Source of the DNA: a virus
Length of the DNA stretch: 40,066 nucleotides
UHGV virus genome: UHGV-0132701
Reading direction: 5' to 3' (one strand)
Part shown: in pieces, positions 1 through 40,066 of the stretch
Position numbering within the stretch: the stretch's first letter is position 1
Layout: the number at the start of each line of letters is the position of its first letter
Made by a program: the position numbers and the translations under genes
The notes under the pieces: generated by a model
Database searches by the model: none
What the model saw: only the letters and a program-made list of their open reading frames with translations
What the model was told of the DNA's origin: nothing

Positions 1-176
1 CTGCAGGGGACACCATTTATCAGTTCGCTCCCATCCGCACCAGTCCGCAAAATCCCCTGAATATCAAGCCTTCCGTATATTCACGGTTCGTCATGGTTCG
101 CGTCAGATCGTTGACAGCCGCACACCATGACGGGTAAAAAGTGGATAAAATAATTTTACCCACCGGATTTTTACCC

Positions 177-1334
177 ATGCTCACCGTTAAGCAGATTGAA
201 GCAGCAAAGCCGAAAGAAAAACCATACCGCCTTCTCGATGGTAATGGCCTGTACCTTTATGTCCCTGTATCAGGGAAAAAGGTATGGCAGCTTCGCTACA
301 AGATTGACGGTAAGGAGAAAATCCTGACCGTCGGAAAATATCCGCTTATGACTTTGCAGGAGGCAAGGGATAAAGCATGGACCGCGAGGAAAGACATCTC
401 GGTTGGTATCGATCCGGTAAAAGCGAAAAAGGCTTCGTCTAACAACAATTCCTTTAGCGCCATTTACAAGGAATGGTACGAGCACAAGAAGCAAGTCTGG
501 TCAGTAGGCTATGCAAATGAACTTGCAAAAATGTTTGATGACGACATTTTACCTATCATCGGCGGCCTTGAAATTCAGGATATTGAGCCGATGCAACTGC
601 TGGAAGTAATCCGCAGATTTGAAGATCGCGGTGCAATGGAGCGAGCAAATAAAGCCCGCAGAAGATGCGGCGAGGTTTTCCGTTACGCTATTGTCACCGG
701 AAGGGCTAAATATAACCCGGCACCTGACCTTGCTGACGCCATGAAGGGATACCGCAAGAAGAACTTCCCGTTTCTTCCAGCAGACCATATCCCTGCATTT
801 AACAAAGCACTGACAACATTTTCAGGAAGTATCGTATCGCTCATTGCGACCAAAGTTTTACGCTACACAGCCCTAAGAACGAAAGAGCTTCGTTCCATGC
901 AATGGAAGAACGTCGATTTTGAAAACAGGATTATCACTATCGACGCCAGTGTGATGAAGGGACGCAAAATTCATGTGGTTCCTATGTCAGATCAGGTGAT
1001 TGAACTTCTCACTACGCTAAGCTCAATCACTAAACCAGTGTCAGAGTTTGTTTTTGCCGGGCGCAACGATAAGAAGAAGCCAATTTGCGAGAACGCTGTA
1101 CTACTTGTGATCAAACAAATCGGCTATGAAGGTCTGGAAAGCGGTCACGGATTCAGGCATGAATTCAGCACGATTATGAACGAGCACGAATGGCCTGCTG
1201 ACGCTATTGAAGTGCAACTGGCACATGCCAACGGCGGATCTGTGCGTGGGATTTACAACCATGCTCAGTATCTCGATAAGCGCAGAGAAATGATGCAGTG
1301 GTGGGCGGACTATCTAGACGGCAAGGTGGCGTAA
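177..1334 (+). CDS. intS: Tyrosine recombinase, P4-type phage integrase (IntS-like); ATG at 177 preferred over GTG at 141
   Basis: N-terminus MLTVKQIEAAKPKEKPYRLLDGNGLYL matches the arm-binding domain of P4-family integrases; C-terminal catalytic region has HGFRHEF and a GIYNHAQY tyrosine motif. Length 385 aa and sequence agree with my recollection of E. coli K-12 IntS (CPS-53, argW-associated); symbol from recall, not verified. Confidence 0.85.
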   Translation: MLTVKQIEAAKPKEKPYRLLDGNGLYLYVPVSGKKVWQLRYKIDGKEKILTVGKYPLMTLQEARDKAWTARKDISVGIDPVKAKKASSNNNSFSAIYKEWYEHKKQVWSVGYANELAKMFDDDILPIIGGLEIQDIEPMQLLEVIRRFEDRGAMERANKARRRCGEVFRYAIVTGRAKYNPAPDLADAMKGYRKKNFPFLPADHIPAFNKALTTFSGSIVSLIATKVLRYTALRTKELRSMQWKNVDFENRIITIDASVMKGRKIHVVPMSDQVIELLTTLSSITKPVSEFVFAGRNDKKKPICENAVLLVIKQIGYEGLESGHGFRHEFSTIMNEHEWPADAIEVQLAHANGGSVRGIYNHAQYLDKRREMMQWWADYLDGKVA

Positions 1335-1343
1335 TGCCACCCA

Positions 1344-1661
1344 TCACACCACCCTGTCGTCTTCGATCACACTGTTGATGAAGTACGTCACACACCACAT
1401 CACTTCCACCTCTTCCGCAGCAGCCCCCTCTATCGCTTCACCATCATCCGTAATTAACGCCCTACCCATGACCCTGGCAAACTGTGTCCTGCCACCGATG
1501 AGTATTAGCAGAACCTGATTCTGTACCAGCCTGGTGCACGGTTCGATAACGGCAAAGCCGGATGATGTTTCGAGGATGCGGCTGTGCATGCCGATCCCGC
1601 AGATACGCTCCGGTGTTAACCGCTGCTCTACGTAGTCTCCCGCCGGTGAAGGAAAGCCCAT
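1344..1661 (-). CDS. Hypothetical small protein (105 aa), acidic C-terminus, second gene of overlapping pair
   Basis: Six-frame ORF, translationally coupled to the upstream 82-aa ORF, convergent with the integrase gene. Confidence 0.4.
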   Translation of the reverse strand: MGFPSPAGDYVEQRLTPERICGIGMHSRILETSSGFAVIEPCTRLVQNQVLLILIGGRTQFARVMGRALITDDGEAIEGAAAEEVEVMWCVTYFINSVIEDDRVV

Positions 1662-1909
1662 CAGTGAACCCTCCCCATGTTGCGCAGGATCCAGTAGTGA
1701 TTGTCGGTTCCGTCAGTTGTCTTGTCGGTGAAGTCGGGCTGATAGCGCTCTATCCACTCGTTGGCGTCGGCCCGGCTGAAATGCCAGTGGACCTTTGCCA
1801 GCTCGCGGATAAAGTCTTCTGTGCGTAAGCACCTGTAGCCCTTGGGGTTTAGCTGTATTGCGGCCACAAATGAGGCGTGAATGTCGTGACTGCGGGGCAT
1901 GATCTGCAC
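1661..1909 (-). CDS. Hypothetical small protein (82 aa), first gene of an overlapping two-gene cassette
   Basis: Six-frame ORF; its stop overlaps the start of the downstream 105-aa ORF (ATGA-type overlap at 1661). No recognisable motif. The opposite-strand ORF 1562..1828 looks low-complexity and less likely real. Confidence 0.4.
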   Translation of the reverse strand: MQIMPRSHDIHASFVAAIQLNPKGYRCLRTEDFIRELAKVHWHFSRADANEWIERYQPDFTDKTTDGTDNHYWILRNMGRVH

Positions 1910-2076
1910 TCCTTTTACCTGTTTTTATATACAGTAGTTTTAAAGTAGATTCAGATCAAGATGGCTAGGCCTATCAATGGAGCGACCATGAGATTTAGCA
2001 GTTTGCGAACGCCGCTCCTCCCTCAAGCGAAACCACCGTGATATATTTACGCCACACACACTATAAGGATCTTAAG

Positions 2077-3258
2077 ATGAAAGTTGCTGTTTTGATGATG
2101 CAAAAGGATGAGTACCGGCTTCTTGAGCCATGGATACTGCATCATGCTGAGCTTTTTGGCCTTGAAAATTTATACGTCTACGATAACGGGTCGGCAGATG
2201 AGCGATGCCTTAACGTTCTGAAGGAATATTCGGGAAAAGGGATGAATGTCGTTTATGACAGAAGCACCTTTGATGATTTCAATACCAGACATATCTACTT
2301 CGTAGACAAATACGAAGAATTAAAGAATTCTCATGGCTATGATTTTATGATGCCACTTGATTGTGATGAGTTTGTTGGCGTTGAGTTTTCAAAAGGCAAG
2401 GTGTCACTATCAAAAAATGATGTGTCGAATGAATTATCAAAATATATAGAAACCGATGCTACATTTAAAATTAAATATACATATGGCAACCACCCGCTTA
2501 ACCCAAAAGAATTTGTGCTAAGACCTAAACCTGAGAAAGTGTTCTTTCCTAAATCAAGAATAACTGCTCTGGGGAATGGTTTCCATCGCGGTGAAGTTGA
2601 GTCAGGACAACAGGTTGATACTGATATCATTTACCTTCACTTCCATCATAAAAACTATGATGACTATATCGCCAGCGCCCGTAATAAACTGGAAGGTCTT
2701 GTTGACGTTAATGATATTGAGGCTCTGAAGGCATTCAAAGGGGCGGGTCACCATTTAGTTAAAAAGTTCCTGATGACTCAGACCGAGTATTACGATATGC
2801 ATGCGGCTTCAAAGTCTATCAACCCGTCTAAGTTCTTTGTTATGGATGGCGTTTATGAATACCTGAAGGGTATAGGGCTGGATCTGGAGCAAACATTAAC
2901 TGTTGAACATGATGAAAGTCTAATAACATGGCATGGTTATGTAGACAAGGTGAGAGAAGATGATGGGTCATGCGTCTTCACGGGGTGGTGCTCTCCAAGC
3001 CTGAACGTTAATCAAGAGTTTTTTTTCCTGCGAGTAGGTCATGAAATACTCCCAGGATTCCTGGAGGGGAAAATACAGCGCTCAGATGTCGTAGCTAAAT
3101 TCCCTGATTACAATCTCCAGTGTGGTTTCTCTGTAAGATTCTACGGGGTAACAAAGGGCTCTTTGCAGCGCAATGAGTGGGAGTTTCACGTTTCTGCTGG
3201 TCACAAAGGTACTGGCTCAAAGCTAAACAGAAAGAAAAACGAATCATACTTCCAGTAA
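2077..3258 (+). CDS. GT-A fold (family 2-like) glycosyltransferase with about 150-aa C-terminal extension of unknown function; candidate lysogenic-conversion enzyme
   Basis: Motifs VAVLMMQKDE...LEPWILHH...LYVYDNGSADE and a DxD-like MPLDCDEF typical of GT-A nucleotide-sugar transferases. Markedly AT-rich relative to flanking DNA. RBS aaggat before the ATG at 2077 (in-frame ATG also at 2038). No obvious transmembrane segments. Confidence 0.6.
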   Translation: MKVAVLMMQKDEYRLLEPWILHHAELFGLENLYVYDNGSADERCLNVLKEYSGKGMNVVYDRSTFDDFNTRHIYFVDKYEELKNSHGYDFMMPLDCDEFVGVEFSKGKVSLSKNDVSNELSKYIETDATFKIKYTYGNHPLNPKEFVLRPKPEKVFFPKSRITALGNGFHRGEVESGQQVDTDIIYLHFHHKNYDDYIASARNKLEGLVDVNDIEALKAFKGAGHHLVKKFLMTQTEYYDMHAASKSINPSKFFVMDGVYEYLKGIGLDLEQTLTVEHDESLITWHGYVDKVREDDGSCVFTGWCSPSLNVNQEFFFLRVGHEILPGFLEGKIQRSDVVAKFPDYNLQCGFSVRFYGVTKGSLQRNEWEFHVSAGHKGTGSKLNRKKNESYFQ

Positions 3259-3263
3259 AAGAA

Positions 3264-3284
3264 GGCGGGAAATCCCGCCTTTTA
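3264..3284. terminator. Bidirectional rho-independent terminator between the glycosyltransferase gene and the convergent late operon
   Basis: GGCGGG-aaat-CCCGCC hairpin flanked by an A-run upstream and a T-run downstream. Confidence 0.6.
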
Positions 3285-3402
3285 CTTTCTCAACCTTATA
3301 GCATCGAATGCTTCCCGTTAGCAGTCAATTGTCGCATAGGGCAGTTCTAATTTCGCATAATTATAACACTGCTCGAAGATATTAGGGCCATTCAGATCGT
3401 AA

Positions 3403-3696
3403 TCACACTCCGTTGCCAACAACCTCCGCATTTGGTTCAACTGCATCGAACGCAATACACGCGGCGGCATATAGTGCGTCTATTGCAGACAATGGAAACA
3501 TCGATAATGCGCAGGAATCACGAAACTCGTTCAGATCAGGCTTATTCCCATAGACTTTAACGGCAGTATTTGGTTTAAGATAAAAACCAGCGCTCCACCC
3601 GTTACCGCGCACTTCAACAATGGCAATGCTGTTAATTCCTTTAACCAATACACCGTCAAATTTGAAAGCACCGCTTGCTGTTTTCATTTTAATCAT
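3403..3696 (-). CDS. Hypothetical protein (97 aa), translationally coupled to the 61-aa ORF
   Basis: Start MIKMKTASG preceded by GGAG; overlaps the upstream stop by 8 nt. No recognised domain. Confidence 0.45.
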   Translation of the reverse strand: MIKMKTASGAFKFDGVLVKGINSIAIVEVRGNGWSAGFYLKPNTAVKVYGNKPDLNEFRDSCALSMFPLSAIDALYAAACIAFDAVEPNAEVVGNGV

Positions 3697-3874
3697 TCTC
3701 CGTAACAGTTTTATTGTGAGCAGCATTTAGTGCTCGCTGGAGTGGCTGGTCATTTTCGCGATCTAATTCTGCCTGCAATGCGTTCATAGCCACTGTAAAG
3801 GCAGGAACTTCCTGCCCGGTTAAATTAACTCTCAGCATGAACTGCATGATATTTTGAATAGTTTGCTTATCCAT
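3689..3874 (-). CDS. Hypothetical small protein (61 aa) immediately downstream of the tailspike
   Basis: ORF starts 12 nt after the tailspike stop with an RBS-like aggac; its stop overlaps the start of the next ORF. Confidence 0.45.
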   Translation of the reverse strand: MDKQTIQNIMQFMLRVNLTGQEVPAFTVAMNALQAELDRENDQPLQRALNAAHNKTVTEND

Positions 3875-3886
3875 TTTATTGTCCTG

Positions 3887-5344
3887 TTAAGTTAAACCAA
3901 TTAATCCATGCCCGGTCGAAGCATGTAAGTCCTGAATTAATGCTGCAACTACCTTTGCTAAATCTTCGTGAGTTATTGTTCCAGAGTTAAATGCTGCTCG
4001 GGATACGGTGCCGGTTGGCGAACCCCATCCCGTTCTCCTCTCTGAAATAACTTGATTGCCATTAAGTCGTATTCTTAAGTTGGTGAAATTAGCCCAGTTC
4101 TCAGTCCTGTTGAAACTCAAATATGTTGTATTTGCCGGGCCCGTTCCTACCGTAATTCGTTGATTGTCGCCCAACAAAATAGCGCAATTGTTACTGAACC
4201 CGGATTCAGTTAACGAAAGTCCGACGCGGAAGTTGCCGCTTCTGAAACGAATTCCGTTCGCTGCGTTTGATAAAATGGAACCCTCAAGGCGCATATACTC
4301 GCCATTGCCCACAACAGTGGTGACTTCCGTCGGTGCGACGATAGAGTCACCCCTGAACAACATGCCGGTCCAGATGAAACCGTTTGGCGCATTTAAGCCC
4401 CTGCCAATGTTGATCATGTGGGTTATGCGATTGCTACCGTCAGTGGTAGTGCATACCAGCCCCCTGGTGTTCCCTACATTCTCAGCGCCAACCATCCACC
4501 CAGCGTCCACACTGCATCCATTATTCATGTTGAATTCATGGATAATTGCGGATTTTGCGCCAGTGTTTAATCCTCCTGACCCAGCAGGGCCAGATACAGC
4601 GCCGTAAGACCATCCCCCCCACACTTCTGCATCCGCATGTCTGGCTTCTCCCCGAAAATGCCCTCCTACTAACTGGCCTGTGCCGCCATTATGACGAACG
4701 GCAGATGTCACTGCGGCGCCGTATGCTGATCCTCCTTGTTTCTCGAGATATCCGTAAAAGCAACCCTGTTCCCAGCGAGCTACGCCATCATCACGCGTGG
4801 CGTTGGATTTCTTTTCCACCCATAACACTGGATCCGGAGTATCAGTTAGCGGAATGGAAAATCTTTGGCGCATGGCGTTCGTATATTGAATTGAGCCGGT
4901 ATTGTAAATATTCACGCCGCCTGCATCGGCTCCAGACCAGCCAGTGCCCCCATATAAATTGTTCAGTCCATCTCCAGCGGGGCCAGCCAGGATCAATCGC
5001 AACTGGTCAGGGTCATATTTGAGTACATTCGGGAAATAATGTTGCCGAGCTCCGAAGGAGTCCAAGACCTCCATTGAATGTCCTTGCACGGTTACAAATT
5101 TTGAAACCTTCCCGTTATATACCGGGTAACCAGCAGCGTTAATGATGATTGGTTGCGAAACAGGAACGTGAGAACCGTCTTCATTCTCTACATAAACCTG
5201 AATCTGGTTTTCAGGATTTACCGGGTCAGTGTCAATTTTACCGATATAAATTTTGCCATTGGCTACGGCTTTAAAAGAACGCGCCATAGTGAAGAGTTGC
5301 GAAGGCATGCTTACCACAACATTTGCATTTATTGAATCTGTCAT
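3887..5344 (-). CDS. Tailspike protein: P22 gp9-like N-terminal head-binding domain fused to a divergent receptor-binding domain
   Basis: First ~110 aa ([62 protein letters not shown]...QGHSMEVLD...VLKYDPDQ) closely match the P22 tailspike head-binding domain; the remainder (485 aa total, shorter than P22) is unrelated to the P22 endorhamnosidase as far as I can tell. Confidence 0.9.
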
Positions 5345-5400
5345 TTAATTTGCTCCAGATACAAGGAATCACCGAAGCGTGGCTACGGTGAATTTTGGGC

Positions 5401-5427
5401 ATAAAAAAACCCAGCCGAAGCTGGGTC
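5401..5427 (-). terminator. Rho-independent terminator (minus strand) upstream of the tailspike gene
   Basis: CCCAGC-cgaa-GCTGGG hairpin followed by a T-run on the minus strand. Confidence 0.5.
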
Positions 5428-5534
5428 GTTGCGTTGGTTATCTGTCAGTAGTTATGTACTGAGGGAGGTAATTCTTTATTCTTAAGTCTCATCCATGCGG
5501 AAAGATTCGATTTGGTTAACCATTTTATCTCCAA

Positions 5535-5560
5535 CAAAAAACCCACCTGACGGTGGGTTT
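5535..5560 (-). terminator. Rho-independent terminator directly after the immI-position gene
   Basis: CCCACC-tgac-GGTGGG hairpin followed by a T-run on the minus strand, 6 nt after the stop codon. Confidence 0.55.
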
Positions 5561-5565
5561 CATAA

Positions 5566-6534
5566 TTAGATTTCTGGTTTCATTCTTCCGAAAACCTTTT
5601 CTATTCCTTTTTCGTATTCTTCTCTTGTCTCACTCATCGCTGCGACCCCAAGAAGCTTACCGATATGCTGACGCAAAGCCTTGACACCAATTTCAGAAAG
5701 GAACAGATGCAACTTATCAGATTGTTTTCCGTTCTCGTCTCGGCTGGCTCGAATCTGTTCAAGGATTTTACCTTTACTCTTTGCTAGCGGGGTGTATATC
5801 TGCATGTTGGTTAGCTGCCCAAAACGAATAGGCCGTCCTTTCTCTGGCCTATTCAGGCCGTACAATCGATACCACTCCTCGTATAACTCATCTGGAAATT
5901 CCTTTTCATATTGACGAGCCTCTTCACGAACAAACGCTTTGAACTCGTCAATGACAGCCTGAACTTCTGGGCGATAACCAGCAAGCGCATACGCAACCCC
6001 CTTAATTCCCGCCTTAGCGGAGGCATTAATAAGTCTCTGCGCTGCAGCCGCGGCCTTTAACCGTGATTGTGGTAGATCGTCATTATCTTTGGCTTCTATT
6101 AGTGCCCTACCAATATCAACAATTGCTGTAATGTCATAACCTAACGCTTGATGAACGGTTTTAGACTTCGAAGTAAGTTGAAATTTATAGGTATTTTCCA
6201 TTTTTCGCTGCAATTCTAGATCTCGGTATTTGCTCATATACTGAGCGCCAAGCAGTTGATCTAAATCCCTGGCATGTTCACCAATCCCTAGCAACTGAGA
6301 TAATCCAGTTTTCGTAACAACGACAGTTTTCGACTCGTCATCCAGTACATAACATTCAGCGTCAATGCCAAAATCATCTAAAAAGTTACCACGATGAGTT
6401 GCCCTGAGAATCTTACTTTTCCATCTTGCAGCAGCTGCTTTCTTTGCTATTTCAGAACGCTGCTCTTTAGTCAGCGACTTTGCGCGAGCGATCCCGCCCT
6501 TAGCTTTCCCTTCGCCACTTTTCTTTTCAGTCAT
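5566..6534 (-). CDS. Hypothetical protein (322 aa) at the immI/sieA-ant position between ejection proteins and tailspike; Lys/Ala-rich N-terminus, no transmembrane segment
   Basis: Long ORF with start MTEKKSGEG at 6534 (upstream in-frame codons lack an RBS and cover the promoter motifs). Moderately AT-rich; flanked by its own terminators; synteny with P22 sieA-hkcC-mnt-arc-ant accessory region. Function not recognisable. Confidence 0.6.
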   Translation of the reverse strand: MTEKKSGEGKAKGGIARAKSLTKEQRSEIAKKAAAARWKSKILRATHRGNFLDDFGIDAECYVLDDESKTVVVTKTGLSQLLGIGEHARDLDQLLGAQYMSKYRDLELQRKMENTYKFQLTSKSKTVHQALGYDITAIVDIGRALIEAKDNDDLPQSRLKAAAAAQRLINASAKAGIKGVAYALAGYRPEVQAVIDEFKAFVREEARQYEKEFPDELYEEWYRLYGLNRPEKGRPIRFGQLTNMQIYTPLAKSKGKILEQIRASRDENGKQSDKLHLFLSEIGVKALRQHIGKLLGVAAMSETREEYEKGIEKVFGRMKPEI

Positions 6535-6640
6535 AATGCAAGAACCTTTGTTGTGATGTATGCTTGCATTATATACACTGTACACACATACAAGCAAGCA
6601 TAAAACTAAAACAAAATGCTTGCATTACAACCGCGCTACT
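6534..6640. promoter_or_regulatory. Divergent promoter region with four copies of an ATGCTTGCA(TTA) operator-like motif (two direct, two inverted)
   Basis: ATGCTTGCATTA at 6560-6571 and 6616-6627; reverse-complement partial copies at about 6534-6542 and 6593-6603; lies between the 322-aa gene and a divergent small ORF. Confidence 0.45.
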
Positions 6641-6690
6641 CCAACTACACATTATCATCTGGTATCCTGCGCAAAACTAAGGAGGTTGGT

Positions 6691-6879
6691 GTGAAGAAAA
6701 AATTTGTAAACGTTGCAAAGTGCGCAATTTTTATATTTTTTATGACCTTTTACGGATTTAGTGCCGGAGAAGGTTTCGATCGTGATGCCAATGCATTCAG
6801 TTTCTTTTGTCTGTCTATAGTGGTCATAATTGTATGGGTGGAATTAAAGCAAACATTGTTTCATGTGCTAGGGAAATAA
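6691..6879 (+). CDS. Small hydrophobic protein (62 aa, two predicted membrane helices), GTG start
   Basis: Strong RBS aaggagg 6 nt before GTG; hydrophobic stretches CAIFIFFMTFYGF and FSFFCLSIVVIIVWV; AT-rich; divergent from the 322-aa gene. Confidence 0.4.
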   Translation: MKKKFVNVAKCAIFIFFMTFYGFSAGEGFDRDANAFSFFCLSIVVIIVWVELKQTLFHVLGK

Positions 6880-6896
6880 CCATCCATGGCATTTAG

Positions 6897-9089
6897 TCAC
6901 TGCTGTGTTGCCTCAGTGGCAAGCAGCGGTCTGATGGCATTTGCAGCTTTGCTTAACGCTCTTTCATAAGCTGGCGTTCCAGCTTTAGTGTTTGCCAGAC
7001 GTAAGAGCGCATTCCTAGCCATAGGGCTTTCATAAACCCTCGACATAAGGCCAATCCCTGTTTCCCCAGCCAATAGCGCGCCTCCGGTTTTTAGGTTACC
7101 AATAACCCTTACCAAAGGCGCGAGTGTCATGCCAGTCTTCGTCACAACATTAGCCTCAGATGCTCTTTTGGTAGCATCGAGAATAGATAACATCCCCTCT
7201 ATCTCTTTTCCGTTCTTCCCACCAAATACAGTTTTAAACACCTGACCATTTGCTTGTTTTTGCAGCTTGCCAAGCTCGGTCATCATTTTCTGAGGGCTGT
7301 CACCTACCTTGTCAGCTATTTTGCTGATATATGCCGCCCTTAGCATGTCTTTACCTTTTTGATCGAGTTTCCCGTACAATCGAGCTATATCTGACCCATA
7401 TTGTCCATACACAATGGTATTTACAGCCTCGGGAGTTAAATCTCCTTTGTTTAGAACGTTTTTAAGGCGCGTTTGAGTTGCATGTGTTGCCATTTTTGCA
7501 TAATCAGCTTTTCCCGCTCTCCATGCTGAAGCATCTTTTGGGCTAAGTCCTTTCGCTATAGATTTACTAAGGCTATTGGTTAGCGAGTTGTAGACCCTGT
7601 CGACCATTGTTTGCGACATTGATGGCAGAACTGTACGATCGCCTTTTACGTCAATGCGGAACTGAGTTCTCAGCTTATCAAGTAACTCAAAGGCATCATC
7701 TCCATTTGTTATCTCCTGAATGGCATTCTTATAATCATTAAGCGCAGAAATGGTCTGGGTGTCAGAAACACCTTTAAGTTTCCCAAGTTCGTTTACTGCT
7801 CCGTCGATAGCTCTTATGGCGCCACTTGTATCAACTGGCTTTCCAACCATTCTTCCTGACAGGTTGTTTAGTTTTGACTTGGCTAACGATTTTTCCCTTG
7901 CAACGCCTGACTTTAGACTATCAACGACTACAGATGGATCGTAGTCGCCGTATTTTTCGGTGAAGCGATTAACAAGCTTGGTTCTAGCATCCTGCTGTGC
8001 GGCTCTCATTGGTCCAGTCCCAGCTATGACTCCTTCTGAGTAACCCTGCAGTTGATTGCCAAGTTTTGTTTTTGGAGGAACTACATCCGATGTCATAACT
8101 GGTACATCTGCCGCAGCGGCACGCTTGAGCAATTGCTGATCTGCTGGTGATATTTCGCCACGAACAGCAGTAATTCCACGCCCTATTCCCTTTGCTGCTG
8201 CGGAAAGAACCCCCTGAGCGGCAAGGTTAACTCCGGCATTTTTAGTTGCATTTTGTGCGAAATCGCCTTTCTGATTTGCGGCCTCTGCCAGTGATCCAAT
8301 AGCCATGCTTCCTGCCGTTCCAACTCCTGGAACTAAATACCCGCCAATTGTTTCACCGGCTTGCGCGTAGGGGTCTGTCGGTCTGTCTACTGGACGATAA
8401 ACATCATCCAAAACCTTGGGCCCACCAAGCCCCTGACTGATTGCATTAATCAGACTTGCGCCACCCTGCAATACGTCAAATGGTATGTTTACCAGACCAC
8501 GACCAGCCTGTTCTGCAATTTGCCCTGCACTTTGACCACCAGTGAGCCAATCGCCAGCTTGTTGCATCAATGATGGTTCTTCTTTCTGCTGCTGAGGCGC
8601 TGCCTGTGTACTTTGCTGTACAGGCTGTTGTGTAGCTTGATTCTTCCTAGGGAGGTATTCATCAGCTTGCTGGTTGTGCAGACTCTCCGCATATGCAGTG
8701 GCATCGTCAGGATTGTCGAACATACCAAGATGCTTTCCCGTCCTCATGAAGTTATCAATAGCTTCATCATCAGACATAATGCGACCATCATCACTAACGG
8801 TAGGAATCAGCACCTCTCTACCATCTATATTGGTAGACATGCTCCGCACAGTGCTAATGCTGCCATCAGAGTTTTTAACAACAGGCCGATTGTGAATGTC
8901 AATATTACCCTTCTCTAGCAGACCTCTAGGGTAAGCAGAGTAAAACGCTTGTTTTGCCTGCTCTGCATTTTCTCCGGCTTGCGGGGCAACGACTTCATTG
9001 AAGTATTGTTCCTGAGCCTGCGCTTTTTGTTCTGGTGCTAACGCCTGATACTGTGGAGAGGCGATAACATCTTTCCATGCTTTAGCCAT
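6897..9089 (-). CDS. Ejection (injection) protein, P22 gp16 position
   Basis: 730-aa ORF in conserved synteny (gp14-gp7-gp20-gp16 order) after the tail needle; Gln/Ala-rich linker and Gly-rich segments typical of ejection proteins. Confidence 0.7.
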   Translation of the reverse strand: MAKAWKDVIASPQYQALAPEQKAQAQEQYFNEVVAPQAGENAEQAKQAFYSAYPRGLLEKGNIDIHNRPVVKNSDGSISTVRSMSTNIDGREVLIPTVSDDGRIMSDDEAIDNFMRTGKHLGMFDNPDDATAYAESLHNQQADEYLPRKNQATQQPVQQSTQAAPQQQKEEPSLMQQAGDWLTGGQSAGQIAEQAGRGLVNIPFDVLQGGASLINAISQGLGGPKVLDDVYRPVDRPTDPYAQAGETIGGYLVPGVGTAGSMAIGSLAEAANQKGDFAQNATKNAGVNLAAQGVLSAAAKGIGRGITAVRGEISPADQQLLKRAAAADVPVMTSDVVPPKTKLGNQLQGYSEGVIAGTGPMRAAQQDARTKLVNRFTEKYGDYDPSVVVDSLKSGVAREKSLAKSKLNNLSGRMVGKPVDTSGAIRAIDGAVNELGKLKGVSDTQTISALNDYKNAIQEITNGDDAFELLDKLRTQFRIDVKGDRTVLPSMSQTMVDRVYNSLTNSLSKSIAKGLSPKDASAWRAGKADYAKMATHATQTRLKNVLNKGDLTPEAVNTIVYGQYGSDIARLYGKLDQKGKDMLRAAYISKIADKVGDSPQKMMTELGKLQKQANGQVFKTVFGGKNGKEIEGMLSILDATKRASEANVVTKTGMTLAPLVRVIGNLKTGGALLAGETGIGLMSRVYESPMARNALLRLANTKAGTPAYERALSKAANAIRPLLATEATQQ

Positions 9090-10384
9090 TAATCACCCCA
9101 TAGTGAAGAAAAGTTATTGCCAGCAGGAGATTGTTGTCCTGGCGTATTCTGCACCGGCTCCTGATAATCAAACTGTTTTTTAACAGTGATCAATTTGCTT
9201 TCAAGCTGATTTCTAATCTTTCCGATAGAGTCACGAAAAGCCTTTTCACTCATTTTTGGACTTAGAGCACCAACCGCATCGGATAATTTTTTACCCTCAG
9301 CATCTGAAAGAGCCCCCATCCCCTTCAGGGACTGCACCATAGGGAGGAAAGTTTGAGCTTTAAAGGTATCTAGCCTTGCTTCAAAGTTAGCCGCATCGGA
9401 TCCAGGAACTGTCGTAAACGCTGAGCGAATGCCTACTGCTTTTGAAAGGCCGGGGCTTTGCTCTATCTCGTTGAGAGAATCAAGCGCAGTGCTGAACGTA
9501 TCAACAGCGCCCTGAGCGGCGGCCTGTCTGTCCGCGCGGGCTATGTCAGCCTTTTGCCGAACATCTGCCTGTTTCTGCTTTAACTCTTCAAGCTTTAACT
9601 GATTGCTTTCTCTGGCTATCTGTCTGTCCAGAGCCTTTTCTTGTAATTCTGCTCTTTGTATTTCGCGGGAAAGAGCAGCATTCTGTGCACTGATGTTCTG
9701 TCCACGTATCTGGATGTCCTGACCTCGAGCTGTTAGTGCTTCTCCGGCCTGATTGCTGCGGATTGTCTCTGCCAGCCTGCCTCGGTCAATCTCACGACCA
9801 GCAATCTTGTCCTGAACATTGAAGTAATCATTAGGACCAAGTGCAGCCATTCCAAGGTGATCAACAAACTCACCAAATCCTGAAGGATTCTGCTGATACA
9901 TCTGAGCAACGTTATTAGGGTCAACACCGACGCGAGTCAGTTCCTTGGCGTTGTTTTGCAGCCATGATTGCATTGCTTCTGGAGACGAGGCCGCAAGGCG
10001 TGCGCCAGCCGCTAAGGTGCCGATAGAATTACGCTGATCTTCATCAATGAATCCCATGCCTTTACGAACGGATTCAATCTGTTCTGGATATTGAGTAGCC
10101 AACTGACGCAAAGCACCGCGATCACCAGACGCATAAGCATTAGCGTATGCCTGCTGAAATTCTTTCTGCCGCTGAGCCTGCTTTTCCTGCTGAAACACCC
10201 CCGCAATACCTGAAAGGCCTTGCAAAGCAGTCAGCCCAACATTGTTAGCGCCTGAACGCTCAATATCATTGTTCTGCCTGATAAGCTGAAGCGTATTGCC
10301 GATGTCATTTACGCTCGGAGCGTTTGAGTTGACGCCGCCGATACCAGCCAACAATCCGCCGTTTGTTCCTTGCCAAGTAGCCAT
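9089..10384 (-). CDS. Ejection protein, P22 gp20 position
   Basis: 431-aa ORF, coiled-coil-rich, stop/start overlap with neighbours; synteny. Confidence 0.7.
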   Translation of the reverse strand: MATWQGTNGGLLAGIGGVNSNAPSVNDIGNTLQLIRQNNDIERSGANNVGLTALQGLSGIAGVFQQEKQAQRQKEFQQAYANAYASGDRGALRQLATQYPEQIESVRKGMGFIDEDQRNSIGTLAAGARLAASSPEAMQSWLQNNAKELTRVGVDPNNVAQMYQQNPSGFGEFVDHLGMAALGPNDYFNVQDKIAGREIDRGRLAETIRSNQAGEALTARGQDIQIRGQNISAQNAALSREIQRAELQEKALDRQIARESNQLKLEELKQKQADVRQKADIARADRQAAAQGAVDTFSTALDSLNEIEQSPGLSKAVGIRSAFTTVPGSDAANFEARLDTFKAQTFLPMVQSLKGMGALSDAEGKKLSDAVGALSPKMSEKAFRDSIGKIRNQLESKLITVKKQFDYQEPVQNTPGQQSPAGNNFSSLWGD

Positions 10385-10393
10385 GATTACCCC

Positions 10394-11086
10394 TTAAAAC
10401 AACGAGCCAAGCAATCCGATACCAGCACCAATGCCAGCGCCCCAAGGCGTTGATGTTCCCAAAAGGCTGGCAAGACCTGCACCGGCAATCGCACCAGACG
10501 TGCCACCGCTAATTGCAGTCTGAAGACTTGATGGTTTATTGGCATTAGCAGCGGCAAGTGCTGCGCTTTGCTGTGCAATGCTGCTCATGTTGTTGGCGTA
10601 TGTCTGCCCAGCGTTTGCCTGACCTTGCAGCGCACCAAGCCCAACGTTTGCCAGATTGTTGTAATTGCTCATCTGATTTGATAACCAAGACTGACCGAGT
10701 GTCGGCGCGATCGTAGCCAGTTGATTGCTTGTGGCTGTCGAACCAAGTCCACCCGTCGCCTCCGCAGCAGCAAGACTCTGGTAACGAGCCTGACCTGCAA
10801 GGTCTTTATACTGCTGAGAGTTGTAATACTGATTAAGTGCCTGCCCCTGACCTTCTAAACTGGAAATGTTCTGAAGCTGGTTAACATACTTCTCCGCAAG
10901 CGGCGTGAACTGAGCAAGGTTTTTCATGATCGTCTGCCACTGCTGATTTTGCAGGTCTGCGGCATACTTCTGAGCTTCTGCTGCATACTTTGCGCTTTTA
11001 TCAGAGCTGCCACCTTTCCCGCCTTTTTCAGGGCAATAAGGTTCCTCGCCGCGCAGTTTTCTGCCCAGCTTAAATGCATATAACAT
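10394..11086 (-). CDS. Ejection protein, P22 gp7 position
   Basis: 230-aa ORF with Gly/Ala-rich C-terminus; size and position match P22 gp7. Confidence 0.7.
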   Translation of the reverse strand: MLYAFKLGRKLRGEEPYCPEKGGKGGSSDKSAKYAAEAQKYAADLQNQQWQTIMKNLAQFTPLAEKYVNQLQNISSLEGQGQALNQYYNSQQYKDLAGQARYQSLAAAEATGGLGSTATSNQLATIAPTLGQSWLSNQMSNYNNLANVGLGALQGQANAGQTYANNMSSIAQQSAALAAANANKPSSLQTAISGGTSGAIAGAGLASLLGTSTPWGAGIGAGIGLLGSLF

Positions 11087-11088
11087 GG

Positions 11089-11547
11089 CTATCTCCCGTG
11101 ATTCAGGAAGTCGATTAGTTCTTCGCGTGTGGCGCTGTAAAACGTCACGTCATCCACGCCTTTGAAGTATTTCTTGATGGTTCCTACACGCTTAAGGCCA
11201 ATCATTGCGCAGTACATCTGCCCGTGGCGGAATTTGCGTGCAGCGAACGATGTGACGCACTGAACGGTGGTGTTAGTCAGAATGTATCGCCAGAACGCCA
11301 GCCCGATTTCCTTGCTGAATCCGCGAATCTCTGGCAGGTACATGGCGTGGCAATCGAATGTAAGCGGCTGAATCTCCTGATAGTAAACAATGCCGCCGAA
11401 CTGCCCGTGCACGTTCACCTCAAAGTAACGGCAATCAGGTTTGTAGTCGTATCCATCGCCGTTGTTGCTACCGGCGATAATGTCAGGGTGATTTCCGACT
11501 GCTTCTATCAGGTCGATGTTTCGCGTTGGTTTGAACTGAATCATCAC
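11089..11547 (-). CDS. Virion assembly protein, P22 gp14 position
   Basis: 152-aa ORF between tail needle and gp7-like genes; synteny. Confidence 0.6.
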
Positions 11548-12497
11548 TGCTCCGCGATTATCTTGATGGTTGTGGCAGTAAACGCCGCTCCATTCGACTG
11601 AATGGTTAACGTGCTGCCATTTGTGGCAAGAAAGCCGTCTTTATCCACGCTGAAGAACGTAGCTAACAGGATGTTGTCGGTTGTTGTCACCGTATTACGA
11701 CTGCTAACCAACGTGTCAGGAACAGAACCGGAAAAGGTTAGCTGCATTGACCTGTTGGCGGTTCCGCTGGGCCACGTCCCGACGATCGACAGCTTGAAGA
11801 ACAAGGTTTTGTTCTCGTTGAACACAACCATCTTGTTGTTAACGGTGTCGAAGAATGGTGCCAACGTTCCGGATGACGGCGTGAGCGTTTTCAGTAGGCT
11901 AACAAGGTTGGTAGGCGCTGTCGGGATGGTTACTGATACGCCAGAGTAAACAACCTCTGACTTCTTGCGAGTAGTGGCATACTCAAGCGCAGATATTCTT
12001 GTAGAGTGATCACCAACTGTGCTTTGTAGCGTTGAAATACTTCCCTCTGCCGCTGTGAGCCTGGTATCAAGTGCGTCGATATCGGTTTTATTCTGAGTTA
12101 TTCGCGCATCATGGTTTGCTAACTCAGATTCATTGGCAGCAATTCGCGTCTCGTGATCAGCCAGCTCTGTTTCAGCAGCCGTAATCCTTGTTTCATGATC
12201 TGCAAGAGTGCTTTCCGCTGTTGCGATTCTATGTTCATGATTGACGAGAGTTGCTTCAGCAGCAGCAATTCTGGATTCATGGTCTGCAAGGGTGGCATCC
12301 TGCTCATCATTCTTCACCTGTGCATCATAAGCCCCCTTCCCTGCTTCGTTGGCCTTGTTAGCCACGTTACCAACATCAGCACCCTGTGCAATAACGTAAA
12401 GCAGATACGACTGCGAGAAGATATTGCGTGGAAGTATTGATGTATCGAGCCGCGTCGCCTGGATGATTACTGGCTCATTGAGATTCGAATCAGCCAT
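11544..12497 (-). CDS. Tail needle (P22 gp26 family) with extended C-terminal knob
   Basis: Repeated heptad pattern ([53 protein letters not shown]...) indicating a trimeric coiled coil; located directly after gp10. Confidence 0.8.
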
Positions 12498-13915
12498 TAC
12501 TCAATCCTTATCTGGCAGCCAGAAAGAGTGACAGGTGACTTTGTGATAACGCGCAATTTGAAGCCAACATTTTTCCTGATGCGCCCTACTCGCTTCCACA
12601 AAACGCGTTTGTCGTAAACGAACGGTTCATTCTGCTCAATCATCTGCTCACGCCCGTAATTGATGCCGTCAGTGGTTGCAGAGAGAAAAAGGCGGTCAGC
12701 ATACTGCGCAACGCCAGTTGACGATTCAACCTCAAGGTCGAACACTCTGGCGTTATCCGCTTTGAACAGTGGAGTAAACAGCAGGTGTTCCTGTTGCTTG
12801 TCGTACTGGCTGCTGATGTCGAATTGCAATTTCCCGGTCACGGACTCCAGCTTATCGCCGCACGTTATCTGATTGCCTTCGTAAATGAAGTCGATAGCGC
12901 GGTACACATCGTCATACAGGCCTGTTTTCAACACACACCATTGCGGACCATTGGCGCTTGAAGATGCGTCGTAAACAAGAACATGGCGCGGAAGATGGAT
13001 AATCAGCAGCTCATGCGCATCAAATCGCAGAGACTCCATCACGCCATCAGCCAGTTCATCAGCAGTGTAGGAGCGGAGGATTTTCTCAATGCTCGCGCTG
13101 GCGATTGGTGATACCTGACCGGAGCCGATAATGTATACAGACGGCGCACCCGTTGCCGGATTGCTGATAAACGCATAGGAATCAGCAAACGGCGTTTTGC
13201 AGTAAGTTCCGGCGATGCCTTTTTGCACCATCAGTGATGGCTGTGCGACATACAAAGCAGCACCAACGGTGGTTGCGCCAGTCAGGGAGAAATATTCAAT
13301 CGTCGATGAACCAAAGCAGACGATGAAGTCTCGCCATGTTCCGATGCCGATGATGCCGTCAGGCTGAGACTCTGCACGATATTGTGCGCTGTATCGGTCA
13401 GGGTGCGATTCGTCTTCAAGGTCAGTGATAAACCATGAATCAGTTCCGTCTTTTGACCACGCATAACGCCCACGTAAGCGCGTAATGTCACGAACCGAAC
13501 CTAACTCATACTGCGTGAATCCGCTGTCTGTAGGCCAGTTTGAGACTGTTTTAACCGTGCCATCATAGCGATACTCGACCAGTTGACCATTAACACCTAC
13601 CGCCTGTGATGTCCGACCATGCGCCATTGATACACGACCACTTCCGGCAACGTCACCGACTTCACTTTCTCCTTTGTACAGCTTGCCACCGCAAACGCGA
13701 TAAACAGCATTCTGCGCCATGTTGTACTCGACACCGCGCGATACACCATTCACATCAGAACGTTTGGCAATGCCCGGGAATGAGCGAAGATATCCGCTGC
13801 TGTTGAGTATTTCTTTGGGTGTAGCCAGCATATTCACTGGCAGATAGTCGATGTAGTCGGCGTTTCGGAAATCTTTGCCGACACCTTTCATAAGCGGAAG
13901 TTGCTGAATCGGCAT
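12497..13915 (-). CDS. Tail accessory/head-completion protein, P22 gp10-like
   Basis: 472 aa, same length as P22 gp10; synteny between gp4 and tail needle. Confidence 0.85.
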
Positions 13916-14415
13916 TATTCGCTCCCGTTATCGCAAGGTTCCTTTCGGTGGAAGTAATTCCAACCATTCCACTTCGCCAACTGGTTACCACTACCAACAG
14001 GCATACGGTTTGGATAACCGGATTTACATTTAGCGGCTTTTGCTCTGTCCATTGCAGACAGTTTGACGAGTCGCTCTTTCCCGTATCTGGCAGTGGTTAT
14101 AAGTTTTGCAGACGCTTCCAGCGCATAATCTGGAGCAATGCGGCAGGCAAGGTTGAAAATGACGGCATTGATAGCGTTATTTGATAAACCGTGTTCATCG
14201 CCTGGATCCGGAGCGACATCGGCATCAGCGAAAATGTAGCCAACGTTGATACCAGGTGACACATCACCGCCAAGCCATTCAGCCATCATCATTTCAAGGT
14301 CGTTGACCCCGTCTTCCATAGACTGCGGTTCGACATCGGTTAACGTGGCATTTGATGCAACACCGAGCTTACGTAATGCTGCAAGGACTAAATCACCCTT
14401 CGTTGTCAGGTTCAT
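13915..14415 (-). CDS. Tail accessory protein, P22 gp4-like (start at MNLTTKGDL)
   Basis: 166 aa from the internal Met, matching P22 gp4 length and its [27 protein letters not shown]-terminal pattern. Confidence 0.8.
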
Positions 14416-14623
14416 CTGCTGCCGCCTTAGGTTTTCGACCAGGCTTTTTACGCTGTTTTTCTTCTGGCTCTGGCTCTGCAACATCCTTCAAAAGGTCATC
14501 AGGATGTGAAAACCAACCAGCATCCAGATATTCCTGAAGCTCTTCTGCTTTCACGATTTCAAAGTCGTAGCCAACGCCTTTCCACTTCTTCATGTCGCCA
14601 TGACGAAAGATCATGTGTGTCAT
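14393..14623 (-). CDS. Small hypothetical protein (76 aa) between coat and gp4, Lys/Pro-rich C-terminus
   Basis: ORF with RBS ggagacaagc before the ATG, directly after the coat-gene terminator hairpin. Confidence 0.4.
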
Positions 14624-14635
14624 GCTTGTCTCCAG

Positions 14636-14660
14636 ATAAAAAAGGGAGCCGAAGCTCCCT
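14636..14660 (-). terminator. Hairpin terminator/attenuator after the coat gene
   Basis: GGGAGC-cgaa-GCTCCC hairpin with a T-run on the minus strand; same cgaa tetraloop architecture as the hairpin at 5401-5427. Confidence 0.45.
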
Positions 14661-14667
14661 CTGGTTA

Positions 14668-15963
14668 TCACGCAGTCTGGTTAGGCAGACCAACACCAAT
14701 TGCCTCTGGTCGTACAGCACATGCTGAATACCACACAGCAATACGGCACTTACCAGACAGCGTGTTGATATCACCCTGCGTTGCGAAGATGCCGTTAACA
14801 CCAATACCAGGAATGCTGAAGGAAGACGTTTTCATGCCAGCAAACAGTTCATGGGTTACCGGGATCGGCTGAGACAGCAGGCGGATTGAGTCATCAGCCC
14901 AGAACACGTTAGCGGTGGTTGTTGCCACGTTCAGAACGTTTACCGGAGTGGCATCAGCAAGAGAGGTGTTTACATTAGCGTAAGCCTTCTCTTCTTTTGT
15001 CAGTGAAGCGTCATCAAGCGCAATCGGCTTCGGCGTGATTTCGATGTGAGTACCATCGATCACACGGGTGATTGAGAAAGTCGCATCATCAGTCAGCACG
15101 TTCTTCGCCATCTGAGACAGGAATTTCACACCAGTGAAGCTGATTTTGTCGCCGCGCTTAAATCCGGTGGTGGAGGATATGGTCACCGTTGCAACACGGT
15201 TGTCGACGTTCTCTTTGTTACCATCGGTATCAAGGGTGTATGCCTGCGGCTTAAACTTCTGCGCACCAGAAACAGTTACACCAGTAGCGGTTGACTTGGT
15301 AACTGCAGGAAGTTTCGGTGAGCGAAGAATTTCATCAAAGCCAGCAATCTGACGCTGAATAGTACCGTTGCGATAAGCTTCTTCAGGAACGCGCCCAAAG
15401 ATGTCACCATCTACCAGGTTGCGGCCTGCTTTGCGGTAATCGTCAGGGTTCAGGAAGTAACTGATGCCCATGTCGCGGTTGAGTTCGCGGGAGAACATCA
15501 GGCGCTCTGCATCAGACACAAAATCCCAGCCAGACAGGCCAGTAGATGGACCAATTGCGCGGGTATCGTGAACAACAAGCGAGCCCATTTCAGTTGCCTG
15601 TTTGGCAATCGCTGACTCAATGTTATTCGCCAGTTTTTTGGCAGATGCCTGGATGCGGCGACGGTAAGAACGCTCATCACGCAGGTCATCTGCACGAAGC
15701 TCGAAGAAATCGTTATCCGGATCACCCATGTTGCATTTCACGGAGAGTTCCAGAATCCCAGTAGCGTTGCCAGTTAAATCCCAGCCAGTCTGAGTTGGCG
15801 CTTCCTGCTCAACAGGCATCCACACGGTGTTGCTTGAACGTTGCATGGATTCTGCCGGAGGGGTGTATTTTGTCACTTTGGACGCCATTGGCGTCAGGTT
15901 CTGGACGGTTTCGATGATTTCATCGATAGCGTAAGTAACTAACTGCCCTTCTTTGAGAGTCAT
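14668..15963 (-). CDS. Major capsid (coat) protein, P22 gp5-like
   Basis: 431 aa; near-identical to P22 coat over most of its length as recalled ([20 protein letters not shown]...[14 protein letters not shown]...[29 protein letters not shown]...). Confidence 0.95.
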
Positions 15964-16030
15964 ATATTGAATACCTTACTTTCTTTATGTGCTATACTAT
16001 TGTTATATCAACATATAGCGCATTAGGGTT

Positions 16031-16552
16031 ATGAGCATGGAACTGAATGAATACTTCGAATACCGCGATGGTTCTTTGGTTTGGAAAGCCAGAAGCTCTG
16101 AATTTTTCAACAACAAAAAGAATCGCAACTATCACAACGTTTGGAATGCAAAACACGCTGGGAAAGTTGCTGGTCTTTTAGAAAGCAATGGATATATCCG
16201 CATAAGAATTAACGGCATTAAGTGGCTAGCACACCGCATCGTATGGGTAATGTTTAACGGAGATATTCCAGAAGGCATGGAAATTGACCATATAAATGGG
16301 ATTCGCCACGACAACAGAATTGAAAATCTTCGTCTTGTGAAAAAATCAGCAAACCAAAGGAATAGAATCAAACTATCTAAAAATAACTCCAGCGGAATAT
16401 CTGGAGTTTACTTTTGCAACACGCGGAAAAGATGGATCGCTCATAAGCGACTGCTTAATGCAAGAGTGCAAAAAGTATGTTCTTCATTCGAAGAGGCGAA
16501 AGAAGTAATCAGAAAGTTTGACGAGGAAAACAACATCACGATATCGAAATAA
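16031..16552 (+). CDS. HNH-family homing endonuclease with AP2-type DNA-binding region, free-standing insertion
   Basis: HNH motif IDHINGIRHDNRIENLRLV...N; AP2-like GVYF...RWIA; AT-rich; opposite strand to, and wedged between, the scaffold and coat genes. Confidence 0.8.
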   Translation: MSMELNEYFEYRDGSLVWKARSSEFFNNKKNRNYHNVWNAKHAGKVAGLLESNGYIRIRINGIKWLAHRIVWVMFNGDIPEGMEIDHINGIRHDNRIENLRLVKKSANQRNRIKLSKNNSSGISGVYFCNTRKRWIAHKRLLNARVQKVCSSFEEAKEVIRKFDEENNITISK

Positions 16553-17464
16553 TTATCGAATTCCTTTATTCAGTTGCGCCTTGAGCTTGCGGTACGTCTC
16601 TACATCCCCTTTGTTTGCTGCCGCTTCCATCTGCTTTTCAATCGCAGAGATATTTGCAGCAACAGCGTGCCCCTGAATGGGTTCATCAGGTAACGGGGCT
16701 TCTGAAACAGGCTTTGCTCGAGGCTTGAGAGTTAAACGTTCTGACAGTCGAGTGAGTTCAATCAGCGCGGATTGCCCGTCCATCGCCAGCAACTGGCGTG
16801 TTTTCTCAGGATTAGCACCAAGGTGATACATGAGAGCGGCGGATTTCTCCGGGAAGAGGCGCATGATGTCGGCACCGACTGCTGGCGGCACCAGTTGCAT
16901 GAATGCATCCTCTTTCTCCTGATAGTCAGGGATATTGAGCTTTTCCGCTGCGTCGTAGTGCTTACGGGCTGCCTCGACGTATTGCGCTGATTGCTGGGTG
17001 AACTCCTGAGTTTTGCGACCCTGCTCGGCGACAGCCTGGCTTCGTGCGTCCATAGCCTTGATCTGCCATTCACTGTTTGCCTGCTGGAAGGCAGCCAGTG
17101 CGCGGCTCTGGTCATAGTCGTACTTAGCCAGCGCATCTTCGGAAAGATAATCGTTAGGGTCTGGTTGTTTTGGTAACTCAGGGTTCACCCGCAGGTGCTC
17201 CGGCAACTCTCCACGCTTAACCGCTTCCATCTGCTGCTCAAGCTCACGCTGGCGTTTGCGTTCGATGCGGCGACGGGCAAATTCAGCATTAGTTGCCGGG
17301 TCTTGTTTTGGTTTCTCATCGTCTTTCAGGACAATCTCGAAGCCTTCTTCCTGACCTGCGATGTCGTTGGCATTATCGACAACTAAGCCATCAGCAGATG
17401 CCGCTGCATGATTGCCGGGCAGGGTTAATTCTTCAGAAGCCTGAATGTCGGTGGTTTGGTCCAT
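16553..17464 (-). CDS. Scaffolding protein, P22 gp8-like
   Basis: 303 aa, same as P22 gp8; acidic N-terminus, helical C-terminus; between portal and coat. Confidence 0.85.
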
Positions 17465-17477
17465 GGTTAACTCTCTC

Positions 17478-19643
17478 TTATTGAGGTGTCTCGGCTACTC
17501 CGCCGGAGGGGATTTGAACTTGACGCATAAGATTCGCGAAATCCATGCGTTGTGAATGAGTCTGGTCTGCATCTTTAAGAAGCAGCTCAGCGTTAGCGCG
17601 AGCATCTTTGCTGCGCTGTTGCTGGAATTGACCTACGAGCTTGAGGTACTCACGCAGTTCTGCCTGCTTGTCGAGGTCCATATTGTTGAAGATTTCTGCA
17701 ATCTTCGCGGCGTTGAGTTGGTTTTGAGCTTCAACCTTGGCAGCTTCAACCTGAATCTGCGCCTGTTGGTTCTCTGCCTTGAGCAATTCAGCCTGACCTT
17801 GCAGAAGGATACCCTGCGCCTGAATTTGCTCTGCTGATGGCTGCTGCGGCTGTTGTTGTGCCTGCTGCACCATCTCCATCTCTTCAGGTGTTTCTGGTTT
17901 CTTCAGCCCCATCATCACCAGTTGCTTGTTCGCGTACTCTCGCATCATCTCGACGCCTTTACCGTCAAGCAGCGTGAAGTATTGCAGCATCAGCATCTGG
18001 AACTCTGGAGTACCTTGCGGAACCTTGGTGAGTAACTCCTGAATCTCTGCGCGGTTCTGTTCCTTCATGCTCTGGAAGGATGGCCCAACGTCCGTATAGC
18101 ACTCATAGCGACCACGAATGTCGTTGAGTGTGACCACATTGCCGGACTGGTAATCGACAACTTGCGCATAGAGTTGAACGTCTTTCTCGCTTCCATCTTC
18201 AAGTGTCAGCGTTACATGACGAGGAACGTCATAAATATCGTTGACCATTGAGGCATAAATCTCGCCATCACGTCTCATTGCGGTAGCCAGGTTATCCTGA
18301 AACACGTATGTCTCAAGGTCTGCCCGCATGTTCAGTTGATTGACGGTATCGAAAGCGACCTGACCATTTGCCGCCTGCGCATCCACGCCAAGACTAGCCA
18401 CCTCTTTCACTGCGTTGGTGGCAGCCTCAAGCATGTAAGCGTTGGCTTGCGGCACTTCAGGGTTTTCCATGTAGGAGATTGGACCAATCGGCAGGTCGTT
18501 ACCGTTTTCATCGGTCCTGTTCTGCAGATAGTACGGATAGTCATCATTTCCACCGTACATGTATTCGTAGCCTTCGATTTGCTCAGGGAAGAAGGTCGGT
18601 TTCTTCTTCGGTGAACGAGCAACAATATCGGCGTTGAACGACATGATCATGTTACGAAGGCGTTGACCGTCTTTCGTCAGCCTTACCACTCCTTCGTAGC
18701 ACTCCTTGTCACCAGCGAATGACCATTCGCCATACACTGGAACGATTGGAATATGCTCTCCGGCTATCTTCTCGCGGTCTTTCAGTATCTGCGTGCAGGT
18801 GATGATCGACTTATACACACGCCGACGCTTCACCTTGCGCTCTGCTACCTTAATGAATCCACGATTAGCCAGGTCGTCGATGACGTCTTTGATATCCTGC
18901 TGGTAATAGCTGACCGGCTCACCTGTCAGCGGGTCGCGGTAGATGAAGACTTTCTCTTTCTTCTCTTCGACCTCGTAATACTCAGCGACGTAGACGACAT
19001 CATTCGATACCCACGGAAACAGCCATGTATCGTTCGGATTCTGGAAAGATGGCAAGGTGTCAGGATCAATACCGTAATCCTCTGCGAACTCTTTCCAGCC
19101 ATTGCGTGACAAAGCGTTAATCACCGTGCAGTGCTTAGCGTCGCTCTTATCCATCTGCTTGCTGTTGGCGTCCCATATGACGTGTGAGCAGGCTTCATGG
19201 ATTGGCAGGCGTCGGATTACCTGATTGTTGCTTGTTGGGTCGTTGTCTTCGTACTGGGTGACCAGACGCCATGCACCAACGCCGGACTCTATCTGCTCAC
19301 GAACGCCAACGTTAACGGCAATTTTTGCCGTGTTATGGCGCATATCAGTACGATACATCCCCATCAGCACATCGGCAGCATCAGGATTAGCGCCGTCTTT
19401 GGGTCGGAAGAGAACGTCGATAGGGTTCCGGCGCATCTCTGCGACCAGTTTCCTGACCACCGGGCGGACAACATCGAATTGTCCGCGATATTGCAGGGTG
19501 GTGTAGTTTGATAGCCAGTCATCCCATTGCGACACTCGGCTAAAATACAGGTCATTTGTCGCCTCGGTTCTGGCTTCATCGCTCGCCATCCAGTCTGCGT
19601 CAAACTTACACAGAATGGAATTGAGTCTGTTTTCGTCGGCCAT
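17478..19643 (-). CDS. Portal protein, P22 gp1-like
   Basis: 721 aa; N-terminus [18 protein letters not shown]...[10 protein letters not shown] and C-terminal Gln-rich barrel segment closely match the P22 portal. Confidence 0.95.
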
Positions 19644-21143
19644 TTAAGTTCTCCGTGCGATGGGCCTGATTGGGGCTGGTATCTTTTTCTCTTTTGGTTT
19701 TTTGATGTCGCGCATCATTTTGGCGAAGCGGCGCATCATGTATGCATAGCGAACAGCTGAGAGAACGTCGTCGTTAAGCTTGACGATCTTCCCGTTTTCA
19801 TCACGGTGATAGAGGCGGAACTCCTCAAAGAATGGCTCACAGGTGTTGAATACTTTGAAGCGACCATCGAGCATCATGTCGCGCAATTCAGTGATGCCAG
19901 GCTCCACAGCATTACCGCCATCAGGCCATGTCGCATGCTCCTGCAACATCATAAAACCAGCGTCGGCATACTGCCCTTTGAGCTGCTCACCGCCGCCCTT
20001 CTCATGCTGGTTTCCGTCATGAGGCCATGCGGTTGGCACTTTATGCGCCCATGATTTAACGGCTCCCCATGCCTGAACGGCTGTTTTTTCTTTCGCCTTC
20101 CACACGCGTGAAACGTAGATTGTGTCTGCGTCCTTATCCCACCAAAGCTGAACCTGCGCCTGTGGGTGATCCCATCCGAAATCCATCCCGCCAATTACGT
20201 AGAAGTGATCAGGGCACTCGAACGGCTGACACTTAATCGTCTCTTCCGGTATCTGGAAGATTCGCCCGCTACCCATCGTAGGAATACCGCGAGCACGCGC
20301 CTCTCTCTCATGCTCAGGATAGGATGCGATGATTTGCTCTTTCTGCTCGTCGGTGTAGTGCTCAGCGTCATAGATGGTCATGTTGACCACTTTCTGCGAC
20401 TTGCTGGGATTCTTCAGGAACTTGGTAACAACGTCAGACATCCCCATCAGAGGGGTAAACGTCAGAATTGAGAATTGCCCGTATTTGTTGGTACGGGTAA
20501 GACCTTCGCCATAAATGCTGTATGGTGGCTCTTCGTCAAACCACACGCCGTGGATTGTGTCACCCTGCCAGCGAGCACGGCCTTGCGAGTATGGTTTGAA
20601 GTAGCAGATTGAAATGCCATCTTCAACGCCATCAGCCGTGTGATGCTTAACCAGAAGATGATCAACAAGGTTCGGAAAGAAAGGAGACTTCTTCCAGCTA
20701 ATGATGTCTTCTTTCGGTATGGAACCGTAGCCAGGCTCATCATTCTCTTCGATACGACCGCACAGGATGCGTTGAGTCGTTTTGGTTACAGTCTCGTTTG
20801 TCTCGCCACCAATCCAGAAAACAACAGGCTCATAGAAACGCTTACCTTTCCACTCACCGCCATATTTACCATCAGCAGGATAGCCTTTTGTGCCCGGATA
20901 ACGCCCGGTAAGGTGAAACGCGACTTCAGCAGCACCAGTAAATGACTTACCAAGCTGGTTACCAGCCATAAAACAGCGCTCTGGATAGTCATGCCCGGCG
21001 TCGATGAACTCACGCTGTTTGCTGTATGGCGTAAATTCATATAGCAGGTGTGTGTTCCGGTAGCTCTCTTCTTCTTCGAGTAGCTCGAGCAATTCGATTT
21101 GCTCTTCGTCGCTCAGGTTATCAAGAATCGCGTCCAGTTCCAC
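19644..21143 (-). CDS. Terminase large subunit, P22 gp2-like
   Basis: 499 aa, same as P22 gp2; directly upstream of portal, overlapping the small subunit gene. Confidence 0.9.
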
Positions 21144-21609
21144 GGTTGAATAGCTCCTTGATACGAGAGCGTCGCTTATCGCGATCTCCCTTATCAGGTG
21201 TCACGTCTTCAACTTGCGACTGCTCTTTGAGGCCCAAATCACGGGCGATGATATTAGCGTTGAGAAGGTCAGCGGCTGCGCCAGAGAATTTCTGGTCGTA
21301 GATGATGTCTTCCGCTCGTGATGTGACGTCAGAAAAACCTTCCATTGACCGGAAGGTTCCCCACGTTTGCCTGGTGATATCAAGGAAGGTACACAATCCT
21401 GAAATAGTCATGGCTCGCATCTTAGGGACATTAGCCTTAATTATTTCTCCCTGATATGAAAATACCTTACCCTCCCATAGTGGGTTATCATCAGCCCACT
21501 CGAAGTATTCACAACAAGCAGCCCACAGCGCCTCAGGCGATTCGAATTTAGGATTTCGCCCATGACTACTGCGGGCCTCCCAAAATCGGTTGCCCTTTGG
21601 TGCTGCCAT
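21121..21609 (-). CDS. Terminase small subunit, P22 gp3-like
   Basis: 162 aa, same as P22 gp3; first gene of the packaging module. Confidence 0.85.
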
Positions 21610-21703
21610 ATTGATTATTTCCCTTCTGCTTGCTTATCCCATTCATCGCGGAATTTGGATGGGTTGTCGAAGCCCTGAGAGCCTGAACAAACTTTGATTA
21701 CCA

Positions 21704-21898
21704 TTACTTAGCTCCTTTCTGCTTGCCTGTGTTTGATGTCGTTTCAGCAGCAGCCACAGAGCAATTAACGCTACCCGCAACACCATATCCATAACCAGTC
21801 TTGAAGAAATTGTTGCCAGTAAATTGGTTAACAATCTTCCCGCAGCACGGGCAGCGTTGGCATTGGCAATAAGGGGATTGATTATTCCAGTGATACAT
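21704..21898 (-). CDS. Small Cys-rich protein (about 64 aa), possible zinc-binding
   Basis: Start MYHWNN with RBS aggaga; motif YCQCQRCPCCGK. Confidence 0.35.
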   Translation of the reverse strand: MYHWNNQSPYCQCQRCPCCGKIVNQFTGNNFFKTGYGYGVAGSVNCSVAAAETTSNTGKQKGAK

Positions 21899-22271
21899 CT
21901 TGTTTCTCCTGAATGAATGGCAGGAAGTGATTAACCATCCTGTCCAGCATGTAACAGTACGTCTCGTTGGCATCTTCAGGCCTTGTCGTCACGCCGACAT
22001 CAGAGCAAACGTAAAAGCAGACGTGGGCGCACTCATGAACGAGCGTAGCGATCTGCTGATCGAATACTCCAATCAGATAGCATCGCTCACCCGTATCAGT
22101 GTTTTCATAGTTGCTTGCAAGCCCAAGATTGAATGGCTTCTCATCCCCGCTGCCGCCAAGGAATTTATCAGCGTGCTGAAACTGTTCTCTGGTTGTTGCG
22201 AGGTAGACGTGTGCACTTTGAAACAGCGGAATGGTGAACGCCGGGAGTTTGTGCCATTTGGCCTTAGCCAT
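21882..22271 (-). CDS. Hypothetical protein with HExxH motif (possible minimal zinc metallopeptidase)
   Basis: 129-aa ORF, RBS GGAGTG; HECAHV motif; located between lysis cassette and terminase genes. Confidence 0.45.
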   Translation of the reverse strand: MAKAKWHKLPAFTIPLFQSAHVYLATTREQFQHADKFLGGSGDEKPFNLGLASNYENTDTGERCYLIGVFDQQIATLVHECAHVCFYVCSDVGVTTRPEDANETYCYMLDRMVNHFLPFIQEKQDVSLE

Positions 22272-22272
22272 A

Positions 22273-22515
22273 TCACACTCCAGCGGTGAACAGGTCTAAC
22301 GCTTCCTTCGATTTACGCACCGCTTCGATAGTACGGGTCGTGATATCTGAATTAGCGCCGCCTGACTGGAAGTGAATTTTGAATAGCTCAAGCTTCAGCT
22401 CGTCAGTGCCGATGAACTGAAATGCTTCTTCTACGGCTGCGTTCTGGTTCATGACCAGTTTGTAAATCTCTAACTGGAATTTCTGTTCTTCAGTCATGGG
22501 AATAATCTCTGCCAT
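22273..22515 (-). CDS. Hypothetical protein (80 aa)
   Basis: ORF with RBS GGAG, tightly coupled (2-nt gap) to the downstream HExxH gene. Confidence 0.45.
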   Translation of the reverse strand: MAEIIPMTEEQKFQLEIYKLVMNQNAAVEEAFQFIGTDELKLELFKIHFQSGGANSDITTRTIEAVRKSKEALDLFTAGV

Positions 22516-22809
22516 TGTTGGCTCCGTTTATCCGTTAAAAGGGATATCAGTTAAGTTATCCCGTGTAGGGTATAAGCCATTGTCGAGACCACTCATTGAA
22601 TGGTCTCTGCAATAACCGATGTCTTTCCATCAGTCCGCCACCACAAAGAATCTTTTTTGCCATCAGGCAGGAGGTTCATCTTTCAGTGGCTGCCAGTGTT
22701 ATTTCCCCACTTACTGGCTTGGGTTGTTTCGCGGTACTGCCGTAACTGGTTACCCAGAATAAATTCCGGTTTCATTATCAAGCCCACCCGTAGATAGGCT
22801 TTGTAATGA

Positions 22810-23085
22810 CTACAGTAACGGACTGCACAATGCGCCTGTATTTCGAGGATGACGTCCAAATACGTTAATCTTCTCGCGAACGCTCTCACTACACATTCGC
22901 TCTACAATTCGCCAAACAGCCTTTTCAGGTAAAAATTTCGGCGCTAGTGCTGAAATAGCACGCCACAGACCCCGACTAAGCGAGAACGCTATGCTACCGA
23001 AACTAAAGACGGCGAACGAAATAGACGTGATAAACGCCCAGCAACCAGAGAGAAAAGTTGAGATGCGGTGATAAAGCTTAGTCAT
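22810..23085 (-). CDS. Small membrane protein (about 91 aa) directly downstream of Rz
   Basis: Start MTKLYHRI with RBS caggag; hydrophobic segments WAFITSISFAVFSFGSIAF; occupies the position where lambda carries bor but is on the late-operon strand. Confidence 0.4.
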   Translation of the reverse strand: MTKLYHRISTFLSGCWAFITSISFAVFSFGSIAFSLSRGLWRAISALAPKFLPEKAVWRIVERMCSESVREKINVFGRHPRNTGALCSPLL

Positions 23086-23122
23086 GTATTGCTCCTGTTT
23101 TTTTTTGTTTTTCATCGCCCGA

Positions 23123-23560
23123 TTATTTCAGGCATTGCGTCCTGATGTACTCCTGCAGGTAGTTAACCTGCGCGGTTATCCTGTCGATTCCACTTCGGAG
23201 ACGGTAATAATTGAGTTCAGCATCTGCTGTAAGTCTTGGGCTTTCTCCATCGCCCATGCTGCTGGCTCCGGTCGTTGACTTTGCACAGGTGGCGGCGACT
23301 TGCAGGCGCTTACGACCAGCAGAAACATCAGCACGGAGACTTTCGATAGTCGCGTTAGCATCAGCAAGCTCCTTTGTGTATCTGGCGTCGAGTTCTGCTA
23401 CATCACGTTGACGCTTCCGCATGTCAGCGACTGTGGATGCGGCCTTATCGCGCTGCTCTTTGTAGGTCATGGCGTTATCCCGGTAATGATTAACAGCCCA
23501 TGACAAGCAGACGATGATGCAGATAACCAGAGCGGAGATAATCGCGGTTACTCTGCTCAT
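23123..23560 (-). CDS. Rz: Spanin inner-membrane subunit Rz
   Basis: 145 aa; N-terminal TM anchor ([18 protein letters not shown]) followed by coiled coil; 4-nt overlap with the endolysin gene. Confidence 0.85.
23176..23367 (-). CDS. Rz1: Spanin outer-membrane lipoprotein Rz1, embedded in the +1 frame of Rz
   Basis: Embedded ORF with signal peptide and lipobox-like LVVSAC followed by a Pro-rich segment. Confidence 0.75.
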
Positions 23561-24033
23561 ACCTCAATCTCTCTGACCGTTCCGCCAGCTTCTTTGAATT
23601 TTGCAATCAGGCTGTCAGCCTTATGCTCGAACTGACCATAACCAGCGCCCGGCAGTGAAGCCCAGATATTGCTGCAACGGTCGATAGCCTGACGAATATC
23701 ACCGCGATCAATCATCGGCAAAGCGCCACGTTCCTTAATCTGCTGCAATGCCACAGCGTCCTGGCTTTTCGGAGAGAAATCTTTCAGGCCAAGTTGCTTG
23801 CGGTAGGCATCCCACCAACGTGAAAGAAGCTGGTAACGTCCGGCGGCTGTTGATTTGAGCTTTGGGTTTAGCGTGACAAGTTTGCGAGGGTGATCGGAGT
23901 AATCAGTGAATAGCTCTCCGCCAACAATGACGTCATAACCATGATTTCTGGTTTTCTGACGTCCGTTATCAGTCCCCTCTGACCACGCCAGCATATCGAG
24001 GAACGCCTTACGTTGATTATTGATTTCCACCAT
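23557..24033 (-). CDS. R: Endolysin, lambda R-type lytic transglycosylase
   Basis: 158 aa; [49 protein letters not shown]... is essentially lambda R as recalled. Confidence 0.95.
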
Positions 24034-24340
24034 CTTCTACTCCGGCTTTTTTAGCAGCGAAGCGTTTGATAAGCGAACCAATCGAGTCAGTGCCGATGTA
24101 GCCGATAAACACGCTCGTTATATAAGCGAGATTGCTACTTAGTCCGGCGAAGTCGAGAAGGTCACGAATGAACCAGGCGATAATGGCGCACATCGTTGCG
24201 TCGATTACTGTTTTTGTAAACGCACCGCCATTATATCTGCCGCGAAGGTACGCCATTGCAAACGCAAGGATTGCCCCGATGCCTTGTTCCTTTGCCGCGA
24301 GAATGGCGGCTAACAGGTCATGTTTTTCTGGCATCTTCAT
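24017..24340 (-). CDS. S: Holin/antiholin, lambda S-type
   Basis: 107 aa; [39 protein letters not shown]... matches lambda S including the dual-start MKM motif. Confidence 0.95.
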
Positions 24341-24936
24341 GTCTTACCCCCAATAAGGGGATTTGCTCTATTTAATTAGGAATAAGGTCGATTACTGATA
24401 GAACAAATCCAGGCTACTGTGTTTAGTAATCAGATTTGTTCGTGACCGATATGCACGGGCAAAACGGCATGAGGTTGTTAGCGCAACCTCTTGCCACCCA
24501 CTTTCACGAAGGTCATGTGTAGAAGGCCGCAGCATAACTATCACTGATGAATTCAGGATAGTCAGTGGCTACGGCTCAGTTTGGGTTGTGCTGTTGCTGG
24601 GCGGCGATGACGCCTGTACGCATTTGGTGATCCGGTTCTGCTTCCGGTATTCGCTTAATTCAGCACAACGGAAAGAGCACTGTATGTTGCCGGGCCAGAT
24701 GTCGGCTGCACAGGGAGTCATTGCCGACCCACGCCCTAAACACACTCGTAAATGCGCTTAGGGTTGTCTCCCCTGGTATCCAGTTATTCCCCGGCTGGGG
24801 ATACTCCGCGCGACGCTAATGCGTTTCGTCCCTCATGGACTCGTCAGGCGCGCAATGCTCTTACCTGTTGTGCAAACAAAAAAAGCCACCGTTGCAACTT
24901 AAGAGTCACTAACGGCAGCTTACCTTCTAATTATGG
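24341..24936 (-). promoter_or_regulatory. Late regulatory region between Q-like gene and S: expected late promoter, Q-utilisation site and leader (elements not individually resolved)
   Basis: About 600 bp non-coding interval in the position of lambda pR'/qut/tR'; contains several hairpins (e.g. GGCAA...GAGGTTG...CAACCTC...TTGCC around 24440-24480) but no clean terminator or tRNA-like fold identified by eye. Confidence 0.4.
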
Positions 24937-25455
24937 CTAAATGGCTAATTGCATGTCAAGGCTTTTAACAGCAACATGCTTAACTTTCTCAACACGTTTA
25001 CGCATTTTGAAAGCATTTTGCATTGGTTGGTACAAAACAAATAACGACGCTTTCAGGATGTCGTCAATTTCATTTCTACAGGTTGCCAGTGAAGGTTTTC
25101 TCCATCCCTCACCACCACGCCCACACATCTTGCGTGGCTTTGCAGTCGCGTGATAGTAGGATGCAATTGCTCGCTTAGATGAACCATGAGAGTAGTAGCT
25201 GAGGAGGATGCCAAAGGCTTTCTTGTCAATGTACATGACGGAATCGACGACCTGAGAAATCAACATTCCATCATCATCATTACACATTGGCCTTGTCATA
25301 ACTCTTCCCGGCTCTACGCTCTCCATGAACTTCGCTATTACGCTGCTCATGCGCTTTTCCAGGCGACCTGAGTAAACCCATGCACCCCACAGTTCAAGCC
25401 AGCCATTCAGCCAATCGTGCTGTTCTTTGGTGAGGTTTAGTTCTCTTATGCTCAT
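24937..25455 (-). CDS. Late-gene antiterminator, Q family (non-lambda type)
   Basis: 172 aa immediately upstream of the late region; motifs WLELWGAW and CNDDDGMLI resemble those I recall in DLP12 QuuD / phage 82-type Q proteins; positional support strong, sequence recall moderate. Confidence 0.7.
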   Translation of the reverse strand: MSIRELNLTKEQHDWLNGWLELWGAWVYSGRLEKRMSSVIAKFMESVEPGRVMTRPMCNDDDGMLISQVVDSVMYIDKKAFGILLSYYSHGSSKRAIASYYHATAKPRKMCGRGGEGWRKPSLATCRNEIDDILKASLFVLYQPMQNAFKMRKRVEKVKHVAVKSLDMQLAI

Positions 25456-25640
25456 CGTCTTCCCCTTTTGTCCTGTTTGACCATCAGGACGCCGTTAACT
25501 ATTACGTGACGCTCGCCTTTGCTGTCTCGGTTGTACTTGAGCACTGTTCCTCTTGCGCAGGAAAGCATCCTTGCCACTTCGGTCTGATTGCCTCGTGTGT
25601 GGATAAGAAGCTCTGGTATCGTTTGAATTGTGGCGTTCAT
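25452..25640 (-). CDS. Small HTH DNA-binding protein (62 aa)
   Basis: Helix-turn-helix-like segment NQTEVARMLSCARGTVLKY; 4-nt overlaps with rusA and Q genes. Confidence 0.5.
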   Translation of the reverse strand: MNATIQTIPELLIHTRGNQTEVARMLSCARGTVLKYNRDSKGERHVIVNGVLMVKQDKRGRR

Positions 25641-25999
25641 ACGTTCTCCAGTTCGGTGATTTTTATTCCAAGCCTTCCGCCTGGTACTTTCACACCACGA
25701 ATTACGCGAATGTCATCGAATTGCTCGTCGTCTTCCGCAAATCCGGCGTGGATAAGGGAGTCGAGTAAACCTTTCAGGATGTTGTCGAGGTCGCGGCGGC
25801 GGGAGTCTGGAACGTCTGCGATGACTTTGATACGGAGTCGTGATTTGGTGAAAATGTCTAACTTGAGTTGGCGAATGATTTGCTGAACGTCTTTTCGGTA
25901 TTTCTGGCCTTTATCGCTGATGTAGTATTGGCTTCCCCGTCTTCTCCAGTAGGTATTCAGCGACGGCGGGTATGGAAGCACAAACTGATATTCGTTCAT
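25637..25999 (-). CDS. rusA: Holliday-junction resolvase RusA
   Basis: 120 aa; MNEYQFVLPYPPSLNTYW... with catalytic Asp-rich RRRDLDN region characteristic of RusA. Confidence 0.9.
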   Translation of the reverse strand: MNEYQFVLPYPPSLNTYWRRRGSQYYISDKGQKYRKDVQQIIRQLKLDIFTKSRLRIKVIADVPDSRRRDLDNILKGLLDSLIHAGFAEDDEQFDDIRVIRGVKVPGGRLGIKITELENV

Positions 26000-26286
26000 G
26001 GTTTAATCTTCCCCTCCTTCAGCAGTATCGCCTGCGTCCTGATCACGCCTTCGAGGTGGTAAAGTCTGGCGTCTTTGTTGTCGAGGTTATGGGTGCGTCG
26101 GTCGATCTCCGCGTGGCAGTCGCTACAAGCCCATGCGCCGATCAGGTCGTCAGGTTTCATTCCCGTTCCGCAAATTCCAGCCATCCGGTAATGTGCCAGA
26201 ACTGTAGTTTCAGGATTGCCATTGCATACGCCGTAAATACGTACCTGACATTCTCTGCCGCGTGCTTCTTTGCGTAGATTGGCCAT
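25996..26286 (-). CDS. YbcO-like nin-region protein (DUF1364-type, Cys/His-rich, probable zinc-dependent nuclease)
   Basis: 96 aa, Cys-rich (CQVRIYGVCNG...CSDCH); same size and position (just upstream of rusA) as DLP12 ybcO. Confidence 0.65.
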   Translation of the reverse strand: MANLRKEARGRECQVRIYGVCNGNPETTVLAHYRMAGICGTGMKPDDLIGAWACSDCHAEIDRRTHNLDNKDARLYHLEGVIRTQAILLKEGKIKP

Positions 26287-27008
26287 TAAGCAGCCTCCCC
26301 TGTTACTTTCAGCATTCCGTTATCGAGCAGCTTTCTGGTCAGCCACTGTTGACCACGCCCGGTGATTTTTGTGGTGAACGATATCTGTATTCCGTGATTT
26401 GTGTTGACCGCTGTTTCTTTCACTGTGAAATAGCCGCGCTCCATATATTCCTGCATTGGCACATTGCGCCGGGAACCTGAAGCAATAAGGATTTTGTGAT
26501 CGCGCATCCACGCAAACAGTTTGTTTGGACCAATACCAACAACCTTTGCAAAGTTTCCAATCAAAATTCCGCTGGCCTCGCCAACGCGATCGGCAAACTC
26601 AACTTTAGGTGCGGCAATTGCGAGCTGGTTTTCCAGTTGCATTTTCTGCTCAGCAAGATCAGCAGCAAGGCGCAACGCTTCTGGTAGCGTTTTGGGGATA
26701 TTAACCGCAGCTTCTTCAAGCTCTCGCCAACGGTCAACAAGACGAGCGGTGAATTCCGGCGACAACTGAGCGACGACAATAATGCTGTCTCGCTTACCTT
26801 GTTCGCCCTCAAAAACGTAAGCCTCTACGCCACGAAGTAATCCTAAGTTATTGATTTTTTCGAAAACCACCATTGGGGGATTTCGGATCACACCTCGAGC
26901 CGCCAGTCGTTCAATAGATTGTTTCACCTTGTCATGACGACTTCCCACCAACTCAGCGATTTCAATGCTTGTCATTTTGATGGCATTGCCATTTATTAAC
27001 TCATTCAT
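26286..27008 (-). CDS. Phage antirepressor-like protein with KilA-C type C-terminal domain
   Basis: 240 aa; C-terminal LFAWMRDHKILIASGSRRNVPMQEYMERGYFTVKE resembles the KilAC/AntA domain; N-terminal region resembles Rha/Bro-type regulators. Confidence 0.6.
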   Translation of the reverse strand: MNELINGNAIKMTSIEIAELVGSRHDKVKQSIERLAARGVIRNPPMVVFEKINNLGLLRGVEAYVFEGEQGKRDSIIVVAQLSPEFTARLVDRWRELEEAAVNIPKTLPEALRLAADLAEQKMQLENQLAIAAPKVEFADRVGEASGILIGNFAKVVGIGPNKLFAWMRDHKILIASGSRRNVPMQEYMERGYFTVKETAVNTNHGIQISFTTKITGRGQQWLTRKLLDNGMLKVTGEAA

Positions 27009-27177
27009 CGTCTTCTTCCTCGTACATTGAGCTATTCGGATCGCTCATCAGCTCTGCGCAGCAATCGGAGCACACGTGAACTTCCAGCACATGCAGCTTC
27101 TGACCGCAGTTAGCGCACGTTAAAGCCCGCTCGACGCTTTCTTTCTGGTATTGAAGGGATTGGGATGGGCTAAGCAT
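27001..27177 (-). CDS. ninF: NinF-like small Cys-rich protein (58 aa), not in the supplied ORF track
   Basis: Translation [58 protein letters not shown] read from the minus strand; matches lambda NinF as recalled; overlaps neighbours by 8 nt. Confidence 0.6.
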   Translation of the reverse strand: MLSPSQSLQYQKESVERALTCANCGQKLHVLEVHVCSDCCAELMSDPNSSMYEEEDDE

Positions 27178-27586
27178 TATTGGCGTCCTGCATCATGAGA
27201 AAGACAATCATGGCGGCGCGGAGTGGATTAGACTGATACTGAATTCCGAACTTTTGACAAGATGAAATCGCATCACACCACTCGTGATATTCGCCTTCAT
27301 ATCTCGTATCGGTACTATCAAACATTATGCTGATTTTGTTTTCAGTGATAATTGGCCACGCATATTCAGGATTATTGCAAGGATTGAAGCAATTTCCGTT
27401 TGAAGAACGGAAGCCATTAATATCCCTTTTTTGCGTCTGCCAAATAGGACCTCTTTCGTCAGTGGGGATCTCAGAATCGAAATCTGCTTCGTCATCAGGT
27501 ATGAAGAAATGCTCCTCCATATCTAAAGCCTCACATACTCGCTTGTTAATTTCAAAATCACTTAACTGTGAATAATCCATTGTCAT
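27170..27586 (-). CDS. Nin-region hypothetical protein (138 aa), possibly NinX/DUF2591-like
   Basis: ORF in the nin operon with coupled start/stop overlaps; family assignment from weak recall only. Confidence 0.5.
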
Positions 27587-27759
27587 TTCCTCGCACGTTC
27601 TCTAAGCCACCGGATATCCCACAGGTGAGCCGTGTAGTTGAAGGTTTTTACGTCAGATTCTTTTGGGATTGGCTTGCGTTTATTTCTGGAGCGTTTCGTT
27701 GGAAGGTATTTGCAGTTTTCGCAGATTATGTCGGTGAAACTTCGTCGCTGTCGTCTCAT
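27583..27759 (-). CDS. ninE: NinE-like small basic protein (58 aa), not in the supplied ORF track
   Basis: Translation [58 protein letters not shown]; RBS aggagg; ATGA overlap with ninB stop; matches lambda/DLP12 NinE as recalled. Confidence 0.65.
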
Positions 27760-28178
27760 TCGTACCTCCTGTCGGTAAATCTGACACCCTGACCAATAGC
27801 CCAGGCTGTTGTGTACTCGATCAGACTTGCCATACGCTTCACGCTCATCTGCGCGCTGCTTTCGCGAATGTTGACGTATTCGCCTTCAAGGCCGCGCAAA
27901 ACATCAGCTTCCTGTTTTGTTGCCACTGCATGACCGCTGATCAACAAAACCTTCCATTGTTCCGGTTTTAACCATTTTCCGCACCATTGAACCTGACGTG
28001 CGATATCCGCCAGCATCGCGTGAAATTTTGCGTTCTGGTCAAGGTTGCGCTTGTAGTCAGTAATGCGGATGGTAACTGGCTTGTCTTTATCGAGTGGTGT
28101 TGCGAGGATGGCGGTGATTGCGGCTTGCTGTTGTTGCTTACTCCTGAGGAAAATTGTCTGTTTCATGGAATTCCTCAA
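27756..28178 (-). CDS. ninB: NinB (Orf-family recombination mediator)
   Basis: 140 aa; pattern ...[43 protein letters not shown]... parallels lambda NinB (...TIQERNRSLDQNRKLWACLGDVSRQVEWHGRWLDAESWKCV...). Confidence 0.85.
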
Positions 28179-28387
28179 TATGTGTAAAGGCTATATCCGT
28201 TTTTATTTGTCCTGGTGCCATAGCCATATAGGCTCCAGTCATCCTGTTTTCTCTCACCAAAAATATGCTTGCGGTATTCTTCCTGCTGGCGTCTCCATAT
28301 TTCCATCATGTCTGGCTGGTTCTTTTCTCGCATTTTTCGAATCTGCTCAAGGATGAACTCTATTTGCTGCTGATTTGTCATGCTCAC
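28175..28387 (-). CDS. Hypothetical nin-region protein (70 aa)
   Basis: ORF with 4-nt overlaps to both neighbours; Gln/Glu-rich. Confidence 0.4.
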   Translation of the reverse strand: MSMTNQQQIEFILEQIRKMREKNQPDMMEIWRRQQEEYRKHIFGERKQDDWSLYGYGTRTNKNGYSLYTY

Positions 28388-28659
28388 TCCTTCACTTTGA
28401 TTCCAGCAGCGCGGATGTTTTCCTCATAAGCATCCATTCCATCACCGAATCCATTGGAATAATCAACAGTAAACCCTTTGGCTAATGCTTCTCTGCTGTC
28501 GATAAACTTTGGCGCGGTTATTTCAATAGCTGCTCGCGATGCCTGCCACGAAAAGAACAAAATATCTTTGATATATGGTCCTACCTTGTCTGGGTGATAA
28601 TCTGATTTGAACCACGCCTCGAACTGCTTTCTTGATTCGTCCATATTCCTCTCCATCAC
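28384..28659 (-). CDS. Hypothetical nin-region protein (91 aa)
   Basis: ORF translationally coupled within the nin operon. Confidence 0.45.
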   Translation of the reverse strand: MMERNMDESRKQFEAWFKSDYHPDKVGPYIKDILFFSWQASRAAIEITAPKFIDSREALAKGFTVDYSNGFGDGMDAYEENIRAAGIKVKE

Positions 28660-28922
28660 CGCTTGAACCAGGTGAAATTAGTAAACTGTGACATGCTTAT
28701 GCCCATCAGACGCTTAAGCACCCTGTCTCGCGGGCTTCTCTTTGGCTTAGGCCTGCGATTGTATCGCTCTATAATCGGAAGTCTTGAGGCTTTCCAGTAG
28801 CGATAATGCCGTGCGCCTGACTCTTCCAGGTCTGCATTAATCAATTGAGCCAATGTACTCATCATTCCTCTCCAACAGCGTGCTGGGTTGTTAGTTAAGT
28901 GGCGTAAACGTGTAATCTTCAT
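28656..28922 (-). CDS. Hypothetical basic protein (88 aa)
   Basis: ORF with RBS gaggta; Arg/Lys-rich centre. Confidence 0.4.
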   Translation of the reverse strand: MKITRLRHLTNNPARCWRGMMSTLAQLINADLEESGARHYRYWKASRLPIIERYNRRPKPKRSPRDRVLKRLMGISMSQFTNFTWFKR

Positions 28923-28929
28923 CGTTACC

Positions 28930-29136
28930 TCAACTCACAAAACGCCACGCCATTTTTGCTACGACAACAGGCATAACACCGATAATCCCCCACAGGAAAA
29001 TGCTACCTAAAAGCATATTCCCCAGGTCTTTACCTTCGCCTACCAACCGGACAAAACAGCCAGCAACCACAATGAACGTCGCCACCATCCACAGAGCACC
29101 GAGAAGCCTCAATGCAGAGAAAATCAACTCAACCAC
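28930..29136 (-). CDS. Small membrane protein (68 aa, two predicted TM helices), GTG start
   Basis: RBS GGGGAG before GTG; hydrophobic throughout (LLGALWMVATFIVVAGCFV; LLGSIFLWGIIGVMPVVVA). Confidence 0.4.
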   Translation of the reverse strand: MVELIFSALRLLGALWMVATFIVVAGCFVRLVGEGKDLGNMLLGSIFLWGIIGVMPVVVAKMAWRFVS

Positions 29137-29211
29137 GATTTACTCTCCCCCAAATAAAAAGGCCTGCGATTACCAGCAGGCCTGTTACAAGCTCAGTGAT
29201 GTAGATGGTCA

Positions 29212-30663
29212 TCAGAATCCTCCTTTCTTCTTGGACTGCGGTTCCTCGCGTTCACGGCGGCGCATTTCAGCAGACTGTTGGTCTGTGTCATAAATAGCGC
29301 CATTTGCCTGAATGCAATACACCGTGCCGGTATTGCCATGACGATTGAGACGAAGGATTAGTTCGGTTTCACCAGGTGGAACACTGTCATCAAAAGCACC
29401 TTCACGATGGATCCCCACCCAATAATCGCAATCCTGTTCAATCTGCCCTGTATCGCGCGAGTCACTTGGTAATGGGCGTTTATTGGTTCGGCTTTCCAGT
29501 GCGCGGTTAAGTTGTGTCAGAAGCACAACAACGCAATCAAGCTCTTTGGCAAGGTTCTTCAGTCCTTTGGTGATCATGCCGTAAGCAAGGTCGTTGCGAT
29601 CGGCCTTCTCAGCGGTCATTAGTGTCAGGTAATCGACCAGAATCATGCCAACACATCCTTTTTCTCGCTTGATTCGACGGCTTTCGCTGACGATTTGAGC
29701 CAGAGATAATCCCGGCGTGTCGTCGATGTAAAGCAGGTCGATTTCACTCAAGCGATTGGCTGTTTCGATCGCCCTGTTGAAGTCACCATCGTAATCACCC
29801 TGATAGCCGTCATCAGCGTCATTTGTCGCCGGAAGGTAAAAAATATTCGGGTTAACACCTGACTTCTGTCCCACCAGTTTTTCCAGTATCTGATCACCTG
29901 GCATTTCAAGGCTGAACATCAGAGCGGGCTTTTTCTCATGCACTGCGCAATTGATTGCCATCTGGCTGTATAGCGTCGTTTTCCCCATCTTAGGGCGAGC
30001 GCCAATGACAAACAGAGAGCCTTTCACCAGACCTTTCGGTGACAGCATCCTGTCCAGCGATGGGATCCCTGTGCTCATTCCCCGTTGTTCGCCTGATGGG
30101 TCAAATCGTTTCTCAAGGTCGCTAACCCAGTCTTCCATGACCTCACCAAATGAGCGAAGGCCGCGACGCGATCCGGTTTTTGCATGGTCTGTCAGTTGCG
30201 TGAAAATCGCCTGAATAGCTTCGTACTTCTGCGTTGCAGTCATTCCGTTGCGTGAATAGAGCAATTCCGTCGCTTCAGTCATGCGGTTGATGGCGTAGCG
30301 TTCCATTGCGGTTTCACGAACCTGCATTGCATAGGCAACGATGTTTGCGGCGCTTGGCGTGTTCTTTGCGATCTCAGCGATATAAGCAAAACCGCCAACA
30401 GACGCCGTTAACGATTTACGCTCCAGTTCATCGAAAAGCGTCAGGCCATCTACTGGCTTTTGCTCCCGGTGCATTCTGGTTATTTCTTCGAAAAGGATTT
30501 TGTGTGATCTGCTGTAAAATGAATCTGGCTTCAGCATCGCTAGAACTTTCTGGACGCACTCACTGCTGTCATCATCCAGAAGCAATCCACCAATCACCGC
30601 CTGCTCTGCCTCGATGCTATGGGGCGGCGCATAAAAATTATCGGTCATCGTGTTCACCCTCAC
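29212..30663 (-). CDS. Replicative DNA helicase, DnaB family (P22 gene 12-like)
   Basis: 483 aa; DnaB N-terminal domain (HSIEAEQAVIGGLLLD) and Walker A (GARPKMGKTT) / RecA-like core. Confidence 0.9.
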   Translation of the reverse strand: MRVNTMTDNFYAPPHSIEAEQAVIGGLLLDDDSSECVQKVLAMLKPDSFYSRSHKILFEEITRMHREQKPVDGLTLFDELERKSLTASVGGFAYIAEIAKNTPSAANIVAYAMQVRETAMERYAINRMTEATELLYSRNGMTATQKYEAIQAIFTQLTDHAKTGSRRGLRSFGEVMEDWVSDLEKRFDPSGEQRGMSTGIPSLDRMLSPKGLVKGSLFVIGARPKMGKTTLYSQMAINCAVHEKKPALMFSLEMPGDQILEKLVGQKSGVNPNIFYLPATNDADDGYQGDYDGDFNRAIETANRLSEIDLLYIDDTPGLSLAQIVSESRRIKREKGCVGMILVDYLTLMTAEKADRNDLAYGMITKGLKNLAKELDCVVVLLTQLNRALESRTNKRPLPSDSRDTGQIEQDCDYWVGIHREGAFDDSVPPGETELILRLNRHGNTGTVYCIQANGAIYDTDQQSAEMRRREREEPQSKKKGGF

Positions 30664-31537
30664 GAACTTTCAGGTAGGTATTGTCGTTAAGCAGGAAATC
30701 AAATCCCTTTTTGTGCCAGACGGTTCCGCGTTGATGGTTTGGGCGTTCTTCGAACATCCATCGGCAATTTTCGCCTACGTAGCTCAAATAATTTCTCCAG
30801 TCCTGCATCGTGAACCCATGCCCGTCAAGCTGGCGGGTTATCACTCCGGCTTTGCGCCAGAACGTTCGGATCTGGTTTTTACGCTTGTCATTCAGTGCGC
30901 GGATTTTTGGCGCTTCAGGAAGGATTTCGTGGTAAGCATCGACAACATCCTGACAGCTAACGGAAGGTTTTTTCTTGTCAGACTTTTTGTCTGCTGTGGC
31001 ACTCTCTAATACGTCAGTATTAGAGATAATATTATTATATTCTTTATCTGTGGTAATTTGCTGGTAATCTGCTGGTACAGTATTGCTTACAGGCATTGGT
31101 ATTTCTGGCTTTGAGGTGGTAATTTGCTGGTAATCTGCTGGTACAAAATTTGACTGATAATCGTCATATTTCTCTACCGAGAAAACTGAGAATTTACCGT
31201 GTGAAACCCAGTCAATCATGCCGAGTTTTTTGAACTTTCTAAGCAGGTACTGAACGCGATCTGGTTTGAGTCCTGTTTCAAACGCCAGAGAGTTTCTACC
31301 GCCAAGTAGCTTCCCTCTGCCTACCAGAATTTCTCCTGCGTCAGTCATTACATACTCAGGCGTATGCTTTGCTTTGAGGATTAAGTGAACCCACAGATGC
31401 GCAGCTTCTGCGTCCTTGTAAAACGGCACATCCATAATTTTACGGTGCAGCAAGGCATACCCCTTACCGCTGCTTTGATGCGGTTGTTGTAGCCTTCTGG
31501 CCTCTCTGGCTTCGGCTAGATTAGATATGTTACTCAT
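30638..31537 (-). CDS. Replication initiator, lambda O / P22 gene 18-like, with origin iterons inside the coding sequence
   Basis: 299 aa directly upstream of the helicase gene; internal tandem peptide repeat ([10 protein letters not shown]) encoded by DNA iterons; position after cII. Confidence 0.75.
31051..31145. repeat. Replication origin iterons: two copies of a 29-bp unit TGGTAATTTGCTGGTAATCTGCTGGTACA, each containing two GGTAAT(T/C)TGCTG half-repeats, next to an AT-rich tract
   Basis: Exact 29-bp direct repeat at about 31051-31079 and 31117-31145; AT-rich stretch at about 31021-31050; located mid-gene in the O-like initiator as in lambda ori. Confidence 0.7.
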
Positions 31538-31676
31538 GACCTTTCTCCTTCTGCATCAGCTTCACTTTTTCCAACTCAGCCCGGAATCGACCAGGCTGCT
31601 TGAAGCTGGACAGGAAGCGATCACGTAGTATGTGTTTGTGAATTTTGTCCTGGTAAGGACTGAGTGGTTTTGTCAT
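31530..31676 (-). CDS. Small hypothetical protein (48 aa) overlapping both neighbours, not in ORF track
   Basis: Translation [48 protein letters not shown]; start overlaps upstream stop and its end overlaps the initiator start (ATGA). Confidence 0.4.
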
Positions 31677-32080
31677 TAAGCCTCCTCTACTTCGTAATCA
31701 GCGAAGTAACCAGTAGACATTTTTAAAAACCTTGATTCGGTGACTGTGTAAGCCTTCCTTCCTTTCCTCTCCTTGCCTTCAGGCTCTATGAGGTGGCACG
31801 AATAAATGATTCTGCGCTGCCAGTTGCCTGGCATTTCCACCACTGCCAGAACCTCAAGAATTCTCTTTCCTTCAGCATCAGCGGTGTAAAAACACTGATC
31901 ACCATAACCACAATCGGCTGGCTCATAATTTTTGTGACAACCGCCAATCCAGCGCTCATCGGTATGCACGTTGCCGTCATAAGACTGATAATCTGTGCAT
32001 ACGAAGATAAATGGATATACGGTTTCGAACTTGTCACCGGCCTTTATGCCGGTGTTTACTTGCTTGGTTTGTCCTGGCAT
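31676..32080 (-). CDS. Hypothetical Cys/His-containing protein (134 aa) between cII and the replication initiator
   Basis: Start MPGQTKQ with RBS aggagt; upstream part of the six-frame ORF lacks an RBS. No recognised domain. Confidence 0.5.
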
Positions 32081-32114
32081 AATTACTCCTGTTACTTGGC
32101 GTAACACAGTGTGC

Positions 32115-32393
32115 TTAAGCGTCCAGACTGCTACCAACAGCTGGGCGTTTTTCTTTTGTGAGAATCGATGCCACCTGCTGAGCAAGTCTCGCCATCTCAT
32201 CATCAACAACTCCCCATTCAAGAACAGCCAGAAGCATGGCCATCTTTGGGATAAAGCTGTCTTTCCATCGCGAAATTTGCGATTCATTAATCCCTAACGC
32301 GTCGGCAACCTTTCGCTGACCACGTACAGCAATTCGATTCAGGATGTTGCTTGTAATTGCATTCGCTTTCTTGCGAGTACTTGTAAGTTGCAT
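32115..32393 (-). CDS. cII: Transcriptional activator CII
   Basis: ...RIAVRGQRKVADALGINESQISRWKDSFIPKMAMLLAVLEWGVVDDEMARLAQQVASILT... parallels lambda CII; upstream DNA contains the lambda-like TAAGGAAATACTTACATATG start context. Confidence 0.9.
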   Translation of the reverse strand: MQLTSTRKKANAITSNILNRIAVRGQRKVADALGINESQISRWKDSFIPKMAMLLAVLEWGVVDDEMARLAQQVASILTKEKRPAVGSSLDA

Positions 32394-32512
32394 ATGTAAG
32401 TATTTCCTTAGATAACAATTGATTGAATGTATGCAAATAAATGCATACACCATAGGTGTGGTTTAATTTGATGCCCTTTTTCAGGGCTGGAATGTGTAAG
32501 AGCGGGAATGTC

Positions 32513-32728
32513 TTAAGCGGCTTTGTGTTCCGGAGGGAACACGTCATCAAGACTGACTTTTGCGCCTAACTTGTTTAGGCATGCAACAAGAGCGCGGCAT
32601 GTTTTAAGGTCTGGGAAGCGACGACCAGATTCCCAATGCCCAATAGCTCCCTGTGTGCATCCAACCGCCTTAGCAAGTGTTGTTTGAGAGATATTCAGTG
32701 ACTCTCGATATTTTCGTAGGTTGCTCAT
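32513..32728 (-). CDS. cro: Cro-type repressor (HTH, non-lambda specificity)
   Basis: 71 aa from MSNLRKYRESLNISQTTLAKAVGCTQGAIGHWESG (classic HTH); RBS GGAGGG; divergent from cI across the operator region. Confidence 0.8.
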   Translation of the reverse strand: MSNLRKYRESLNISQTTLAKAVGCTQGAIGHWESGRRFPDLKTCRALVACLNKLGAKVSLDDVFPPEHKAA

Positions 32729-32839
32729 ATGCCCTCCATAGTAACCTTGAAACAATAATACGATATGTACTTTTAGAATGCAAACAAAAAATACATCTTG
32801 TGCATGGATGGTTTTAGTACAGAGCGTAATAATAAGGAT
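32729..32839. promoter_or_regulatory. Right operator/promoter region (OR with divergent pR and pRM)
   Basis: AT-rich 110-bp interval between divergent cro and cI; candidate pR on minus strand (TTTGCA - 18 nt - TATTAT) upstream of the cro RBS; operator half-sites not confidently resolved. Confidence 0.6.
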
Positions 32840-33499
32840 ATGAAAATGAAATGGTATGAACTGGCTAGATCCAGAATGAAAGAGCTCGGCATAACTCAAG
32901 AGAAGTTGGCTGAAGAGCTTGGTATGACGCAGGGTGGAATTGGTCACTGGTTGCGCGGATCTCGTCATCCATCTCTTGACGAGATTGGTGTGGTGTTTAA
33001 ATACCTTGGTATTGATAACGTCTCATTCAACCACGACGGTACATTTTCACCTGTTGGCGAATACTCATCTGCCCCCGTTAAAAAACAATATGAGTACCCT
33101 GTTTTTTCTCATGTTCAGGCCGGGATGTTCTCGCCTGAGCTTAGAACCTTTACCAAAGGTGATGCGGAGAGATGGGTCAGCACAACCAAAAAAGCCAGTG
33201 ATTGTGCGTTTTGGCTTGAAGTTGAAGGTAATTCCATGACCGCACCAACAGGATCCAAGCCAAGCTTTCCTGACGGGATGTTAATTCTCGTTGACCCTGA
33301 GCAGGCTGTTGAGCCAGGTGATTTCTGCATAGCCAGACTTGGTGGTGACGAGTTTACCTTCAAGAAACTGATCAGGGATAGCGGTCAGGTGTTCCTACAG
33401 CCACTAAACCCGCAATATCCAATGATTCCATGCAATGATAGCTGTTCCGTAGTAGGGAAAGTTATCGCCAGCCAGTGGCCTGAAGAGACATTTAGTTAA
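32840..33499 (+). CDS. cI: CI repressor: S24 LexA-like autopeptidase domain identical in type to lambda CI, fused to a non-lambda N-terminal HTH domain
   Basis: C-terminal two-thirds ([134 protein letters not shown]) matches lambda CI; N-terminal domain ([37 protein letters not shown]) differs. Confidence 0.9.
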
Positions 33500-33530
33500 C
33501 AGCCTCACCACTCTAAAACACACAACAATA

Positions 33531-33559
33531 ACCCGACCTTAGCGTCGGGTTTTCTTTTT
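33531..33559 (+). terminator. Rho-independent terminator after cI
   Basis: CCCGAC-cttagc-GTCGGG hairpin followed by TTTTCTTTTT. Confidence 0.65.
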
Positions 33560-33624
33560 CCAAAATATAAACCCATTAAATACAAAGCGTTATAAAAAAC
33601 TAATTATATTTAGAACATTTTGTA

Positions 33625-33653
33625 TTGACTCGATAAAGTACAAATCGTACTAT
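33625..33653 (+). promoter_or_regulatory. Candidate pL promoter
   Basis: TTGACT (-35), 17-bp spacer, TACTAT (-10), oriented toward nutL and N; embedded in AT-rich operator-like DNA. Confidence 0.55.
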
Positions 33654-33693
33654 TTAGCCATCAGCAGGACGCACTAACCACCATTGAAGGTGA

Positions 33694-33724
33694 GGCTCTT
33701 AAAAATTTAGCCCTGAAGAAGGGC
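33694..33724 (+). promoter_or_regulatory. nutL antitermination site (boxA + boxB)
   Basis: GCTCTTAAAAA (boxA-like) followed by the lambda boxB hairpin GCCCTGAAGAAGGGC. Confidence 0.85.
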
Positions 33725-33992
33725 AGCATTCAAAGCAGAAGGCTTTGGGGTGTGGTGAAGCCAGCTAGTCACTGGCAAGTGCTTACCTACTGTTGAGCGG
33801 TGAAGCGCTCCCAACGCTAGCAATAGCGTGGACGAGATGGGGAGCCGCGGGCGATAAGGCCGCCATAACGCGCACGTTGTCGCATGGAAAAATCACTGGG
33901 GTGCCGGTTATACCCCTCCGAATGAGACTCAACAAGCTGGAGCTAGACTACCAGCCACCACACCACCAAAGCTAACTGACAGGAGAATCCAG

Positions 33993-34325
33993 ATGGATGC
34001 ACAAACACGCCGCCGCGAACGTCGCGCAGAGAAACAGGCTCAATGGAAAGCAGCAAATCCCCTGTTGGTTGGGGTAAGCGCAAAACCAGTTAACCGCCCT
34101 ATTCTCTCGCTGAATCGCAAACCGAAATCACGAGTAGAAAGCGCACTGAATCCGATAGACCTTACGGTGCTGGCTGAATACCACGAACAGATTGAAAGCA
34201 ACCTGCAACGTATTGAGCGCAAGAATCAGCGCACATGGTACAGCAAGCCACGCAGTGAAATGGGTGTGACTTGTGTTGGTCGCCAGAAAATGAAATTAGG
34301 CAGCAAACCACTGTATGAGGGGTGA
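33993..34325 (+). CDS. N: Antitermination protein N (lambda type)
   Basis: MDAQTRRRERRAEKQAQWKAANPLLVGVSAKPVNRPILSLNRKPKSRVESALNPIDLTVLAEY... matches lambda N including the arginine-rich boxB-binding motif. Confidence 0.95.
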   Translation: MDAQTRRRERRAEKQAQWKAANPLLVGVSAKPVNRPILSLNRKPKSRVESALNPIDLTVLAEYHEQIESNLQRIERKNQRTWYSKPRSEMGVTCVGRQKMKLGSKPLYEG

Positions 34326-34717
34326 ATTATGGCGTCGAACGGAATGCCGAAATGCGGGAACTGAGTTTAACCAAACAGGAGGTGCCGTAATGGTGCACTA
34401 ACGCGGTTAGACCGCAGCCGAAAGGCAATGCAGCAGTAATGATGCTGCCCCGAGTCGCGTAATGGCGAGCAGGTTTAGCAGACCGATGTGAGGGTAAATA
34501 AGGGAACATGCTCCGGAAAGGCAGCGCGAATGCCAGACGCGCACCGGTTATCAGCGGCTAATAAGCGACAGAGACTCAAGGGCATGAGCGCGCTCACTGC
34601 GAGAGTGTGAGTCAAAGAGTAGTTGGCTTTGGGGTGACGTGAAGTGCAGCTGCACGACGGCAACCGGAAGATAAGCAGCCGGCGCGTCACCGCCAAAGTC
34701 AATCATCGGAGGTCAAC

Positions 34718-34990
34718 ATGACAGTAGTCATTACATATCTGGCTGACGATAACGCCAGAAATCGCCGCAGAGCACGCAGACAGGCTCAACGTGAGCAGGC
34801 AATGCAAGAACAGCGACTGGCGCGAAAAATTGCGCTAAAGCTCTCTGGTTGCGTCAGAGCAGACAAAGCAGCATCACTCGGAAGCCTTCGCTGCAAGAAG
34901 GCAGAAGAATGCAGTGGAAGTATTTGCCTGCCAAACGTAGCCATTTACGCGGCAGGATACCGGAAATCAAAACAACTGACGGCGAGGTAA
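34718..34990 (+). CDS. Hypothetical protein (90 aa) with arginine-rich N-terminal segment
   Basis: Six-frame ORF in the pL operon; RNRRRARRQAQREQ segment; coding status uncertain. Confidence 0.3.
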   Translation: MTVVITYLADDNARNRRRARRQAQREQAMQEQRLARKIALKLSGCVRADKAASLGSLRCKKAEECSGSICLPNVAIYAAGYRKSKQLTAR

Positions 34991-35218
34991 GTGATGAATC
35001 AGACATACATTCCATCATGCTTGAGAAATCTGCCAAAGCAGAAAGCAAAGCCCCGCAAGCAAGCCATAAAGGACGCTAAGGCAGAGGTTATTGATCAAGC
35101 AATACAATTGCTCAGGGAGGAGTTAAGAAGTGGCAAGCTCGAAGGAATGATGATGCCCTATCAGCGCGGATATCTATCGGCGATTAGTAAGTTGGAAGTA
35201 TTGAAGAGTGAATTATGA
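34991..35218 (+). CDS. Hypothetical protein (75 aa)
   Basis: ORF immediately following and coupled to the previous one; no recognised motif. Confidence 0.3.
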   Translation: MMNQTYIPSCLRNLPKQKAKPRKQAIKDAKAEVIDQAIQLLREELRSGKLEGMMMPYQRGYLSAISKLEVLKSEL

Positions 35219-35280
35219 ACTATCTGGAATTTCCGGATGGTTCATTGTTTTGGCAGCAAGCCACTTATTTGAGGTGAGAT

Positions 35281-35751
35281 ATGACAAAATCATGGAGCGT
35301 ACCTTTTCCTGAATCAGAAACTGAACATGATGGAATGCCTGTTTTCTGGAGATTCCAGGCGACAGTTGAAGAAGATGGAATCAAAATATTCGCACTTCAA
35401 TATATAGCTTTTCATCAGACAGAGCATTATGCATGGTTGGTTCCTGCGCATTGGATTGTTAATTTTAAACCAGCACCAAATCAGTGGTTACAGGAATGGA
35501 AACAAAAGAGAAATAGATATGCAATTAAGAAAGTAGCAAAAAATGCAGAAAGATCTTTTGCATTCCCAACGAAGAAACTTGCCATTGAAAGTTTATTGCG
35601 CCGGAAGAAATACCATTTAATGAGAATCAAACAAGATTTGGCTGTTGTATCAACTCTTGTTGATGGGATGAAGAATATTGATACATCAACACCAGATATT
35701 GAATATAACTTTGGACACAACCAAGAAACAGAAAATTGGGTATTTTATTAG
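35281..35751 (+). CDS. Hypothetical AT-rich moron protein (156 aa) in the N-to-cIII interval
   Basis: RBS gaggtgagat before ATG; strongly AT-rich codon usage unlike neighbours; followed by its own strong terminator; occupies the ral/sieB-type accessory slot of lambdoid phages. Confidence 0.55.
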   Translation: MTKSWSVPFPESETEHDGMPVFWRFQATVEEDGIKIFALQYIAFHQTEHYAWLVPAHWIVNFKPAPNQWLQEWKQKRNRYAIKKVAKNAERSFAFPTKKLAIESLLRRKKYHLMRIKQDLAVVSTLVDGMKNIDTSTPDIEYNFGHNQETENWVFY

Positions 35752-35855
35752 TACAAATAAGCACTGTGTATTCATTCCAACGAGTGAATACACGGAGCAA
35801 TGTCGCTCGTAACTAAACAGGAGCCGACTTGTTCTGATTATTGGAAATCTTCTTT

Positions 35856-35880
35856 GCCCTCTAATGTGAGGGCCTTTTTA
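35856..35880 (+). terminator. Rho-independent terminator after the AT-rich moron
   Basis: GCCCTC-taatgt-GAGGGC hairpin followed by CTTTTTA. Confidence 0.65.
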
Positions 35881-35945
35881 TATGCATACCAATAACGCTT
35901 CACTCGAGGCGTTTTCGTTATGCAATCAAATATAAGGAGTTACCC

Positions 35946-36080
35946 ATGATGCACTTTCAGCTCGCGGGTAGCGGCGTCATGTCCGCTTTCTACCCGCACG
36001 AATCTGAATTATCACGCCGGGTTAAACAATTAATCAGAGCAGCAAAGAAACAACTGGAGGCGTTATGCGCAATGAAATAG
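35946..36080 (+). CDS. cIII-like small protein (44 aa), candidate FtsH inhibitor; not in ORF track
   Basis: Strong RBS taaggag; translation MMHFQLAGSGVMSAFYPHESELSRRVKQLIRAAKKQLEALCAMK shows the AG..SESEL.R..K.L pattern resembling lambda/P22 CIII; position matches. Confidence 0.45.
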   Translation: MMHFQLAGSGVMSAFYPHESELSRRVKQLIRAAKKQLEALCAMK

Positions 36081-36217
36081 CCATTAATCACCAGATGCTT
36101 CGTGCTGCACAGAACAAAGCAGTAATAGCCAGATTTATTGGTGATTCAAAAATGTGGCTTGAAGCAAATAAAGCGATGAAATCAGCTATCAACCTTCCGT
36201 GGTATCGCAGGAAATGA
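36065..36217 (+). CDS. Small hypothetical protein (50 aa), kil position; not in ORF track
   Basis: RBS GGAGG; overlaps upstream stop; translation MRNEIAINHQMLRAAQNKAVIARFIGDSKMWLEANKAMKSAINLPWYRRK. Confidence 0.35.
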   Translation: MRNEIAINHQMLRAAQNKAVIARFIGDSKMWLEANKAMKSAINLPWYRRK

Positions 36218-36372
36218 GTTTTACAGATAACTGGTCAGACGAAGAATTCATTCGTCAGATGAAAGAATTAATCGGTAACGAAGGAGATATTCATGTCACT
36301 TGCAACCACAGTGAAGGAGAGCAAGTTACAGAGAAGCATGTACACGCAGAAAGCTCTCTGGTATCGCCATAA
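36214..36372 (+). CDS. Small hypothetical acidic protein (52 aa); not in ORF track
   Basis: ATGA overlap with upstream ORF; translation MSFTDNWSDEEFIRQMKELIGNEGDIHVTCNHSEGEQVTEKHVHAESSLVSP. Confidence 0.3.
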   Translation: MSFTDNWSDEEFIRQMKELIGNEGDIHVTCNHSEGEQVTEKHVHAESSLVSP

Positions 36373-36471
36373 TGGTGACCGCGAAGGAATGCGGGTATGC
36401 CTTAATTTGTCCAGAGTCGAAGTATTAAATCAGCGTTATTTCCTTGGGCCGTGTCCATTCTGAGGTGAATT

Positions 36472-37179
36472 ATGGATTTGAACAAATTCGATGAGCCATT
36501 CAGCCCTGAAGATATCGAATGGCGAATACAGCAAAGCGGTAAAACACGCGATGGCAAGGTGTGGGCTATGGTGCTGGCTTATGTCACGAACCGGGCAATC
36601 ATGAAGCGCCTGGACGATGTTTGCGGCAAAGCAGGATGGCGCAATGAATACCGCGATATTCCCAACAACGGCGGAGTTGAATGCGGCATATCAATCAAGA
36701 TTGATTCCGAATGGGTAACCAAATGGGATGCTGCTGAAAACACGCAGGTAGAAGCCGTCAAAGGTGGTCGTTCCGGTGCAATGAAGCGCGCTGCCGTTCA
36801 GTGGGGAATCGGTCGGTATCTGTATAACCTTGAGGAAGGTTTCGCACAAACATCTCTCGATAAAAAGCAGGGATGGCACAGGGCAAAACTCAAGGATGGA
36901 ACAGGATTTTACTGGCTCCCTCCATCGCTGCCGGGATGGGCAATCCCAGCATCAGATAACAAACCATCACCAGAAAATACCAACCAGAAATCTCCATCGG
37001 TTGACTGCGAACAAATCCTGAAAGACTTCAGCGATTATGCATCAACAGAAACTGACAAGAAAAAACTCATCGAGCGTTATCAGCGTGACTGGCAATTAAT
37101 GGCTGGCAACGAGGAGGCGCAGGCTAAATGCGTTCAGGTAATGAACATCAGAGTTAACGAACTAAAACAGGCGGCATAA
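36472..37179 (+). CDS. Single-strand annealing protein, Rad52/22 family (Sak-type recombinase)
   Basis: Motif GAMKRAAVQWGIGRYLYNL and upstream GISIKIDSEWVTKWDAAEN typical of Rad52-family annealases; followed directly by ssb. Confidence 0.75.
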   Translation: MDLNKFDEPFSPEDIEWRIQQSGKTRDGKVWAMVLAYVTNRAIMKRLDDVCGKAGWRNEYRDIPNNGGVECGISIKIDSEWVTKWDAAENTQVEAVKGGRSGAMKRAAVQWGIGRYLYNLEEGFAQTSLDKKQGWHRAKLKDGTGFYWLPPSLPGWAIPASDNKPSPENTNQKSPSVDCEQILKDFSDYASTETDKKKLIERYQRDWQLMAGNEEAQAKCVQVMNIRVNELKQAA

Positions 37180-37686
37180 ATGGCAAGCAGAGGCGTAAAT
37201 AAGGTGATTATCCTTGGTCGGGTAGGACAAGACCCGGAAGTTCGATACTCACCATCAGGAACAGCGTTCGCTAACCTGACAATAGCCACGTCAGAACAAT
37301 GGCGAGATAAAAATACTGGCGAGCAAAAGGAATTGACTGAATGGCATCGTGTTGCTGTATCCGGGAAACTGGCTGAGGTCGTGGGGCAGTATGTGAAAAA
37401 AGGTGATCAGATTTATTTCGAGGGAATGCTGAGAACCAGAAAGTGGAAAGACCAGTCAGGACAAGACCGTTACACAACCGAGGTTCATGTCGGAATTAAT
37501 GGCGTGATGCAAATGCTTGGCGGCATTGGCGACAGCAAACAACAAGCAGCCAGCAGGCAATCACAGAAGCCACAGCAGCAATCATCACCAGCACAACACA
37601 ACGAACCTCCGATGGATTTTGACGACGATATACCCTTTGCACCAGTAACTCTCCCCTTCCCTCGTCACGCTATTCACGCAATTTAA
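37180..37686 (+). CDS. ssb: Single-stranded DNA-binding protein
   Basis: OB-fold N-terminus ([40 protein letters not shown]), Gln/Pro-rich linker and acidic C-terminal tail MDFDDDIPF. Confidence 0.9.
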
Positions 37687-37699
37687 TCAGGAGAAAATC

Positions 37700-37993
37700 A
37701 TGCCAGCGCCTTTGTATGGTGCGGATGACCCGCGCCGCTGTTCCGGCAATTCCGTATCGGAGGTGCTGGATAAATTCAGAAAAAACTACGATCGAATAAT
37801 GTCTCTACCGCAGGAAACGAAAGAGGAAAAGGAATTTCGCCACTGTATATGGCTTGCAGAGAAAGAAGAACGCGAGCGAATTTACCAGACATCAATCCGA
37901 CCATTCCGCAAATCCACATATACCCACTTCCCTGAAATTGACCCGCGCCTGCGTAATTACCGCTCACGCTATGGCGCTATCAGTAATGACTGA
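37700..37993 (+). CDS. Hypothetical protein (97 aa)
   Basis: ORF in early-left operon, 13 nt after ssb. Confidence 0.4.
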
Positions 37994-38003
37994 GGAATTT
38001 ACA

Positions 38004-38171
38004 ATGAGAGGAATTGCATACAATCCCGGCATTCTTCCGGCAGAAATGATTATTCGCCAACGCGTAAAGCCAATGCCATCGAGAGAGGAATTGCTTAAGA
38101 GAAATTCTTTTCCATCAGTGAATCAAAACAAATATCTGAATGCGATGTGGCGCAAAGGAGGCAACCAGTGA
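38004..38171 (+). CDS. Small hypothetical protein (55 aa)
   Basis: Start MRGIAYNPG with RBS gaggaa; stop overlaps next gene start. Confidence 0.35.
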
Positions 38172-38833
38172 GCAAGATTGACTATCAGGTACTGCGTGAG
38201 GCAGCAGTAGCAATTGAAACAGTAGCAACGCCTCAAAAATTGCTGGCATTTCGTATGAAAGTCACACCTCAGGTTGTGCTGGCTCTACTGGATGAACGAG
38301 ATGCATTAAATGAACGCCTAGCCGAACTGGAGGCTGATTTAGCAGGGCTGGCCGAAGACCACCAGAAAGCGACTGAGTCAATTAAGCAGGCTGATGCAGC
38401 TGTTAAGTTGGCACACGAGAAGTTTTCGGCGCTGGCGGCGGAGAATGCGGGGCTGAAAGACACTCTATCAGCAGTGATTGACCGCAGTAACGAGCCTGAT
38501 TATCAAAGCATCGGAATGGGCTGTGGTGTTGAGGATAACGGTCTTCAGACTGACGGTTATAACGCCTGTGAATATGGATGGCGCGAAGCAATGGATCGCA
38601 TTTACTCAGAAGTTATTCCAGACACTATTCCTGAAACCCCGGCGACAGACGCCTTCCTGGCTGAAGTGCGGGCGCATGACCTCAACGCTTTCATTCGGCA
38701 TCACAGTGCAGAACTGGATGCGCATATTAAAAACGGTGGTGAGCAGTTCGACGAAAAATCAGTACGCATCAGAGACATCATCGTCTCAGCCCGCTTGTTC
38801 AGGGAGCAGATTCGCAAGGAGGCCGCCCAATGA
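38168..38833 (+). CDS. Ead/Ea22-like coiled-coil protein (GTG start)
   Basis: RBS GGAGG before GTG; central coiled-coil ([48 protein letters not shown]); position and character match Ea22-family genes of lambdoid early-left regions. Confidence 0.55.
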
Positions 38834-39201
38834 GCAACATCGACAAACAGGCGCTGCGCCTAACAGCAGAAAAGGCAAAAGATAACTTCATGCCGAACTT
38901 TATGGTCCCCACTCGGGATGTGCTGGCGCTGCTTGATGAGCTGGAAGCCAAAGACTCAAGCATCTCTACTCAGCAGCATGAAATACGTACACTTCTTAAT
39001 GCTCTAGAGCAAGCAACGGAGAAGCGAAACTCTGACATTCCTGGTCAGAAACGACTGATTGGGTGGCGGGCATCAGACTACACCGACGAGACATCTGACC
39101 CTGAGTTAGCTAAAAACTGGGCCGCTGCAATTGGTGTACTGCCTATTTTTGAAGGTGATGTGAATACCAAGCTTAGCGCCGCTGGCATCAAGGGGGAGTA
39201 G
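38830..39201 (+). CDS. Ead/Ea22-like hypothetical protein (123 aa)
   Basis: ORF coupled to the previous gene (4-nt overlap); helical. Confidence 0.45.
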   Translation: MSNIDKQALRLTAEKAKDNFMPNFMVPTRDVLALLDELEAKDSSISTQQHEIRTLLNALEQATEKRNSDIPGQKRLIGWRASDYTDETSDPELAKNWAAAIGVLPIFEGDVNTKLSAAGIKGE

Positions 39202-39205
39202 GGAT

Positions 39206-39955
39206 ATGGCTGAATTTACGAAAGAGCAGTTGATTGAGAAGCTTGAGCGCCGTCTTGCGGTAACAACCCATTACCCTGATTTTGAAGAAGCGCAACTCGA
39301 TGCGCAAATCTTCAAAATCGCACTGGAAGCGCTGACGGCTGGCATGGAGCAGGAGCCGGTGGCGTGGCTGCTGTCAGGCGGCGGCGCAAAAAACAACGTC
39401 AGCTTCGATAGTGGCAATGCTTATGCCGACCCGCTGCGAGAAGTAACGCCGCTTTACACCGCCCCGCCAGCGCCGGTATCTGTGCCCGCTGCGATGGAAA
39501 TTGATGATGACTTTGACAGCGCGTTTGAACACGGAAAAGCTGTCGGCTGGAACGCCTATCGCGCCGCCATGCTTCAGGCCGAACCTGTAAGTAATAGTGA
39601 TGAGTTACCGCTGGACTATCTGCAAGGACACAAAGACGGCCTGGAGTGGGCTGCACAATTGGCAGAAGCCAATCATCCGCAAACAGGTGACTGGTTGTAC
39701 GACGACCCAATCGATCTTGCCAGGGCGATTCGCAAAGGTCCGGATATGCCTACTGTTCAGGGTGGCAACTCTCCGGTGATTCCAGATGGTTGGGTGATGG
39801 TGCCGGTTGAGCCTACGATAGCCATTCTAGACGAATTCGATTCGATTATTGATTACGGCGCTGAGGATTCTAAGGATGCGTGGAGTCGTCTTCTGGCAGC
39901 CGCTTGGATTAAATCGCTGCCAGCAGCGCCGCGGCAGGAGGTTAACCGTGGCTAA
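39206..39955 (+). CDS. Hypothetical acidic protein (249 aa), early-left operon
   Basis: ORF with RBS GGGGAG; no recognised domain. Confidence 0.45.
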   Translation: MAEFTKEQLIEKLERRLAVTTHYPDFEEAQLDAQIFKIALEALTAGMEQEPVAWLLSGGGAKNNVSFDSGNAYADPLREVTPLYTAPPAPVSVPAAMEIDDDFDSAFEHGKAVGWNAYRAAMLQAEPVSNSDELPLDYLQGHKDGLEWAAQLAEANHPQTGDWLYDDPIDLARAIRKGPDMPTVQGGNSPVIPDGWVMVPVEPTIAILDEFDSIIDYGAEDSKDAWSRLLAAAWIKSLPAAPRQEVNRG

Positions 39956-40066
39956 CCTGCAACTTGCCGTCAAAGGTGAATAACAATCCTCGCACTCGCG
40001 GGGATTTCTTTTATCTGAACTCGCTACGGCGAGTTTTGTTTTATGGAGATGATAAATGCACTTCCG

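Follow-up and report, generated by a model that had tools for sequence, protein, structure and literature searches.

The left end of the stretch of DNA analysed here (the window, the first 40,066 nt of the 40,570-nt metagenome scaffold SADK15-1_scaffold_138) is the usual attL junction for a P22-like phage that belongs to the Sf6/HK620/KplE1 type and integrates in argW, and the window is almost certainly a single P22-like (Lederbergvirus) temperate phage genome in prophage order. This is carried by the anatomy of the sequence, its identity to characterised systems, a second core on an identical contig and the existence of the empty site in other genomes. The odd placement of the integrase gene is an architecture already known from HK620 (2001), Sf6 (2004), the biochemistry of KplE1 (2007-2012) and Kapi1 (2021), and it is the textbook outcome of an attP located between xis and int. 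For annotation, the window gains an exact attL core together with a predicted promoter, RDF sites and arm-type sites, and the element can be delimited to positions 1 to about 40,570.

The attachment core and its target

The core and the integrase gene are placed as follows.

1-16, + strand: att core (attL core in the prophage), identical to the annotated cores of HK620 and Sf6 and also present at the attL end annotated for CUS-3
177-1334, + strand: int, IntS-type tyrosine integrase, 385 aa, with Pfam Arm-DNA-bind_3, Phage_int_M and Phage_integrase

The original prediction held that no att core or tRNA fragment could be identified, but both are found at the very edge of the window. Positions 1-16 (CTGCAGGGGACACCAT) form the att core known from the Sf6/HK620/CUS-3/KplE1 recombination module; the first 15 of them are exactly the last 15 nt of the tRNA-Arg(CCU) gene argW, CCA end included. 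On three contigs (L013-L015), ARAGORN calls a tRNA-Arg(cct) that ends at the equivalent of position 15, and in E. coli genomes an annotated tRNA-Arg overlies the core sequence. The window holds a single exact copy of the 16-bp core. A comparison with empty-site strains had also been proposed, and it points to a precise insertion: the reconstructed attB (yfdC-argW-dsdC) is uninterrupted in 911 of 5426 complete E. coli genomes, the best matches being 100% identical and in one piece. This integrase adjoins argW in about 44% of complete E. coli genomes.

The int gene is transcribed away from the core, which lies directly upstream of it, and its product is 97-98% identical to K-12 IntS, HK620 Int, Sf6 gp16 and CUS-3 Int, with the catalytic residues R234, H324, R327, H350 and Y360 invariant across the integrases compared.

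The right end beyond the window

The window closes within a small ORF.

40056-40066, + strand: first 11 nt of a 55-aa ORF, cut at the window end and continuing on an identical contig (L011)

Contig L011, which comes from another sample, is 100% identical to window positions 33206-40066 (6,861 nt), and past the window it carries, in this order, the 55-aa ORF, torI, the P arm, the core and a K-12-type host dsdC flank. In window-equivalent coordinates, torI occupies 40281-40481, two GGGTAAAA sites of the P arm fall at 40476-40495 and the attR core at 40555-40570. The encoded TorI is identical to K-12 TorI, HK620 HkaC and Sf6 gp18, and the predicted end of the core, 40,570, is the scaffold's own length. 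Judging from the 100% identity of L011 and this exact match in length, the scaffold's last 504 nt would contain torI and attR. The proposed search for a second integrase and excisionase beyond 40066 thus yielded, on L011, the RDF gene torI and no second integrase, followed by attR and host DNA. Contig L017 equals window positions 1-9258. In L009, an Exc-Int pair in the lambda/P22 arrangement follows the same 249-aa ea gene and a 55-aa ORF.

A conserved 16-nt copy of the argW T arm lies directly upstream of torI; in tRNA coordinates it is contiguous with the core, but torI and the P arm lie between the two. This copy could be a record of the arrival of the RDF gene within a once 30-nt segment of tRNA identity, and it may now be part of a cII-dependent promoter.

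The same ends can be read in another way, namely that the scaffold represents phage DNA in free or circular form, or several forms together, and was broken by the assembler at the core. Position 1 would then directly follow position 40,554 as attP, and the separation of int from the early-left genes would be a linearisation artefact. This is somewhat unlikely, although several points speak for it: the scaffold starts at the first base of the core and, by its length, ends at the last one, it has no host DNA, a de Bruijn graph would be expected to branch at the core if attP coexists with attL and attR, and the relative Kapi1 has unstable lysogeny (bioRxiv 10.1101/2021.04.09.439263). However, a purely circular genome is normally broken at an arbitrary point and not at the core, and near-identical copies are integrated at argW, with left junctions at 99.4% (L013 and L015) and a right junction at 100% (L011). 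Moreover, the architecture would remain unchanged, since the circular map of HK620 and Sf6 reads torI-attP-int-(moron)-tailspike. As to the sample itself, a window that starts at the first core base would fit both the integrated (attL) and the circular (attP) state.

Predicted regulatory DNA within attL

Between the core and int, the prophage junction contains these predicted elements.

19-47, + strand: predicted TorI (RDF) binding block I1-I2 (GTTCG 23-27, GTCCG 43-47), by homology to KplE1 attL, motifs unchanged
82-110, + strand: predicted TorI binding block I3-I5 (GTTCG 86-90, GTTCG 96-100, GATCG 106-110), by homology to KplE1
111-147, + strand: predicted PintS promoter within attL (-35 TTGACA 111-116; -10 TAAAAA 135-140; starts equivalent to T146/A147)
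132-176, no strand: predicted IntS arm-type (P') sites (GGGTAAAA 132-139, overlapping the -10 box; GGATAAAA 143-150; TTTTACCC 154-161; TTTTACCC 169-176)

Window positions 1-200 match K-12 attL at 193 of 200 nt with no indels, and all seven differences fall outside the mapped motifs; the -35 and -10 boxes, the bases of the transcription start, the five TorI motifs and the P' octamers are unchanged in this comparison. The KplE1 coordinates of the TorI sites (Panis et al. 2010) and the primer-extension mapping of the KplE1 promoter were transferred through this indel-free alignment. Given this near-identity, promoter use, repression and site binding would probably follow what the KplE1 experiments revealed. 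In that system, I4 and I5 are the sites of TorI repression of intS, and a TAAA is conserved among the arm-type sites, of which P'1 overlaps the PintS -10 box (Panis et al. 2010, PMC2951348). The first 120 nt of the window contain five TorI-type pentamers against 0.17 expected, and the 'prophage excision' promoter annotated in HK620 is the equivalent of window positions 111-160. A simple promoter scan did not call PintS, whose -10 box is without the final T. Since the in-frame GTG at 141 precedes the mapped transcription start, the start of int is placed at ATG 177.

The repeats around the start of int comprise GGGTAAAA(A) at 132-140, two copies of TTTTACCC (154-161 and 169-176) and GGATAAAA at 143-150 with one mismatch. 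A regulatory or arm-type role had been suggested for the TTTTACCC/GGGTAAAAA repeats, and this is borne out by their coincidence with the 'attP' repeats of HK620 (repeat_regions equivalent to window positions 131-152 and 152-177), with its excision promoter and with the KplE1 IntS P' sites over the PintS -10 box. It is very improbable that the GGGTAAAA/TTTTACCC repeats arose by chance in an A+T-rich promoter and play no part in recombination. One octamer copy does overlap the -10 box, and repression by IntS persisted in KplE1 when P' sites were mutated one at a time (Panis et al. 2010, PMC2951348). However, three exact octamer copies within 50 bp arose in none of 2000 dinucleotide-preserving shuffles, the sites are invariant in six of the six relatives compared, and two more GGGTAAAA copies stand on the P arm, adjoining torI. 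In addition, the integrase has an arm-binding domain, and the sites are annotated as attP repeats in HK620 and treated as IntS arm-type sites by Panis et al.

One element rather than two

Beyond the integrase and the cargo, the window has the gene content of a P22-like phage.

3403-3874, - strand: two ORFs 3' of the tailspike gene, 94 aa (3403-3687) and 61 aa (3689-3874), called in L013-L018
3887-5344, - strand: tailspike gene, 485 aa, with a P22-type head-binding domain (Pfam Head_binding, 4e-61, residues 4-114; PHROG tail spike families)
6897-24340, - strand: P22-like ejection, tail-needle, head, packaging and lysis genes (Pfam P22_gp7, Inj_translocase, Phage_tail_NK, Phage_stabilise, P22_CoatProtein, P22_portal, Terminase_6N/6C, GP3_package)
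32798-39955, + strand: immunity repressor and early-left operon (cI-type repressor 32798-33499; N 34718-34990; Rad52-type recombinase 36472-37179; Ead/Ea22 and ea genes to 39955)

The hallmarks of Lederbergvirus are present according to Pfam (P22-type coat, portal, gp4/gp10 stabilisation, tail needle, gp7/gp20/gp16 ejection proteins and a gp9 head-binding tailspike), and the block at 6897-24340 is collinear with the annotated PK12 prophage. The 61-aa and 94-aa ORFs share about 75% DNA identity with a hypothetical gene pair of the 145-150 kb phages nieznany and tuntematon. As originally described, the IntS-type integrase gene lies opposite N and the recombination genes.

To account for this position, either one prophage with the integrase at its tail end or two juxtaposed elements had been considered. 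The latter, an argW island remnant with int and cargo (1-3400) abutting a P22-like prophage with its own int-xis and att beyond 40066, is hardly tenable. It is true that the int-cargo block is mosaic, with a GC content unlike that of its neighbours, that the same block adjoins a lambda-like GpJ tail module in L016, and that tandem argW elements exist, as in L014, where another integrase lies beyond a full tRNA-Arg copy. However, such true tandems have a complete tRNA/att copy between the elements, to the left of int. Here, no second att core or tRNA fragment was found across the window, including the interval 1335-3400, where an att junction was to be expected between two elements; no repeats border the cargo; and no other ORF of at least 200 aa in the window has integrase domains. 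Past 40066, after the 55-aa ORF, the identical contig offers only torI, the P arm, the core and host dsdC, and the contiguity of int, cargo and tailspike is also seen in Sf6, CUS-3, PK12 and L013-L015.

The single prophage, likened from the outset to CPS-53 of K-12, agrees with the known cases: K-12 has the order argW-intS-gtrABS-tail fibre remnants and, at the other end, torI-attR, and the same layout is found in HK620, Sf6, CUS-3, Kapi1 and E. coli PK12. In PK12, a complete relative, the order is tRNA-Arg-intS-two ORFs-GT2 and, distally, TorI-core, with the cores 38.9 kb apart.

A model for the separation of int and the RDF gene

The arrangement is explained by the position of attP in this module, between int and the RDF gene (torI, equivalent to hkaC and to Sf6 gene 18). 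Strand exchange takes place within the 16-bp core and splits the two genes, so that integration always leaves int at attL and the RDF gene at attR. The former remains beside the moron slot and the tailspike gene, which are its downstream neighbours when the map is circular, and the latter is the last gene of the early-left operon. Removed from early-left transcription, int would use its own sigma-70 promoter in the P' arm (-35 at 111-116, -10 at 135-140); this promoter overlaps the putative IntS arm-type sites (GGGTAAAA/TTTTACCC) and abuts the TorI sites, which suggests that int is kept low by IntS and TorI. Excision would need IntS, IHF and, after induction, TorI supplied from the other end. 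Excision dependent on IntS, TorI and IHF, as well as repression of int by IntS and TorI, were demonstrated for KplE1 and HK620 substrates (Panis et al.), and int and xis are at opposite prophage ends in Kapi1, Sf6, HK620 and KplE1 (bioRxiv 10.1101/2021.04.09.439263).

Comparison with known systems

The closest system is KplE1 (CPS-53) of E. coli K-12, with the same 16-bp core and argW target, the attL described above, an IntS 98% identical and, on contig L011, a 100% identical TorI and the same attR host flank. Its integrase likewise lies beside O-antigen-modification cargo and tail genes. However, KplE1 is a defective remnant of 10 kb that lacks immunity and structural genes, in contrast to the full-length 40.6-kb P22-like genome found here, and its cargo is gtrABS in place of the UmuD'-like pair and soluble GT2 enzyme described below. 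The module of KplE1 was characterised by Panis, Mejean and Ansaldi (2007), Panis et al. (2010, PMC2951348) and Panis et al. (2012, PMC3509656).

The Lederbergviruses HK620 (AF335538) and Sf6 (AF547987) have the same order: hkaC/gene 18 (RDF), attP core, excision promoter, attP repeats, int, (moron) and tailspike. The spacer from core to int is about 99% conserved, with the attP features at the same offsets, and the moron slot of Sf6 holds oac. In contrast, DNA homology of the tailspikes is limited to the head-binding part, the receptor-binding domains being different, and mosaicism extends to many of the early and nin genes. CUS-3 of E. coli K1 RS218 (CP000711) shares the prophage order of attL core, int, conversion gene neuO, tailspike and ant; its cargo is the phase-variable O-acetyltransferase gene neuO and its tailspike is an endosialidase. 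Kapi1 (MT813197) also integrates in argW, through the same core plus one base, and has candidate seroconversion cargo near int, although with other cargo genes, of which hyp24 is acyltransferase-like. In Kapi1, attP is located between int and xis, which places these two genes at opposite prophage ends (bioRxiv 10.1101/2021.04.09.439263).

A lambda/P22-type int-xis module was considered and rejected, since the core lies directly upstream of int, no xis or HTH_17/Exc-type ORF was found beside int and the RDF gene is 40 kb away. P22 and lambda share the lambdoid gene order, a tyrosine integrase and, in the circular map, conversion genes beside the tailspike, but their attP is downstream of int, and int and xis stay together at one prophage end, co-transcribed from PL. 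The integrase of P4 belongs to the same class, with an Arm-DNA-bind_3 domain; its target is a different tRNA and, to our knowledge, P4 has no close sequence similarity to this integrase region. P4 is the other documented case of a double down-regulation of the integrase by Int and RDF, and its RDF, Vis, acts on RNA (Panis et al.).

Cargo between the integrase and the tailspike gene

The residual interest of the element resides in its uncharacterised cargo, a rare GT2 enzyme and a UmuD'-like pair.

1344-1661, - strand: cargo ORF, 105 aa, UmuD'/HumD-like (PHROG 3469, 2e-44)
1661-1900, - strand: cargo ORF, 79 aa, or 82 aa if read from GTG 1909, with an overlap at the start of the 105-aa ORF (PHROG 3893, 3e-39)
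2077-3258, + strand: cargo gene, predicted soluble family-2 glycosyltransferase of GT-A fold, 393 aa, with a beta domain at the C terminus (Pfam Glyco_tranf_2_4, 35 bits)
3262-3281, no strand: bidirectional intrinsic terminator between the convergent GT2 gene and tailspike operon (8-bp stem including 6 GC pairs, with an A run on one side and a T run on the other)

The cargo indeed lies between the integrase and the tail genes, as had been noticed, and it fills the slot of oac in Sf6, neuO in CUS-3 and gtrABS in KplE1. In the 105-aa product, the sole sequence-recognisable part is the N-terminal GFPSPAxDYVEQR arm: its first 21 aa match NCBIfam HumD, below the cut-off, and residues 2-19 weakly match UmuD/UmuD' in the PDB. 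The neighbouring ORF is called at 79 aa in L013, L014, L016 and L017, and it gave no Pfam, NCBIfam or PADLOC match.

The GT2 gene, a candidate lysogenic-conversion moron, has a GC content of 36-43% and is rare, being found in three of 5426 complete E. coli genomes. The DNGS and DCD (DxD) motifs of its product are invariant, and the AlphaFold model (pLDDT 88.7) gave TarS, RmlT, TarP and SpsA as its best Foldseek matches. Among the cargo ORFs, no Gtr or acyltransferase families of the known O-antigen conversion cassettes (GtrABC, Oac/acyltransferase_3) were detected, and there was no NCBIfam match above the cut-off and no PADLOC match. A GtrA flippase/GtrB/GtrC set and an integral-membrane O-acetyltransferase were both discarded, given that the only Pfam match is Glyco_tranf_2_4 and that the fold resembles soluble polymer-decorating enzymes. 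It is conceivable, if doubtful, that this soluble GT-A enzyme represents a new kind of phage serotype-conversion enzyme, one that would modify O-antigen or capsule from the cytoplasmic side and not via the Gtr or Oac routes.

The folds closest to that of the GT2 protein are those of TarS, RmlT and the prophage-encoded TarP, which decorate wall teichoic acid.

The Left End of the Window

The window is the genome of a single P22-like prophage, encoding a complete P22-like gene set and equipped with the well-characterised IntS/TorI recombination module of argW, a tRNA-Arg(CCU) gene used as integration target. The original prediction could identify neither an att core nor a tRNA fragment, but both are present at the very start. 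Positions 1-15 (CTGCAGGGGACACCA) correspond to the 3' end of argW, and the 16-mer at 1-16 exactly matches the feature annotated as the attP core in phages HK620 and Sf6; in CUS-3, the same 16-mer is found at the annotated attL end. A megablast search with window 1-1400 matched 2,401 of 5,426 complete E. coli genomes, with "tRNA-Arg" and "intS" annotated under the match. In strain 980-2, the last base of the tRNA is the one aligned to window position 15, and ARAGORN placed the end of a tRNA-Arg(cct) at the equivalent position in three contigs (L013, L014 and L015, the last from the lysogen GCA_012214065.1) that are 98-99% identical to window 1-5359. ARAGORN called no tRNA in the window itself, because only 15 nt of the gene are included, and the fragment was identified by matching to annotated genomes.

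The integrase encoded next to the core is 97-98% identical to K-12 IntS, HK620 Int, Sf6 gp16 and CUS-3 Int, and the catalytic R, H-x-x-R, H and Y residues are invariant between it and these four proteins. The K-12 attL/intS region was mapped experimentally by Panis et al. 2010 (PMC2951348), and window 1-200 matches K-12 attL at 193 of 200 positions, without indels; its conservation in HK620, Sf6, CUS-3 and two further prophages of E. coli is about 99%. The published coordinates were transferred to the window with a constant offset, which was validated by the fact that the mapped start bases (T, A) land on T146 and A147 and that the 28-nt TorI blocks fit exactly.

Features of the left end (sites marked as predicted are transferred from K-12)
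19-47: predicted TorI sites I1-I2 (GTTCG 23-27, GTCCG 43-47)
82-110: predicted TorI sites I3-I5 (GTTCG 86-90, GTTCG 96-100, GATCG 106-110)
111-116: predicted -35 box of the int promoter PintS (TTGACA)
135-140: predicted -10 box of PintS (TAAAAA)
T146/A147: predicted int transcription starts
132-176: predicted IntS arm-type P' sites with a conserved TAAA, the first overlapping the -10 box
132-140: repeat GGGTAAAA(A)
143-150: repeat GGATAAAA, with one mismatch
154-161 and 169-176: repeat TTTTACCC
141/177-1334, plus strand: integrase ORF (Arm-DNA-bind_3, Phage_int_M and Phage_integrase domains)

All seven differences between K-12 and the window in this region fall outside the mapped elements. Five TorI-type pentamers occur in the first 120 nt (0.17 expected), and the octamer is found four times in the window (0.8 expected); three exact copies within 50 bp were obtained in none of 2000 dinucleotide-preserving shuffles. 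In the HK620 annotation, two "attP" repeat regions correspond to window 131-152 and 152-177, and a "prophage excision" promoter to 111-160. This annotation and the transferred K-12 map together indicate that the repeats at about 132-176, for which a regulatory or arm-type role had been suspected, are very probably P' arm-type sites overlapping the int promoter. A consensus promoter scan did not call PintS, because its -10 box lacks the final T, and a search of positions 1-200 for the IHF consensus yielded a single weak match with one mismatch (135-147, minus strand), which was not relied on.

The Right End beyond the Window

A look-up of the exact protein of the cargo glycosyltransferase (GT2) led to a 40,570-nt metagenome scaffold (ENA SADK15-1_SAMN03295849_METAG-scaffold_138, ERZ28630532). 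Scaffold and window are identical over their first 9,258 nt, so the window represents the first 40,066 nt of this scaffold. Looking up the last gene that is complete in the window (39206-39955) led to a second contig, L011, 100.000% identical to window 33206-40066 over 6,861 nt. Past the window end, L011 encodes a 55-aa ORF and a 66-aa protein identical to K-12 TorI, HK620 HkaC and Sf6 gp18, the recombination directionality factor (RDF). These are followed by a P arm where the octamer occurs twice more (GGGTAAAA), overlapping the torI stop codon and just after it, and then by the exact 16-bp core and a host flank as at K-12 attR, leading into dsdC. The core of L011 ends at window-equivalent position 40,570, the exact length of the scaffold. 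On the basis of this identity and the length match, the scaffold very probably ends in torI, the P arm and the core; its last 16 nt would be CTGCAGGGGACACCAT, after the 55-aa ORF, torI and the two GGGTAAAA sites.

The scaffold therefore begins at the first base of one core, and its length suggests that it stops at the final base of a second one. It carries no host DNA, so that the integrated or circular state of the sampled molecule is not readable from it. We infer that ends falling exactly at the core are the expected outcome of an assembly graph in which attP coexists with attL and attR, which suggests a sample containing both integrated and excised forms, or else both lysogens and non-lysogens. 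Either form leaves the architecture unaltered.

One Element or Two

The alternative considered in the original prediction, two juxtaposed elements, would involve a separate int-xis pair and att site at the far end and an att junction within 1335-3400. Neither was found: there is no second core in the window, as a search allowing up to three mismatches gave only chance-level matches at 4465 and 16879 and none within 1335-3400, and exact tRNA sub-matches of at least 11 nt elsewhere in the window reached a chance-level 11-12 nt, none of them a tRNA sub-fragment within 1335-3400. No flanking repeats or IS ends were detected around the cargo (repeat search of 1-6000), and no other large ORF in the window has integrase domains. 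Beyond position 40066, where a second integrase and excisionase had been thought worth looking for, L011 provides torI, the core and then host DNA, with no further int. The proposed comparison with an empty site was made with a 716-nt attB, reconstructed by joining the left host flank and argW of L013, at the core, to the right flank of L011. It is contiguous in 911 of the 5,426 complete E. coli genomes, the top matches being 100% identical, in a single piece and annotated as yfdC, tRNA-Arg and dsdC. The contig L014 served as a control, as a second integrase is truly juxtaposed at argW there, with a full tRNA-Arg copy between the two elements; this copy lies to the left of the present prophage's int, not between int and the tail genes. 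All these observations favour a single element.

The tandem locus of L014 (2500-3939) includes, on the minus strand, a different Arm-DNA-bind_3 integrase. To the right of this integrase comes a full-length but variant copy of tRNA-Arg(CCT), with GTCCCC... in place of GTCCTC..., and the copy is directly followed by this prophage's int.

Layout of the Element

As originally described, the integrase lies at the end opposite to N and the recombination genes, with the cargo between int and the tail genes.

Landmarks of the layout
3887-5344, minus strand: tailspike gene, with the whole late region behind it
34718-34990, plus strand: N, at the far end
36472-37179, plus strand: Rad52-type recombinase, at the far end

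The circular maps of HK620 and Sf6 run from the early-left genes through hkaC/gene 18 (RDF), the attP core, int and an optional moron to the tailspike. The RDF gene and int become separated on integration because attP lies between them, an arrangement explicitly stated in the literature. The K-12 CPS-53/KplE1 prophage is ordered argW-intS-gtrABS-tail-fibre remnants...torI-attR, so the comparison with CPS-53 as a prophage with the integrase at the tail end was correct. The complete prophage of E. coli PK12 reads tRNA-Arg-intS-two small ORFs-GT2-tail and head genes-lysis-replication-immunity-N-recombination-ea genes-TorI-core, with two exact cores 38.9 kb apart. The position of the integrase, the repeats and the cargo slot all agree with earlier descriptions.

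An identical copy of the 249-aa ea gene at window 39206-39955 closes the early-left operon in two loci with other integration modules: an HTH_17 RDF and an integrase next to proA/proB-like genes in L007, and a lambda-type Exc and an Arm-DNA-bind_1 integrase in L009. Unlike the argW module, both loci have xis and int side by side at one end of the prophage.

All relatives examined carry a perfect 16-nt copy of positions 46-61 of the argW tRNA (TTGCAGGTTCGATTCC, T-arm), located 20 nt before the start of torI/hkaC.

Positions of the T-arm copy
L011: 7041-7056 (window-equivalent about 40246-40261)
L002: 2692-2707
L004: 2692-2707
L006: 10976-10991
L005: 8617-8632

The att core (tRNA 61-75) is located 293 nt beyond it, after torI and the P arm, so the final 30 nt of the tRNA are present in the phage in two parts, with the RDF gene between them. 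The T-arm copy, with a chance expectation estimated at about 1e-5, overlaps a cII site and a "phage integration" promoter annotated in HK620, and could be a relic or a functional element.

The Cargo Slot

Homology to Sf6, HK620, CUS-3 and K-12 does not extend past the 3' end of int (about 1309-1335). The slot that follows is compositionally mosaic, with a GC content of 54-57% in the small ORFs and 36-43% in GT2, compared to about 47% in int.

Features of the cargo slot
1344-1661, minus strand: 105-aa ORF, UmuD-like PHROG
1661-1900/1909, minus strand: 79-aa ORF, overlapping the 105-aa ORF
2077-3258, plus strand: GT2, 393 aa, weak Glyco_tranf_2_4 match
3262-3281: bidirectional terminator separating GT2 from the convergent tailspike operon

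The 105-aa protein starts with the UmuD' N-terminal arm motif GFPSPAxDYVEQR (GFPSPAGDYVEQR), and no UmuC-like gene was seen with it. In GT2, the DNGS and DxD motifs are invariant, its structural model is confident (pLDDT 88.7), and the best structural matches were TarS, RmlT, TarP and SpsA; a sequence search of the PDB returned noise only. These four are GT-A enzymes that decorate cell-surface polymers, and TarP is prophage-encoded. As modelled, GT2, whose gene is low in GC, is a soluble glycosyltransferase of the GT-A type that carries an additional beta domain at its C-terminus. The earlier view of the cargo as conversion-type is plausible for GT2, given its position and predicted fold, although it is not a Gtr or Oac cassette. 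Its protein family is small and unnamed (34 matches); its DNA occurs in three of the 5,426 complete E. coli genomes (86-90% identity), and the exact protein is indexed in 82 blocks of a public assembly collection comprising draft and metagenome assemblies.

A reading of the cargo as a defence system was rejected, PADLOC and NCBIfam having given nothing useful. The 105/79-aa pair lies directly downstream of int; a number of other E. coli prophages also have it beside intS, and strain 980-2 carries it in pseudogenised form. In L016 (1-9272), the block formed by the core, int, the UmuD'-like pair and GT2, 98.7% identical to window 1-3411, continues into a lambda-like tail module encoding a GpJ-type protein of 1028 aa. 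Lambdoid prophages of podovirus type and siphovirus type therefore exchange the attL-int-cargo block as one unit.

The Tailspike and immI-like Regions

Window 5566-6879 corresponds to the place of ant and mnt/arc in relatives. It encodes a P63C-domain protein of 322-343 aa on the minus strand and, on the plus strand, a small ORF of 62-87 aa for which Pfam gave no Arc/Mnt match. Contigs L013-L015 carry an Arc/Mnt-family gene at this position, and the immI-like region has therefore been swapped. The tailspike is short (485 aa), and no DNA match to its receptor-binding part was found in the phage collection. Together with the two small ORFs (61 and 94 aa) that follow it, it occupies 3403-5344 on the minus strand. 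This ORF pair shows about 75% DNA identity to a hypothetical gene pair of the E. coli phages nieznany and tuntematon (145-150 kb), and it also follows a different, 540-aa tail protein in L016.

Follow-up and report, generated by a model that had tools for sequence, protein, structure and literature searches.

What does a single glycosyltransferase gene do in the place where related prophages keep their serotype-conversion genes? The question is raised by the 40,066-nt viral genome UHGV-0132701 (the whole stretch analysed, hereafter the window), a P22-like E. coli prophage of the IntS/argW kind in which a gene for a GT-A glycosyltransferase (GT) lies between integrase and tailspike. Related phages keep the O-antigen-modifying genes gtrABC or oac in this integrase-to-tailspike slot. 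Phages that convert the serotype of their host influence O-antigen diversity, the targets of vaccines and typing, and the host range of phages. In enterobacteria, conversion is known to proceed through membrane Gtr systems, through acetyltransferases or by a swap of polymerases; a lone soluble GT-A enzyme in the canonical conversion slot would escape screens for Gtr, acetyltransferase or polymerase genes.

We find that the integrase of the window is 98% identical to IntS of the K-12 prophage CPS-53, and that its homologues adjoin tRNA-Arg argW in E. coli genomes. The K-12 gene order is argW-intS-yfdG/yfdH/yfdI (gtrABS, plus strand), followed by tail genes on the minus strand, just as an earlier, sequence-only reading of this locus had described it. 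The comparison with K-12 also bears out that GT occupies the slot that an IntS/argW P22-like prophage uses for cargo or seroconversion genes, with the membrane gtrABS of CPS-53 replaced here. The position of the GT gene, between the integrase/att end and the tail-spike or tail-fibre genes, is that of Gtr-type genes, and the gene orientations make it convergent with the minus-strand tailspike operon, again as proposed. Coordinates are collected in Table 1.

Table 1 Features of the integrase-to-tailspike interval, in window coordinates
Feature	Position	Strand	Basis or remark
IntS-type tyrosine integrase	141..1334	+	Pfam Arm-DNA-bind_3, Phage_int_M, Phage_integrase; prophage left end, defines the slot
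Pair 1, second gene, 105-aa 'UmuD-like' protein	1344..1661	-	phrog_3469, E 2e-44
Pair 1, first gene, 79-82-aa protein	1661..1909	-	phrog_3893, function unassigned; likely start ATG at 1900 behind RBS AAGGAG (1661-1900)
LexA (SOS) box TACTGTATATAAAAACAGGT (CTGT-N8-ACAG)	1917..1936	-	directly upstream of pair 1
GT moron cassette (candidate promoter, GT gene, terminator)	~2005..3317	+	insertion relative to GT-less prophages
Candidate extended -10 element TGATATATT of the GT gene	2039..2047	+	inferred; conserved in 7/7 aligned GT-bearing loci
Soluble GT-A glycosyltransferase, 393 aa	2077..3258	+	catalytic domain, helical subdomain, C-terminal beta-sandwich
GC-rich hairpin terminator AAGGCGGG-AAAT-CCCGCCTT	3262..3281	.	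between the convergent GT gene and small-gene/tailspike operon
Out-of-frame remnant, last 30 codons ECDYDLNGPNIFEQCYNYAKLELPYATIDC	3318..3470	-	conserved C-terminus of the 80-aa allele of pair 2, second gene
Pair 2, second gene, recombinant, 94 aa from ATG 3687 (107 aa from 3726)	3403..3687	-	allele comparison
Pair 2, first gene, 61-aa protein of a 52-62-aa family	3689..3874	-	directly follows homologous tailspikes
Tailspike, 485 aa	3887..5344	-	P22 head-binding domain 1-115 (PF09008, E 4e-61)

The limits of the cassette emerge from comparison with the GT-less E. coli EC31 (L092), where the order is intS, pair 1, 96 nt, small genes, tailspike; homology to EC31 ends at ~1978-2004 and resumes in the small genes. 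Among otherwise collinear prophages the cassette is present in L001, L002, L004, L089 and L105-L111 and absent from L092, L118-L120, L122 and L129. The GC content of the GT gene is 40.9%, versus 48.0% for the window, 55-56% for the neighbouring pair and 48.3% for the tailspike, while that of 1979-3317 is 41.8%, such that the AT-richness first pointed out from the letters of the sequence is real yet moderate. The terminator claimed for GT was likewise recovered as a hairpin, preceded by an A-tract and followed by a T-tract; the terminator scan flagged the minus-strand orientation, and the plus-strand T-tail was read by eye. A consensus promoter scan flagged no sigma-70 site at the -10 element, and the promoter therefore stays a candidate. 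No direct or inverted repeats were found flanking the cassette, hence no transposon signature, and Rfam at E ≤ 0.1 returned just one sub-threshold sroH fragment, outside the region. Given this presence/absence polymorphism, its own terminator and its lower GC, the GT gene behaves as an autonomous, horizontally acquired moron.

The two flanking small-gene pairs, which the same reading had assigned to the cargo, exist as genes, pair 1 overlapping as TGATG (stop of the first, start of the second) and pair 2 separated by a one-base gap, but they do not belong with GT: pair 1 lies behind a LexA box and occurs with or without it, and pair 2 follows tailspikes, which makes both separate modules. The LexA box ahead of pair 1 is close to TACTGTATATATATACAGTA, is the sole such site in the 40-kb window (0.01 expected by chance) and is invariant in 8 loci, GT-less L092 included; pair 1 is a widespread operon behind this box irrespective of GT. 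PGAP annotates 240-nt CDSs at loci homologous to its first gene, and dN/dS is 0.16-0.45 for the first gene and 0.16-0.18 for the second. The resemblance of the 105-aa protein to processed UmuD'/HumD is limited to their N-arm, which its first ~20 residues (MGFPSPAGDYVEQR) mimic; the NCBIfam HumD and the PDB UmuD' and UmuD matches are confined to residues 1-21, and a Pfam search finds neither a Peptidase_S24 domain nor any other match. We rejected its identification as a true UmuD or S24 peptidase, as the match is to the N-arm only. A literature search on LexA/UmuD-like antirepressor pairs returned nothing specific to these genes; an SOS-box operon encoding a UmuD'-arm mimic would bear on prophage induction.

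The first gene of pair 2 belongs to a family of 75 clusters, all annotated hypothetical, with dN/dS 0.12-0.25, and it stands directly behind a homologous tailspike in prophages of the P22-like and TipJ/GpJ types as well as in Kagunavirus LM02P1 and Phapecoctavirus. Pair 2 trails homologous tailspikes across four phage types, even lytic myoviruses and siphoviruses, with the first gene present without the second in Kagunavirus. It is an accessory of the tailspike module, not GT cargo. The receptor-binding domain of the tailspike shares 59% identity with its counterpart in Kagunavirus LM02P1 and 28% with Phapecoctavirus nieznany gp226, and it comes from a family without a solved structure; PDB matches cover tailspike residues 1-116 only. 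A 53-aa protein accompanies one tailspike family in podoviruses, siphoviruses and myoviruses alike, and this tailspike-linked protein may concern tailspike biogenesis.

The second gene of pair 2 is a recombinant. Its ATG at 3687 lies one base past the TAA of the first gene with GGAG ahead, and a start at 3726, giving 107 aa, probably overstates its length; compared with L001, L002 and L004, the segment ~3416-3748 has been replaced and matches L091 and phage nieznany. An N-terminal part of the nieznany/L091-type allele is fused to the other allele in a different reading frame, which removes the conserved C-terminal motif, and the gene may be inactive here; the 107-aa ORF was rejected as an intact gene on account of this out-of-frame hybrid structure. 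These features bear on the suggestion, also made from the sequence, that both pairs are toxin-antitoxin modules. The pairs are small, co-oriented and tightly spaced or overlapping, and all members are without an assigned function, yet we regard the suggestion as highly improbable. No toxin-antitoxin family is hit in Pfam, NCBIfam, PADLOC or PHROGs, where pair 2 has no match at all, and no member falls in any Pfam, NCBIfam or PADLOC family; a canonical LexA box precedes pair 1, whose 105-aa member carries the UmuD'-like arm; the first gene of pair 2 is strictly tied to one tailspike family, lytic phages included, and does without the second in Kagunavirus; and disruption of the second gene here is accompanied by no sign of a compensating loss of the first.

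The GT protein itself shows the single Rossmann-like α/β/α GT-A fold of a GT2/GT92-like clan, with a match to PF13704 (Glyco_tranf_2_4) over residues 11-106 (35.0 bits versus a cut-off of 27.5, E 2e-8). The catalytic domain carries DNGS and an invariant D95-C-D97, the DxD metal/nucleotide-sugar motif, together with conserved catalytic residues: across 34 homologues D95-C96-D97-E98-F99, D36, G38, S39, H170 and H226 are invariant and H188 and H190 nearly so, and the conserved motifs align with DVDEY, GVH and HYH of the galactan synthase GalS1. No transmembrane segment is found (maximum hydropathy 0.76). This agrees with the original proposal of a soluble GT-A enzyme with an additional C-terminal domain. 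We read the product as a metal-dependent (DxD), probably inverting enzyme from a family engaged in building surface polysaccharides of bacteria. The proposed C-terminal extension of ~150 aa exists, but not as one block, for it resolves into a helical subdomain (~194-265), a disordered linker (273-279) and a beta-sandwich (~285-375, ~100 aa). The beta-sandwich weakly resembles CBM-like and teichoic-acid-enzyme accessory domains, and in the model it probably binds the acceptor glycan or mediates oligomerisation.

GT misses the threshold of CAZy GT92/PF01697 (15.9 bits versus a cut-off of 23), has no match in PADLOC or NCBIfam and no family in PHROGs, and finds in BFVD by Foldseek only distant giant-virus and uncultured-phage GT2/GT92 models (TM ≤0.51); a literature search on PF13704 gave nothing specific to this gene. 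We looked for membership of a well-characterised host biosynthetic family, which would have argued against a novel function, and GT does not belong to one.

GT is rare, found in 3 of 5,426 complete E. coli genomes and, by tblastn, in none of 50,697 phage records, but it is under strong purifying selection in both domains (dN/dS 0.04-0.085 at dS 0.47-1.9), the mark of a working gene. Its sequence cluster, P0001, counts 148 members. The cassette occurs in differing phage backbones, P22-like and, at yciB, TipJ-type, and once beside an unrelated 832-aa spike, while a 50%-identical relative precedes a holin/SAR-endolysin/Rz cassette, another classic moron site; these placements point to independent capture in at least three phage contexts. 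Rarity, an AT-rich, foreign look, the lack of an enterobacterial cellular homologue among the best 80 genome loci and the recombination scars around the gene could all be expected of a passenger, a fragment of a foreign polysaccharide cluster hitch-hiking in the recombination-prone int-tailspike interval and inert in E. coli. We consider this extremely improbable in view of the selection on the gene (dN/dS 0.04-0.085 at dS up to 1.9), its repeated capture, and an ORF that is intact, with conserved upstream signals, in 11/11 loci inspected.

Surface-glycan modification is our best reading of GT, since its two-domain relatives lie in polysaccharide gene clusters. All four of the two-domain cellular relatives inspected are inside bacterial polysaccharide clusters, which hold GT2, GT4, WbsX/RgpF, UDP-glucose dehydrogenase, NTP-transferase and sulfotransferase genes. 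This context also bears on two other readings. GT might instead glycosylate a protein or peptide. Its substrate would be part of the virion (for instance the neighbouring tailspike), a protein of the host surface, or a small peptide in the manner of SunS, a peptide glycosyltransferase that is the second-best structural match of GT; virion glycosylation occurs in mycobacteriophage. We judge this unlikely, as identity to SunS is just 8-10%, the two-domain relatives do not adjoin peptide or adhesin genes, and GT is convergent to the late operon with signals of its own. GT is also missing from prophages that share its tailspike and small genes, so the virion does not need it. A role in defence or counter-defence, with GT glycosylating a nucleic acid, nucleotide or small-molecule signal that protects prophage or host or evades host immunity, would suit a rare gene without assigned function that is mobile among phage backbones and sits in an accessory position typical of defence morons. 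It is nevertheless very unlikely in our view: GT matches no PADLOC model, no partner genes travel with it and its family context is polysaccharide synthesis. Phage DNA glucosyltransferases known so far require hydroxymethylated bases, and no base-hydroxymethylation pathway is seen near the GT gene.

Surface-glycan modification, then, is the reading we develop here: working within the cell, GT probably alters a sugar polymer of the host surface. More specifically, we propose that the cassette is a moron for lysogenic conversion whose enzyme glycosylates an envelope glycan from the cytoplasmic side, a one-gene alternative to gtrABC, and we give this proposal an even chance. Counting against it are the want of an enterobacterial cellular homologue among the best 80 genome loci, the missing promoter call and the structural match to SunS. 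GT would be expressed in the lysogen from its own promoter, would take as donor a nucleotide sugar already in the cytoplasm, and would extend a lipid-linked intermediate of an envelope glycan by one residue on the inner side of the cytoplasmic membrane; an O unit or ECA unit linked to Und-PP, or lipid A-core, could be the acceptor. Export of the modified glycan would then alter both the receptor for tailspike-bearing phages and the antigenicity of the cell. Because such a reaction is cytoplasmic, one gene would match the work of the periplasmic three-gene membrane Gtr system. Fold, motifs, solubility, cassette limits, optional occurrence, purifying selection and the gene neighbourhoods of relatives are observed, whereas expression in the lysogen, donor, acceptor and phenotype belong to the proposal.

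Is the acceptor the receptor of the phage's own tailspike? GT copies are 82-100% identical, while identity among the adjoining tailspike receptor-binding domains ranges from only 32% to 100%, and the O-antigen clusters of two carrier strains differ (O18 and O102); GT is confined to no single O serogroup and no single tailspike allele. The O18 and O102 hosts and the divergent or unrelated spikes therefore weaken the simple model of an enzyme that alters the very receptor bound by the accompanying tailspike. The acceptor would have to be a conserved glycan or a motif that several serotypes have in common; otherwise the target is not O antigen at all. A tentative extension, possible but in our estimate improbable, makes GT a one-gene, cytoplasmic, serotype-independent surface remodeller of enterobacterial phages, a Gram-negative counterpart of TarP decorating a glycan or primer present in many E. 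coli; candidates are a common O-unit motif, ECA or intermediates built on Und-PP-GlcNAc, or the LPS core. A common acceptor would explain why the same GT stands beside such different receptor-binding domains in hosts of both serogroups. Such an enzyme would imply broad exclusion of glycan-targeting phages and a conversion route missed by gtr/oac-based prophage screens. More generally, if GT remodels an envelope glycan, it would represent a new one-gene cytoplasmic path to lysogenic conversion in Gram-negatives and a compact glyco-engineering tool.

Several characterised enzymes invite comparison. GalS1, the GT92 galactan synthase (PDB 8d3t), is 15% identical to GT with a PDB profile match at E 0.034, a resemblance that is structural only; it is a plant Golgi enzyme with an accessory domain unlike that of GT, and donor and acceptor of GT are for this reason not inferable from it. 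The sublancin precursor, encoded alongside SunS (the SPbeta-prophage S-glycosyltransferase, PDB 7msp/7msn), receives its sugar from SunS on a cysteine, whereas GT has no such accompanying peptide gene. TarP, the S. aureus prophage-encoded wall-teichoic-acid GlcNAc transferase (PDB 6h1j), is comparable to GT at ~18% identity over 162 aligned residues, but acts in a Gram-positive host on a teichoic acid acceptor, whereas GT is a predicted enzyme of an E. coli prophage; the C-terminal domain of TarP is a trimerisation domain whose homology to the beta-sandwich of GT is not established.

Among argW-integrating P22-like coliphages, Kapi1 of E. coli MP1 alters the O antigen without gtr or oac and carries an uncharacterised cargo gene between tailspike and integrase, hyp24, to which its authors could not assign conversion (bioRxiv 10.1101/2021.04.09.439263). 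We rejected Kapi1 as an identical case, as hyp24 is acyltransferase-like and not this GT; an envelope-remodelling GT would nonetheless help to explain conversion without identifiable gtr or oac, of which Kapi1 is an example. The closest parallel in organisation is with gtrABC (gtrABS) of P22, Shigella Sf phages and CPS-53 and with the Sf6 Oac acetyltransferase. GT is ruled out as part of a gtr cassette, being a single gene without a transmembrane segment or a Gtr family match, and the gtr cassette comprises three membrane proteins (flippase, bactoprenol glucosyltransferase and serotype-specific periplasmic glycosyltransferase) where GT is a single soluble one. The gtr and oac cassettes and GT nevertheless have the same slot and the same moron logic, and their selective purpose, the alteration of receptor and serotype, is probably shared.

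Five genes separate the integrase from the tailspike: a minus-strand pair (pair 1), a glycosyltransferase (GT) and a second minus-strand pair (pair 2). The integrase shares 98% identity with the IntS protein of CPS-53, a cryptic prophage of K-12. There the order is argW-intS-yfdG/yfdH/yfdI (gtrABS, plus strand), and the tail genes that come next are on the other strand. The sequence-only reading had described this layout, correctly as checked against the K-12 region itself, and the match places the window interval in the same slot. The observation made there is confirmed overall; of its interpretation, a cargo GT in a seroconversion slot holds up, but the small pairs as toxin-antitoxin (TA) modules or GT partners do not.

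Features of the integrase-to-tailspike interval and related loci (window coordinates unless a compared locus, L-number, is named)
Feature	Coordinates	Strand	Remarks
Tyrosine integrase	141-1334	+	Left end of window; Arm-DNA-bind_3, Phage_int_M and Phage_integrase domains
Pair 1	1661-1909 and 1344-1661	-	Co-oriented
'UmuD-like' protein, 105 aa	1344-1661	-	phrog_3469
Canonical LexA/SOS box TACTGTATATAAAAACAGGT	1917-1936	-	Directly upstream of pair 1
Candidate extended -10 TGATATATT	2039-2047	+	Conserved; followed by RBS and ATG of GT
GT ORF, 393 aa	2077-3258	+	Sole plus-strand gene of the five
GC-rich hairpin terminator	3262-3281		Within GT cassette, after the gene
ORF ending in the conserved C-terminal 30 codons of the second pair 2 gene	3318-3470	-	Separate ORF
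Pair 2	3689-3874 and 3403-3687/3726	-	Second minus-strand pair
52-62-aa family members	3689-3874; L090 4080-4238; L003 5214-5372; L128; L129	- (window)	
Tailspike, 485 aa	3887-5344	-	N-terminal P22 head-binding domain, PF09008, E 4e-61

The GT ORF matches PF13704 (Glyco_tranf_2_4) at 35 bits, above the Pfam cut-off of 27.5, and scores under the Pfam threshold for GT92. In an AlphaFold model that draws on 34 homologues (mean pLDDT 89.5), a helical subdomain (~194-265) follows the GT-A core, and a disordered linker (273-279) joins it to a beta-sandwich (285-375). The protein has no hydrophobic segment (top 19-residue hydropathy 0.76) and so is soluble or at most peripheral. Exhaustive HMMER searching returns 1,024 representative clusters at E ≤ 1e-3, the majority spanning the catalytic domain only and a few dozen with the two-domain architecture. 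The top genome loci come from Acetobacteraceae, cyanobacteria, Alteromonas/Paraglaciecola and Azomonas, with no enterobacteria among the best 80. All four two-domain cellular relatives inspected reside in polysaccharide gene clusters, beside genes for multi-domain GT2, GT4 and WbsX/RgpF proteins, UDP-glucose dehydrogenase, NTP-transferases and sulfotransferase/APS-kinase, which argues that this is a family of cytoplasmic polysaccharide-assembly GTs. Set against this company, glycosylation of a protein or peptide is an unlikely activity for the phage enzyme, and a part in defence or counter-defence chemistry is less likely still.

The interval is polymorphic among complete E. coli genomes: 20 match parts of it, only 3 of them with the GT. 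E. coli EC31 has intS, pair 1, 96 nt, small genes and the tailspike, GT absent, and since its homology to the window ends at ~1978-2004, the cassette measures ~1.3 kb (~2005-3317). Its GC content is 41-42%, versus 48% for the window and 55-56% for the adjoining pair; a search for flanking repeats found none. Seven IMG/VR contigs and several Logan and RefSeq loci also have the cassette, with a GT protein 82-100% identical; one cassette-bearing locus is a TipJ-type prophage integrated at yciB, and at one the adjacent spike is an unrelated 832-aa protein. The closest non-identical relative (50% identity; L093 148-2645, a phage contig) lies directly upstream of a holin/SAR-endolysin/Rz-Rz1 lysis cassette, which gives the GT lineage an independent second site as a moron; among 50,697 deposited phage genomes, no GT homologue is detectable. 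The GT is an optional, mobile cassette. Across prophage copies its dN/dS is 0.04-0.085 at dS 0.47-1.9, strong purifying selection that extends over both domains and indicates a working gene rather than debris; that it is an inert passenger is very improbable.

Pair 1, whose genes overlap as TGATG, belongs to phrog_3893 (unknown function) and phrog_3469. The 105-aa phrog_3469 protein resembles UmuD'/HumD over its first ~20 residues only (MGFPSPAGDYVEQR...), the match beginning with the first residue past the UmuD autocleavage site, and no S24 peptidase domain is detected in it; apparently it mimics the N-terminal arm of UmuD'. The LexA box is the single occurrence in the 40-kb window (0.01 expected by chance) and is invariant in eight loci, GT-less ones included; this operon at the prophage end is probably DNA-damage induced. 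No member of either pair gives a TA match in Pfam, NCBIfam, PADLOC or PHROGs, and pair 1, common beside intS without the GT and under purifying selection, is not a GT partner; it is best described as a predicted SOS-controlled operon. That it modulates Pol V or RecA, or acts as an antirepressor linked to SOS, is speculation.

Pair 2 follows the tailspike instead. Its first gene encodes a 61-aa member of an enterobacterial protein family (52-62 aa; 75 clusters, every one annotated hypothetical). In every context examined, a tailspike gene of one and the same receptor-binding family lies 10-20 nt upstream of it: P22-like and TipJ/GpJ-type prophages, Kagunavirus LM02P1 and Phapecoctavirus. These contexts span podo-, sipho- and myovirus genomes and two prophage types. 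This constant linkage makes it a tailspike accessory gene, not GT cargo, possibly serving tailspike assembly. In its stretch at 3887-4984, beyond the head-binding domain, the short tailspike has no PDB sequence relatives, and homologues of its receptor-binding domain in the phage collection are confined to one Kagunavirus, the siphovirus LM02P1 (59% identity), and a few Phapecoctavirus-like phages (26-28% for the Phapecoctavirus myoviruses). RefSeq/PGAP calls the tailspikes of L002 (strain PK12; 8383-9819), L091 and L092 (EC31) truncated pseudogenes ('phage head-binding domain-containing protein, incomplete'). The L002 ORF is intact at 478 aa, which points to an artefact in how this tailspike family is annotated; in L091 and L092 the receptor-binding domain is alignable by tblastn.

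The second pair 2 gene has two allelic forms sharing a C-terminal motif, ...FEQ...K..PYA..IDC. In the window (3403-3726) the N-terminal part of the allele matching L091 and the Phapecoctavirus phage nieznany is fused out of frame to the other allele's tail, and the conserved C-terminus survives only in the separate ORF at 3318-3470. L004, a nearly identical prophage with a 99% identical GT and a 100% identical tailspike, keeps an intact 80-aa gene; the window copy is therefore a scar of recombination, perhaps inactive.

Elsewhere, an 87-aa plus-strand ORF (6616-6879) with two hydrophobic stretches occupies an AT-rich gap (~37-40% GC) between a P63C-domain gene and an ejection-protein gene, where the related prophage L004 carries a SieA-family gene; it may be a superinfection-exclusion moron.

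Because the gtr/oac slot, the moron anatomy and the family role agree, we propose that the GT would glycosylate a lipid-linked envelope glycan on the cytoplasmic side, leading to lysogenic conversion, a reading to which we assign roughly even chances. Carrier strains E3 and 19KM1803 have an O18-family and an O102 O-antigen cluster, respectively, and carriers number only 1 among the 69 O18 genomes and no more than 2 among the 107 O102 genomes. Beside GTs that are 82-100% identical, the receptor-binding domain of the adjoining tailspike ranges in identity from 32 to 100%, which, with the differing O clusters, argues against strict pairing of the GT with its own tailspike's receptor; the candidate acceptors that remain are a motif common to several serotypes and a conserved glycan (ECA, core). 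The Gtr route uses three genes and is periplasmic, whereas the alternative proposed here is single-gene and cytoplasmic. The closest functional analogue, structurally similar as well, is TarP, the prophage-encoded wall-teichoic-acid GlcNAc transferase of S. aureus, and the GT, by its predicted function, belongs with a known kind, the phage lysogenic-conversion glycosyltransferases.

What the first reader, a model, noticed from the sequence alone, without database searches (positions are those of the whole stretch)
5401..6879. Uncharacterised accessory locus at the P22 immI/sieA position: 322-aa protein, repeated operator-like motifs and a divergent small membrane ORF
Between the ejection-protein genes and the tailspike, where P22 carries sieA-hkcC-mnt-arc-ant, this prophage has a single soluble 322-aa protein of no recognisable family, bracketed by its own terminators (5401-5427 and 5535-5560). 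Its promoter region holds four copies of ATGCTTGCA(TTA) in both orientations, suggesting operator control, and a divergent 62-aa two-helix membrane ORF. This is a classic hotspot for superinfection-exclusion and anti-phage functions, so the locus is a good candidate for an undescribed immunity or defence module.
Basis: partly seen in the sequence, partly recalled or inferred. Interest (0 to 1): 0.7.

Follow-up and report, generated by a model that had tools for sequence, protein, structure and literature searches.

The report
Self-regulated P63C prophage accessory gene cassette
The 322-aa gene belongs to the known but functionally unstudied P63C phage family and forms a portable gene cassette whose conserved four-site DNA motif it most likely binds itself; it sits in prophage positions that usually hold anti-phage genes, but no such function has been shown.

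Summary
The sequence features are real, but two descriptions are wrong.

**The protein.** The 322-aa protein (5566-6534, minus strand) does have a family. It matches Pfam P63C (PF10546) and PHROG 2384, both of unknown function.

**The terminators.** Both lie 3' of the gene. The one at 5535-5560 is its own. The one at 5401-5427 is the old ant terminator, next to a remnant of the ant 3' end; mnt-arc-ant has been deleted.

**The repeated motif.** This is the strongest result. Four ATGCWWGCAT sites sit at -89, -66, -33 and -10 from the ATG, over the -35, the -10 and the RBS/start codon.
- The geometry is kept in about 45 distinct homologous loci.
- The sites show no RNA covariation.
- The sites track a 30-aa basic N-terminal mini-domain, not the body of the protein. 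Homologues that keep the mini-domain keep the sites, in alpha-, beta- and gamma-proteobacterial phages and partly in an actinophage. Variant mini-domains go with other repeats. Homologues without it have no repeats.

This points to autoregulation.

**Position.** The cassette recurs directly downstream of cI, the slot that holds rexAB and bstA, and in lysogeny modules across phyla. That suggests a prophage-expressed exclusion or abortive-infection role analogous to BstA-aba, but this is unproven.

**The 62-aa membrane ORF.** It is an independent occupant of the sieA slot, not a partner of the P63C gene.

The parts
5401..5427 (-). Relic intrinsic terminator of the deleted ant gene, upstream of the tailspike. 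It is not part of the P63C cassette.
   Evidence: Terminator scan and fold of -14.5 kcal/mol, z -3.2. Window 5345-5516 is 96-97% identical to 'ant | terminator' of epsilon34, Emek and CUS-3.
5445..5516 (-). Remnant of the 3' end of the antirepressor gene ant. It marks the deletion of mnt-arc-ant.
   Evidence: homology ends at window 5516. Annotated as a P22AR C-terminal pseudogene in the same arrangement in E. coli N9. Weak PHROG 377 Ant C-terminus hit. Intact mnt-arc-ant next to P63C in phage 611R6.
5535..5560 (-). Intrinsic terminator of the P63C gene; left edge of the cassette.
   Evidence: 10-bp GC-rich stem plus U-run, -20.9 kcal/mol, z -4.85. Homology with other P63C loci starts at about 5536.
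5566..6534 (-). P63C-family gene, 322 aa.
   Evidence: Pfam PF10546 at residues 199-286, E 7e-14. PHROG 2384 full length, E 7e-104. 1681 homologous clusters. 99-100% identical protein in E. coli prophages, WP_000136767.1.
6421..6507 (-). Codons 10-38: basic N-terminal mini-domain KAKGGIARAKSLTKEQRSEIAKKAAAARW, the proposed operator-binding module.
   Evidence: 62-76% identical in homologues whose bodies are 22-47% identical and that keep the same DNA repeats. Absent in homologues that lack the repeats. AF2 predicts two helices at low confidence. The motif is portable: 301 clusters, mostly small proteins with 1-7 copies.
6130..6417 (-). Codons 40-135: alpha/beta domain of the body. Together with the helices up to residue 200 it is modelled confidently.
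5677..5940 (-). Codons 199-286: P63C Pfam domain, helical.
   Evidence: AF2 helices with pLDDT 47-85. No PDB relative by sequence or fold.
6536..6545 (.). Operator site D (degenerate here: GCAAGAA core). It abuts the start codon and the RBS.
   Evidence: The core TGCTTGC at -10 from the ATG is near-invariant in the other loci.
6560..6569 (.). Operator site C (ATGCTTGCAT). It abuts and overlaps the -10 hexamer and covers the predicted transcription start.
   Evidence: invariant columns.
6568..6573 (-). Predicted -10 hexamer TATAAT of the P63C promoter.
   Evidence: Read from the sequence. TATWAT is conserved at this place in alignment A3. It was not called by the strict scan because the -35 is weak.
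6578..6593 (-). LexA-box-like element TTGTATGTGTGTACAG between site B and the -10.
   Evidence: [CT]TG-N10-CAG occurs at the same place in 13 of 26 divergent promoters, against 2.4% of shuffles. Two loci have the canonical CTG-N10-CAG.
6592..6601 (.). Operator site B (AAGCAAGCAT). It overlaps the predicted -35 (TTGCTT, 6592-6597, minus strand).
6616..6625 (.). Operator site A (ATGCTTGCAT), the distal site; right edge of the cassette at about 6630.
   Evidence: Phages without P63C share only 6638-6896 with the window.
6691..6879 (+). 62-aa two-helix membrane ORF in the sieA slot. It is an independent cassette, not a partner of P63C.
   Evidence: PHROG 21338, E 4e-45. 97-98% identical, unannotated, in JEP4, UPF_BP1 and phiv205-1, which lack P63C. 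Replaced by at least 9 other ORFs at the same RBS and GTG.

Best explanation
Window ~5536-6630 is a self-contained accessory ('moron') cassette. It holds a weak sigma-70 promoter, a four-site operator, a P63C-family gene and an intrinsic terminator.

**Proposed regulation.** The protein's own basic N-terminal mini-domain (about 30 aa, residues ~10-38) recognises the ATGCWWGCAT sites. These lie over the -35, the -10/transcription start and the RBS/ATG. The protein would therefore repress its own transcription and stay at a low, steady level in the lysogen.

**Proposed function.** The body of the protein is an alpha/beta domain followed by the helical P63C domain, and it would be the effector. 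Its most likely role is a prophage-expressed function that protects the lysogen against other phages, by superinfection exclusion or abortive infection. It would be analogous to, but not homologous with, BstA and RexAB, which occupy the same slot downstream of cI.

**What is shown and what is inferred.**
- Shown: family membership, cassette boundaries, conservation and geometry of the sites, and their co-occurrence with the N-terminal mini-domain.
- Inferred: that the protein itself binds the sites (about 0.8), that binding represses transcription (about 0.7), and that the effector function is anti-phage (about 0.4).
For: **Family.** Pfam P63C and PHROG 2384.

**Cassette.** The same ~1.1 kb unit is found at 98-99% identity in 74 of 5426 complete E. 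coli genomes, with different neighbours on both sides. It has its own terminator.

**Operator.**
- Sites lie at -89, -66, -33 and -10 in alternating orientation in about 45 distinct upstream regions, from proteins 59-100% identical to the window's, while the spacers diverge.
- Exact ATGCWWGCAT matches in 100 loci lie almost only there.
- No covariation supports an RNA helix: score 0.057 against 0.052 in shuffles (119/500). A C.A mismatch in 7 sequences is not compensated.

**Link to the N-terminal mini-domain.**
- ST104 orf23, Bups phi1 (Burkholderia), Lodos (Pseudomonas), Pkon1 (Paracoccus) and, partly, Barco (Gordonia) keep the mini-domain at 62-76% identity. Their bodies are only 22-47% identical. 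All keep GCAAGCA/TGCTTGC repeats.
- 933W, E192a and DC1 have variant mini-domains and other repeats: ACGTGCA, GTTAGATAT and AAGCAT-type.
- SI8, Midgardsormr38 and Javan515 lack both the mini-domain and the repeats.
- Pkon1 has an SI8-type body plus the mini-domain plus the sites, which amounts to a natural domain swap.

**Position.**
- 17 of 49 distinct upstream neighbours are S24/HTH CI-type repressors on the same strand.
- The order cI -> P63C -> N/24 is seen in ST104, SI8 and Midgardsormr38. This is the slot that holds bstA in BTP1 and rexAB in lambda (established knowledge).
- The order repressor -> P63C -> integrase is seen in a S. pyogenes prophage. The gene lies next to the integrase in Barco and near it in Lodos.

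**Precedent.** BstA is a 307-aa abortive-infection protein with an N-terminal DNA-binding domain and its own terminator. It has a cognate 63-bp DNA element that spans its own start codon (PMC8585504).
Against: - No binding, expression or phenotype data exist.
- No PADLOC model matches, although the BstA positive control scores 1.9e-124. There is no sequence relation to BstA.
- The N-terminal mini-domain is modelled at low confidence.
- The mini-domain also occurs in many small proteins. In the two such contexts examined, no ATGCWWGCAT was seen (by eye, by search). Its sequence specificity is therefore not proven.
- In phage 933W the homologue lies in the nin (delayed-early) region next to roi, not in a lysogeny slot.
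- A LexA-box-like element occurs in half of the promoters. That would fit an SOS-induced regulator better than a constitutively expressed defence gene.
- The -35 is weak, and the promoter was not called by the consensus scan.
Confidence: 0.55

Rival explanations
1. The P63C protein is a lysis-lysogeny regulator of the antirepressor or Rha/KilA type, possibly induced by the SOS response. It would act on the phage's own switch rather than against other phages.
For: - It lies in the immI antirepressor region. In JEP4 the same region holds Rha and KilA genes plus a C2-like repressor.
- It lies next to roi in 933W and directly after the repressor gene in many phages.
- A [CT]TG-N10-CAG element sits between the -35 and the -10 in 13 of 26 promoters.
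- From memory, not re-read here: P63C was defined by Iyer, Koonin & Aravind (2002) among domains shuffled with KilA-N and Bro-N regulators.
- There is a weak PHROG 518 (Rha-like) hit, E 0.17.
Against: - The same protein (98-100% identical) rides with unrelated immunity regions. The neighbouring CI repressors are mostly only 10-25% identical to the first one aligned. A specific partner is therefore unlikely.
- It co-exists with a complete mnt-arc-ant in phage 611R6.
- The window's CI has an S24 autocleavage domain, so it needs no antirepressor.
- There is no significant match to the Ant, KilA-N, Bro-N or Rha families.
- In the window the LexA-like box has TTG instead of the canonical CTG.
Confidence: 0.2
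2. The four-site array is, in addition to or instead of being an operator, a self-immunity DNA element like aba of BstA. Copies on the replicating prophage would titrate or switch off the P63C protein, so that the prophage is spared by its own defence.
For: - The array spans the gene's own start codon, as the 63-bp aba element does (29 bp upstream plus 34 bp of the gene).
- The pairing is cognate: different N-terminal variants go with different repeats.
- Four sites are more than simple autorepression needs.
- The sites occur nowhere else in the prophage.
Against: - This is purely an analogy.
- The overlap with the -35, the -10 and the RBS is already explained by autoregulation.
- Homologues without the mini-domain and without the sites exist in the same slot, so the array is not essential to the family's function.
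Confidence: 0.15
3. The inverted repeats act in RNA. Hairpins A-B and C-D in the leader would control translation or stability.
For: The arms can pair, at -10.3 kcal/mol each. Hairpin C-D has z -2.7 and would enclose the Shine-Dalgarno sequence and abut the ATG.
Against: - There is no covariation above shuffles, and mismatches are not compensated.
- Both arms are conserved in sequence, not just in their ability to pair.
- The -10 hexamer abuts site C, so the predicted transcript starts inside or after it and cannot form hairpin C-D. Sites A and B lie upstream of the promoter.
- Hairpin A-B folds no better than shuffles (z -1.6).
Confidence: 0.04
4. The sites are bound by a host factor, or by another phage protein, and not by the P63C protein.
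For: No binding data exist. The N-terminal mini-domain is poorly modelled. It also occurs in proteins whose genes lack such sites nearby.
Against: - The same sites occur in phages of Enterobacterales, Pseudomonas, Burkholderia and Paracoccus. They are present or absent together with the mini-domain, independently of the neighbouring genes.
- No other gene travels with the cassette.
Confidence: 0.06

Closest known systems
BstA-aba abortive-infection system of P22-like prophage BTP1 (Owen et al. 2021, PMC8585504)
   Same: - It is a single protein of about 310 aa with an N-terminal (putative) DNA-binding part and a C-terminal domain of unknown function.
- It is a self-contained gene with its own terminator.
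- Homologues of the window's gene occupy the identical slot, cI -> gene -> N/24.
- A short cognate DNA element overlaps the gene's own start.
   Different: - There is no sequence relation: hhalign probability 2.4%, BLASTP E 0.66, and no hit to the PADLOC BstA model.
- aba has CCCGCC direct repeats. Here there are four ATGCWWGCAT sites that overlap promoter elements.
- In the window the gene lies in the immI/sieA region, not after cI.
- No phenotype is known.
Lambda rexA-rexB (exclusion genes expressed from the prophage, between cI and N)
   Same: The slot is the same in relatives of the window's gene, and both are accessory genes present or absent among otherwise similar phages (lambda map from established knowledge).
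   Different: RexAB is a two-protein system that includes the membrane protein RexB. There is no match in PADLOC. In the window's prophage the cI-N interval is empty.
P22 immI (mnt-arc-ant) and other antirepressor modules (Ant, Rha, KilA-N, Bro-N proteins)
   Same: The genomic region is the same. Both have tightly operator-controlled promoters. The P63C domain was originally described among domains shuffled in such phage regulators (from memory: Iyer et al. 2002).
   Different: There is no significant match to these families. The gene co-exists with intact mnt-arc-ant in phage 611R6. In the window ant is deleted down to a 3' stub.
P22 SieA (inner-membrane superinfection exclusion protein; Leavitt et al. 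2024, PMC10883804)
   Same: The 62-aa ORF occupies the sieA slot, convergent with gene 16, and is a small membrane protein. sieA itself follows the same RBS in E. coli elppa4.
   Different: The ORF has 62 aa, whereas the sieA gene annotated at this slot in elppa4 spans 495 bp. No SieA family match was found. Its function is untested.

Membership tests
Pfam P63C (PF10546) / PHROG 2384 | Profile match above the curated threshold. | tested here: met
   52.6 bits against a gathering score of 26.1, residues 199-286. All 40 aligned homologues match. PHROG 2384 matches at E 7e-104 over residues 6-321.
BstA abortive-infection family | Sequence or profile homology to BstA. | tested here: not met
   No PADLOC hit at E <= 1, while BstA itself scores 1.9e-124. 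hhalign probability 2.4%, BLASTP E 0.66.
BstA abortive-infection family | [quoted passage not shown] | tested here: inconclusive
   Met by homologues in ST104, SI8 and Midgardsormr38, and by 17 of 49 distinct loci. Not met by the window copy, which lies in the immI/sieA region. The window copy does have its own terminator.
BstA abortive-infection family | Cognate cis DNA element (aba) at the gene's start that suppresses the protein. | not testable with these tools
   A cognate repeat array overlaps the start codon, but a suppressing activity can only be shown experimentally.
BstA abortive-infection family | Abortive-infection phenotype; block of phage DNA replication. | not testable with these tools
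   No experimental data were found.
Phage antirepressors (ANT, P22AR, KilA-N, Bro-N, Rha) | Profile match to one of these domains. | tested here: not met
Known anti-phage defence systems (PADLOC-DB v2) | Match to any of the 5027 models. | tested here: not met
   The window protein, the 62-aa ORF and four distant homologues were tested. The only hit is an insignificant one at E 0.005.
SieA (for the 62-aa ORF) | Homology to one of the SieA sequence types. | tested here: not met
   No Pfam or NCBIfam hit. The only match is PHROG 21338, of unknown function.
LexA (SOS) regulon | CTG-N10-CAG box in the promoter. | tested here: inconclusive
   The window has TTGT-N8-ACAG at 6578-6593. The element is in the same place in 13 of 26 promoters, and two of these have the canonical CTG. 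Binding was not tested.

The most novel reading that the evidence does not exclude
P63C cassettes would be a widespread, cross-phylum class of single-gene prophage defence (abortive infection or exclusion), found in Proteobacteria, Firmicutes and Actinobacteria.

In this reading the protein is held in check by, and distinguishes 'self' through, a cognate array of ATGCWWGCAT sites at its own gene. It would read these sites with a portable, previously undescribed DNA-binding mini-domain of about 30 aa (GGxARAxxLTxEQRSEIAxKAAxARW). The array would thus be a second, non-homologous instance of the BstA-aba principle.

The same mini-domain, found in 1-7 tandem copies in hundreds of small proteins, would be a new family of DNA-binding modules.
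Probability: 0.2. Interest if true: 0.8.

Novelty: new variant of a known kind. Interest (0 to 1): 0.6.

Why it matters
P63C proteins are annotated in many prophages, but the literature searched here holds no functional study of them.

This analysis turns 'hypothetical protein at a hotspot' into a concrete, testable model:
- a defined promoter and operator;
- a defined 30-aa candidate DNA-binding module, with natural swap and loss variants that predict its specificity;
- a positional argument that places the family beside RexAB and BstA.

If the defence reading holds, it adds a widespread single-gene system and a second example of a DNA-encoded self-immunity element. If only the autoregulation holds, it still defines a compact operator/repressor module that travels between phages of distant hosts.

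Tried and rejected
2. **Sequence searches of the PDB.** A single sequence, the family profile and the N-terminal peptide all gave nothing.
3. **NCBIfam and PADLOC.** No hits.
4. **Literature.** Searches on P63C returned only passing annotations. The Iyer et al. 2002 paper is not held.
5. **Search with the C-terminal P63C domain alone, to find other architectures.** It returned mostly short proteins, several labelled partial.
6. **RNA-hairpin reading of the repeats.** Rejected for lack of covariation.
7. **Two-gene module of P63C plus the 62-aa ORF.** Rejected because the two assort independently.
8. **Homology to BstA.** Rejected.
9. **Whether standalone mini-domain proteins also carry ATGCWWGCAT nearby.** Two contexts were looked at and none was found; the sample is too small to conclude.
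10. **A promoter for the 62-aa ORF.** No convincing sigma-70 promoter was found in 6626-6690, either by eye or by the scan.
Full report
**What is in the window**

Between the tailspike gene (3887-5344, minus strand) and the gp16-type ejection protein gene (6897-9089, minus strand) lie six features:
- an intrinsic terminator at 5401-5427, reading on the minus strand;
- a short stretch that ends at 5516;
- a second minus-strand terminator at 5535-5560;
- a 322-aa ORF at 5566-6534 (minus strand);
- a 156-bp intergenic region;
- a 62-aa ORF at 6691-6879 (plus strand), with a GTG start and a strong Shine-Dalgarno sequence.

The neighbours' identities follow from the annotation of near-identical prophages: tailspike or head-binding protein on one side, DNA transfer protein on the other.

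**Check of the observation**

The ORFs, the two hairpin terminators and the repeats are all there. Exact ATGCTTGCATTA occurs at 6560-6571 and 6616-6627. Inverted copies lie at 6592-6601 (9 of 10) and, degenerate, at 6536-6545. Counted over the whole 40 kb, the 10-mer is not over-represented: 4 observed against 6.0 expected. But three of the four hits fall within 66 bp. From that density I estimate about 0.015 hits per 100 bp by chance.

Two descriptive statements fail.
- The protein is not family-less. It matches Pfam P63C (PF10546, 52.6 bits against a cut-off of 26.1, residues 199-286). It also matches PHROG 2384 over its full length (E 7e-104). Both families have unknown function. RefSeq calls the identical protein 'P63C domain-containing protein'.
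- The gene is not bracketed by terminators. Both lie 3' of it. Window 5345-5516 is 96-97% identical to the 3' end of ant plus its terminator in epsilon34, Emek and CUS-3. The same stub is annotated as a P22AR C-terminal pseudogene in E. coli N9.

Phage vB_EcoP-611R6 shows the undeleted order: gene 16 / small ORF / P63C / mnt / arc / orf / ant / tailspike. The window's prophage has therefore lost mnt-arc-ant.

**The cassette**

The unit from about 5536 to about 6630 recurs at 98-99% identity in 74 of 5426 complete E. coli genomes, and in many IMG/VR viral contigs.

Its neighbours differ:
- On one side are mnt, the ant stub, or other genes.
- On the other side are sieA, a 134-aa ORF, a 122-aa ORF, or the 62-aa ORF.

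Phages that carry the 62-aa ORF but no P63C (JEP4, UPF_BP1, phiv205-1) share only 6638-6896 with the window. In P63C-bearing P22-like loci, at least nine unrelated small ORFs, mostly with a signal peptide or a transmembrane segment, follow the same RBS and GTG start. P63C and the 62-aa ORF are therefore independent cassettes in adjacent slots, not a module.

**The repeats are a conserved operator-like array**

I took upstream regions from viral loci whose P63C proteins are 59-100% identical to the window's; about 45 of these regions are distinct. The cores GCAAGCA / TGCTTGC / GCAAGCA / TGCTTGC sit at -89, -66, -33 and -10 from the ATG. The spacings are 23, 33 and 23 bp. The spacers and everything further upstream diverge.

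The placement relative to the promoter is as follows (read):
- A TATWAT hexamer directly precedes site C. In the window it is TATAAT at 6573-6568.
- An 18-bp spacer upstream of it gives a weak -35, TTGCTT, inside site B.
- Site D abuts the Shine-Dalgarno sequence and the ATG.

The arms could pair as RNA, but three things argue against that:
- On a 26-sequence alignment the pair counts show no covariation beyond shuffles: 0.057 against 0.052, 119 of 500 shuffles.
- Recurrent mismatches are not compensated, for example C.A in 7 sequences.
- The predicted transcription start lies inside or after site C.

This is the signature of a protein-binding site, not of an RNA helix.

**Who binds the sites?**

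Distant homologues give a natural experiment.

| Homologue (host) | N-terminal mini-domain (identity to window) | Body identity | Upstream repeats |
|---|---|---|---|
| ST104 orf23 (Salmonella) | 69% | 28% | same GCAAGCA/TGCTTGC sites |
| Bups phi1 (Burkholderia) | 76% | 47% | same sites |
| Lodos (Pseudomonas) | 72% | 22% | same sites |
| Pkon1 (Paracoccus) | 62% | 23% | same sites |
| Barco (Gordonia) | 72% | 27% | partly (one canonical site on the ATG plus ATGCGTGCAT) |
| 933W L0095 | variant (59%) | 26% | ACGTGCA/TGCACGT |
| Burkholderia E192a | variant (66%) | 26% | GTTAGATAT |
| DC1 | variant (48%) | 27% | AAGCAT-type |
| SI8, Midgardsormr38, Javan515 | absent | 25-28% | none |

The canonical mini-domain reads GGxARAxxL[ST]xxxRSEIA[KR]KAAxAR[WH]. 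The homologues without it start directly at the alpha/beta domain. In SI8 and Javan515 the gene follows the repressor gene by only 54 bp and 36 bp.

Pkon1 combines an SI8-type body with the mini-domain, and it has the sites. In E. coli M15 the operator plus the first ~38 codons are 96% identical to the window, while no similarity is detected over the rest of the gene.

Presence, absence and type of the repeats therefore follow the N-terminal 30 residues, not the body, the host or the neighbours. The simplest reading is that the protein binds its own promoter through this mini-domain and represses it. This remains inference, because no binding data exist. AF2 models the segment as two helices at low confidence.

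**The mini-domain is portable**

A search of 1.84 billion representative proteins with the 36-aa segment found 301 clusters at E <= 0.001. Most of the listed hits are 50-200 aa proteins with two copies in tandem; the number of copies ranges from one to seven. Some carry an XRE-type HTH domain, and one has a weak, sub-threshold match to a VWA domain. No Pfam family covers the mini-domain. Two such standalone contexts showed no ATGCWWGCAT. How far its specificity is shared is therefore open.

**What the body does**

Sequence and structure give nothing firm.
- There is no PDB relative by sequence.
- The full model gives only noise.
- PADLOC and NCBIfam give nothing.

Position is more telling.
- Among 49 distinct upstream neighbours, 17 are S24/HTH CI-type repressors on the same strand, separated from P63C by a terminator.
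- ST104, SI8 and Midgardsormr38 have the order cI -> P63C -> N/24.
- This is the slot of rexAB in lambda (established knowledge) and of bstA in BTP1.
- In a S. pyogenes prophage the gene lies between the repressor and the integrase.
- In Gordonia phage Barco it lies next to the integrase, and in Pseudomonas phage Lodos near it.

From established knowledge of temperate phages, these are positions where lysogenically expressed exclusion and defence genes are typically found.

BstA is the closest analogue. It is a 307-aa abortive-infection protein with a KilA-N-like N-terminal domain, its own terminator and high expression in lysogens. It has a cognate 63-bp DNA element (aba) spanning 29 bp upstream and 34 bp of its own gene, and this element suppresses the protein (PMC8585504). 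P63C is not homologous to BstA.

Two further points favour a portable function over a role in the phage's own switch. The neighbouring repressors are highly diverse. And the window's CI carries its own S24 autocleavage domain, so it needs no antirepressor.

**Counter-indications**
- In 933W the homologue sits in the nin region next to roi.
- Half of the promoters carry a [CT]TG-N10-CAG element between site B and the -10. In the window it is TTGTATGTGTGTACAG at 6578-6593. It occurs in 13 of 26 promoters against 2.4% of shuffles, and two loci have the canonical CTG. This could mean LexA control and would fit an SOS-induced regulator.
- The immI location and the history of the P63C domain among shuffled phage regulators (my recollection of Iyer et al. 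2002; the paper is not held) keep an antirepressor-type role alive as the main rival.

**Verdict**

The finding is a real, conserved and functionally uncharacterised cassette. The firm results are:
- membership of the P63C family;
- the cassette boundaries;
- the ant remnant;
- the independence of the 62-aa ORF;
- the conserved four-site array;
- the co-occurrence of the array with the N-terminal mini-domain.

| Claim | My estimate |
|---|---|
| The protein binds its own sites (autoregulation) | ~0.8 |
| The effector function is anti-phage | ~0.4 |
| The array also acts as an aba-like self-immunity element | ~0.15-0.2 |

The gene belongs to a known family, and the kind of element is known: a prophage moron with an autoregulated promoter. 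The specific operator-mini-domain pairing was not found in the literature searched, nor was the positional equivalence with rexAB and bstA across phyla. I rate it a new variant of a known kind, with interest 0.6.

Noticed in passing
window 6673-6693 and the same junction in L006-L037: The sieA slot works as a hot-swap site. At least 9 unrelated small ORFs (62-149 aa), mostly with a signal peptide or a transmembrane segment, follow an identical RBS (CTAAGGAGGTTGGTGTG) and GTG start. The mosaic boundary therefore sits exactly at the start codon.
   Followed up: partly
window 6421-6507 (codons 10-38); proteins P0179-P0326: The basic motif GGxARAxxLTxEQRSEIAxKAAxARW is a widespread mini-domain. 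It is found in 301 clusters (50% identity) at E <= 0.001. Most of the listed hits are 50-200 aa proteins with two tandem copies (range one to seven). Some are fused to an XRE-type HTH domain, and one has a weak, sub-threshold VWA match. No Pfam family covers it; there is only sub-threshold similarity to LEA_5.
   Followed up: partly
window 6578-6593 (minus strand): A LexA-box-like element, TTGT-N8-ACAG, lies between the predicted -35 and -10 of the P63C promoter. It is in the same place in 13 of 26 divergent promoters, and two have the canonical CTG-N10-CAG (L048, L063). Whether LexA binds is unknown.
   Followed up: partly
window 5345-5516: This stretch is a 3' stub of ant plus its terminator. 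The prophage has lost mnt-arc-ant (immI). E. coli E189 keeps mnt only, and phage 611R6 keeps all three.
   Followed up: yes
L064, L065, L066, L069, L070 (about 45 bp before the P63C ATG): In these loci only two sites remain (ATGCAAGCAT-N13-ATGCTTGCAT, directly before the ATG). This looks like a deletion between sites that removed the promoter core. A tRNA-like sequence lies just upstream.
   Followed up: no
window 32840-34325: The immunity region has a CI whose C-terminal half looks like lambda CI (S24 domain, ending ...[12 protein letters not shown]). It is followed about 490 bp later by a lambda-type N protein (MDAQTRRRERRAEKQAQW...). The rexAB slot is empty in this P22-like prophage.
   Followed up: no
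E. coli M15, NZ_CP185789.1 166343-166553 (hit H146): Only the operator region plus the first ~38 codons (window 6419-6630) match, at 96%, within a gene annotated as a P63C domain-containing protein. This is a mosaic junction right after the N-terminal mini-domain.
   Followed up: no
L051, L073, L074 (about 100-200 bp upstream of the P63C ATG): Canonical LexA boxes (for example TACTGTATAGATAAACAGTA) sit upstream of P63C, in front of divergently transcribed genes. In L074 the neighbouring divergent gene cluster includes an impB/mucB/samB-family (IMS, umuC-type) gene beside an integrase. The cassette thus also sits in non-phage-like integrative elements.
   Followed up: no
window 6277-6304 (plus strand): The only promoter-like site called by the scan in 5300-7000 (TTCACC-16-GATAAT with TG) lies antisense inside the P63C gene. 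It points toward the operator region and the 62-aa ORF, for which no good promoter was found.
   Followed up: no
L087 (phage 933W, NC_000924.1 17532-18581): 933W L0095 is a distant full-length P63C homologue (26% identity). It lies in the nin region between a DNA methyltransferase gene and roi. It has its own triple repeat, ACGTGCA / TGCACGT / ACGTGCA, just before the gene.
   Followed up: partly

Follow-up and report, generated by a model that had tools for sequence, protein, structure and literature searches.

Homing endonucleases are increasingly regarded as shapers of phage mosaicism and as weapons in phage-phage competition, and to our knowledge almost all that is understood of their mechanism comes from virulent T4-like phages. 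The HNH enzyme I-HmuI of Bacillus phage SPO1 is encoded in an intron, ends in a helix-turn-helix domain and nicks one strand. The genes for T4 SegF, SegG and MobE are intergenic and sporadic, the flanking sequence is co-converted, and nucleotide differences protect the carrier (PMC2988022; PMC2790892). Phage homing endonucleases have co-conversion and marker exclusion as their established signatures, and the characterised free-standing enzymes of T4 usually cut at a distance of hundreds to thousands of bp from the gene that encodes them (PMC2988022). HNH-AP2 homing endonucleases combine an N-terminal HNH domain with a C-terminal AP2 domain (Magnani et al. 2004, as summarised in PMC10448857). 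Such genes, the 'IPA-HNH' genes of ICP1-like phages, are enriched in capsid neighbourhoods, and the HNH domains of the ICP1 endonucleases are too divergent for the HNH_3 profile (PMC10448857).

Here we analysed a viral genome of 40,066 nucleotides (UHGV-0132701; the window), in which a first-pass annotation had noticed an AT-rich HNH/AP2 endonuclease gene on the opposite strand between the coat and scaffold genes, and had read it as a free-standing homing endonuclease. The protein shares with I-HmuI the N-terminal beta-sheet region, the HNH core and the D-H...N...N residues; unlike I-HmuI it is free-standing and ends in an AP2-like domain. In its architecture and in its site next to essential structural genes it resembles the HNH-AP2 enzymes, although, in contrast to the ICP1 proteins, its HNH_3 match is strong and its AP2 match weak. 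It also differs from the T4 paradigm: the Seg proteins are GIY-YIG enzymes whereas this one is HNH, T4-type hosts are virulent whereas this host is temperate and usually found as a prophage, and the gene lies antisense inside a late operon. Its footprint, moreover, lies entirely within 40 nt of the insertion, as with intron-encoded enzymes and unlike that of the characterised free-standing T4 endonucleases, a feature which we counted against homing. The PHROG 99 HNH endonucleases of T1-like, Rtp-like and Klebsiella siphophages are 37-49% identical over most of their length, and many of them likewise adjoin head morphogenesis genes, in host genomes and at insertion sites different from those of the window.

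The behaviour suggested by the locus matches the 'intronless homing' of free-standing phage endonucleases (PMC2988022), and we put at roughly 0.8 the probability that this endonuclease cassette is actively homing or was so until recently. The homing interpretation of the first-pass annotation is supported, cleavage and homing being events that we infer from sequence comparison. Free-standing HNH-AP2 homing endonucleases are already known, and another will not surprise the specialist. In the literature searched, however, we found no description of this element, of its footprint or of its recurrence at the P22-like scaffold/coat junction, and the Huey/Dewey/Louie genome announcement does not mention it. 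The locus offers an unusually complete and clean natural series, in a tractable system, of empty, invaded, predicted resistant and decayed alleles. It includes a nearly isogenic pair of carrier and non-carrier in a P22-like system that is temperate and open to genetics; Dewey/Louie and Bas106 come from one laboratory collection and grow on E. coli K-12. Together with the predicted resistant allele and a decayed copy, this pair opens all stages of the proposed homing life cycle to experiment.

The endonuclease gene and its product

The gene lies within the minus-strand late operon, for virion assembly, of an E. coli phage of the P22-like, Lederbergvirus type (Table 1). Among public genomes, IME10, Bas106, Dewey, Louie and APC_JM3.2 are nearest to it. 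The inserted DNA coincides exactly with the coordinates first proposed for it (15964-16552, 589 nt). Its GC content of 0.38-0.40 (0.391 in the ORF itself) dips below the approximately 0.50-0.56 of the flanks, and its plus-strand ORF stands between minus-strand neighbours, in agreement with the original description of an AT-rich gene on the opposite strand. The endonuclease and scaffold stops abut tail to tail without a spacer (TAA/TTA), the scaffold 3' end is unaltered by the insertion when compared with the empty-site phage Bas106, and 67 nt separate the endonuclease start from the coat start. An alternative start, the ATG at 16037, is better spaced from the AGGG Shine-Dalgarno sequence. The gene is not inside an intron or an intein, and it carries its own Shine-Dalgarno sequence and a conserved -10-like element; being intergenic, antisense to the late operon and matched by HNH_3, it is properly called a free-standing HNH endonuclease gene. 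'HNH endonuclease' is also its existing annotation in Dewey, Louie and RefSeq prophages (GenBank/RefSeq). No further endonuclease genes were found in the window, the best other tblastn match having an E value of 0.02.

Table 1. Positions in the window of the endonuclease cassette, its signals and its neighbours
Feature	Position	Strand	Detail or basis
Coat (major capsid) gene, P22 gp5 homologue	14668-15963	-	Pfam P22_CoatProtein, E 4e-165; left flank of insert
Recoded/co-converted patch	15925-15960	-	Coat nt 4-39, codons 2-13; 14 substitutions vs empty-site relatives
Divergent control region from cassette	15964-16030		67 nt; sequence
New coat Shine-Dalgarno GTAAGGT	15973-15979	-	9 nt upstream of coat ATG
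Imperfect inverted repeat (hairpin) over putative -10	15987-16023		Fold -11.5 and -11.7 kcal/mol, z -3.8 and -3.1
Putative extended -10 of endonuclease promoter, TGCTATACT	15990-15998	+	By eye; conservation
Endonuclease Shine-Dalgarno AGGG	16025-16028	+	Sequence
Endonuclease ORF	16031-16552	+	173 aa; TAA stop at 16550-16552; ORF list, Pfam, PHROG
HNH_3 (beta-beta-alpha-metal) nuclease core	16226-16360	+	aa 66-110; Pfam
Catalytic residues D86-H87, N99, N108	16286-16291, 16325-16327, 16352-16354	+	I-HmuI alignment
AP2-like C-terminal domain	16391-16528	+	aa 121-166; three strands and helix, AlphaFold2
Scaffold gene, P22 gp8 homologue	16553-17464	-	Pfam Phage-scaffold, E 2e-178; right flank of insert
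Portal gene	17478-19643	-	Very strong Pfam match

The assignment of the protein to the HNH endonucleases is firm. Pfam HNH_3 (PF13392) matches it over profile positions 2-46 of 46 with 78 bits, against a cut-off of 24.8 (E 3.9e-22), and it matches PHROG 99, 'HNH endonuclease', with an E value of 1.3e-50; no NCBIfam model matches it, and in PADLOC it matches only 'homing endonuclease' ('HEase') models. I-HmuI is its sole significant PDB sequence match. The AlphaFold2 model (pLDDT 89), when searched with Foldseek, also found I-HmuI (1u3e) as the top PDB match, with a probability of 1.00 and an E value of 4.5e-3 over 84 aligned columns, of which about 28% are identical; the global TM-score is only 0.34 because only the beta-sheet and HNH parts align. 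In this predicted model the beta-beta-alpha-metal fold is preceded by a DNA-binding beta-sheet in the I-HmuI style. Residues D86-H87, N99 and N108 align with D74-H75, N87 and N96 of I-HmuI, in a numbering counted along the printed alignment; none of them varies among 43 homologues or among the four junction orthologues. The HNH catalytic residues, whose loss would have spoken against a homing enzyme, are therefore kept.

The AP2 part of the original description holds less fully. The C-terminal unit of the model consists of strands at aa 126-129, 134-141 and 144-150 and a helix at aa 153-166, Foldseek matches it to the AP2-domain structures 3igm, 9hqv and 6sy0 (probability 0.54-1.0, but E > 0.01), and aligned homologues carry PF00847 at the corresponding C-terminal position. 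The Pfam AP2 score itself, 15.7-18.2 bits against a cut-off of 33.3 and covering 19 of 54 profile positions, is sub-threshold, so that 'AP2-like' is the accurate wording: the predicted fold and the homologues agree with the claim, and the sequence score falls short of it. Taken together, these features describe an I-HmuI-like HNH endonuclease with an AP2-like DNA-binding domain, for which site-specific cleavage is predicted.

The protein has been kept functional, as indicated by a dN/dS of 0.055 between the window gene and its orthologue of 82% identity; among the orthologues pN is 0.10-0.26 and pS 0.69-0.93, synonymous sites being saturated.

Carriers, empty sites and relatives at the scaffold/coat junction

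Four close relatives, Bas106, APC_JM3.2, IME10 and HZ41, are without the insert, and all of them join scaffold to coat by a TAATG in which the stop of the one and the start of the other overlap. Comparison of their junctions with those of carriers gives exact boundaries and a net length difference of 590 nt, so the inserted state proposed relative to P22-like phages can be read directly from a precise empty site. In Dewey and Louie the insert is present and 99% identical.

The scaffold/coat junction occurs in 218 of 5,426 complete E. coli genomes, and 20 of these 218 carry the endonuclease gene, most copies being in prophages. The IMG/VR collection contains 153 distinct P22-like junctions, of which 142 are empty, nine have the type of endonuclease found in the window (type A) and one each has one of two other endonuclease types; leaving out the latter two junctions, carriers number 9 of 151. 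A conserved core gene, which would have contradicted the insertion, can be discarded on both counts.

An equivalent gene at the same position does recur in several diverged P22-like lineages, although always as a minority element, present in some genomes and absent from others. The three nearest protein relatives in a collection of 5.8 billion proteins (82%, 74% and 59% identity) all lie antisense at the coat/scaffold junction of other P22-like phages. A protein of 178 aa with 43% identity (type B), the reciprocal best BLAST partner of the clade, is found antisense at the same junction in further contigs, and one of 182 aa with 36% identity (type C) is again antisense there; this orientation was found in every lineage of types A, B and C. 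By BLAST score the junction-resident clade, made up of types A and B, holds together above its PHROG 99 siphophage relatives. The presence of such diverged relatives at one site marks the scaffold/coat junction as a recurrent home for this endonuclease family. Among 50,697 phage records one orthologue locus (L007) had no megablast match, and another (L013) matched at only about 70%, within coat. Additional junction lineages were sought in species-representative genomes and in metagenomes, which yielded no new close relatives.

HNH proteins near head or packaging genes are sometimes packaging cofactors, and one E. coli copy of the gene, in a prophage of strain EEC_W5, is frameshifted by a 1-nt deletion. 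These two facts are what might be cited for an inactive relic, or for a nuclease that does not home, such as the terminase-associated HNH protein of cos phages (HK97 gp74 type). We regard either as very improbable. The window copy is intact, its family is under purifying selection, and it belongs to an HNH_3/I-HmuI-like family with a sequence-specific DNA-binding domain. Furthermore, the gene is missing in about 90% of near-identical phages, including Bas106 and IME10, which form plaques, and so cannot be required for packaging, which in P22-like phages is by headful and not from cos. We rejected the HK97 gp74-type cofactor specifically, the gene lying between scaffold and coat, two genes away from that for the large terminase rather than adjacent to it, and being dispensable.

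The altered start of the coat gene

Evidence for homing also comes from the first codons of coat. Between the window and Bas106 there are no differences in the 912 nt of scaffold and three in the 1,257 nt of coat beyond nt 39, yet 14 of the 36 positions in coat nt 4-39 differ, a clustering (14/36 in the patch vs 3/2,169 elsewhere) with a Fisher p of 3e-24. The same 14 changes set all carriers apart from all four empty-site phages. Three of them alter the protein (A2T, N4K and L13I), and the others are synonymous, including the change of GGT-CAA to GGG-CAG. A converted or recoded tract of 36 nt at the start of coat thus shows the local gene conversion of the structural module that the first-pass annotation had anticipated.

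A likely source of the tract can be named. It differs at only 6 of 39 positions from the coat 5' end of the lineage with the 82% orthologue, and the amino acids that it changes are those of the natural N-terminus (MTLKEGQ...) of L378, an endonuclease-free member of that lineage; they agree likewise with the natural coat N-terminus of the donor-like lineage (L378, L012). Most simply, the gene would have come into the E. coli lineage from a donor of this kind, taking with it about 39 nt of donor coat by co-conversion. Codons 5-7 of coat read GAA-GGG-CAG (GAAGGGCAG) in all four type-A lineages and in none of the 142 empty IMG/VR sites, which have GGT-CAA in 127 cases, GGC-CAA in eight, GGT-CAG in six and GGG-CAA in one. 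In 47 representative empty lineages these codons are unusually invariant at third positions. A patch resembling co-conversion, weaker than that of the window, is also seen in the lineage with the 74% orthologue, which differs from its nearest empty relative at 8 of the first 30 coat nt against 75 of 1,238 (p 4e-4).

Linkage and diversity point in the same direction. The patch sites are associated with endonuclease presence at r² 0.91-1.0 across 81 distinct haplotypes of the E. coli lineage, whereas all 64 common flank SNPs, beginning 31 nt inside scaffold and 123 nt inside coat, have r² <= 0.09. For 11 of the 14 carrier haplotypes the nearest neighbour by flank sequence is endonuclease-free. 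Nucleotide diversity (π) is 0.0035 in insert plus patch, as compared with 0.020 in coat and 0.010 in scaffold, that is, 3-6 times lower in the cassette. This pattern of linkage and the low diversity identify the cassette as a discrete unit, younger than its surroundings and moving independently of them, and its distribution over phage backgrounds indicates horizontal spread.

These data are best accommodated by the following mechanism. The mobile cassette would comprise the HNH endonuclease gene, the divergent control region and the 36-nt recoded stretch of coat. Its enzyme would recognise the conserved scaffold-stop/coat-start region of endonuclease-free P22-like genomes, at a target core that we place, with moderate confidence, within coat codons 4-13, around GAAGGTCAA, and would nick or cut there. 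Recombination with a genome that carries the endonuclease, whether that of a co-infecting phage or of a resident prophage, would mend the break, and this repair would copy the 590-nt insert and obligatorily co-convert some 39 nt at the start of coat. With GGG-CAG and the other changes, the sequence so converted would then make carriers immune to their own enzyme, to which the interruption of the TAATG junction possibly adds. The footprint is sharply delimited, a 590-nt insert and a 36-nt tract. We infer that it is the synonymous changes in the patch that confer self-immunity, a prediction that takes the specific form of two bases, GGT-CAA to GGG-CAG. No copy of the wild-type patch sequence occurs anywhere in the window; this absence of the wild-type target from a carrier genome supports self-immunity and is the one in silico indication that the empty allele alone would be cut.

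The patch could instead be the leftover boundary of a donor mosaic, around a passive 'moron' acquired once and made patchy by ordinary homologous recombination. The match of its amino-acid changes to a natural donor-like lineage and the high mosaicism of the flanking genes would fit such a history, but linkage drops from 1.0 to about 0 over 31 nt on one side, although the 36-nt tract remains fixed in all carriers, and GGG-CAG persists in four lineages that are otherwise saturated at synonymous sites. With related endonucleases found repeatedly at exactly this junction, and with invariant catalytic residues, we consider a passive passenger unlikely. Two general objections nevertheless bear on homing. 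P22-like phages recombine freely, and homologous recombination together with selection could scatter a neutral or beneficial cassette without drive. The patch, furthermore, could in part reflect selection on coat translation initiation, coupling having been replaced by a new Shine-Dalgarno sequence.

In eight endonuclease-free E. coli prophages the junction is the wild-type TAATG and coat nt 1-11 are wild-type too, but nt 12-39 are identical to the carrier patch. The four of these eight that were examined have the same boundary and belong to a single coat sub-lineage that has a 3-nt insertion, so the endonuclease-free patch alleles probably go back to one ancient event, and the eight appear to represent a single observation. 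This allele would have arisen either by loss of the gene or by aborted homing, in which the target was converted and the gene not copied. If the homing mechanism is correct, endonuclease-free patch alleles (the ECONIH6 type) are predicted to resist the endonuclease, and their extent suggests that coat nt 12-39 would be sufficient for immunity. These eight records also led us to abandon a 'perfect' linkage of patch and gene, which holds in IMG/VR and fails in E. coli genomes.

Putative expression signals and hairpins of the cassette

Upstream of the endonuclease gene a -10-like element recurs among the orthologue loci, as TGCTATAAT in that of the 82% relative, as TGCTATACT in that of the 74% relative and as TATAAT in that of the 59% relative. 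A consensus sigma-70 promoter scan called no promoter for the endonuclease gene, the scan being silent because a -35 is absent; we counted this result against homing. The conservation of the element suggests that an extended -10 may drive the gene.

A promoter of its own would also suit a gene domesticated for competition or superinfection exclusion. Such a gene would be expressed from the sigma-70-type extended -10 in the prophage or early in infection and would cut incoming endonuclease-free relatives, to the benefit of carrier and host, with homing as a by-product. The antisense orientation shared by types A, B and C and the conserved -10-like element agree with this possibility, as do the location of most copies in prophages, the resemblance of the endonuclease-free patch allele to an escape allele, and the listing of related 'HEase' models by PADLOC. 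Purifying selection is strong at saturated synonymous divergence, beyond what would be expected of a purely decaying parasite, but it is equally expected of an actively homing element, and the low prevalence (~9%) and the one frameshifted copy argue against a strong benefit. Exclusion, which is compatible with homing as the main explanation, is in our estimation a tentative possibility, well short of an even chance.

The putative -10 lies within an imperfect inverted repeat. Such a repeat covers the -10 in each type-A lineage, with a different sequence every time; in the orthologue loci the hairpins have 10 bp in L013 (p 0.0004), 8 bp in L007 (p 0.009) and 7 bp in L012 (p 0.07). A shared operator in these intergenic palindromes, for instance a LexA box, was rejected because the lineages have no common sequence. 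We also considered a terminator-like hairpin inside the gene (16385-16408, z -5.0) as an attenuator of late transcription between scaffold and coat. Its energy is -14.5 kcal/mol in the window as compared with -9.9, -8.1 and -5.4 kcal/mol in the orthologues; being unconserved, it was dropped as coincidental with the SGxSG codons.

A broader proposal, in our view rather doubtful, would combine several of these features. The old junction-specific clade of types A and B (43-100% identity) might be one of prophage-expressed weapons and not of parasites alone, each transcribed from its own promoter while the late operon is silent and cutting the coat start of superinfecting endonuclease-free relatives. 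An arms race with escape alleles of the ECONIH6 type would follow, and the hairpin, conserved in structure, would possibly have a role in autoregulation or RNA processing and safeguard coat expression.

In the control region the Shine-Dalgarno sequence is conserved in the loci of the 82% and 74% orthologues, as is the TGnTATAaT-like -10. The new coat Shine-Dalgarno sequence of the cassette probably replaces scaffold-coat translational coupling in the expression of coat. The insertion breaks this coupling in a classic assembly system and the phage survives, an observation relevant to P22 capsid engineering.

Carrier-type coat alleles in endonuclease-free prophages

The recoded 5' end of the coat gene, the patch that accompanies the endonuclease gene in its carriers, is also found where that gene is absent. 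In four endonuclease-free prophages (L525, L527, L528 and L529) coat nt 12-39 proved on sequence comparison to be exactly those of the carrier patch, together with a wild-type TAATG scaffold/coat junction and wild-type coat nt 1-11. All four fall in a single coat sub-lineage, in which 3 nt are inserted close to coat nt 416. Among complete E. coli genomes, 8 endonuclease-free records carry patch nt 12-39, and we predict that these are resistant alleles. Furthermore, the endonuclease gene itself is a decaying copy in L524, where a single deletion breaks the ORF into pieces of 85 and 102 aa and the remainder of the cassette is 98-99% identical.

Features of the scaffold/coat region and related loci
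Feature	Location	Strand	Remarks
Patch without endonuclease	L525, L527, L528, L529; coat start at locus 1600; window equivalent 15925-15952		E. coli ECONIH6, AVS0578, PEC301, NMBU_W05E18
Frameshifted endonuclease ORF	L524 1295-1809; window equivalent 16256		E. coli EEC_W5, CM130020.1; 1-nt deletion
Cassette end at coat start	window 15961-15979		GTAAGGTATTCAATAT
Empty-site junction	Bas106 (L002), about 2864-2885		AAAGGAATTCGATA
Inverted repeat	window 15987-16023; also L012, L007, L013 intergenic regions		Overlaps putative -10 of endonuclease gene
Strong hairpin, then T-run	window 16385-16408	late-operon	z -5; within endonuclease gene
HNH/AP2-like gene, 178 aa	L300 392-928	minus	43% identity; P22-like contig
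HNH/AP2-like gene, 182 aa	L467 399-947	minus	36% identity; P22-like contig
92-aa ORF	window 14393-14671	minus	Directly downstream of coat

Cassette edge and hairpins

At the empty-site junction of Bas106 the 3' end of wild-type scaffold, together with the Shine-Dalgarno sequence, reads AAAGGAATTCGATA, and the final ~20 nt of the cassette ahead of the coat ATG, GTAAGGTATTCAATAT, resemble it. These nucleotides may be what is left, in diverged form, of the scaffold terminus of a donor. Directly upstream of the coat ribosome-binding site lies an inverted repeat seen in every type-A lineage (the window endonuclease and its orthologues); its sequence differs each time, so that the structure is conserved and not the sequence. 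Possible roles are those of an operator, an RNA processing element or a stability element. The hairpin within the endonuclease gene is not conserved among the orthologues and is therefore probably incidental.

Other endonucleases and the region downstream of coat

The scaffold/coat junction is also occupied, in other P22-like contigs, by two more, distinct endonuclease genes, both antisense. Coat codons 6-7 read GGA-CAG in the L300 carrier; the L467 carrier retains GGT-CAA, usual in endonuclease-free phages, and has lost codon 2.

Beyond the coat gene, the 92-aa ORF has no Pfam match. Dewey, Bas106, APC_JM3.2 and IME10 differ from one another in how long the interval between coat and the gp4-like gene is and in how it is annotated, the label in APC_JM3.2 being repeat_region.

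Follow-up and report, generated by a model that had tools for sequence, protein, structure and literature searches.

The initiator proteins of several lambdoid phages bind sites within the very genes that encode them: the O proteins of phages lambda, 933W and P27 give footprints on iterons inside their own O genes (PMC7466680). For lambda, experiments place the origin specificity in the N-terminal half of the O protein and the choice of the replication partner in the C-terminal half (PMC7466680, PMC2629481). The origins closest to the one analyzed here are known from genome annotation. In the record of phage HK620, the two repeats described below constitute a two-piece rep_origin that maps exactly to positions 31050-31079 and 31116-31145 of our sequence; the record of VT2-Sakai (Sp5) contains, at the same coordinates, two 30-bp O-protein binding features denoted 'ori iteron 1' and 'ori iteron 2'; and the record of Sf6 carries the comment 'putative; repeat region reminiscent of the phage lambda origin; similar to phage HK620'. 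In the genome paper on phage L, six imprecise 11-bp repeats (TGTCCAACGGA) in gene 18 are considered the likely origin (PMC8022706). The database annotations of the HK620, VT2-Sakai and Sf6 type are themselves predictions by analogy, and our search of the literature recovered no footprint, ori cloning or mapping of replication intermediates for an origin of the HK022 type. The experiments on Stx-phage origins that we found cover only the lambda-like type of 933W and P27 (PMC7466680); many Shiga-toxin prophages, among them VT2-Sakai, the Stx1 converting phage and the PA series, replicate by means of the HK022-type module.

The window, that is, the entire 40,066-nt stretch of DNA that was analyzed, is a P22-like genome or prophage (Lederbergvirus; HK620/Sf6/IME10-like) in inverted orientation. 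An earlier note on this DNA read a duplicated unit within an O-like gene as the iterons of a replication origin. As judged from sequence comparisons, the repeats are almost certainly the initiator-binding sites of the replication origin of this P22-like phage, and the locus is very probably the vegetative replication origin of an HK022/HK620-type lambdoid module carried by a P22-like phage or prophage. The finding is an ordinary one because the GenBank records of HK620 and VT2-Sakai already annotate the same sequence: the 143-bp segment 31003-31145 is one base away from HK620 and two bases away from VT2-Sakai, with all the differences located in the spacer between the repeats. Beyond what is already known, we report two modest additions, namely the covariation of a palindrome next to the repeats and a series of relatives that links the N-terminal domain of the initiator with iteron specificity.

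Organization of the replication module

The genes of the module are arranged on the minus strand in the order cII (PF05269), orf48, O-like initiator, DnaB-family helicase, with an extra 134-aa ORF in the window between cII and orf48. The module comprises the following features:

29212-30648, minus strand: gene for a phage DnaB-family replicative helicase, the counterpart of P22 gp12 (TIGR03600 phage_DnaB, E = 1.3e-175, above the cut-off; Pfam DnaB and DnaB_C)
30638-31537, minus strand: gene for an O-like replication initiator of 299 aa (phrog_345 'replication initiation O-like', E = 1.8e-87)
31003-31026, no strand assigned: perfect palindrome TCTCTAATAC-GTCA-GTATTAGAGA, 24 bp, with 10-bp arms and a 4-nt centre, from the repeat search
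31027-31049, no strand assigned: AT-rich tract of ~23 bp at the GC minimum, the presumed DNA-unwinding element
31050-31079, minus strand: iteron cluster 2, an exact copy of cluster 1 that adjoins the AT-rich tract; 'ori iteron 2' of VT2-Sakai; cores on the coding strand GTACCA 31078-31073, TTACCA 31067-31062 and TTACCA 31056-31051
31080-31115, minus strand: non-repeated spacer between the clusters, fixed in length and variable in sequence
31116-31145, minus strand: iteron cluster 1, an exact 30-nt repeat, nearer the 5' end of the gene; 'ori iteron 1' of VT2-Sakai and one piece of the HK620 rep_origin; cores on the coding strand GTACCA 31144-31139, TTACCA 31133-31128 and TTACCA 31122-31117
31530-31676, minus strand: homologue of orf48/hkaW (DUF2740), just upstream of the initiator gene (Pfam PF10872, E = 9e-29)

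The helicase gene, for which the start was set by analogy with the P protein of HK620 (478 aa), shares 11 nt with the end of the initiator gene, and orf48 is found at the equivalent position in HK620, HK022, L, Chronis and ST101-KPC2phi6.1. Scans of the window for Rfam families and tRNAs yielded no matches.

The initiator gene shares 99.3-99.4% identity with its O counterparts in HK620, HK630, HK022, VT2-Sakai, the Stx1 converting phage and numerous further Stx phages, the protein is 99% identical to the O proteins of HK620, HK022 and VT2-Sakai, and the gene is present in 396 of the 5,426 complete E. coli genomes, with 433 copies in E. coli. The protein consists of a predicted N-terminal DNA-binding domain spanning residues 1 to ~130, a linker whose coding sequence contains the origin, and a C-terminal domain. 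The N-terminal domain matches PHROG families annotated as 'DnaD-like helicase loader' (E-values from 6e-21 to 2e-8; phrog_2514, E = 6.3e-21) as well as, in tblastn searches, DnaD-domain proteins of staphylococcal phages (~1e-7); the match of the initiator to Pfam Phage_rep_org_N is below the threshold (E = 0.12). A winged-helix fold of the DnaD-like/replisome-organizer type is a candidate for this domain. Lambda O matches Pfam PF04492 (Phage_rep_O) with E = 5.7e-36, whereas the initiator from the window has no match to this family at E <= 1; the plasmid Rep families of Pfam and NCBIfam gave no match to the initiator either. A profile match to lambda O with a probability of 97.5% fell to 0.2% in hhalign when the chimeric protein of Erwinia phage Eho59 (see below) was left out; this match is an artefact because Eho59 has a lambda-like C-terminal domain, and homology to lambda O was accordingly rejected. 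Searches of solved structures with the initiator sequence produced no meaningful match, and the single-sequence AlphaFold2 model (pLDDT 41, pTM 0.24) was unusable.

Within the initiator gene, the sequence GTGGTAATTTGCTGGTAATCTGCTGGTACA is present on the plus strand as an exact 30-nt repeat, with the two copies (31050-31079 and 31116-31145) 66 bp apart from start to start and 36 bp in between. When up to three mismatches were allowed, a 29-nt version of the repeat was found at two sites only in the 40-kb window, compared to the shuffle expectation of 0.00 (100 shuffles). Each 30-nt unit comprises three 6-bp cores (TTACCA/GTACCA; TGGTAA, TGGTAA and TGGTAC on the plus strand) at 11-bp spacing, amounting to six asymmetric cores in direct orientation that form two clusters of three; the repeat search detected no inverted repeat inside either cluster. 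The initiator may have the 6-bp core, the 11-mer or the entire 30-mer as its binding unit. No further cluster of the core motif was found elsewhere in the 40-kb window. Lone TTACCAGCA 9-mers, without any cluster structure, occur at 18898 and 29170; considered as candidates for extra initiator sites, these unclustered copies are probably chance occurrences.

Both 30-nt copies are in frame within the 299-aa ORF and encode the same decapeptide twice. The AT-rich tract lies directly downstream of the iterons in the direction of the gene and encodes an Asn/Ile-rich linker, KEYNNII; the 40-nt segment 31018-31057, with a GC content of 17.5%, is the lowest in the initiator gene and ties for the second lowest among all 40-nt segments of the whole 40 kb. 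Thus, the claims of the earlier note on the place of two exact repeat copies, on their position inside an O-like gene in which they encode a repeated decapeptide, and on the adjoining AT-rich tract all hold, and the repeat by far exceeds chance expectation. The duplication of separated units that it recognized is real as well, but the exact unit is 30 nt rather than 29 bp, the gap is 36 bp rather than ~38 bp, and instead of two half-repeats per unit, we identified three cores at 11-bp spacing, that is, 2 x 3 sites.

The palindrome adjoining the AT-rich tract

We compared the locus with 88 relatives, namely 8 from GenBank, with 35-99% amino acid identity of the initiators, and 80 IMG/VR loci. 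In all the relatives compared, the AT-rich tract is found at the equivalent position, and a perfect stem of 9-10 bp with a 4-nt centre is present in 88 of the 88, in at least 6 sequence versions that differ in the encoded peptide. Aligned across 23 distinct relatives, the palindrome is 100% complementary at its inner 8 pairs: seven of the eight show changes on both sides, one-sided changes number zero, and all 184 cells of the 8-bp inner helix are Watson-Crick pairs, with G-U seen in none of the 10 pairs. In controls with slid partners, pairing falls to 36-50%. As a single-stranded DNA hairpin, the palindrome has a predicted folding energy of -7.6 kcal/mol (z = -5.1). This covariation, through which compensatory changes keep the palindrome intact in all the relatives, is open to experimental test and gives access to a component of lambdoid origins that has long been neglected.

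The probable role of the palindrome is that of a DNA structure, in the form of a hairpin or cruciform, or of a symmetric binding site bordering the region of unwinding. Alternatively, its role might be exerted in RNA, instead of as a DNA element of the origin: it could form a hairpin in the mRNA of the initiator or, together with the T-rich tract of the plus strand, terminate antisense transcription. Indeed, a consensus scan lists on the plus strand a terminator-like TCTCTAATAC...GTATTAGAGA stem followed by the tail TAATATTATT, the record of phage L has a predicted terminator on the antisense strand at the corresponding place, and the antisense strand of lambda is likewise T-rich past its palindrome. 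However, the stem has G-C pairs at only 3 of 10 positions and the tail is interrupted, so that this would be a weak terminator; a scan of 30600-32500 detected no antisense promoter downstream; and strict Watson-Crick pairing without G-U is a better fit to double-stranded or hairpin DNA than to RNA. Taken together, these observations make an RNA-level role of the palindrome unlikely.

Geometry, specificity and selection of the iteron clusters

On the coding strand of the relatives, the same layout recurs in an 11-nt register: three cores, a non-repeated stretch of 33 bp, three cores, the AT-rich tract and the palindrome. The 3 + 3 cores (NNNCCA) at 11-bp spacing are located in the linker-coding part of the gene in the window, in the 8 GenBank relatives and in the IMG/VR loci, with two exceptions among the latter, L048 with one cluster and L046 with three; hence the 2 x 3 arrangement is not absolutely fixed. 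The spacing between clusters is 66 bp in all 8 GenBank relatives and in all the two-cluster IMG/VR loci; because the spacer is fixed in length, the distance is always 6 x 11 bp. The two clusters of a given relative always match each other.

Across this family, which includes HK022, L, Sf6, Chronis, ST101-KPC2phi6.1, ENT47670 and Eho59, the initiators are associated with five types of core overall: TTACCAGCA in the window, TGTCCAACG in L, Sf6 and ENT47670, TGTCCAGCC in the Chronis group, GTGCCAACA in ST101-KPC2phi6.1 and Eho59, and TTACCAACA in another group. When the N-terminal domains were clustered at 80% identity, each cluster was found to have a single iteron type, barring degenerate consensus positions and the one-cluster variant L048. 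By comparison, TTACCAGCA, TGTCCAACG and TGTCCAGCC, the three types seen most often, are each combined with two to three clusters of C-terminal domains, and one C-terminal domain cluster carries three iteron types. The iteron type tracks the N-terminal domain of the initiator, not the C-terminal domain, and this coupling is the classical signature of an origin that owes its specificity to the N-terminal domain of the initiator. The protein of Erwinia phage Eho59 is a natural chimera: the N-terminal half together with the iterons is 54% identical to ST101-KPC2phi6.1, the C-terminal half is 70% identical to lambda O, and the next gene encodes a lambda-P-like loader. With five iteron types linked to the N-terminal domain and a chimera with a lambda-type C-terminal domain, the family represents a natural series for the study of the evolution of DNA specificity in initiators.

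The clusters could also be envisaged as initiator-binding sites with a regulatory role (autoregulation, a transcription roadblock or copy-number control by pairing), with replication starting elsewhere. The sequence alone gives no proof of strand opening at the clusters, the arrays of plasmid iterons also act in copy control and autorepression, and the window has further, single TTACCAGCA copies at 18898 and 29170. Nevertheless, directly next to the clusters are the stretch with the highest AT content in the gene and a conserved palindrome, an order also found in the experimentally defined oriλ; the window contains no second cluster of the core motif; and the origin segment travels with the N-terminal domain in the Eho59 chimera. 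A purely regulatory role with a replication start at another site therefore appears very unlikely, and identification of the clusters as part of the origin is the reading that we adopt.

Selection on the clusters can be gauged from synonymous sites. Among 34 distinct genes with the iteron type of the window, the diversity at third codon positions is 0.026 in the clusters, compared to 0.157 in the spacer and 0.174 in the part of the gene that encodes the N-terminal domain, so that the clusters vary ~6-fold less at synonymous sites than either of the other regions; among 10,000 random sets of third positions, none had a diversity as low as that of the clusters. In 34 distinct sequences of this iteron type, 31 of the 38 columns of the spacer are variable. 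The clusters are subject to strong purifying selection at the DNA level, and the spacer is free of it.

These observations bear on the possibility that the repeats are a feature of the protein, that is, a duplicated decapeptide linker selected at the amino acid level, with the DNA repeat as a by-product. The repeats are in frame in a coding region and yield the same decapeptide twice, and they fall in a poorly conserved linker that may be flexible. However, as 11 is not divisible by 3, no two of the three cores in a cluster share a reading frame, and therefore a peptide repeat does not explain them; furthermore, the synonymous sites in the clusters are ~6-fold less variable than those in the rest of the gene, and the peptide changes freely among the relatives while the 11/66-bp geometry of the DNA is constant. 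We consider such an explanation extremely improbable. Hardly credible at all is a neutral, functionless product of slippage or unequal crossing-over: the one-cluster (L048) and three-cluster (L046) variants show that the 66-bp unit does recombine, but the 3 + 3 layout persists down to 35% initiator identity and across five core sequences, with clusters that always match, and strong purifying selection acts on the clusters and not on the spacer. We rejected both the peptide-repeat and the neutral-duplication readings in view of the reading frames, the synonymous sites and the comparative evidence. The interpretation of the repeats as origin iterons, as proposed in the earlier note, is thus supported by the annotation of HK620 and VT2-Sakai, the frames of the cores, the synonymous conservation, the coupling with the N-terminal domain and the oriλ-like order of the elements, all of which suggest a function in replication initiation.

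Predicted mechanism and comparison with known systems

The sequence directly documents the anatomy of the locus, the selection on its DNA, the coupling of the iteron type with the N-terminal domain and the identity to annotated origins; from these, we infer initiator binding, its stoichiometry, unwinding and helicase loading along the following lines. The N-terminal domain of the O-like protein would recognize each T/G-TACCA core, and the 11-bp spacing would line up the protomers, three per cluster, in a head-to-tail tandem along approximately the same face of the helix. The second cluster, six repeat units away and in register, would give rise to a bent or wrapped nucleoprotein complex, and this complex would destabilize the adjoining AT-rich tract. 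The C-terminal domain of the initiator can be predicted to recruit to the melted DNA the phage's own DnaB-type helicase, which is encoded immediately downstream. The origin is located inside the cro/cII operon, and transcription from the operon promoter, as predicted from the gene order, would cross the origin, as is the case in lambda.

Tentatively, this scheme can be taken further: the palindrome might be an obligatory structural element of this class of origins and, by analogy, of oriλ, where it would fold upon unwinding into a hairpin or cruciform and guide the loading of the helicase or the first priming event, and the 66-bp register might correspond to a wrapped complex of six protomers. 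If so, defense systems such as Lamassu/DdmABC, which respond to palindromes or origins, could plausibly be triggered by it; the palindrome is relevant to the recognition of phage origins by defense systems (PMC12663957).

Several known systems resemble the locus in geometry or logic. The initiators of the Rep_3 and RepA-π plasmids have the WH1-WH2 organization and 19-22-bp iterons, whereas the repeat unit in the window is 11 bp and the initiator has no Rep match. Asymmetric sites spaced by about one helical turn, such as 11-bp direct repeats, give rise to head-to-tail arrays on one face of the DNA, and in this respect the locus is reminiscent of the pho boxes, to which the winged-helix domains of PhoB/OmpR bind in tandem, and of iteron-plasmid Rep proteins; with these, the analogy is geometric only, with no sequence relationship detected, and PhoB/OmpR function in transcription whereas the element in the window is predicted to function in replication initiation. 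The replisome organizers of Gram-positive phages of the SPP1 G38P type (DnaD-like/Phage_rep_org_N) bind direct repeats of the origin inside their own genes. The N-terminal domain of the window initiator shows affinity to such DnaD-like families in the PHROG and tblastn searches, but the partner proteins and hosts are different.

Genes 18 and 12 of P22 follow the same logic, with a gene for an origin-binding protein that contains repeats followed by a gene for a phage DnaB-type helicase; P22 gp12 has helicase activity. The repeats in P22 gene 18, four of ~20 bp, differ from those in the window in both length and sequence, and gp18 of P22 is ~25% identical to gp18 of phage L, a comparison that rests on the phage L genome paper (PMC8022706).

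The resemblance to lambda is in the architecture. As in oriλ, the origin is located inside the initiator gene, in the part that encodes the interdomain linker, and consists of iterons followed by an AT-rich tract and then a palindrome: on the coding strand of the window, the iterons occupy 31145-31050, the AT-rich tract 31049-31027 and the palindrome 31026-31003, and in oriλ, the iterons at 39034-39118 are followed by the AT-rich tract and, directly to the right of it, a 28-bp palindrome with 12-nt arms and a 4-nt centre (L091 563-590). The differences are equally clear. Lambda has four contiguous iterons of 18-19 bp with dyad symmetry, in contrast to the six asymmetric direct cores in two separated clusters found here; the N-terminal domain of lambda O belongs to PF04492, to which the window initiator has no match; and lambda encodes the P loader that acts with the host DnaB, whereas the module in the window encodes its own DnaB-family helicase. 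As no homology between the initiator and lambda O is detectable, the likeness to lambda is one of architecture and not of family.

Much closer are gene 18 of phages L and ST64T and gene 43 of Sf6, which encode homologous initiators with 65-66% identity and a near-identical C-terminal domain. The putative origins of these phages, with six 11-bp repeats (TGTCCAACGGA) each, share with the window the 3 + 3 cores, the 11- and 66-bp spacing, the AT-rich tract and the palindrome, but the core is TGTCCA as opposed to TTACCA in the window and the N-terminal domains are only ~48-52% identical, which implies a different origin specificity. Finally, the HK022/HK620/VT2-Sakai module is essentially the same DNA, with the O gene followed by a DnaB-like P gene as in the window, and shows no substantive difference apart from the 134-aa ORF that the window adds upstream. 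Thus, the earlier note correctly contrasted the two separated units with the four contiguous iterons of lambda, but the novelty that this contrast implied does not hold: the element is already known, and its arrangement is the standard described layout of the HK022/HK620/Sf6/L replication module.

A chimeric initiator in an Erwinia phage

Among the relatives of the window's O-like initiator, the protein of one Erwinia phage combines two distinct lineages: it is a natural chimera of an N-half from the 11-bp-iteron family and a lambda-O-like C-half.

686-1636 (coordinates of comparison locus L008): gp58, the initiator of Erwinia phage vB_EhrS_59 (Eho59)

The N-half of gp58 is 54% identical to the initiator of Klebsiella phage ST101-KPC2phi6.1, and this half, together with the iterons, the AT-rich tract and the palindrome, belongs to the family of the window initiator, that is, the 11-bp-iteron family. 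The C-half shows 70% identity to lambda O, and downstream of gp58, a lambda-P-like loader replaces the DnaB-type helicase. The junction of the chimera lies directly past the origin.

Natural variation of the origin

Two IMG/VR loci carry naturally occurring versions of the origin that differ in copy number, with three iteron clusters (+66 bp) in the initiator gene of L046 (IMGVR_UViG_2645727562_000001) and a single cluster (-66 bp) in that of L048 (IMGVR_UViG_2630968558_000001). These cluster numbers match the products expected from unequal crossing-over between the 30-bp repeats. Natural substitutions within the iteron cores are very few; the second iteron clusters of HK022 (L009, U02466) and of comparison locus L038 are relevant here, and in HK022 the leading core of this cluster is GTCCCA, not GTACCA.

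In every relative, compensatory changes maintain the palindrome adjoining the AT-rich tract (31003-31026). An equivalent palindrome occupies the corresponding place in lambda (lambda 39162-39189; L091 563-590). On the + strand, antisense to the initiator gene, the window palindrome has a weak terminator-like score. Among all 40-nt segments of the window, AT content peaks at 33590-33629 (GC 15%); this segment is located between cI (32798-33499) and N (33993-34325), presumably in the pL/operator-nutL region.

An insertion between cII and orf48

The interval between cII and the orf48 gene contains the following features:

31676-32080, minus strand: ORF of 134 aa, matching phrog_30464 (function unknown)
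32035-32054, + strand: G+C-rich hairpin with a T-run
32055-32083, + strand: promoter-like site TTTACT-17-CATAAT, abutting the hairpin

The ORF product is 91% identical to a protein of HK639 and 78-82% identical to proteins of Hafnia and Klebsiella phages; searches with Pfam and NCBIfam profiles yielded zero matches, and a megablast search of the ORF DNA against 50,697 phage records gave no match. The hairpin and the promoter-like site (32035-32083) are antisense to the cro/cII operon and lie within the 5' end of the inserted ORF, close to the end of cII; this pair may be a remnant of the oop/pO region or its relocated equivalent.

The insertion point lies exactly behind the conserved lambdoid boundary sequence ACAGGAGTAATTATG (approximately 32094-32078), and the ORF looks like a moron-type insertion into the cro/cII operon, at the usual position of oop/pO. 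Whereas the window harbors the 134-aa ORF between cII and orf48, the same interval spans only about 35 nt in HK620 and is about as short in HK022 and phage L.

Follow-up and report, generated by a model that had tools for sequence, protein, structure and literature searches.

The interval between cII and the replication initiator gene of a P22-like (Lederbergvirus-type) E. coli prophage contains two real genes and not chance ORFs: a rare, strongly conserved gene of 134 codons, which we call X, and a common gene of 48 codons of the P22 Orf48 type. The explanation that we prefer, and to which we would assign a probability of about one half, is that X is a horizontally exchanged accessory gene of the early region, whose product would act by stoichiometric binding and whose 5' end would also carry an oop promoter in cis. 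The whole stretch of DNA that was analyzed, referred to here as the window, has 40,066 nucleotides. The features of interest are the following:

29212-30663, minus strand: gene of the DnaB-like replicative helicase, overlapping the end of the O-like gene
30638-31537, minus strand: gene of the O-like replication initiator (phrog_345)
31530-31676, minus strand: 48-aa gene (Pfam DUF2740, the family of P22 Orf48, HK022 gp53 and HK620 HkaW)
31676-32080, minus strand: gene X, 134 aa (phrog_30464, to which HK639 gp53 corresponds)
32055-32083, plus strand: putative Po-like promoter (-35 box TTTACT at 32055-32060, 17-nt spacer, TG-extended -10 box CATAAT at 32078-32083)
32086-32090, minus strand: Shine-Dalgarno AGGAG of X (ctcct on the plus strand), read directly and kept in the alignment of related loci
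32091-32158, plus strand: predicted oop-like antisense RNA of about 68 nt (5' hairpin 32091-32105, terminator hairpin 32117-32150, T-run to 32158)
32115-32393, minus strand: cII (Pfam Phage_CII, E 4e-43)
32463-32477, minus strand: lambda-type nutR boxB, GCCCTGAAAAAGGGC, between cro and cII, read directly from the sequence and taken by us to be identical to the boxB of lambda nutR

Gene content of the early region

The genes are arranged in the order cI, cro, nutR boxB, cII, X, 48-aa gene, O-like initiator and DnaB-like helicase. All the relevant genes near the cII-O interval are on the minus strand, and cI (32798-33499) is on the plus strand. The first-pass annotation had placed two extra ORFs, of 134 and 48 codons, in an interval that it described as empty in lambda; both ORFs are present on the minus strand, and in lambda the end of cII (38653) is separated from the start of O (38686) by just 32 nt. 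The position of the boxB upstream of cII would place X in the N-antiterminated PR transcript, and the interval would consist of two protein genes of the early rightward (PR) operon, transcribed past nutR/tR1. A lambda-like N gene (MDAQTRRRERRAEKQAQW...) was observed at 33993-34325 on the plus strand, on the other side of cI.

As for the origin of the window, its structural genes resemble those of IME10 and of Sf6/HK620-like phages, and its early region resembles those of mEp235, HK75 and HK620. Positions 1-25000 carry P22-like podovirus genes (portal, terminase, coat, tailspike) of IME10-, HK620- and Sf6-like type, and the early region is nearest to the siphoviruses mEp235 and HK75, which makes a typical lambdoid mosaic. 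The O-like gene contains a direct repeat of 31-35 nt in two copies (31050-31084 and 31116-31150, 94% identical), each with TGCTGGTAAT sub-repeats, and thus a 10-residue peptide is encoded twice in the O protein. These repeats are probably the iterons of the replication origin, as in lambda, where ori is located inside O.

Gene X starts with the ATG at 32080 and runs to 31676 (134 codons plus TAA). This start was adopted because it agrees with the homologues, HK639 gp53 and that of Hafnia phage Meifeng, and with the ribosome binding site, AGGAG being located 6 nt upstream of the ATG. A version of 203 aa in the ORF list, which starts inside cII, has no ribosome binding site and is unsupported by the homologues, and it was discarded. 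The plus-strand ORFs of 100-103 aa inside X are likewise unsupported, and the constraint falls on the frame of X. The stop codon of X and the start codon of the 48-aa gene share one base (TAATG), and the stop of the 48-aa gene overlaps the start of the O-like gene by 8 nt (ATGAGTAA). Given these overlapping stop and start codons, X, Orf48/DUF2740, O and DnaB appear to form, in this order, a translationally coupled chain.

Several results indicate that the two ORFs are real genes. For the 48-aa ORF it is the match to DUF2740; for X, the low dN/dS, the existence of 188 representatives in an exhaustive profile search (E<=1e-3, mostly of 115-140 aa) and a structural model with a pLDDT of 94.6. Compared with HK639-type copies (dS about 0.7-1.0), the dN/dS of X is 0.03-0.05 across the whole core of 120 residues, and this core is under strong purifying selection; compared with more distant copies, the synonymous sites are saturated. 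X matches phrog_30464 over its full length (E 2.7e-95, positions 1-134 of 134), as do all 65 of the 65 diverse relatives, and no other family was found among them except for extra domains fused in single members. In HMM scans, with distant relatives included in the family searches, X showed no Pfam, NCBIfam or PADLOC family. The defence HMMs of PADLOC-DB gave no family for Orf48 or for six distant homologues either.

The 48-aa ORF begins with an ATG and runs from 31676 to 31530 on the minus strand. Its product, which is basic (pI 10.1), matches DUF2740 (PF10872) with 99.4 bits over a cut-off of 27, along model positions 1-43 of 43, and is 83-98% identical to P22 Orf48, HK022 gp53, HK620 HkaW and mEp235 gp43. 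By tblastn the gene was found in 127 phage records, and in every entry with annotated neighbours among the matches listed it is located under or beside the replication initiator, the same layout as the 8-nt overlap observed here. To judge by these matches, the 48-aa gene is an ordinary and common conserved hypothetical, P22-type Orf48; half of the original finding thus corresponds to a gene catalogued long ago. The possibility, raised together with that finding, that these would be common conserved hypotheticals applies to the 48-aa ORF, X being a rare one. It should be mentioned that homologues of this gene carry the label "tail protein" in RefSeq (HK620, HK630, mEp235 and others) and in phrog_1913. 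This tag looks like a propagated annotation error, because the gene sits in the early operon and abuts the initiator.

Distribution and modularity of X

X is present in seven of 50,697 phage records. Two of them are HK639 gp53 (YP_004934083), with 91% identity and equal length; the others are Hafnia phage Meifeng (78%), two Klebsiella phages (82%) and two Leptolyngbya cyanophages (27%). In a set of 5426 complete E. coli genomes, X was found in two, and DNA matching the flanking cII/Orf48 region in 1264. Four X loci came from a search of 185,579 species, each represented by one genome, and a collection of 5.8 billion proteins gave 26 X clusters, enterobacterial wherever the source gives the organism. 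Ten of the 188 representatives mentioned above were looked up, and they are metagenomic singletons. A literature search returned nothing on X or on DUF2740 genes, and both X and Orf48 are absent from the supplements of a screen of 200 phage accessory genes. On the basis of these matches, X is best described as a conserved hypothetical that is rare and that had been catalogued before, as HK639 gp53 and phrog_30464.

To describe the genetic context of X, 81 related loci were gathered (77 from IMG/VR and four from genomes), ORFs were called in 74 of them and in the window, and the neighbouring genes were clustered. Two main arrangements were observed. Class A, with about 45 loci that include the window, HK639 and Meifeng, presents the order cI, cro, cII, X, an optional DUF2740 gene, the initiator and a loader or helicase. 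Three unrelated cII-like families precede X in this class, and X is followed by at least three families of initiators: O-like (phrog_345), proteins of about 300 aa, which were assigned by their location in the initiator position, and DUF1376-like proteins. These initiators are paired with partners of the P, DnaC or DnaB type. Class B is the Klebsiella type of 131 aa, with about 19 loci by gene context and 21 by the N-terminal criterion, in which X usually comes after O, P, a Ren-like winged-helix gene and an "ea-like" gene and is followed by more accessory genes. X thus coexists with more than one type of cII and of O and is also found away from cII, which makes it less likely that its role is dedicated to the lysis-lysogeny switch.

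HK639 is a representative of class A that shares with the window the location of X between a cII-like gene and the initiator, the upstream oop-like element and the TAATG junction. However, its cII is of a type of 181 aa, its initiator is of the DUF1376 type, and there is no Orf48 between X and the initiator.

Distant homologues of X are also located in early regions of temperate phages, where the neighbours include ERF/YqaJ recombination genes, AAA_24/HNH/helicase/primase genes, DUF1064/DnaT-like genes, and a LexA_DNA_bind protein together with a DUF1376 initiator. Some of these homologues (L086 6001-6843, P0072; L088 5001-5663, P0101; L090 1360-2037, P0098) bear additional N-terminal domains. 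One of these domains is DUF3850/ASCH (PUA-like), another is a Cys/His-rich one of about 90 aa (CDC...HH...SCCGH) that matched no family, and the third also has about 90 aa. The cyanophage homologues with 27% identity (L003 3019-3378 and L099 1519-1878, from Leptolyngbya/Plectonema) are found among many small early genes, and one of these records names the protein "SH3 protein", which is the depositor's label. The presence of these homologues indicates that the family extends far past Enterobacterales, though it is sparse everywhere.

The boundaries of the module could be located by comparison with HK620, HK630 and vB_EcoP_phi296. In these phages both flanks match the window with about 94-95% identity, and exactly the segment 31687-32142 is absent. 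The left junction is the TAATG at the start of Orf48. The right junction, near the end of cII, is a conserved run, ACAAAAGAAAAA, which forms the T-tract of the antisense terminator (window 32115-32142). As the junction is in this run, the last 9 or so codons of cII were exchanged together with X and the oop-like element, and not the body of cII, which is of the HK620/Sf6 type. We therefore consider, from the different placements (cII-X-O or downstream of O/P) and from the near-identical flanks that lack X, that X appears to be an autonomous module that moves at the edges of replication cassettes. In the window, a module made of the oop terminator hairpin, the oop body, Po and X (about 31677-32150) would have been inserted between a HK620/Sf6-type cII and Orf48. 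X does not have the features of a classical moron: neither promoter-like nor terminator-like sites were found flanking it on the same strand, there is overlap of stop and start codons with the neighbouring genes, and it is located in the repressed PR operon.

A putative oop-like promoter in the 5' end of X

The putative oop promoter embedded in X is the most concrete new point of this analysis. In lambda, oop is a short antisense RNA that starts from Po and ends inside the 3' end of cII. The window presents an equivalent arrangement: the gene next to cII, here X, has its start codon in the CATAAT -10 box, of which it is the CAT, and the -35 box is located 17 nt further inside that gene, within codons 7-9 of X (codons 8-9 being GTA-AAC). 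An antisense intrinsic terminator is likewise present inside the 3' end of cII. The start of the predicted RNA would be near position 32091, which we place there by likeness to lambda oop; the molecule overlaps the last codons of cII and has a predicted minimum free energy of -20.8 kcal/mol. Its predicted 5' hairpin (GTTACTTGGCGTAAC) differs from that of lambda. An Rfam scan of the whole window gave no family, and for this reason the identification of the oop-like RNA rests on the comparison with lambda and P22; in the latter, the equivalent promoter and terminator are annotated around orf48.

The gene that harbors the promoter is different in each system. Lambda Po is hosted by O and the Po-like site of the window by X. 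In P22, HK620 and mEp235, Orf48 is located straight after cII and bears the oop promoter in its 5' end. The window shares with P22 Orf48, HK022 gp53 and HK620 HkaW the overlap between the stop codon of this gene and the start of the initiator gene; unlike in P22, the place after cII is occupied by X, and Orf48 begins at the stop codon of X. This junction is a clear case of lambdoid mosaicism, in which the oop promoter is hosted by the gene that comes next after cII, be it O, Orf48 or X.

The oop-like element is present in every class A locus, and the promoter geometry is kept in 31 distinct related loci. Class B copies have neither the promoter nor the RNA, and their proteins lack the N-terminal "xGQTKQVN" tail. 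The Val-Asn pair of this tail is encoded by GTA-AAC in 30 of the 31 distinct class A 5' ends; for the invariant Val113 of X all four codons are in use, with GTA in 59%. In loci with a displaced -10 box (TATTAT or TATAAT, located upstream of the ATG), the Val-Asn pair is also displaced, by one codon, and the spacer stays at 17-18 nt. The putative promoter thus appears to impose a DNA-level constraint on the N-terminal tail of class A X. The first 10 or so codons of X would act in cis, apart from the protein, by providing the -35 box and a start codon placed in the -10 box. It should be noted that a deletion of X would also remove the putative -35 box of oop, and the resulting lysis-lysogeny phenotypes would be uninterpretable; a stop-codon allele is needed instead.

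Predicted fold and possible functions of X

The structure of X was predicted with AlphaFold2. An alignment of 20 sequences gave a pLDDT of 84, and one of 65 sequences a pLDDT of 94.6 with a pTM of 0.80. The model describes a compact all-beta protein with seven strands (17-32, 38-46, 49-54, 61-67, 69-81, 90-98 and 110-114) and one short helix (115-122); confidence is lowest in the first 10 or so residues. A Foldseek search of BFVD recovered a single member of the family and no other relative, and a search of PDB sequences with the 65-sequence profile gave a chance match alone (E 0.4). As modeled, the fold is without a match in these two databases. A weak BFVD match, "Nucleotide modification associated domain 1" (E 0.03, TM 0.29), was regarded as noise. 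The best structural neighbours are the hot-dog fold and SH3/Tudor-like barrels, with scores below the usual level of significance. An assignment to the hot-dog superfamily was discarded: the central helix is missing, and there is neither a significant structural match nor a sequence signal. The family of X is rare and strongly constrained, with a confident predicted fold and no solved relative, and it would be reasonable to choose X for determination of its structure and for screens of counter-defence or replication.

P23, G47, G71 and R90 are invariant in the diverse alignment, and G15, F24, W44, P100 and G102 are nearly so. Conservation thus falls mainly on Gly, Pro and aromatic residues, and conserved polar residues are scarce. 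This scarcity makes an enzyme unlikely, and the pattern is that of a scaffold or binding protein. We infer that X is most likely a non-enzymatic early binding protein, and its time of expression, mode of binding and target can be proposed as follows. Early in the lytic cycle, the product would bind a conserved target, either of the host or a nucleic acid, with no catalysis and no metal chemistry, and the outcome could be host takeover, counter-defence or help to replication. Neither the cII switch nor O/DnaB replication would require the gene. Among the possible roles we would rank a binder for host takeover or counter-defence first, a replication accessory second and nucleic-acid binding third.

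X belongs to a known kind of gene, the accessory genes that lambdoid phages carry in their early operons and can dispense with. In this respect it resembles lambda Ren and the genes of the nin region, which are also small, dispensable and sporadic, are exchanged at gene boundaries and are expressed along with the genes for replication. X adjoins a Ren-like gene in Klebsiella-type prophages; there is, however, no sequence or fold similarity between X and these genes.

Certain observations are against the preferred explanation. Such a strong purifying selection is less typical of counter-defence genes, which evolve fast. The repeated placement of X beside replication cassettes could mean a role linked to replication and not to host takeover, and the DUF3850/ASCH fusion of one homologue hints at nucleic-acid chemistry more than at the binding of proteins.

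The first of the alternatives, which we consider a possibility although a minor one, is that X is a replication accessory factor that binds the initiator, the origin or a host protein of the DnaB, DnaA or DnaK type, and in this way tunes the onset of replication. The location of the gene is in line with this: X is right before the initiator in about 45 loci, and the remaining loci have it shortly downstream of O-P-Ren-like genes; it is translationally coupled to Orf48-O-DnaB, and its distant homologues adjoin DUF1376 initiator-like, DnaT-like, primase and helicase genes. The strong purifying selection also fits a conserved target. Nevertheless, X is associated with at least three unrelated families of initiators and with loaders of both DnaB and P/DnaC types, which argues against specificity for any one of these proteins, and the great majority of the phages with the same O alleles do not carry it.

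A bolder version of the accessory-gene explanation, which we regard as rather unlikely, is that X founds a structurally new family of early phage proteins that binds a conserved factor of the host and neutralizes or redirects it; this factor could be, for instance, a defence that senses replication or a replication protein of the host. If this were true, X would represent a new class of host-takeover or counter-defence proteins, sparsely distributed from enterobacterial to cyanobacterial temperate phages.

It is also doubtful, and slightly more so, that X binds or processes nucleic acids, either RNA or modified bases. The ASCH fusion, the weak resemblance to SH3/Tudor barrels and the "SH3 protein" label of the cyanophage homologue are the observations that point to it. 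But the soluble product of X is mildly acidic (pI 5.2, with a family median of 5.4), R90 is its sole invariant basic residue, all the fold similarities are below significance, and the fusion is one among the 188 representatives.

The proposal of the first-pass annotation, that scattered Cys and His residues would make X a metal-binding protein, which could then act as a regulator of the cII/O decision, did not hold, and we consider such a regulator very improbable. The Cys/His-rich peptide that had been quoted is indeed present (residues 28-63 of X), X has five Cys and several His in the window copy, and it is adjacent to cII. However, the 65 diverse members do not share a set of ligands: C48 is moderately conserved (Cys in 44 of them), C57 and C95 are kept solely among the close enterobacterial relatives, where C48 is kept as well, C28 and C63 are not conserved, His49 varies (H/R/K/N), and neither are the other His conserved. 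A zinc-finger-type set of three or four conserved Cys/His was not found, nor was a CxxC or HxxH knuckle or a match to a metal-binding family in Pfam and NCBIfam. Moreover, in the model C48 and C57 are at opposite ends of one beta strand, which makes it unlikely that they share one metal, and in about 21 loci X is located far from cII. The two extra genes are real and apparently coupled in translation, and the metal-binding reading is the part that falls.

Finally, the idea that the ORF is kept merely as the carrier of the oop promoter and encodes a non-functional protein, which would account for the conservation of the -35 box in codons 7-9 at the nucleotide level, has a negligible probability in view of the amino-acid constraint over the 120-residue core, the class B homologues without the promoter and the confident predicted fold.

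Follow-up and report, generated by a model that had tools for sequence, protein, structure and literature searches.

In lambda, the S24 C-terminal domain of the CI repressor carries the Ser/Lys autocleavage dyad and mediates dimerisation and cooperativity. A domain of this kind joined to another type of DNA-binding domain has been described for the repressor of Salmonella phage epsilon34, whose C-terminal domain is about 80% identical to those of lambda and HK97 and whose N-terminal domain is about 50% identical to those of L, VT2-Sa, and Nil2; in such repressors, an N-terminal domain of the L/VT2-Sa/Nil2 group is followed by a C-terminal protease domain that resembles those of lambda and HK97 (PMC2629481). 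The operator proposed for epsilon34 in the same paper has the consensus WTACRAWWTGTAT and contains the core ATAC-N5-GTAT that is also found here (PMC2629481). The genome paper of phage L gives no operator data, the domain mosaic of CI is not discussed in a paper on CI diversity among Stx phages (PMC8951638), and our literature searches found neither immunity or cross-immunity experiments for Nil2 or Morioka V526 nor, in the searchable literature, an experiment on exactly the repressor described here.

The repressor is encoded in virus genome UHGV-0132701, a stretch of 40,066 nucleotides that was analysed as a whole and is called the window below. The window represents a P22-like (Lederbergvirus-like) mosaic coliphage in which head, tail, lysis, and replication genes are present. 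A contig from IMG/VR is 100% identical to window positions 34186-40066, continues for 488 nt more, and then enters window positions 1-99, which indicates that the genome closes as a circle of approximately 40.5 kb (about 40.55 kb). A sequence-only reading of this DNA had proposed that N, nutL, and the C-terminal domain of CI are of the lambda type and that the N-terminal domain of CI, cro, and the operators are not. These assignments stood up to the comparisons reported here. On sequence grounds, the immunity module is already known, both as a sequence and as a concept, and is of the common Nil2/Stx-phage type, because near-identical copies have been deposited and because its domain combination is stated in the epsilon34 paper (PMC2629481).

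Organization of the early control region

The early control region lies in the orientation opposite to that of the standard lambda map (Table 1), and its arrangement of operators and promoters is the lambda layout. The range 32729-33724, to which the immunity region had been assigned in the sequence-only reading, covers the region from oR through nutL, but cro and N lie outside it.

Table 1. Positions of the features of the control region and of the DNA downstream of N, in window coordinates
Feature	Position	Strand	Description
cII	32115-32393	minus	92 aa, lambda-family; Pfam Phage_CII, E=4e-43
nutR	32473-32504	minus	lambda type; boxA CGCTCTTA (32497-32504), boxB GCCCTGAAAAAGGGC (32473-32487)
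cro	32513-32728	minus	71 aa, HTH_3 class
Divergent promoter/operator region between cro and cI			111 bp
pR candidate	32755-32784	minus	-35 TTTGCA (32779-32784), 18-nt spacer, -10 TATTAT (32755-32760)
oR1 (putative)	32756-32772		TAATACGATATGTACTT; matches putative operator annotated in AP005153; overlaps pR -10
oR2 (putative)	32789-32805		AAATACATCTTGTGCAT; weakest match; putative operator annotated in AP005153
oR3 (putative)	32815-32831		TAGTACAGAGCGTAATA; overlaps likely pRM -10; putative operator annotated in AP005153
cI	32846-33499	plus	217 aa
cI, first segment	32846-33088		non-lambda HTH domain and linker
cI, second segment	33089-33499		lambda-type cleavage region and C-terminal domain
Timm	33530-33559	plus	intrinsic terminator; 8-bp stem and T-run
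oL/pL region	33578-33653
oL3 (putative)	33578-33594		AAATACAAAGCGTTATA; kept in Nil2 oL
oL2 (putative)	33611-33627		TAGAACATTTTGTATTG; overlaps pL -35
pL	33625-33653	plus	TTGACT, 17-nt spacer, TACTAT
oL1 (putative)	33636-33652		AAGTACAAATCGTACTA; perfect palindrome AGTAC-N5-GTACT; between pL -35 and -10
nutL	33694-33724	plus	boxA GGCTCTTA (33694-33701), boxB GCCCTGAAGAAGGGC (33710-33724)
N leader	33725-33992	plus	268 nt
N, lambda type	33993-34325	plus	110 aa
HK620-type boxB remnant	34343-34358	plus	AATGCCGAAATGCGGG versus CCCGCCGAAATGCGGG; 5' arm lost, boxA missing
Conserved structured noncoding element	34385-34629 (core ~34400-34612)	plus	nhmmer; single copy in window
Leader hairpin of the second N	34625-34700		own hairpin, lambda-like
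Second N-like antiterminator gene	34718-34990	plus	90 aa, HK620/mEp213_047 type

A blastn comparison of window positions 31500-35500 with lambda 34300-39200 was made, and along this stretch identity to lambda flips abruptly between approximately 94-96% of the nucleotides and no detectable similarity. The lambda-like segments are 33089-33493, corresponding to lambda 37637-37233 (cI from about codon 101 to the end, 93.8%), 33522-33557, corresponding to lambda 35834-35799 (Timm, which in lambda lies downstream of rexB, 89%), 33659-33754, corresponding to lambda 35583-35489 (from pL +1 through nutL, 95.8%), and 33946-34294, corresponding to lambda N (93%). On the nutR side, similarity begins immediately beyond the cro stop codon, at 32506, and the segment from cII to nutR (32140-32506) is 74% identical to lambda overall, with a lambda-like stretch from nutR to tR1. 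No nucleotide similarity to lambda was detected by blastn in 32507-33088, which comprises cro, oR, and the part of cI encoding the N-terminal domain, or in 33558-33658, which comprises oL and pL. Judged from these alignments, the module boundaries are classical mosaic joints, located between the cro stop codon and nutR, in the inter-domain linker of CI at Tyr101, between Timm and oL3, and at pL +1.

The sequence-only reading had also noted that cI is directly followed by a terminator and that rexAB-type genes are missing. This is correct: nothing but Timm lies between cI and pL, and the list of open reading frames contains none of at least 40 aa on either strand from the cI stop codon (33499) to position 33783. 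At this place, between cI and Timm, lambda carries rexAB and HK544 two other ORFs, whereas the phage studied here has nothing.

The antitermination system is of the lambda type throughout. A boxA and a lambda-type boxB are present downstream of both pL and pR, and nutL is the same as the annotated nutL of HK544. N carries the lambda arginine-rich motif and the NusA-binding region (Pfam N36, E=1.6e-26). Its residues 1-86 show one difference from lambda N; the last 24 residues are unlike those of lambda N and belong to the HK544 type. From the start of the pL transcript through N (33659-34332), the nucleotide identity to HK544 is 98.7%. The N leader contains a long hairpin (fold z = -3.6) whose base (GGCTTTGGGGTGTGGTG ... 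CACCACACCACCAAAGC) is conserved with lambda and whose apical part of approximately 190 nt (33755-33945) is a non-lambda insert common to HK544.

Repressor, Cro, and operators and their relatives

Within CI, the relationship to lambda changes at Tyr101 (lambda numbering). Before this residue, 17 of 79 residues (22%) are identical to lambda CI; from Tyr101 to the end, 133 of 136 (98%) are, the three differences being S139C, E217D, and G236S. The Ala111-Gly112 cleavage site, which corresponds to residues 92-93 of the 217-aa CI studied here, and the dyad formed by Ser149 and Lys192 are kept, and the motifs VQAGMF, GNSMT, and FKKL are in register with A111-G112, S149, and K192 of lambda. Searches of Pfam identified an HTH_3 domain at residues 11-58 (E=8e-11) and a Peptidase_S24 domain (E=9e-29), and a search of the PDB retrieved intact lambda repressor (3bdn, E=2e-96) as well as the lambda C-terminal-domain structures 1f39, 2ho0, and 8gmu. 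CI therefore has the HTH and S24 domains, the Ser/Lys dyad, and the Ala-Gly site of an autocleaving repressor of the LexA/lambda-CI class, and its 98% identity to the cleavage region and C-terminal domain of lambda argues for RecA-stimulated self-cleavage. The start codon of cI is ambiguous, with candidates at 32804, 32840, and 32846, and annotations of homologous cI genes in the style of RefSeq begin at the upstream ATG equivalent to window position 32804. If translation begins at 32840-32846, the pRM message would be leaderless or nearly so, like that of lambda.

Cro also belongs to the HTH_3 family (Pfam E=4e-12), a fold class other than that of lambda Cro, to which it is 33% identical in an alignment with large gaps. 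Its amino acid identity is 100% to the Cro of Nil2, 69% to that of phage L, and 45% to that of epsilon34. The recognition helices of both CI and Cro are near-identical to their counterparts in phage L.

Six putative 17-bp operators, three in oR and three in oL, share the half-site wA(G/A)TAC(A/G) and the core ATAC-N5-GTAT, which is also visible in the oR of phage L. Four of the eight matches to AGTAC-N5-GTACT in the whole window fall within the 212 bp of control DNA (Poisson probability 1.4e-7). A consensus scan placed the pR candidate where the annotation of AP005153 has a "putative major rightward promoter", and on the other side homology to lambda resumes at 33659, which is equivalent to the base at which the pL transcript of lambda starts (lambda 35583). 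The lambda operator consensus (type TATCACCGCCAGTGGTA) had no match with up to three mismatches in the whole 40-kb window; neither the operators nor the N-terminal domain of CI is identical to its lambda counterpart. The site oR2 is a weak match. The spacing between oR1 and oR2 is 33 bp, compared with 24 bp in lambda, so that pairwise cooperativity of the lambda style is not guaranteed at oR.

We then compared the region with those of other phages. [quoted passage not shown] These phages diverge from the window downstream of N, and none of them has a second N gene joined as described below. From the cro stop codon to the cI stop codon, the nucleotide identity is 92.4% to Nil2 (AJ413274), to the Stx1-converting phage AP005153, and to Stx2 II, 2851, 1717, and the PA series; AP005153 and the Stx2-II phage come from strain Morioka V526. 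CI is 96-97% identical to Nil2 CI (78 of 81 and 132 of 136 residues in the two parts), and the assignment to the Nil2/Stx-phage type is given by identities of at least 90% in both CI and Cro together with the same operator sequences, which in oR and oL alike occupy matching positions. The oL of Nil2 is 78% identical at the nucleotide level, with the operator sites kept and the intervening DNA diverged. Nil2, the only member of this type for which the flanks were compared, differs in that an additional ORF separates cI from pL and in that its N gene and nutL are not of the lambda type.

About one in seven complete E. coli genomes (776 of 5426) carries the specificity module formed by cro, oR, and the coding sequence of the N-terminal domain (32513-33088), and the N-terminal domain of CI occurs at an amino acid identity of at least 95% in 63 phage records. 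The next relatives of this domain, with identities of 47-54%, are the repressors of the Salmonella phages epsilon34, g341c, SPN9CC, and L, and by this comparison the DNA-binding domain belongs to the phage L/epsilon34 group. L/ST64T and epsilon34, whose N-terminal domains are 47-50% identical, have near-identical recognition helices and share the operator core, but are too diverged for the same specificity to be assumed. Lambda and the wild lambda-immunity phages HK544, HK542, HK244, and CL707 share with the window the linker and C-terminal domain of CI, Timm, pL +1, nutL, nutR, N, and the overall architecture, and differ from it in the N-terminal domain of CI, cro, and all six operators.

Predicted function of the switch and origin of the repressor

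Taken together, the region is very probably the working lysis/lysogeny switch of a complete P22-like mosaic coliphage, in which a known non-lambda specificity is set in a framework of the lambda type. Binding, cleavage, cooperativity, and the immunity phenotype are predicted here from the sequence relationships and from what is known of CI, N, and nut in lambda. CI would bind the six operators through its helix-turn-helix domain of the phage L/epsilon34 family, and CI dimers on oL1/oL2 and oR1/oR2 would repress pL and pR. Cro, with its near-identical recognition helix, would compete for the operators of CI, and CI may activate pRM from oR2, whose centre lies approximately 44 bp upstream of the predicted start of the pRM transcript. 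The lambda-identical C-terminal domain would provide dimerisation, cooperativity, self-cleavage stimulated by RecA, and probably looping between oL and oR; because rexAB is absent, the looping span would be approximately 880 bp instead of 2.4 kb. N would modify RNA polymerase at the lambda-type nut sites, leading to antitermination. Everything that does not read operators, namely the CI linker, the S24 domain, Timm, the start of the pL transcript, nutL, nutR, and N, is of the lambda type.

The different operators, the different recognition helix, and the different fold class of Cro make heteroimmunity to lambda a sound inference. Homoimmunity is predicted with the Nil2-type Stx phages as well as with 720R6, Louie, Dewey, and phi458. 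Through its lambda-identical C-terminal domain, CI could form mixed oligomers with the CI of lambda-immunity phages in polylysogens.

The sequence-only reading had further called the immunity specificity recombinant. This holds to the extent that nucleotide similarity to lambda is absent before Tyr101 and jumps there to 94% identity, for which some lineage must have undergone an exchange in the linker; the arrangement itself is not new, and the sequences do not reveal whether this phage or lambda was the recipient. A different history, in which a repressor head of the phage L/epsilon34 type has long been partnered with a tail of the lambda family and no recent hybrid with lambda was formed, is possible, though we consider it less likely than not. 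It draws on epsilon34, whose repressor has a related N-terminal domain (50%) and a C-terminal domain of the lambda family (79%), the same domain relations being reported in the epsilon34 paper (PMC2629481); given this pairing, the head may have been joined to tails of this family for a long time, and the recombinant may be lambda. The near identity to lambda would then be explained by lambda itself or by gene conversion of the C-terminal domain, and the term "hybrid" would fit lambda equally well. However, the C-terminal domain is nearer to that of lambda (98% of amino acids, 94% of nucleotides) than to that of epsilon34 (79%), and for the N-terminal domain the reverse is the case, and these opposite affinities imply that in some lineage the linker has been the site of one or more exchanges. 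Moreover, phage L joins a related N-terminal domain to a C-terminal domain that is not of the lambda type (44% identity), which shows that the domains reassort. The comparison of epsilon34, with a related head and a lambda-family tail, and phage L, with a related head and another tail, indicates that head and tail families have reassorted repeatedly.

We consider it very unlikely that the region is a decayed or cryptic remnant of an immunity system with a switch that no longer works. The absence of rexAB would fit such a remnant, but wild lambda-immunity phages such as HK544 also lack rexAB. The adjoining second N gene with its broken nut site, described below, points to a recent rearrangement; against decay, all ORFs are intact, the catalytic and cleavage residues are kept, and the promoters, the six operators, Timm, and both nut sites are present. 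In addition, the genome forms a circle of approximately 40.5 kb with head, tail, lysis, and replication genes, and the same region is found in the isolated plaque-forming phages 720R6, Louie, and Dewey. That the phage has lambda immunity and the differences are merely apparent, as might be thought from its lambda-type C-terminal domain, N, and nut sites, is refuted at the sequence level by the N-terminal domain (22% identity), the other fold class of Cro, and the lack of any lambda operator match at up to three mismatches, and has next to no probability.

Second N gene and a conserved noncoding element downstream of N

Downstream of the lambda-type N, the window contains a second N gene (Pfam N_peptide, E=8e-16; phrog_271), whose product is identical to HK620 N in 89 of 90 residues. 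In HK620, the boxB of both nutL and nutR is CCCGCCGAAATGCGGG. Of a cognate boxA and boxB of this kind, the window contains only the 3' half at 34343-34358 and no other copy. A working nut site for the second N was therefore rejected: half a boxB is present, boxA is missing, and the window has no further copy. The two N modules are therefore joined inside the boxB of the second, and the genome contains no cognate site for this N. Both N genes also occur in phage mEp213, with three small ORFs between them. The direct junction of the two N genes was absent from the phage collection, from the 5426 complete E. coli genomes, and from the GTDB representative genomes; in IMG/VR it was found in one contig, which is identical to the window. 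A heterospecific second N without a nut site of its own could act solely in trans, on phages that reside in the same cell or superinfect it.

Between the boxB remnant and the leader hairpin of the second N lies a conserved element of approximately 210 nt that is absent from HK620. In Stx2c phages the element is located downstream of an intact pL/nutL of the HK620 type, in Hafnia phage yong1 after cI-rexA-rexB, in vB_EcoS-733R5 between the lysis genes and terminase, and in Klebsiella phage RothC just downstream of Q; it is also found in Providencia phage PSTCR7lys. A conserved 27-mer of the element occurs in at least 120 IMG/VR contigs and in 19 species-representative genomes, nearly all of them Enterobacterales. 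Among the IMG/VR matches listed, there are 90 unique copies, with 60 representatives at less than 95% identity. The 119 copies among the matches listed for which the context was determined are intergenic; an N gene follows downstream in 19, 14 lie just downstream of Q, and the rest have other or unidentified neighbours.

An ORF of at least 60 aa overlaps the element on the minus strand in 105 of these 119 listed copies, yet a minus-strand protein was rejected, because the element lacks 3-base periodicity and has 1-nt indels within conserved blocks, which argues that it is noncoding. RNAalifold on a MAFFT alignment gave a partial structure, since the variable middle domain was misaligned, and a hand-drawn set of eight helices was tested instead. 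In these helices, 91% of the positions are paired, compared with 28-45% when the partner strand is slid, and 13 pairs show double changes, compared with 4.0 +/- 1.4 in shuffles, none of 500 of which reached the observed number. A contact of the pseudoknot type, CCC(C/T)-(G/A)GG, covaries, with 49 C-G, 25 T-A, 12 C-A, and 2 T-G combinations (Fisher 7e-11, calculated with phylogeny not controlled).

A search of Rfam 15 yielded nothing relevant, either at gathering thresholds in the whole window or at E values of up to 5 in 33500-34800, and a literature search with conserved 16-18-mers of the element found no paper. Pas sRNAs were rejected as its identity, as these have terminator stem-loops and other gene contexts; the sRNAs AgvB and AsxR were considered by name only. 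The element is a candidate for a structured RNA new to the temperate phages of enterobacteria. Its location within long operons subject to antitermination suggests that it acts in cis, on elongation or on the expression of the gene downstream. Tentatively, and with somewhat less than even confidence, we propose that the pL operon has two undescribed layers, a pseudoknotted, cis-acting RNA family in the leader of the second N and a second N that acts only in trans.

The immunity region itself adds little that is new, but it illustrates the modular evolution of lambdoid phages as cleanly as a textbook example: the parts that determine specificity, namely the HTH domain, cro, and the operators, have been swapped together, and the joints fall in the repressor linker, at the cro stop codon, at Timm, and at pL +1. 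Its specificity is among the commonest in E. coli prophages, those of Stx phages included. In annotation, heteroimmunity to lambda and homoimmunity with Nil2-type Stx phages can be entered as predicted properties of the phage, with consequences for superinfection and for the co-induction of prophages in polylysogens. The two features found downstream of N, the orphan second N gene and the conserved structured RNA in its leader, may matter more, as candidates for new regulatory elements of temperate phages of the Enterobacterales.

Second antiterminator gene and its nut site

Directly 3' of the lambda-type N gene lies a second antiterminator gene of the HK620 type, on the same strand. Its cognate nutL has been destroyed, with boxA absent and boxB reduced to its 3' half, and a search of the window yielded no further copy of the HK620-type boxB. 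Phage mEp213 likewise carries both N genes. The direct junction between them was not found elsewhere among phages, 5426 complete E. coli genomes, IMG/VR and GTDB representatives, the only match being a contig identical to the window. An 11-codon open reading frame begins at the joint, where the N stop codon is usually followed by the ATG of the next gene, and its end extends into the boxB remnant; no source was identified for about 15 nt of it, GCGTCGAACGGAATG.

The leader of the lambda-type N gene forms a long hairpin, and its fold is more stable than those of shuffled sequences (z = -3.6). At its base, which adjoins the start of N, this hairpin is conserved between the window and lambda; in lambda this is the RNase III site. 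The apical part is a replacement shared with HK544 (a wild phage of lambda immunity), mEp213 and Escherichia phage vB_EcoP-720R6 (720R6).

Features in and around the immunity region
Feature	Position	Strand	Remarks
135-aa ORF, phrog_30464 (unknown function)	31676-32083	-	insertion between cII and orf48-like/O genes
Apical part of N-leader hairpin, ~190 nt	33755-33945	+	G+C-rich, unrelated to lambda
11-codon ORF, MASNGMPKCGN*	34326-34361	+	start 4 nt past N stop
HK620-type boxB remnant	34343-34358	+	3' half of boxB only, boxA gone
Conserved noncoding element, ~210 nt	34385-34629 (core about 34400-34612)	+	leader of second N gene
Second antiterminator gene, HK620 / mEp213_047 type	34718-34990	+	89/90 aa identical to HK620 N

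Start of cI, the inserted reading frame and genome ends

The start codon of cI is ambiguous, with candidates across 32804-32846 (+). The ATG at 32846 has AAGGA 7 nt upstream and is the start used in the records of 720R6 and Nil2, a phage of the Stx-phage immunity type; that at 32840 would suit a leaderless transcript from pRM, the cI promoter, as in lambda. Where homologues elsewhere carry RefSeq-style annotation, the gene begins farther upstream, at an ATG equivalent to 32804, a start that would overlap the proposed operators oR2/oR3.

The 135-aa reading frame had no match in Pfam or PADLOC, and it is missing from 720R6, although the region is otherwise near-identical; at this position lambda is not known to have anything but oop.

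IMG/VR contig UViG_3300029170_000013 joins the end of the window to its start (34186-40066 at 100% identity, 488 extra bases, then 1-99). The window is therefore most of a phage genome, nearly complete and either circular or permuted, with a full length of about 40.55 kb. Contig and window probably share a sample of origin.

Conserved element in the second N leader

The helices of the noncoding element covary, as does a pseudoknot-type contact, and Rfam 15 gives no match. At least 120 IMG/VR contigs carry a copy, as do 19 species genomes, nearly all of Enterobacterales. The copies lie in intergenic DNA, where they follow pL/nutL or Q or separate late genes. The element is a candidate for a new structured RNA family.

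Follow-up and report, generated by a model that had tools for sequence, protein, structure and literature searches.

An AT-rich early gene of a lambdoid prophage lies between two conserved boundaries of the pL operon, of which the right one corresponds to the PreS/tL2a region of lambda

The morons of phage HK97, as reportedly set out by Juhala et al. 2000, are inserted genes of deviant base composition that bring their own promoter and terminator and are expressed from the prophage. In lambda, the slot with which we are concerned here is occupied by ral, a gene for restriction alleviation, and at the level of RNA the enterobacteria possess Hfq-associated sRNAs that derive from the 3' UTRs of mRNAs, e.g. 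CpxQ, SroC and DapZ. A further Hfq-dependent sRNA, LPR1 or PreS, is encoded by the lambda ral-ea10 spacer; it is ~88 nt long, is processed to ~68 nt, has its 3' end at the terminator tL2a and is found in the lytic cycle only, being undetectable in lysogens (10.1101/2024.10.31.621285). In lambda, PreS activates the translation of dnaN and represses alaS, and both the replication of the phage DNA and the phage yield benefit from it (10.1101/2024.10.31.621285; review PMC12197685), and its loss lowers the phage yield 2- to 4-fold (10.1101/2024.10.31.621285). The protein-coding gene treated below is itself a catalogued one, as it belongs to the family of HK97 gp45 (NP_037731.1), 933W L0079 (AAD25424.1, NP_049479.1) and orf57 of the Stx2-converting phage 86 (Stx2-86), i.e. 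PHROG 1636; a literature search by gene name, accession, locus tag and operon position found nothing on the HK97 gp45/L0079 protein.

The window, i.e. the whole stretch of 40,066 nucleotides that was analysed, is a P22/Sf6-like lambdoid prophage, with its structural module on the minus strand, its immunity region near 32-33.5 kb and its early-left operon on the plus strand from about 33.6 kb on (Table 1). The operon is likely to be driven by the pL-like promoter and antiterminated via nutL: the region that holds both (33625-33728) is 95.8% identical to its lambda counterpart and N matches lambda N at 93% nucleotide identity (both blastn). Beyond kil, the same operon continues with genes for a Rad52-type recombinase and an SSB. 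The original prediction placed an AT-rich 156-aa ORF in this operon between N and a cIII-like gene, and both the gene order and the shared boundaries locate it there, in the slot of lambda orf28/ral. We show that the ORF lies between two conserved boundaries, of which the left one supplies the Shine-Dalgarno sequence and the ATG, and the right one is the PreS gene ending in tL2a. Of this anatomy we are highly confident.

Table 1. Features of the window that are discussed in the text
Feature	Positions	Strand	Evidence or remark
Integrase	141-1334		
pL-like promoter, TTGACT-17-TACTAT	33625-33653	+	promoter scan
Lambda-type nutL, boxA GCTCTTAAAAA, boxB GCCCTGAAGAAGGGC	33695-33728	+	sequence
Lambda-type antiterminator N, 110 aa	33993-34325	+	Pfam N36 1.6e-26
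Second N-type gene, 90 aa, HK620/phi367-type	34718-34990	+	PF25694 7.7e-16; phrog_271
75-aa ORF	34991-35218	+	phrog_5305 (PHROG 5305)
Strong hairpin over the stop codon of the 75-aa ORF, then UGUUUUGG	35215-35245	+	14-pair stem
Left boundary GCAGCAAGCCACTTATTTGAGGTGAGATATG with Shine-Dalgarno 35271-35276 and start codon	35253-35283	+	alignment, blastn
156-aa ORF	35281-35751	+	ATG start
Perfect 12-bp hairpin immediately 5' of PreS	35766-35793	+	within 35761-35794, start of the right block
PreS (LPR1) homologue	35795-35880	+	identity to lambda LPR1 reconstructed from cloning primers
tL2a equivalent: hairpin 35856-35873 and U5 35875-35879		+	Sf6 annotation, PreS preprint
Second terminator-like hairpin, core 35894-35913 then UUUCGUUA, in a longer stem	35883-35924	+	
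cIII	35946-36080	+	Pfam cIII 2e-30
kil	36065-36217	+	Pfam Lambda_Kil 1.7e-20

The ORF is intact and differs in composition from its neighbours as had been predicted: it has 35.7% GC where the window averages 48.0%, an AT-richness matched by only 0.2% of all 471-nt windows, and the GC minimum of the whole window falls inside it. The good ribosome-binding site noted earlier is the Shine-Dalgarno sequence GAGGTG, which precedes the ATG by 4 nt and matches the anti-Shine-Dalgarno sequence over 6 nt. A comparison with six diverged homologues from other genera yielded saturated synonymous differences (pS 0.68-1.0) against a pN of 0.17-0.30, with a dN/dS of ~0.15 where this was computable, and such a pattern of substitutions, read from aligned sequences, shows a real gene under strong purifying selection. 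The other frames and the other strand of the ORF hold no open stretch that is conserved among the homologues; an antisense or overlapping gene was rejected on that ground, and a promoter-like site on the minus strand (35770-35742) is within chance expectation.

In the case of the encoded protein, a remote-homology search, which had been proposed as a check, retrieved a full-length match to phrog_1636 (E 5.4e-112, residues 1-156 on profile positions 1-156 of 156). The protein is identical to the product of an unannotated ORF of H-19B (100%) and nearly so to 933W L0079 (99.4%), to the products of many Stx1/Stx2 phage ORFs (likewise 99.4%) and to HK97 gp45 (98.7%). With HK97, 933W and phage 86 the likeness thus extends over all 156 residues (98-100% amino acid identity) as well as to the position after N and before a tL2a-type terminator and cIII; where they differ is the interval from N to the cassette, in which the window has an additional N-type gene and a 75-aa ORF. 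The exact protein occurs on at least 1000 public contigs, where its name is always 'hypothetical' or 'prophage protein', and the DNA of the ORF was found at 835 places in 598 of 5426 complete E. coli genomes (about 11%). Close relatives (55-85% identity) are confined to the Enterobacterales, namely Cronobacter, Pectobacterium, Brenneria, Rosenbergiella and a Salmonella phage, and a profile search among 1.84 billion representatives recovered 88 proteins at E <= 0.001, mostly of 130-165 aa and contained in PHROGs 13631 and 25384. The statement that the protein has no recognisable motif held: none of 79 family members has a Pfam domain, and neither the single protein nor the 79-member profile found anything significant in Pfam, NCBIfam, PADLOC or the PDB sequences.

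The homologues in other genera are always co-oriented within early operons, where they are located between N and cIII, upstream of recT/yqaJ/ssb or upstream of xis-int, and more distant homologues occur among the small early genes of Vibrio, Pantoea and Klebsiella phages. A setting unlike the N-cIII slot was observed in two metagenomic phage contigs (L011 4001-5298 and L012 2083-3380), in which a homologue of 64% identity opens a divergent early block and is directly followed by a ParB-like HTH protein (PF17762).

Comparative genomics of the N-to-cIII interval, again a check that had been suggested, bore out the variability of the cargo and at the same time revealed that the ribosome-binding site and the terminator are shared boundaries. 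The left boundary, GCAGCAA(A/G)CCACTTATTTGAGGTGAGATATG, precedes 933W L0079, ECs_1180 of Sakai Sp5 and orf28/ral in Sf6 and lambda. ECs_1180 encodes 83 aa and is unrelated to the 156-aa ORF; indeed, the occupants of the slot are mutually unrelated (hhalign probability <1% against Sf6 gp34, ECs_1180, mEp213 gp45 and Ral), as a consequence of which these slot-mates were rejected as distant homologues. The cassette of lambda and Sf6 therefore has the left SD/ATG block, the right PreS/tL2a block, the strand and the operon in common with that of the window, whereas lambda orf28/ral and the 156-aa protein are alike neither in sequence nor in profile (hhalign probability 0.1% for Ral). Because the same boundaries surround unrelated cargo, the slot between the left boundary and PreS can be viewed as a recombinational cassette site. 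Cargo can also be stacked: phi367 carries ral and then the 156-aa ORF, and since it has both, the two need not be functional alternatives.

Several observations concern the stretch between N and the left boundary. Two unlike N-type genes stand in tandem in one pL operon, the first of the N36 type (33993-34325) and the second of the PF25694 type (34718-34990), and the lambda-type nutL was the only nut site recognised for the two; mEp213 has the same N pair (gp51 and gp47). The second N-type gene and the 75-aa ORF, which lie between N and the cassette, recur as a pair in phi367 and mEp213. The post-N boundary, GCAGCAAaCCACT...GAGGTGA..ATG, is present twice, as a degenerate copy after the first N (34296-34331) and as the intact copy in front of the 156-aa ORF, so that the copies flank the second N and the 75-aa ORF; the degenerate copy suggests that this pair entered by recombination at the boundary sequence. 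The hairpin over the stop codon of the 75-aa ORF (-22.8 kcal/mol, z = -4.9) stands shortly before the cassette and could act as a terminator or an RNase/processing site; it is common to phi367- and mEp213-type phages and is found neither in 933W nor in HK97.

On the right side, the original prediction had seen a strong terminator belonging to the gene itself. The hairpin is there, with a stem of 6 bp (35856-35861/35868-35873) that includes 5 GC pairs, a loop of 6 nt, a C at 35874 and then five U residues. A terminator scan of 33400-36600 returned 7 sites, where shuffles gave 3.2 +/- 2.2, and the pattern is therefore of little weight by itself; what makes the terminator at 35856-35879 a solid one is its homology to the experimentally defined terminator of lambda. 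It is the ownership that does not stand. The hairpin sits in a block of 123 nt (35761-35883) that is about 96% identical to the lambda ral-ea10 spacer and 96-99% identical in pairwise blastn among lambda, Sf6, 933W, H-19B, HK97 and Sakai Sp5, and it is present in these phages with or without the 156-aa ORF. An alignment with lambda, Sf6, 933W and H-19B is almost invariant over the stretch that starts at 35761 and closes with the hairpin. In the Sf6 annotation the block carries the label 'bsq4, boundary sequence' and the hairpin at its 3' end is called 'tL2A, homology to phage lambda', and the HK97 record marks the block as 'terminator, putative'. Of 327 phage records that match 35219-35880, 78 have the ORF and the rest mainly match the last ~120-180 nt. 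As judged by homology, the hairpin is thus the conserved tL2a of lambda and would form the 3' end of PreS.

The limits of PreS as used here are those of the primers with which its authors cloned and transcribed it in vitro (P810/P1103). Positions 1-67 of the 88 nt in lambda are identical in the window, including both northern-probe sites, of which that of probe P843 corresponds exactly to 35822-35855, and the seed TTGTTCTGATTATTGGAAATCTTC (35829-35852), which covers the bases altered in LPR1-M1/M2 and the 18-nt seed deletion. Seed, GC hairpin with U tail and position in the pL operon upstream of cIII agree with lambda, and we consider the window's copy a putative Hfq-bound homologue of the sRNA. 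The differences from lambda are restricted to the terminator loop and tail, i.e. two loop changes (CAG -> TAA), another base pair after the stem and a tail of U5 where lambda has U6; further, the upstream gene is ral in lambda and the 156-aa ORF here, and ea10 is absent downstream in the window. With the 3'-UTR-derived CpxQ, SroC and DapZ, PreS shares the use of an mRNA's intrinsic terminator directly behind a coding sequence and, in lambda, the existence of a shorter processed form (68 nt from 88 nt). The PreS/tL2a block was found at 3193 places in 2234 of the 5426 complete E. coli genomes (41%), about four times the 835 places of the ORF, and, among the E. coli matches listed, no annotated feature lies beneath it; it is unannotated in RefSeq. 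PreS is not in Rfam 15, of which no family reached its gathering score over the whole window; a relaxed search (E up to 5) over 33400-36300 gave two chance miRNA matches only.

The perfect hairpin in front of PreS lies outside the primer-delimited sRNA, is invariant in lambda, Sf6, 933W and H-19B and is part of the minimum free energy fold of 35752-35880 (z = -5.9); it may act as a processing signal or stabilise the upstream mRNA at its 3' end. Only ~15 nt past tL2a and directly upstream of the cIII ribosome-binding site there is a second terminator-like hairpin (fold of 35850-35925: -28.9 kcal/mol, z = -6.2). Its sequence (35884-35922) is 97.5% identical to lambda just upstream of cIII, and it is presumably the tL2b region of the lambda map. 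With ea10 missing from the window, these terminators stand back to back, as in HK97.

As the region is devoid of a promoter of its own, as far as could be detected, it is better described as a pL-operon cassette than as an autonomous moron. A consensus scan, which is a weak test of promoters, found no sigma-70-like site on the plus strand of 35219-35280, and over 3.2 kb it gave 3 such sites against 5.1 in shuffles. The designation as a moron accordingly survives only in the deviant base composition (0.2 percentile): an own promoter and an own terminator were not found, and the ribosome-binding site is shared boundary sequence. Like the HK97 morons, the locus is of deviant, AT-rich composition and holds a variable gene flanked by conserved ones; it differs from them in that no own promoter was detected, that terminator and ribosome-binding site are shared elements of the operon and that the slot is always filled by some cargo and never empty in relatives. 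That the region is one exchangeable pL-operon cassette instead of an autonomous moron is the description that we favour, with some reservation.

By analogy with lambda, the expression of such a cassette would probably proceed along the following lines, in support of which the absence of a plus-strand promoter-like site upstream and the co-orientation of the homologues within early operons can be named. In the lysogen, pL would be repressed and the 156-aa gene silent. After induction or infection, transcription from pL would pass nutL and N and reach the ORF, which would be translated from the shared ribosome-binding site as a delayed-early protein. Polymerases that lack the N modification would be halted by tL2a and by the second hairpin (35894-35913), and the transcripts that end at tL2a would carry PreS as their 3' UTR, to be trimmed to the Hfq-bound sRNA, while N-modified polymerase would proceed into cIII, kil and the recombination genes. 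The earlier claim that the terminator must be read through in an N-dependent manner is in line with this, since cIII, kil and the recombination genes are located beyond it.

The protein has a mass of 18.6 kDa and a pI of 9.0 (9.05); it is soluble and basic, has no membrane segment, and carries 18 K/R against 5 D/E in its centre (residues 61-131). Structure prediction, which like the homology search had been named as a check, produced a confident AF2 model (pLDDT 95.7, pTM 0.83), yet the comparison with solved structures returned no structural neighbour, and so no solved anti-defence or defence protein that resembles it. According to the model, the protein would consist of a small beta-sheet domain, the basic central segment and a helix of 33 residues. 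Over 63 distant members, basic or polar residues are conserved at R24, E/Q46, T47, K87, R91/92, R108 and K109, and these positions suggest a binding function related to nucleic acids. A reading of H45-Q46-T47 as part of a 2H-phosphoesterase (HxT) or a GIY-YIG motif was dropped, as the protein lacks the second motif and has no structural match.

The protein may bind nucleic acid, or a host protein that handles it, during early lytic growth, and its role could then be one of host takeover or counter-defence, like that of its slot-mates, and not one of lysogen protection; the early-operon placement of the homologues favours a function that serves the phage in early lytic growth. Our best guess ranks such a host-directed role before that of an accessory factor directed at the phage itself, and the latter before a moron that protects the lysogen. 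Even the first of these, i.e. binding of a host nucleic acid or of an enzyme acting on it for the sake of takeover or counter-defence, is put forward tentatively, as the leading candidate among several. A small DNA- or RNA-binding factor that assists the transcription, replication or recombination of the phage or its lysis-lysogeny decision is unlikely by our estimate. In a true moron, the gene would be expressed in the prophage from an AT-rich promoter that escaped detection and would protect the lysogen by exclusion or abortive infection in the way of lambda sieB/rex or HK97 gp15. The foreign composition with the lowest GC of the window, the presence of sieB in the same neighbourhood of lambda and the wide distribution of the gene in prophages are as such a reading would have them. 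We nevertheless judge it quite improbable: upstream of the gene there is no promoter-like site on the coding strand, terminator and ribosome-binding site are shared boundary elements that are not specific for the cassette, the sole PADLOC match (Cas1_II, E 0.0097, 13 bits) is spurious, and the protein is a soluble, basic one without a membrane segment. Moreover, distant relatives are located in early blocks, including that of the 74.7-kb Pantoea phage LIET2, where lysogen protection is unlikely, and the fact that PreS is undetectable in lambda lysogens implies that nothing strong reads into the region in the prophage there.

The alternative at the level of RNA, by which the mRNA of the ORF would serve mainly as carrier or precursor of PreS with the protein as dispensable cargo, draws on proximity: the conserved block begins 10 nt, and PreS 44 nt, past the stop codon, and ORF and PreS are contiguous in 78 of the ~85 phage records that have the ORF. 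It is very hard to reconcile with the strong purifying selection on the protein, which keeps 55-85% identity in genera whose phages have no PreS, and with the function of PreS in lambda behind a different gene, and we give it hardly any weight. The two elements are also found apart: lambda, Sf6 and Sp5 have PreS but not the ORF, and Pectobacterium, Brenneria, Cronobacter, Rosenbergiella and metagenomic phages have the ORF but not PreS. Because the homologues outside the phages of E. coli and Shigella lack PreS, ORF and terminator/sRNA can be regarded as independent modules that happen to lie side by side. Returning to the host-directed role, a bolder version of it, which we think rather unlikely to hold in full, would see in the protein the most populous branch of a so far unrecognised early-protein family (PHROGs 1636, 13631 and 25384) that has a fold without solved relative; the protein would act in counter-defence or takeover by binding a host nucleic acid or an enzyme of nucleic acids, and its mRNA would also be the precursor of PreS. 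If true, the HK97-/933W-type phages would obtain two effectors, one a protein and one an RNA, from a single cassette as soon as lytic growth begins.

Nothing at 35219-35880 is a new kind of element: the ORF is catalogued (HK97 gp45, 933W L0079), the terminator is that of lambda tL2a/PreS and the flanks are boundary sequences that have been noted before. The main correction to the original prediction concerns the 'terminator': what was so called is the gene for the sRNA PreS, found in 41% of the complete E. coli genomes. This has a practical side, as 35761-35880 must stay intact when the ORF is deleted or cloned, since loss of PreS would otherwise confound the phenotype. The 156-aa gene itself comes after N at the beginning of the early-left operon in the Shiga-toxin phages 933W and H-19B and in the model phage HK97, and its presence in ~11% of the complete E. 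coli genomes, together with a predicted fold that is unmatched, makes it a reasonable and cheap target for a knockout or an expression screen.

Elsewhere in the window, an AT-rich ORF of 173 aa (16031-16552, plus strand) lies inside the minus-strand structural block, in the opposite direction, and encodes an HNH_3 endonuclease (Pfam 3.9e-22), so that a homing endonuclease has probably inserted there. The window's other AT-rich island holds an ORF of 406 aa (2038-3258, plus strand) beside the integrase gene that resembles family-2 glycosyltransferases (PF13704, 2.1e-08) and looks like a cargo gene for O-antigen conversion.
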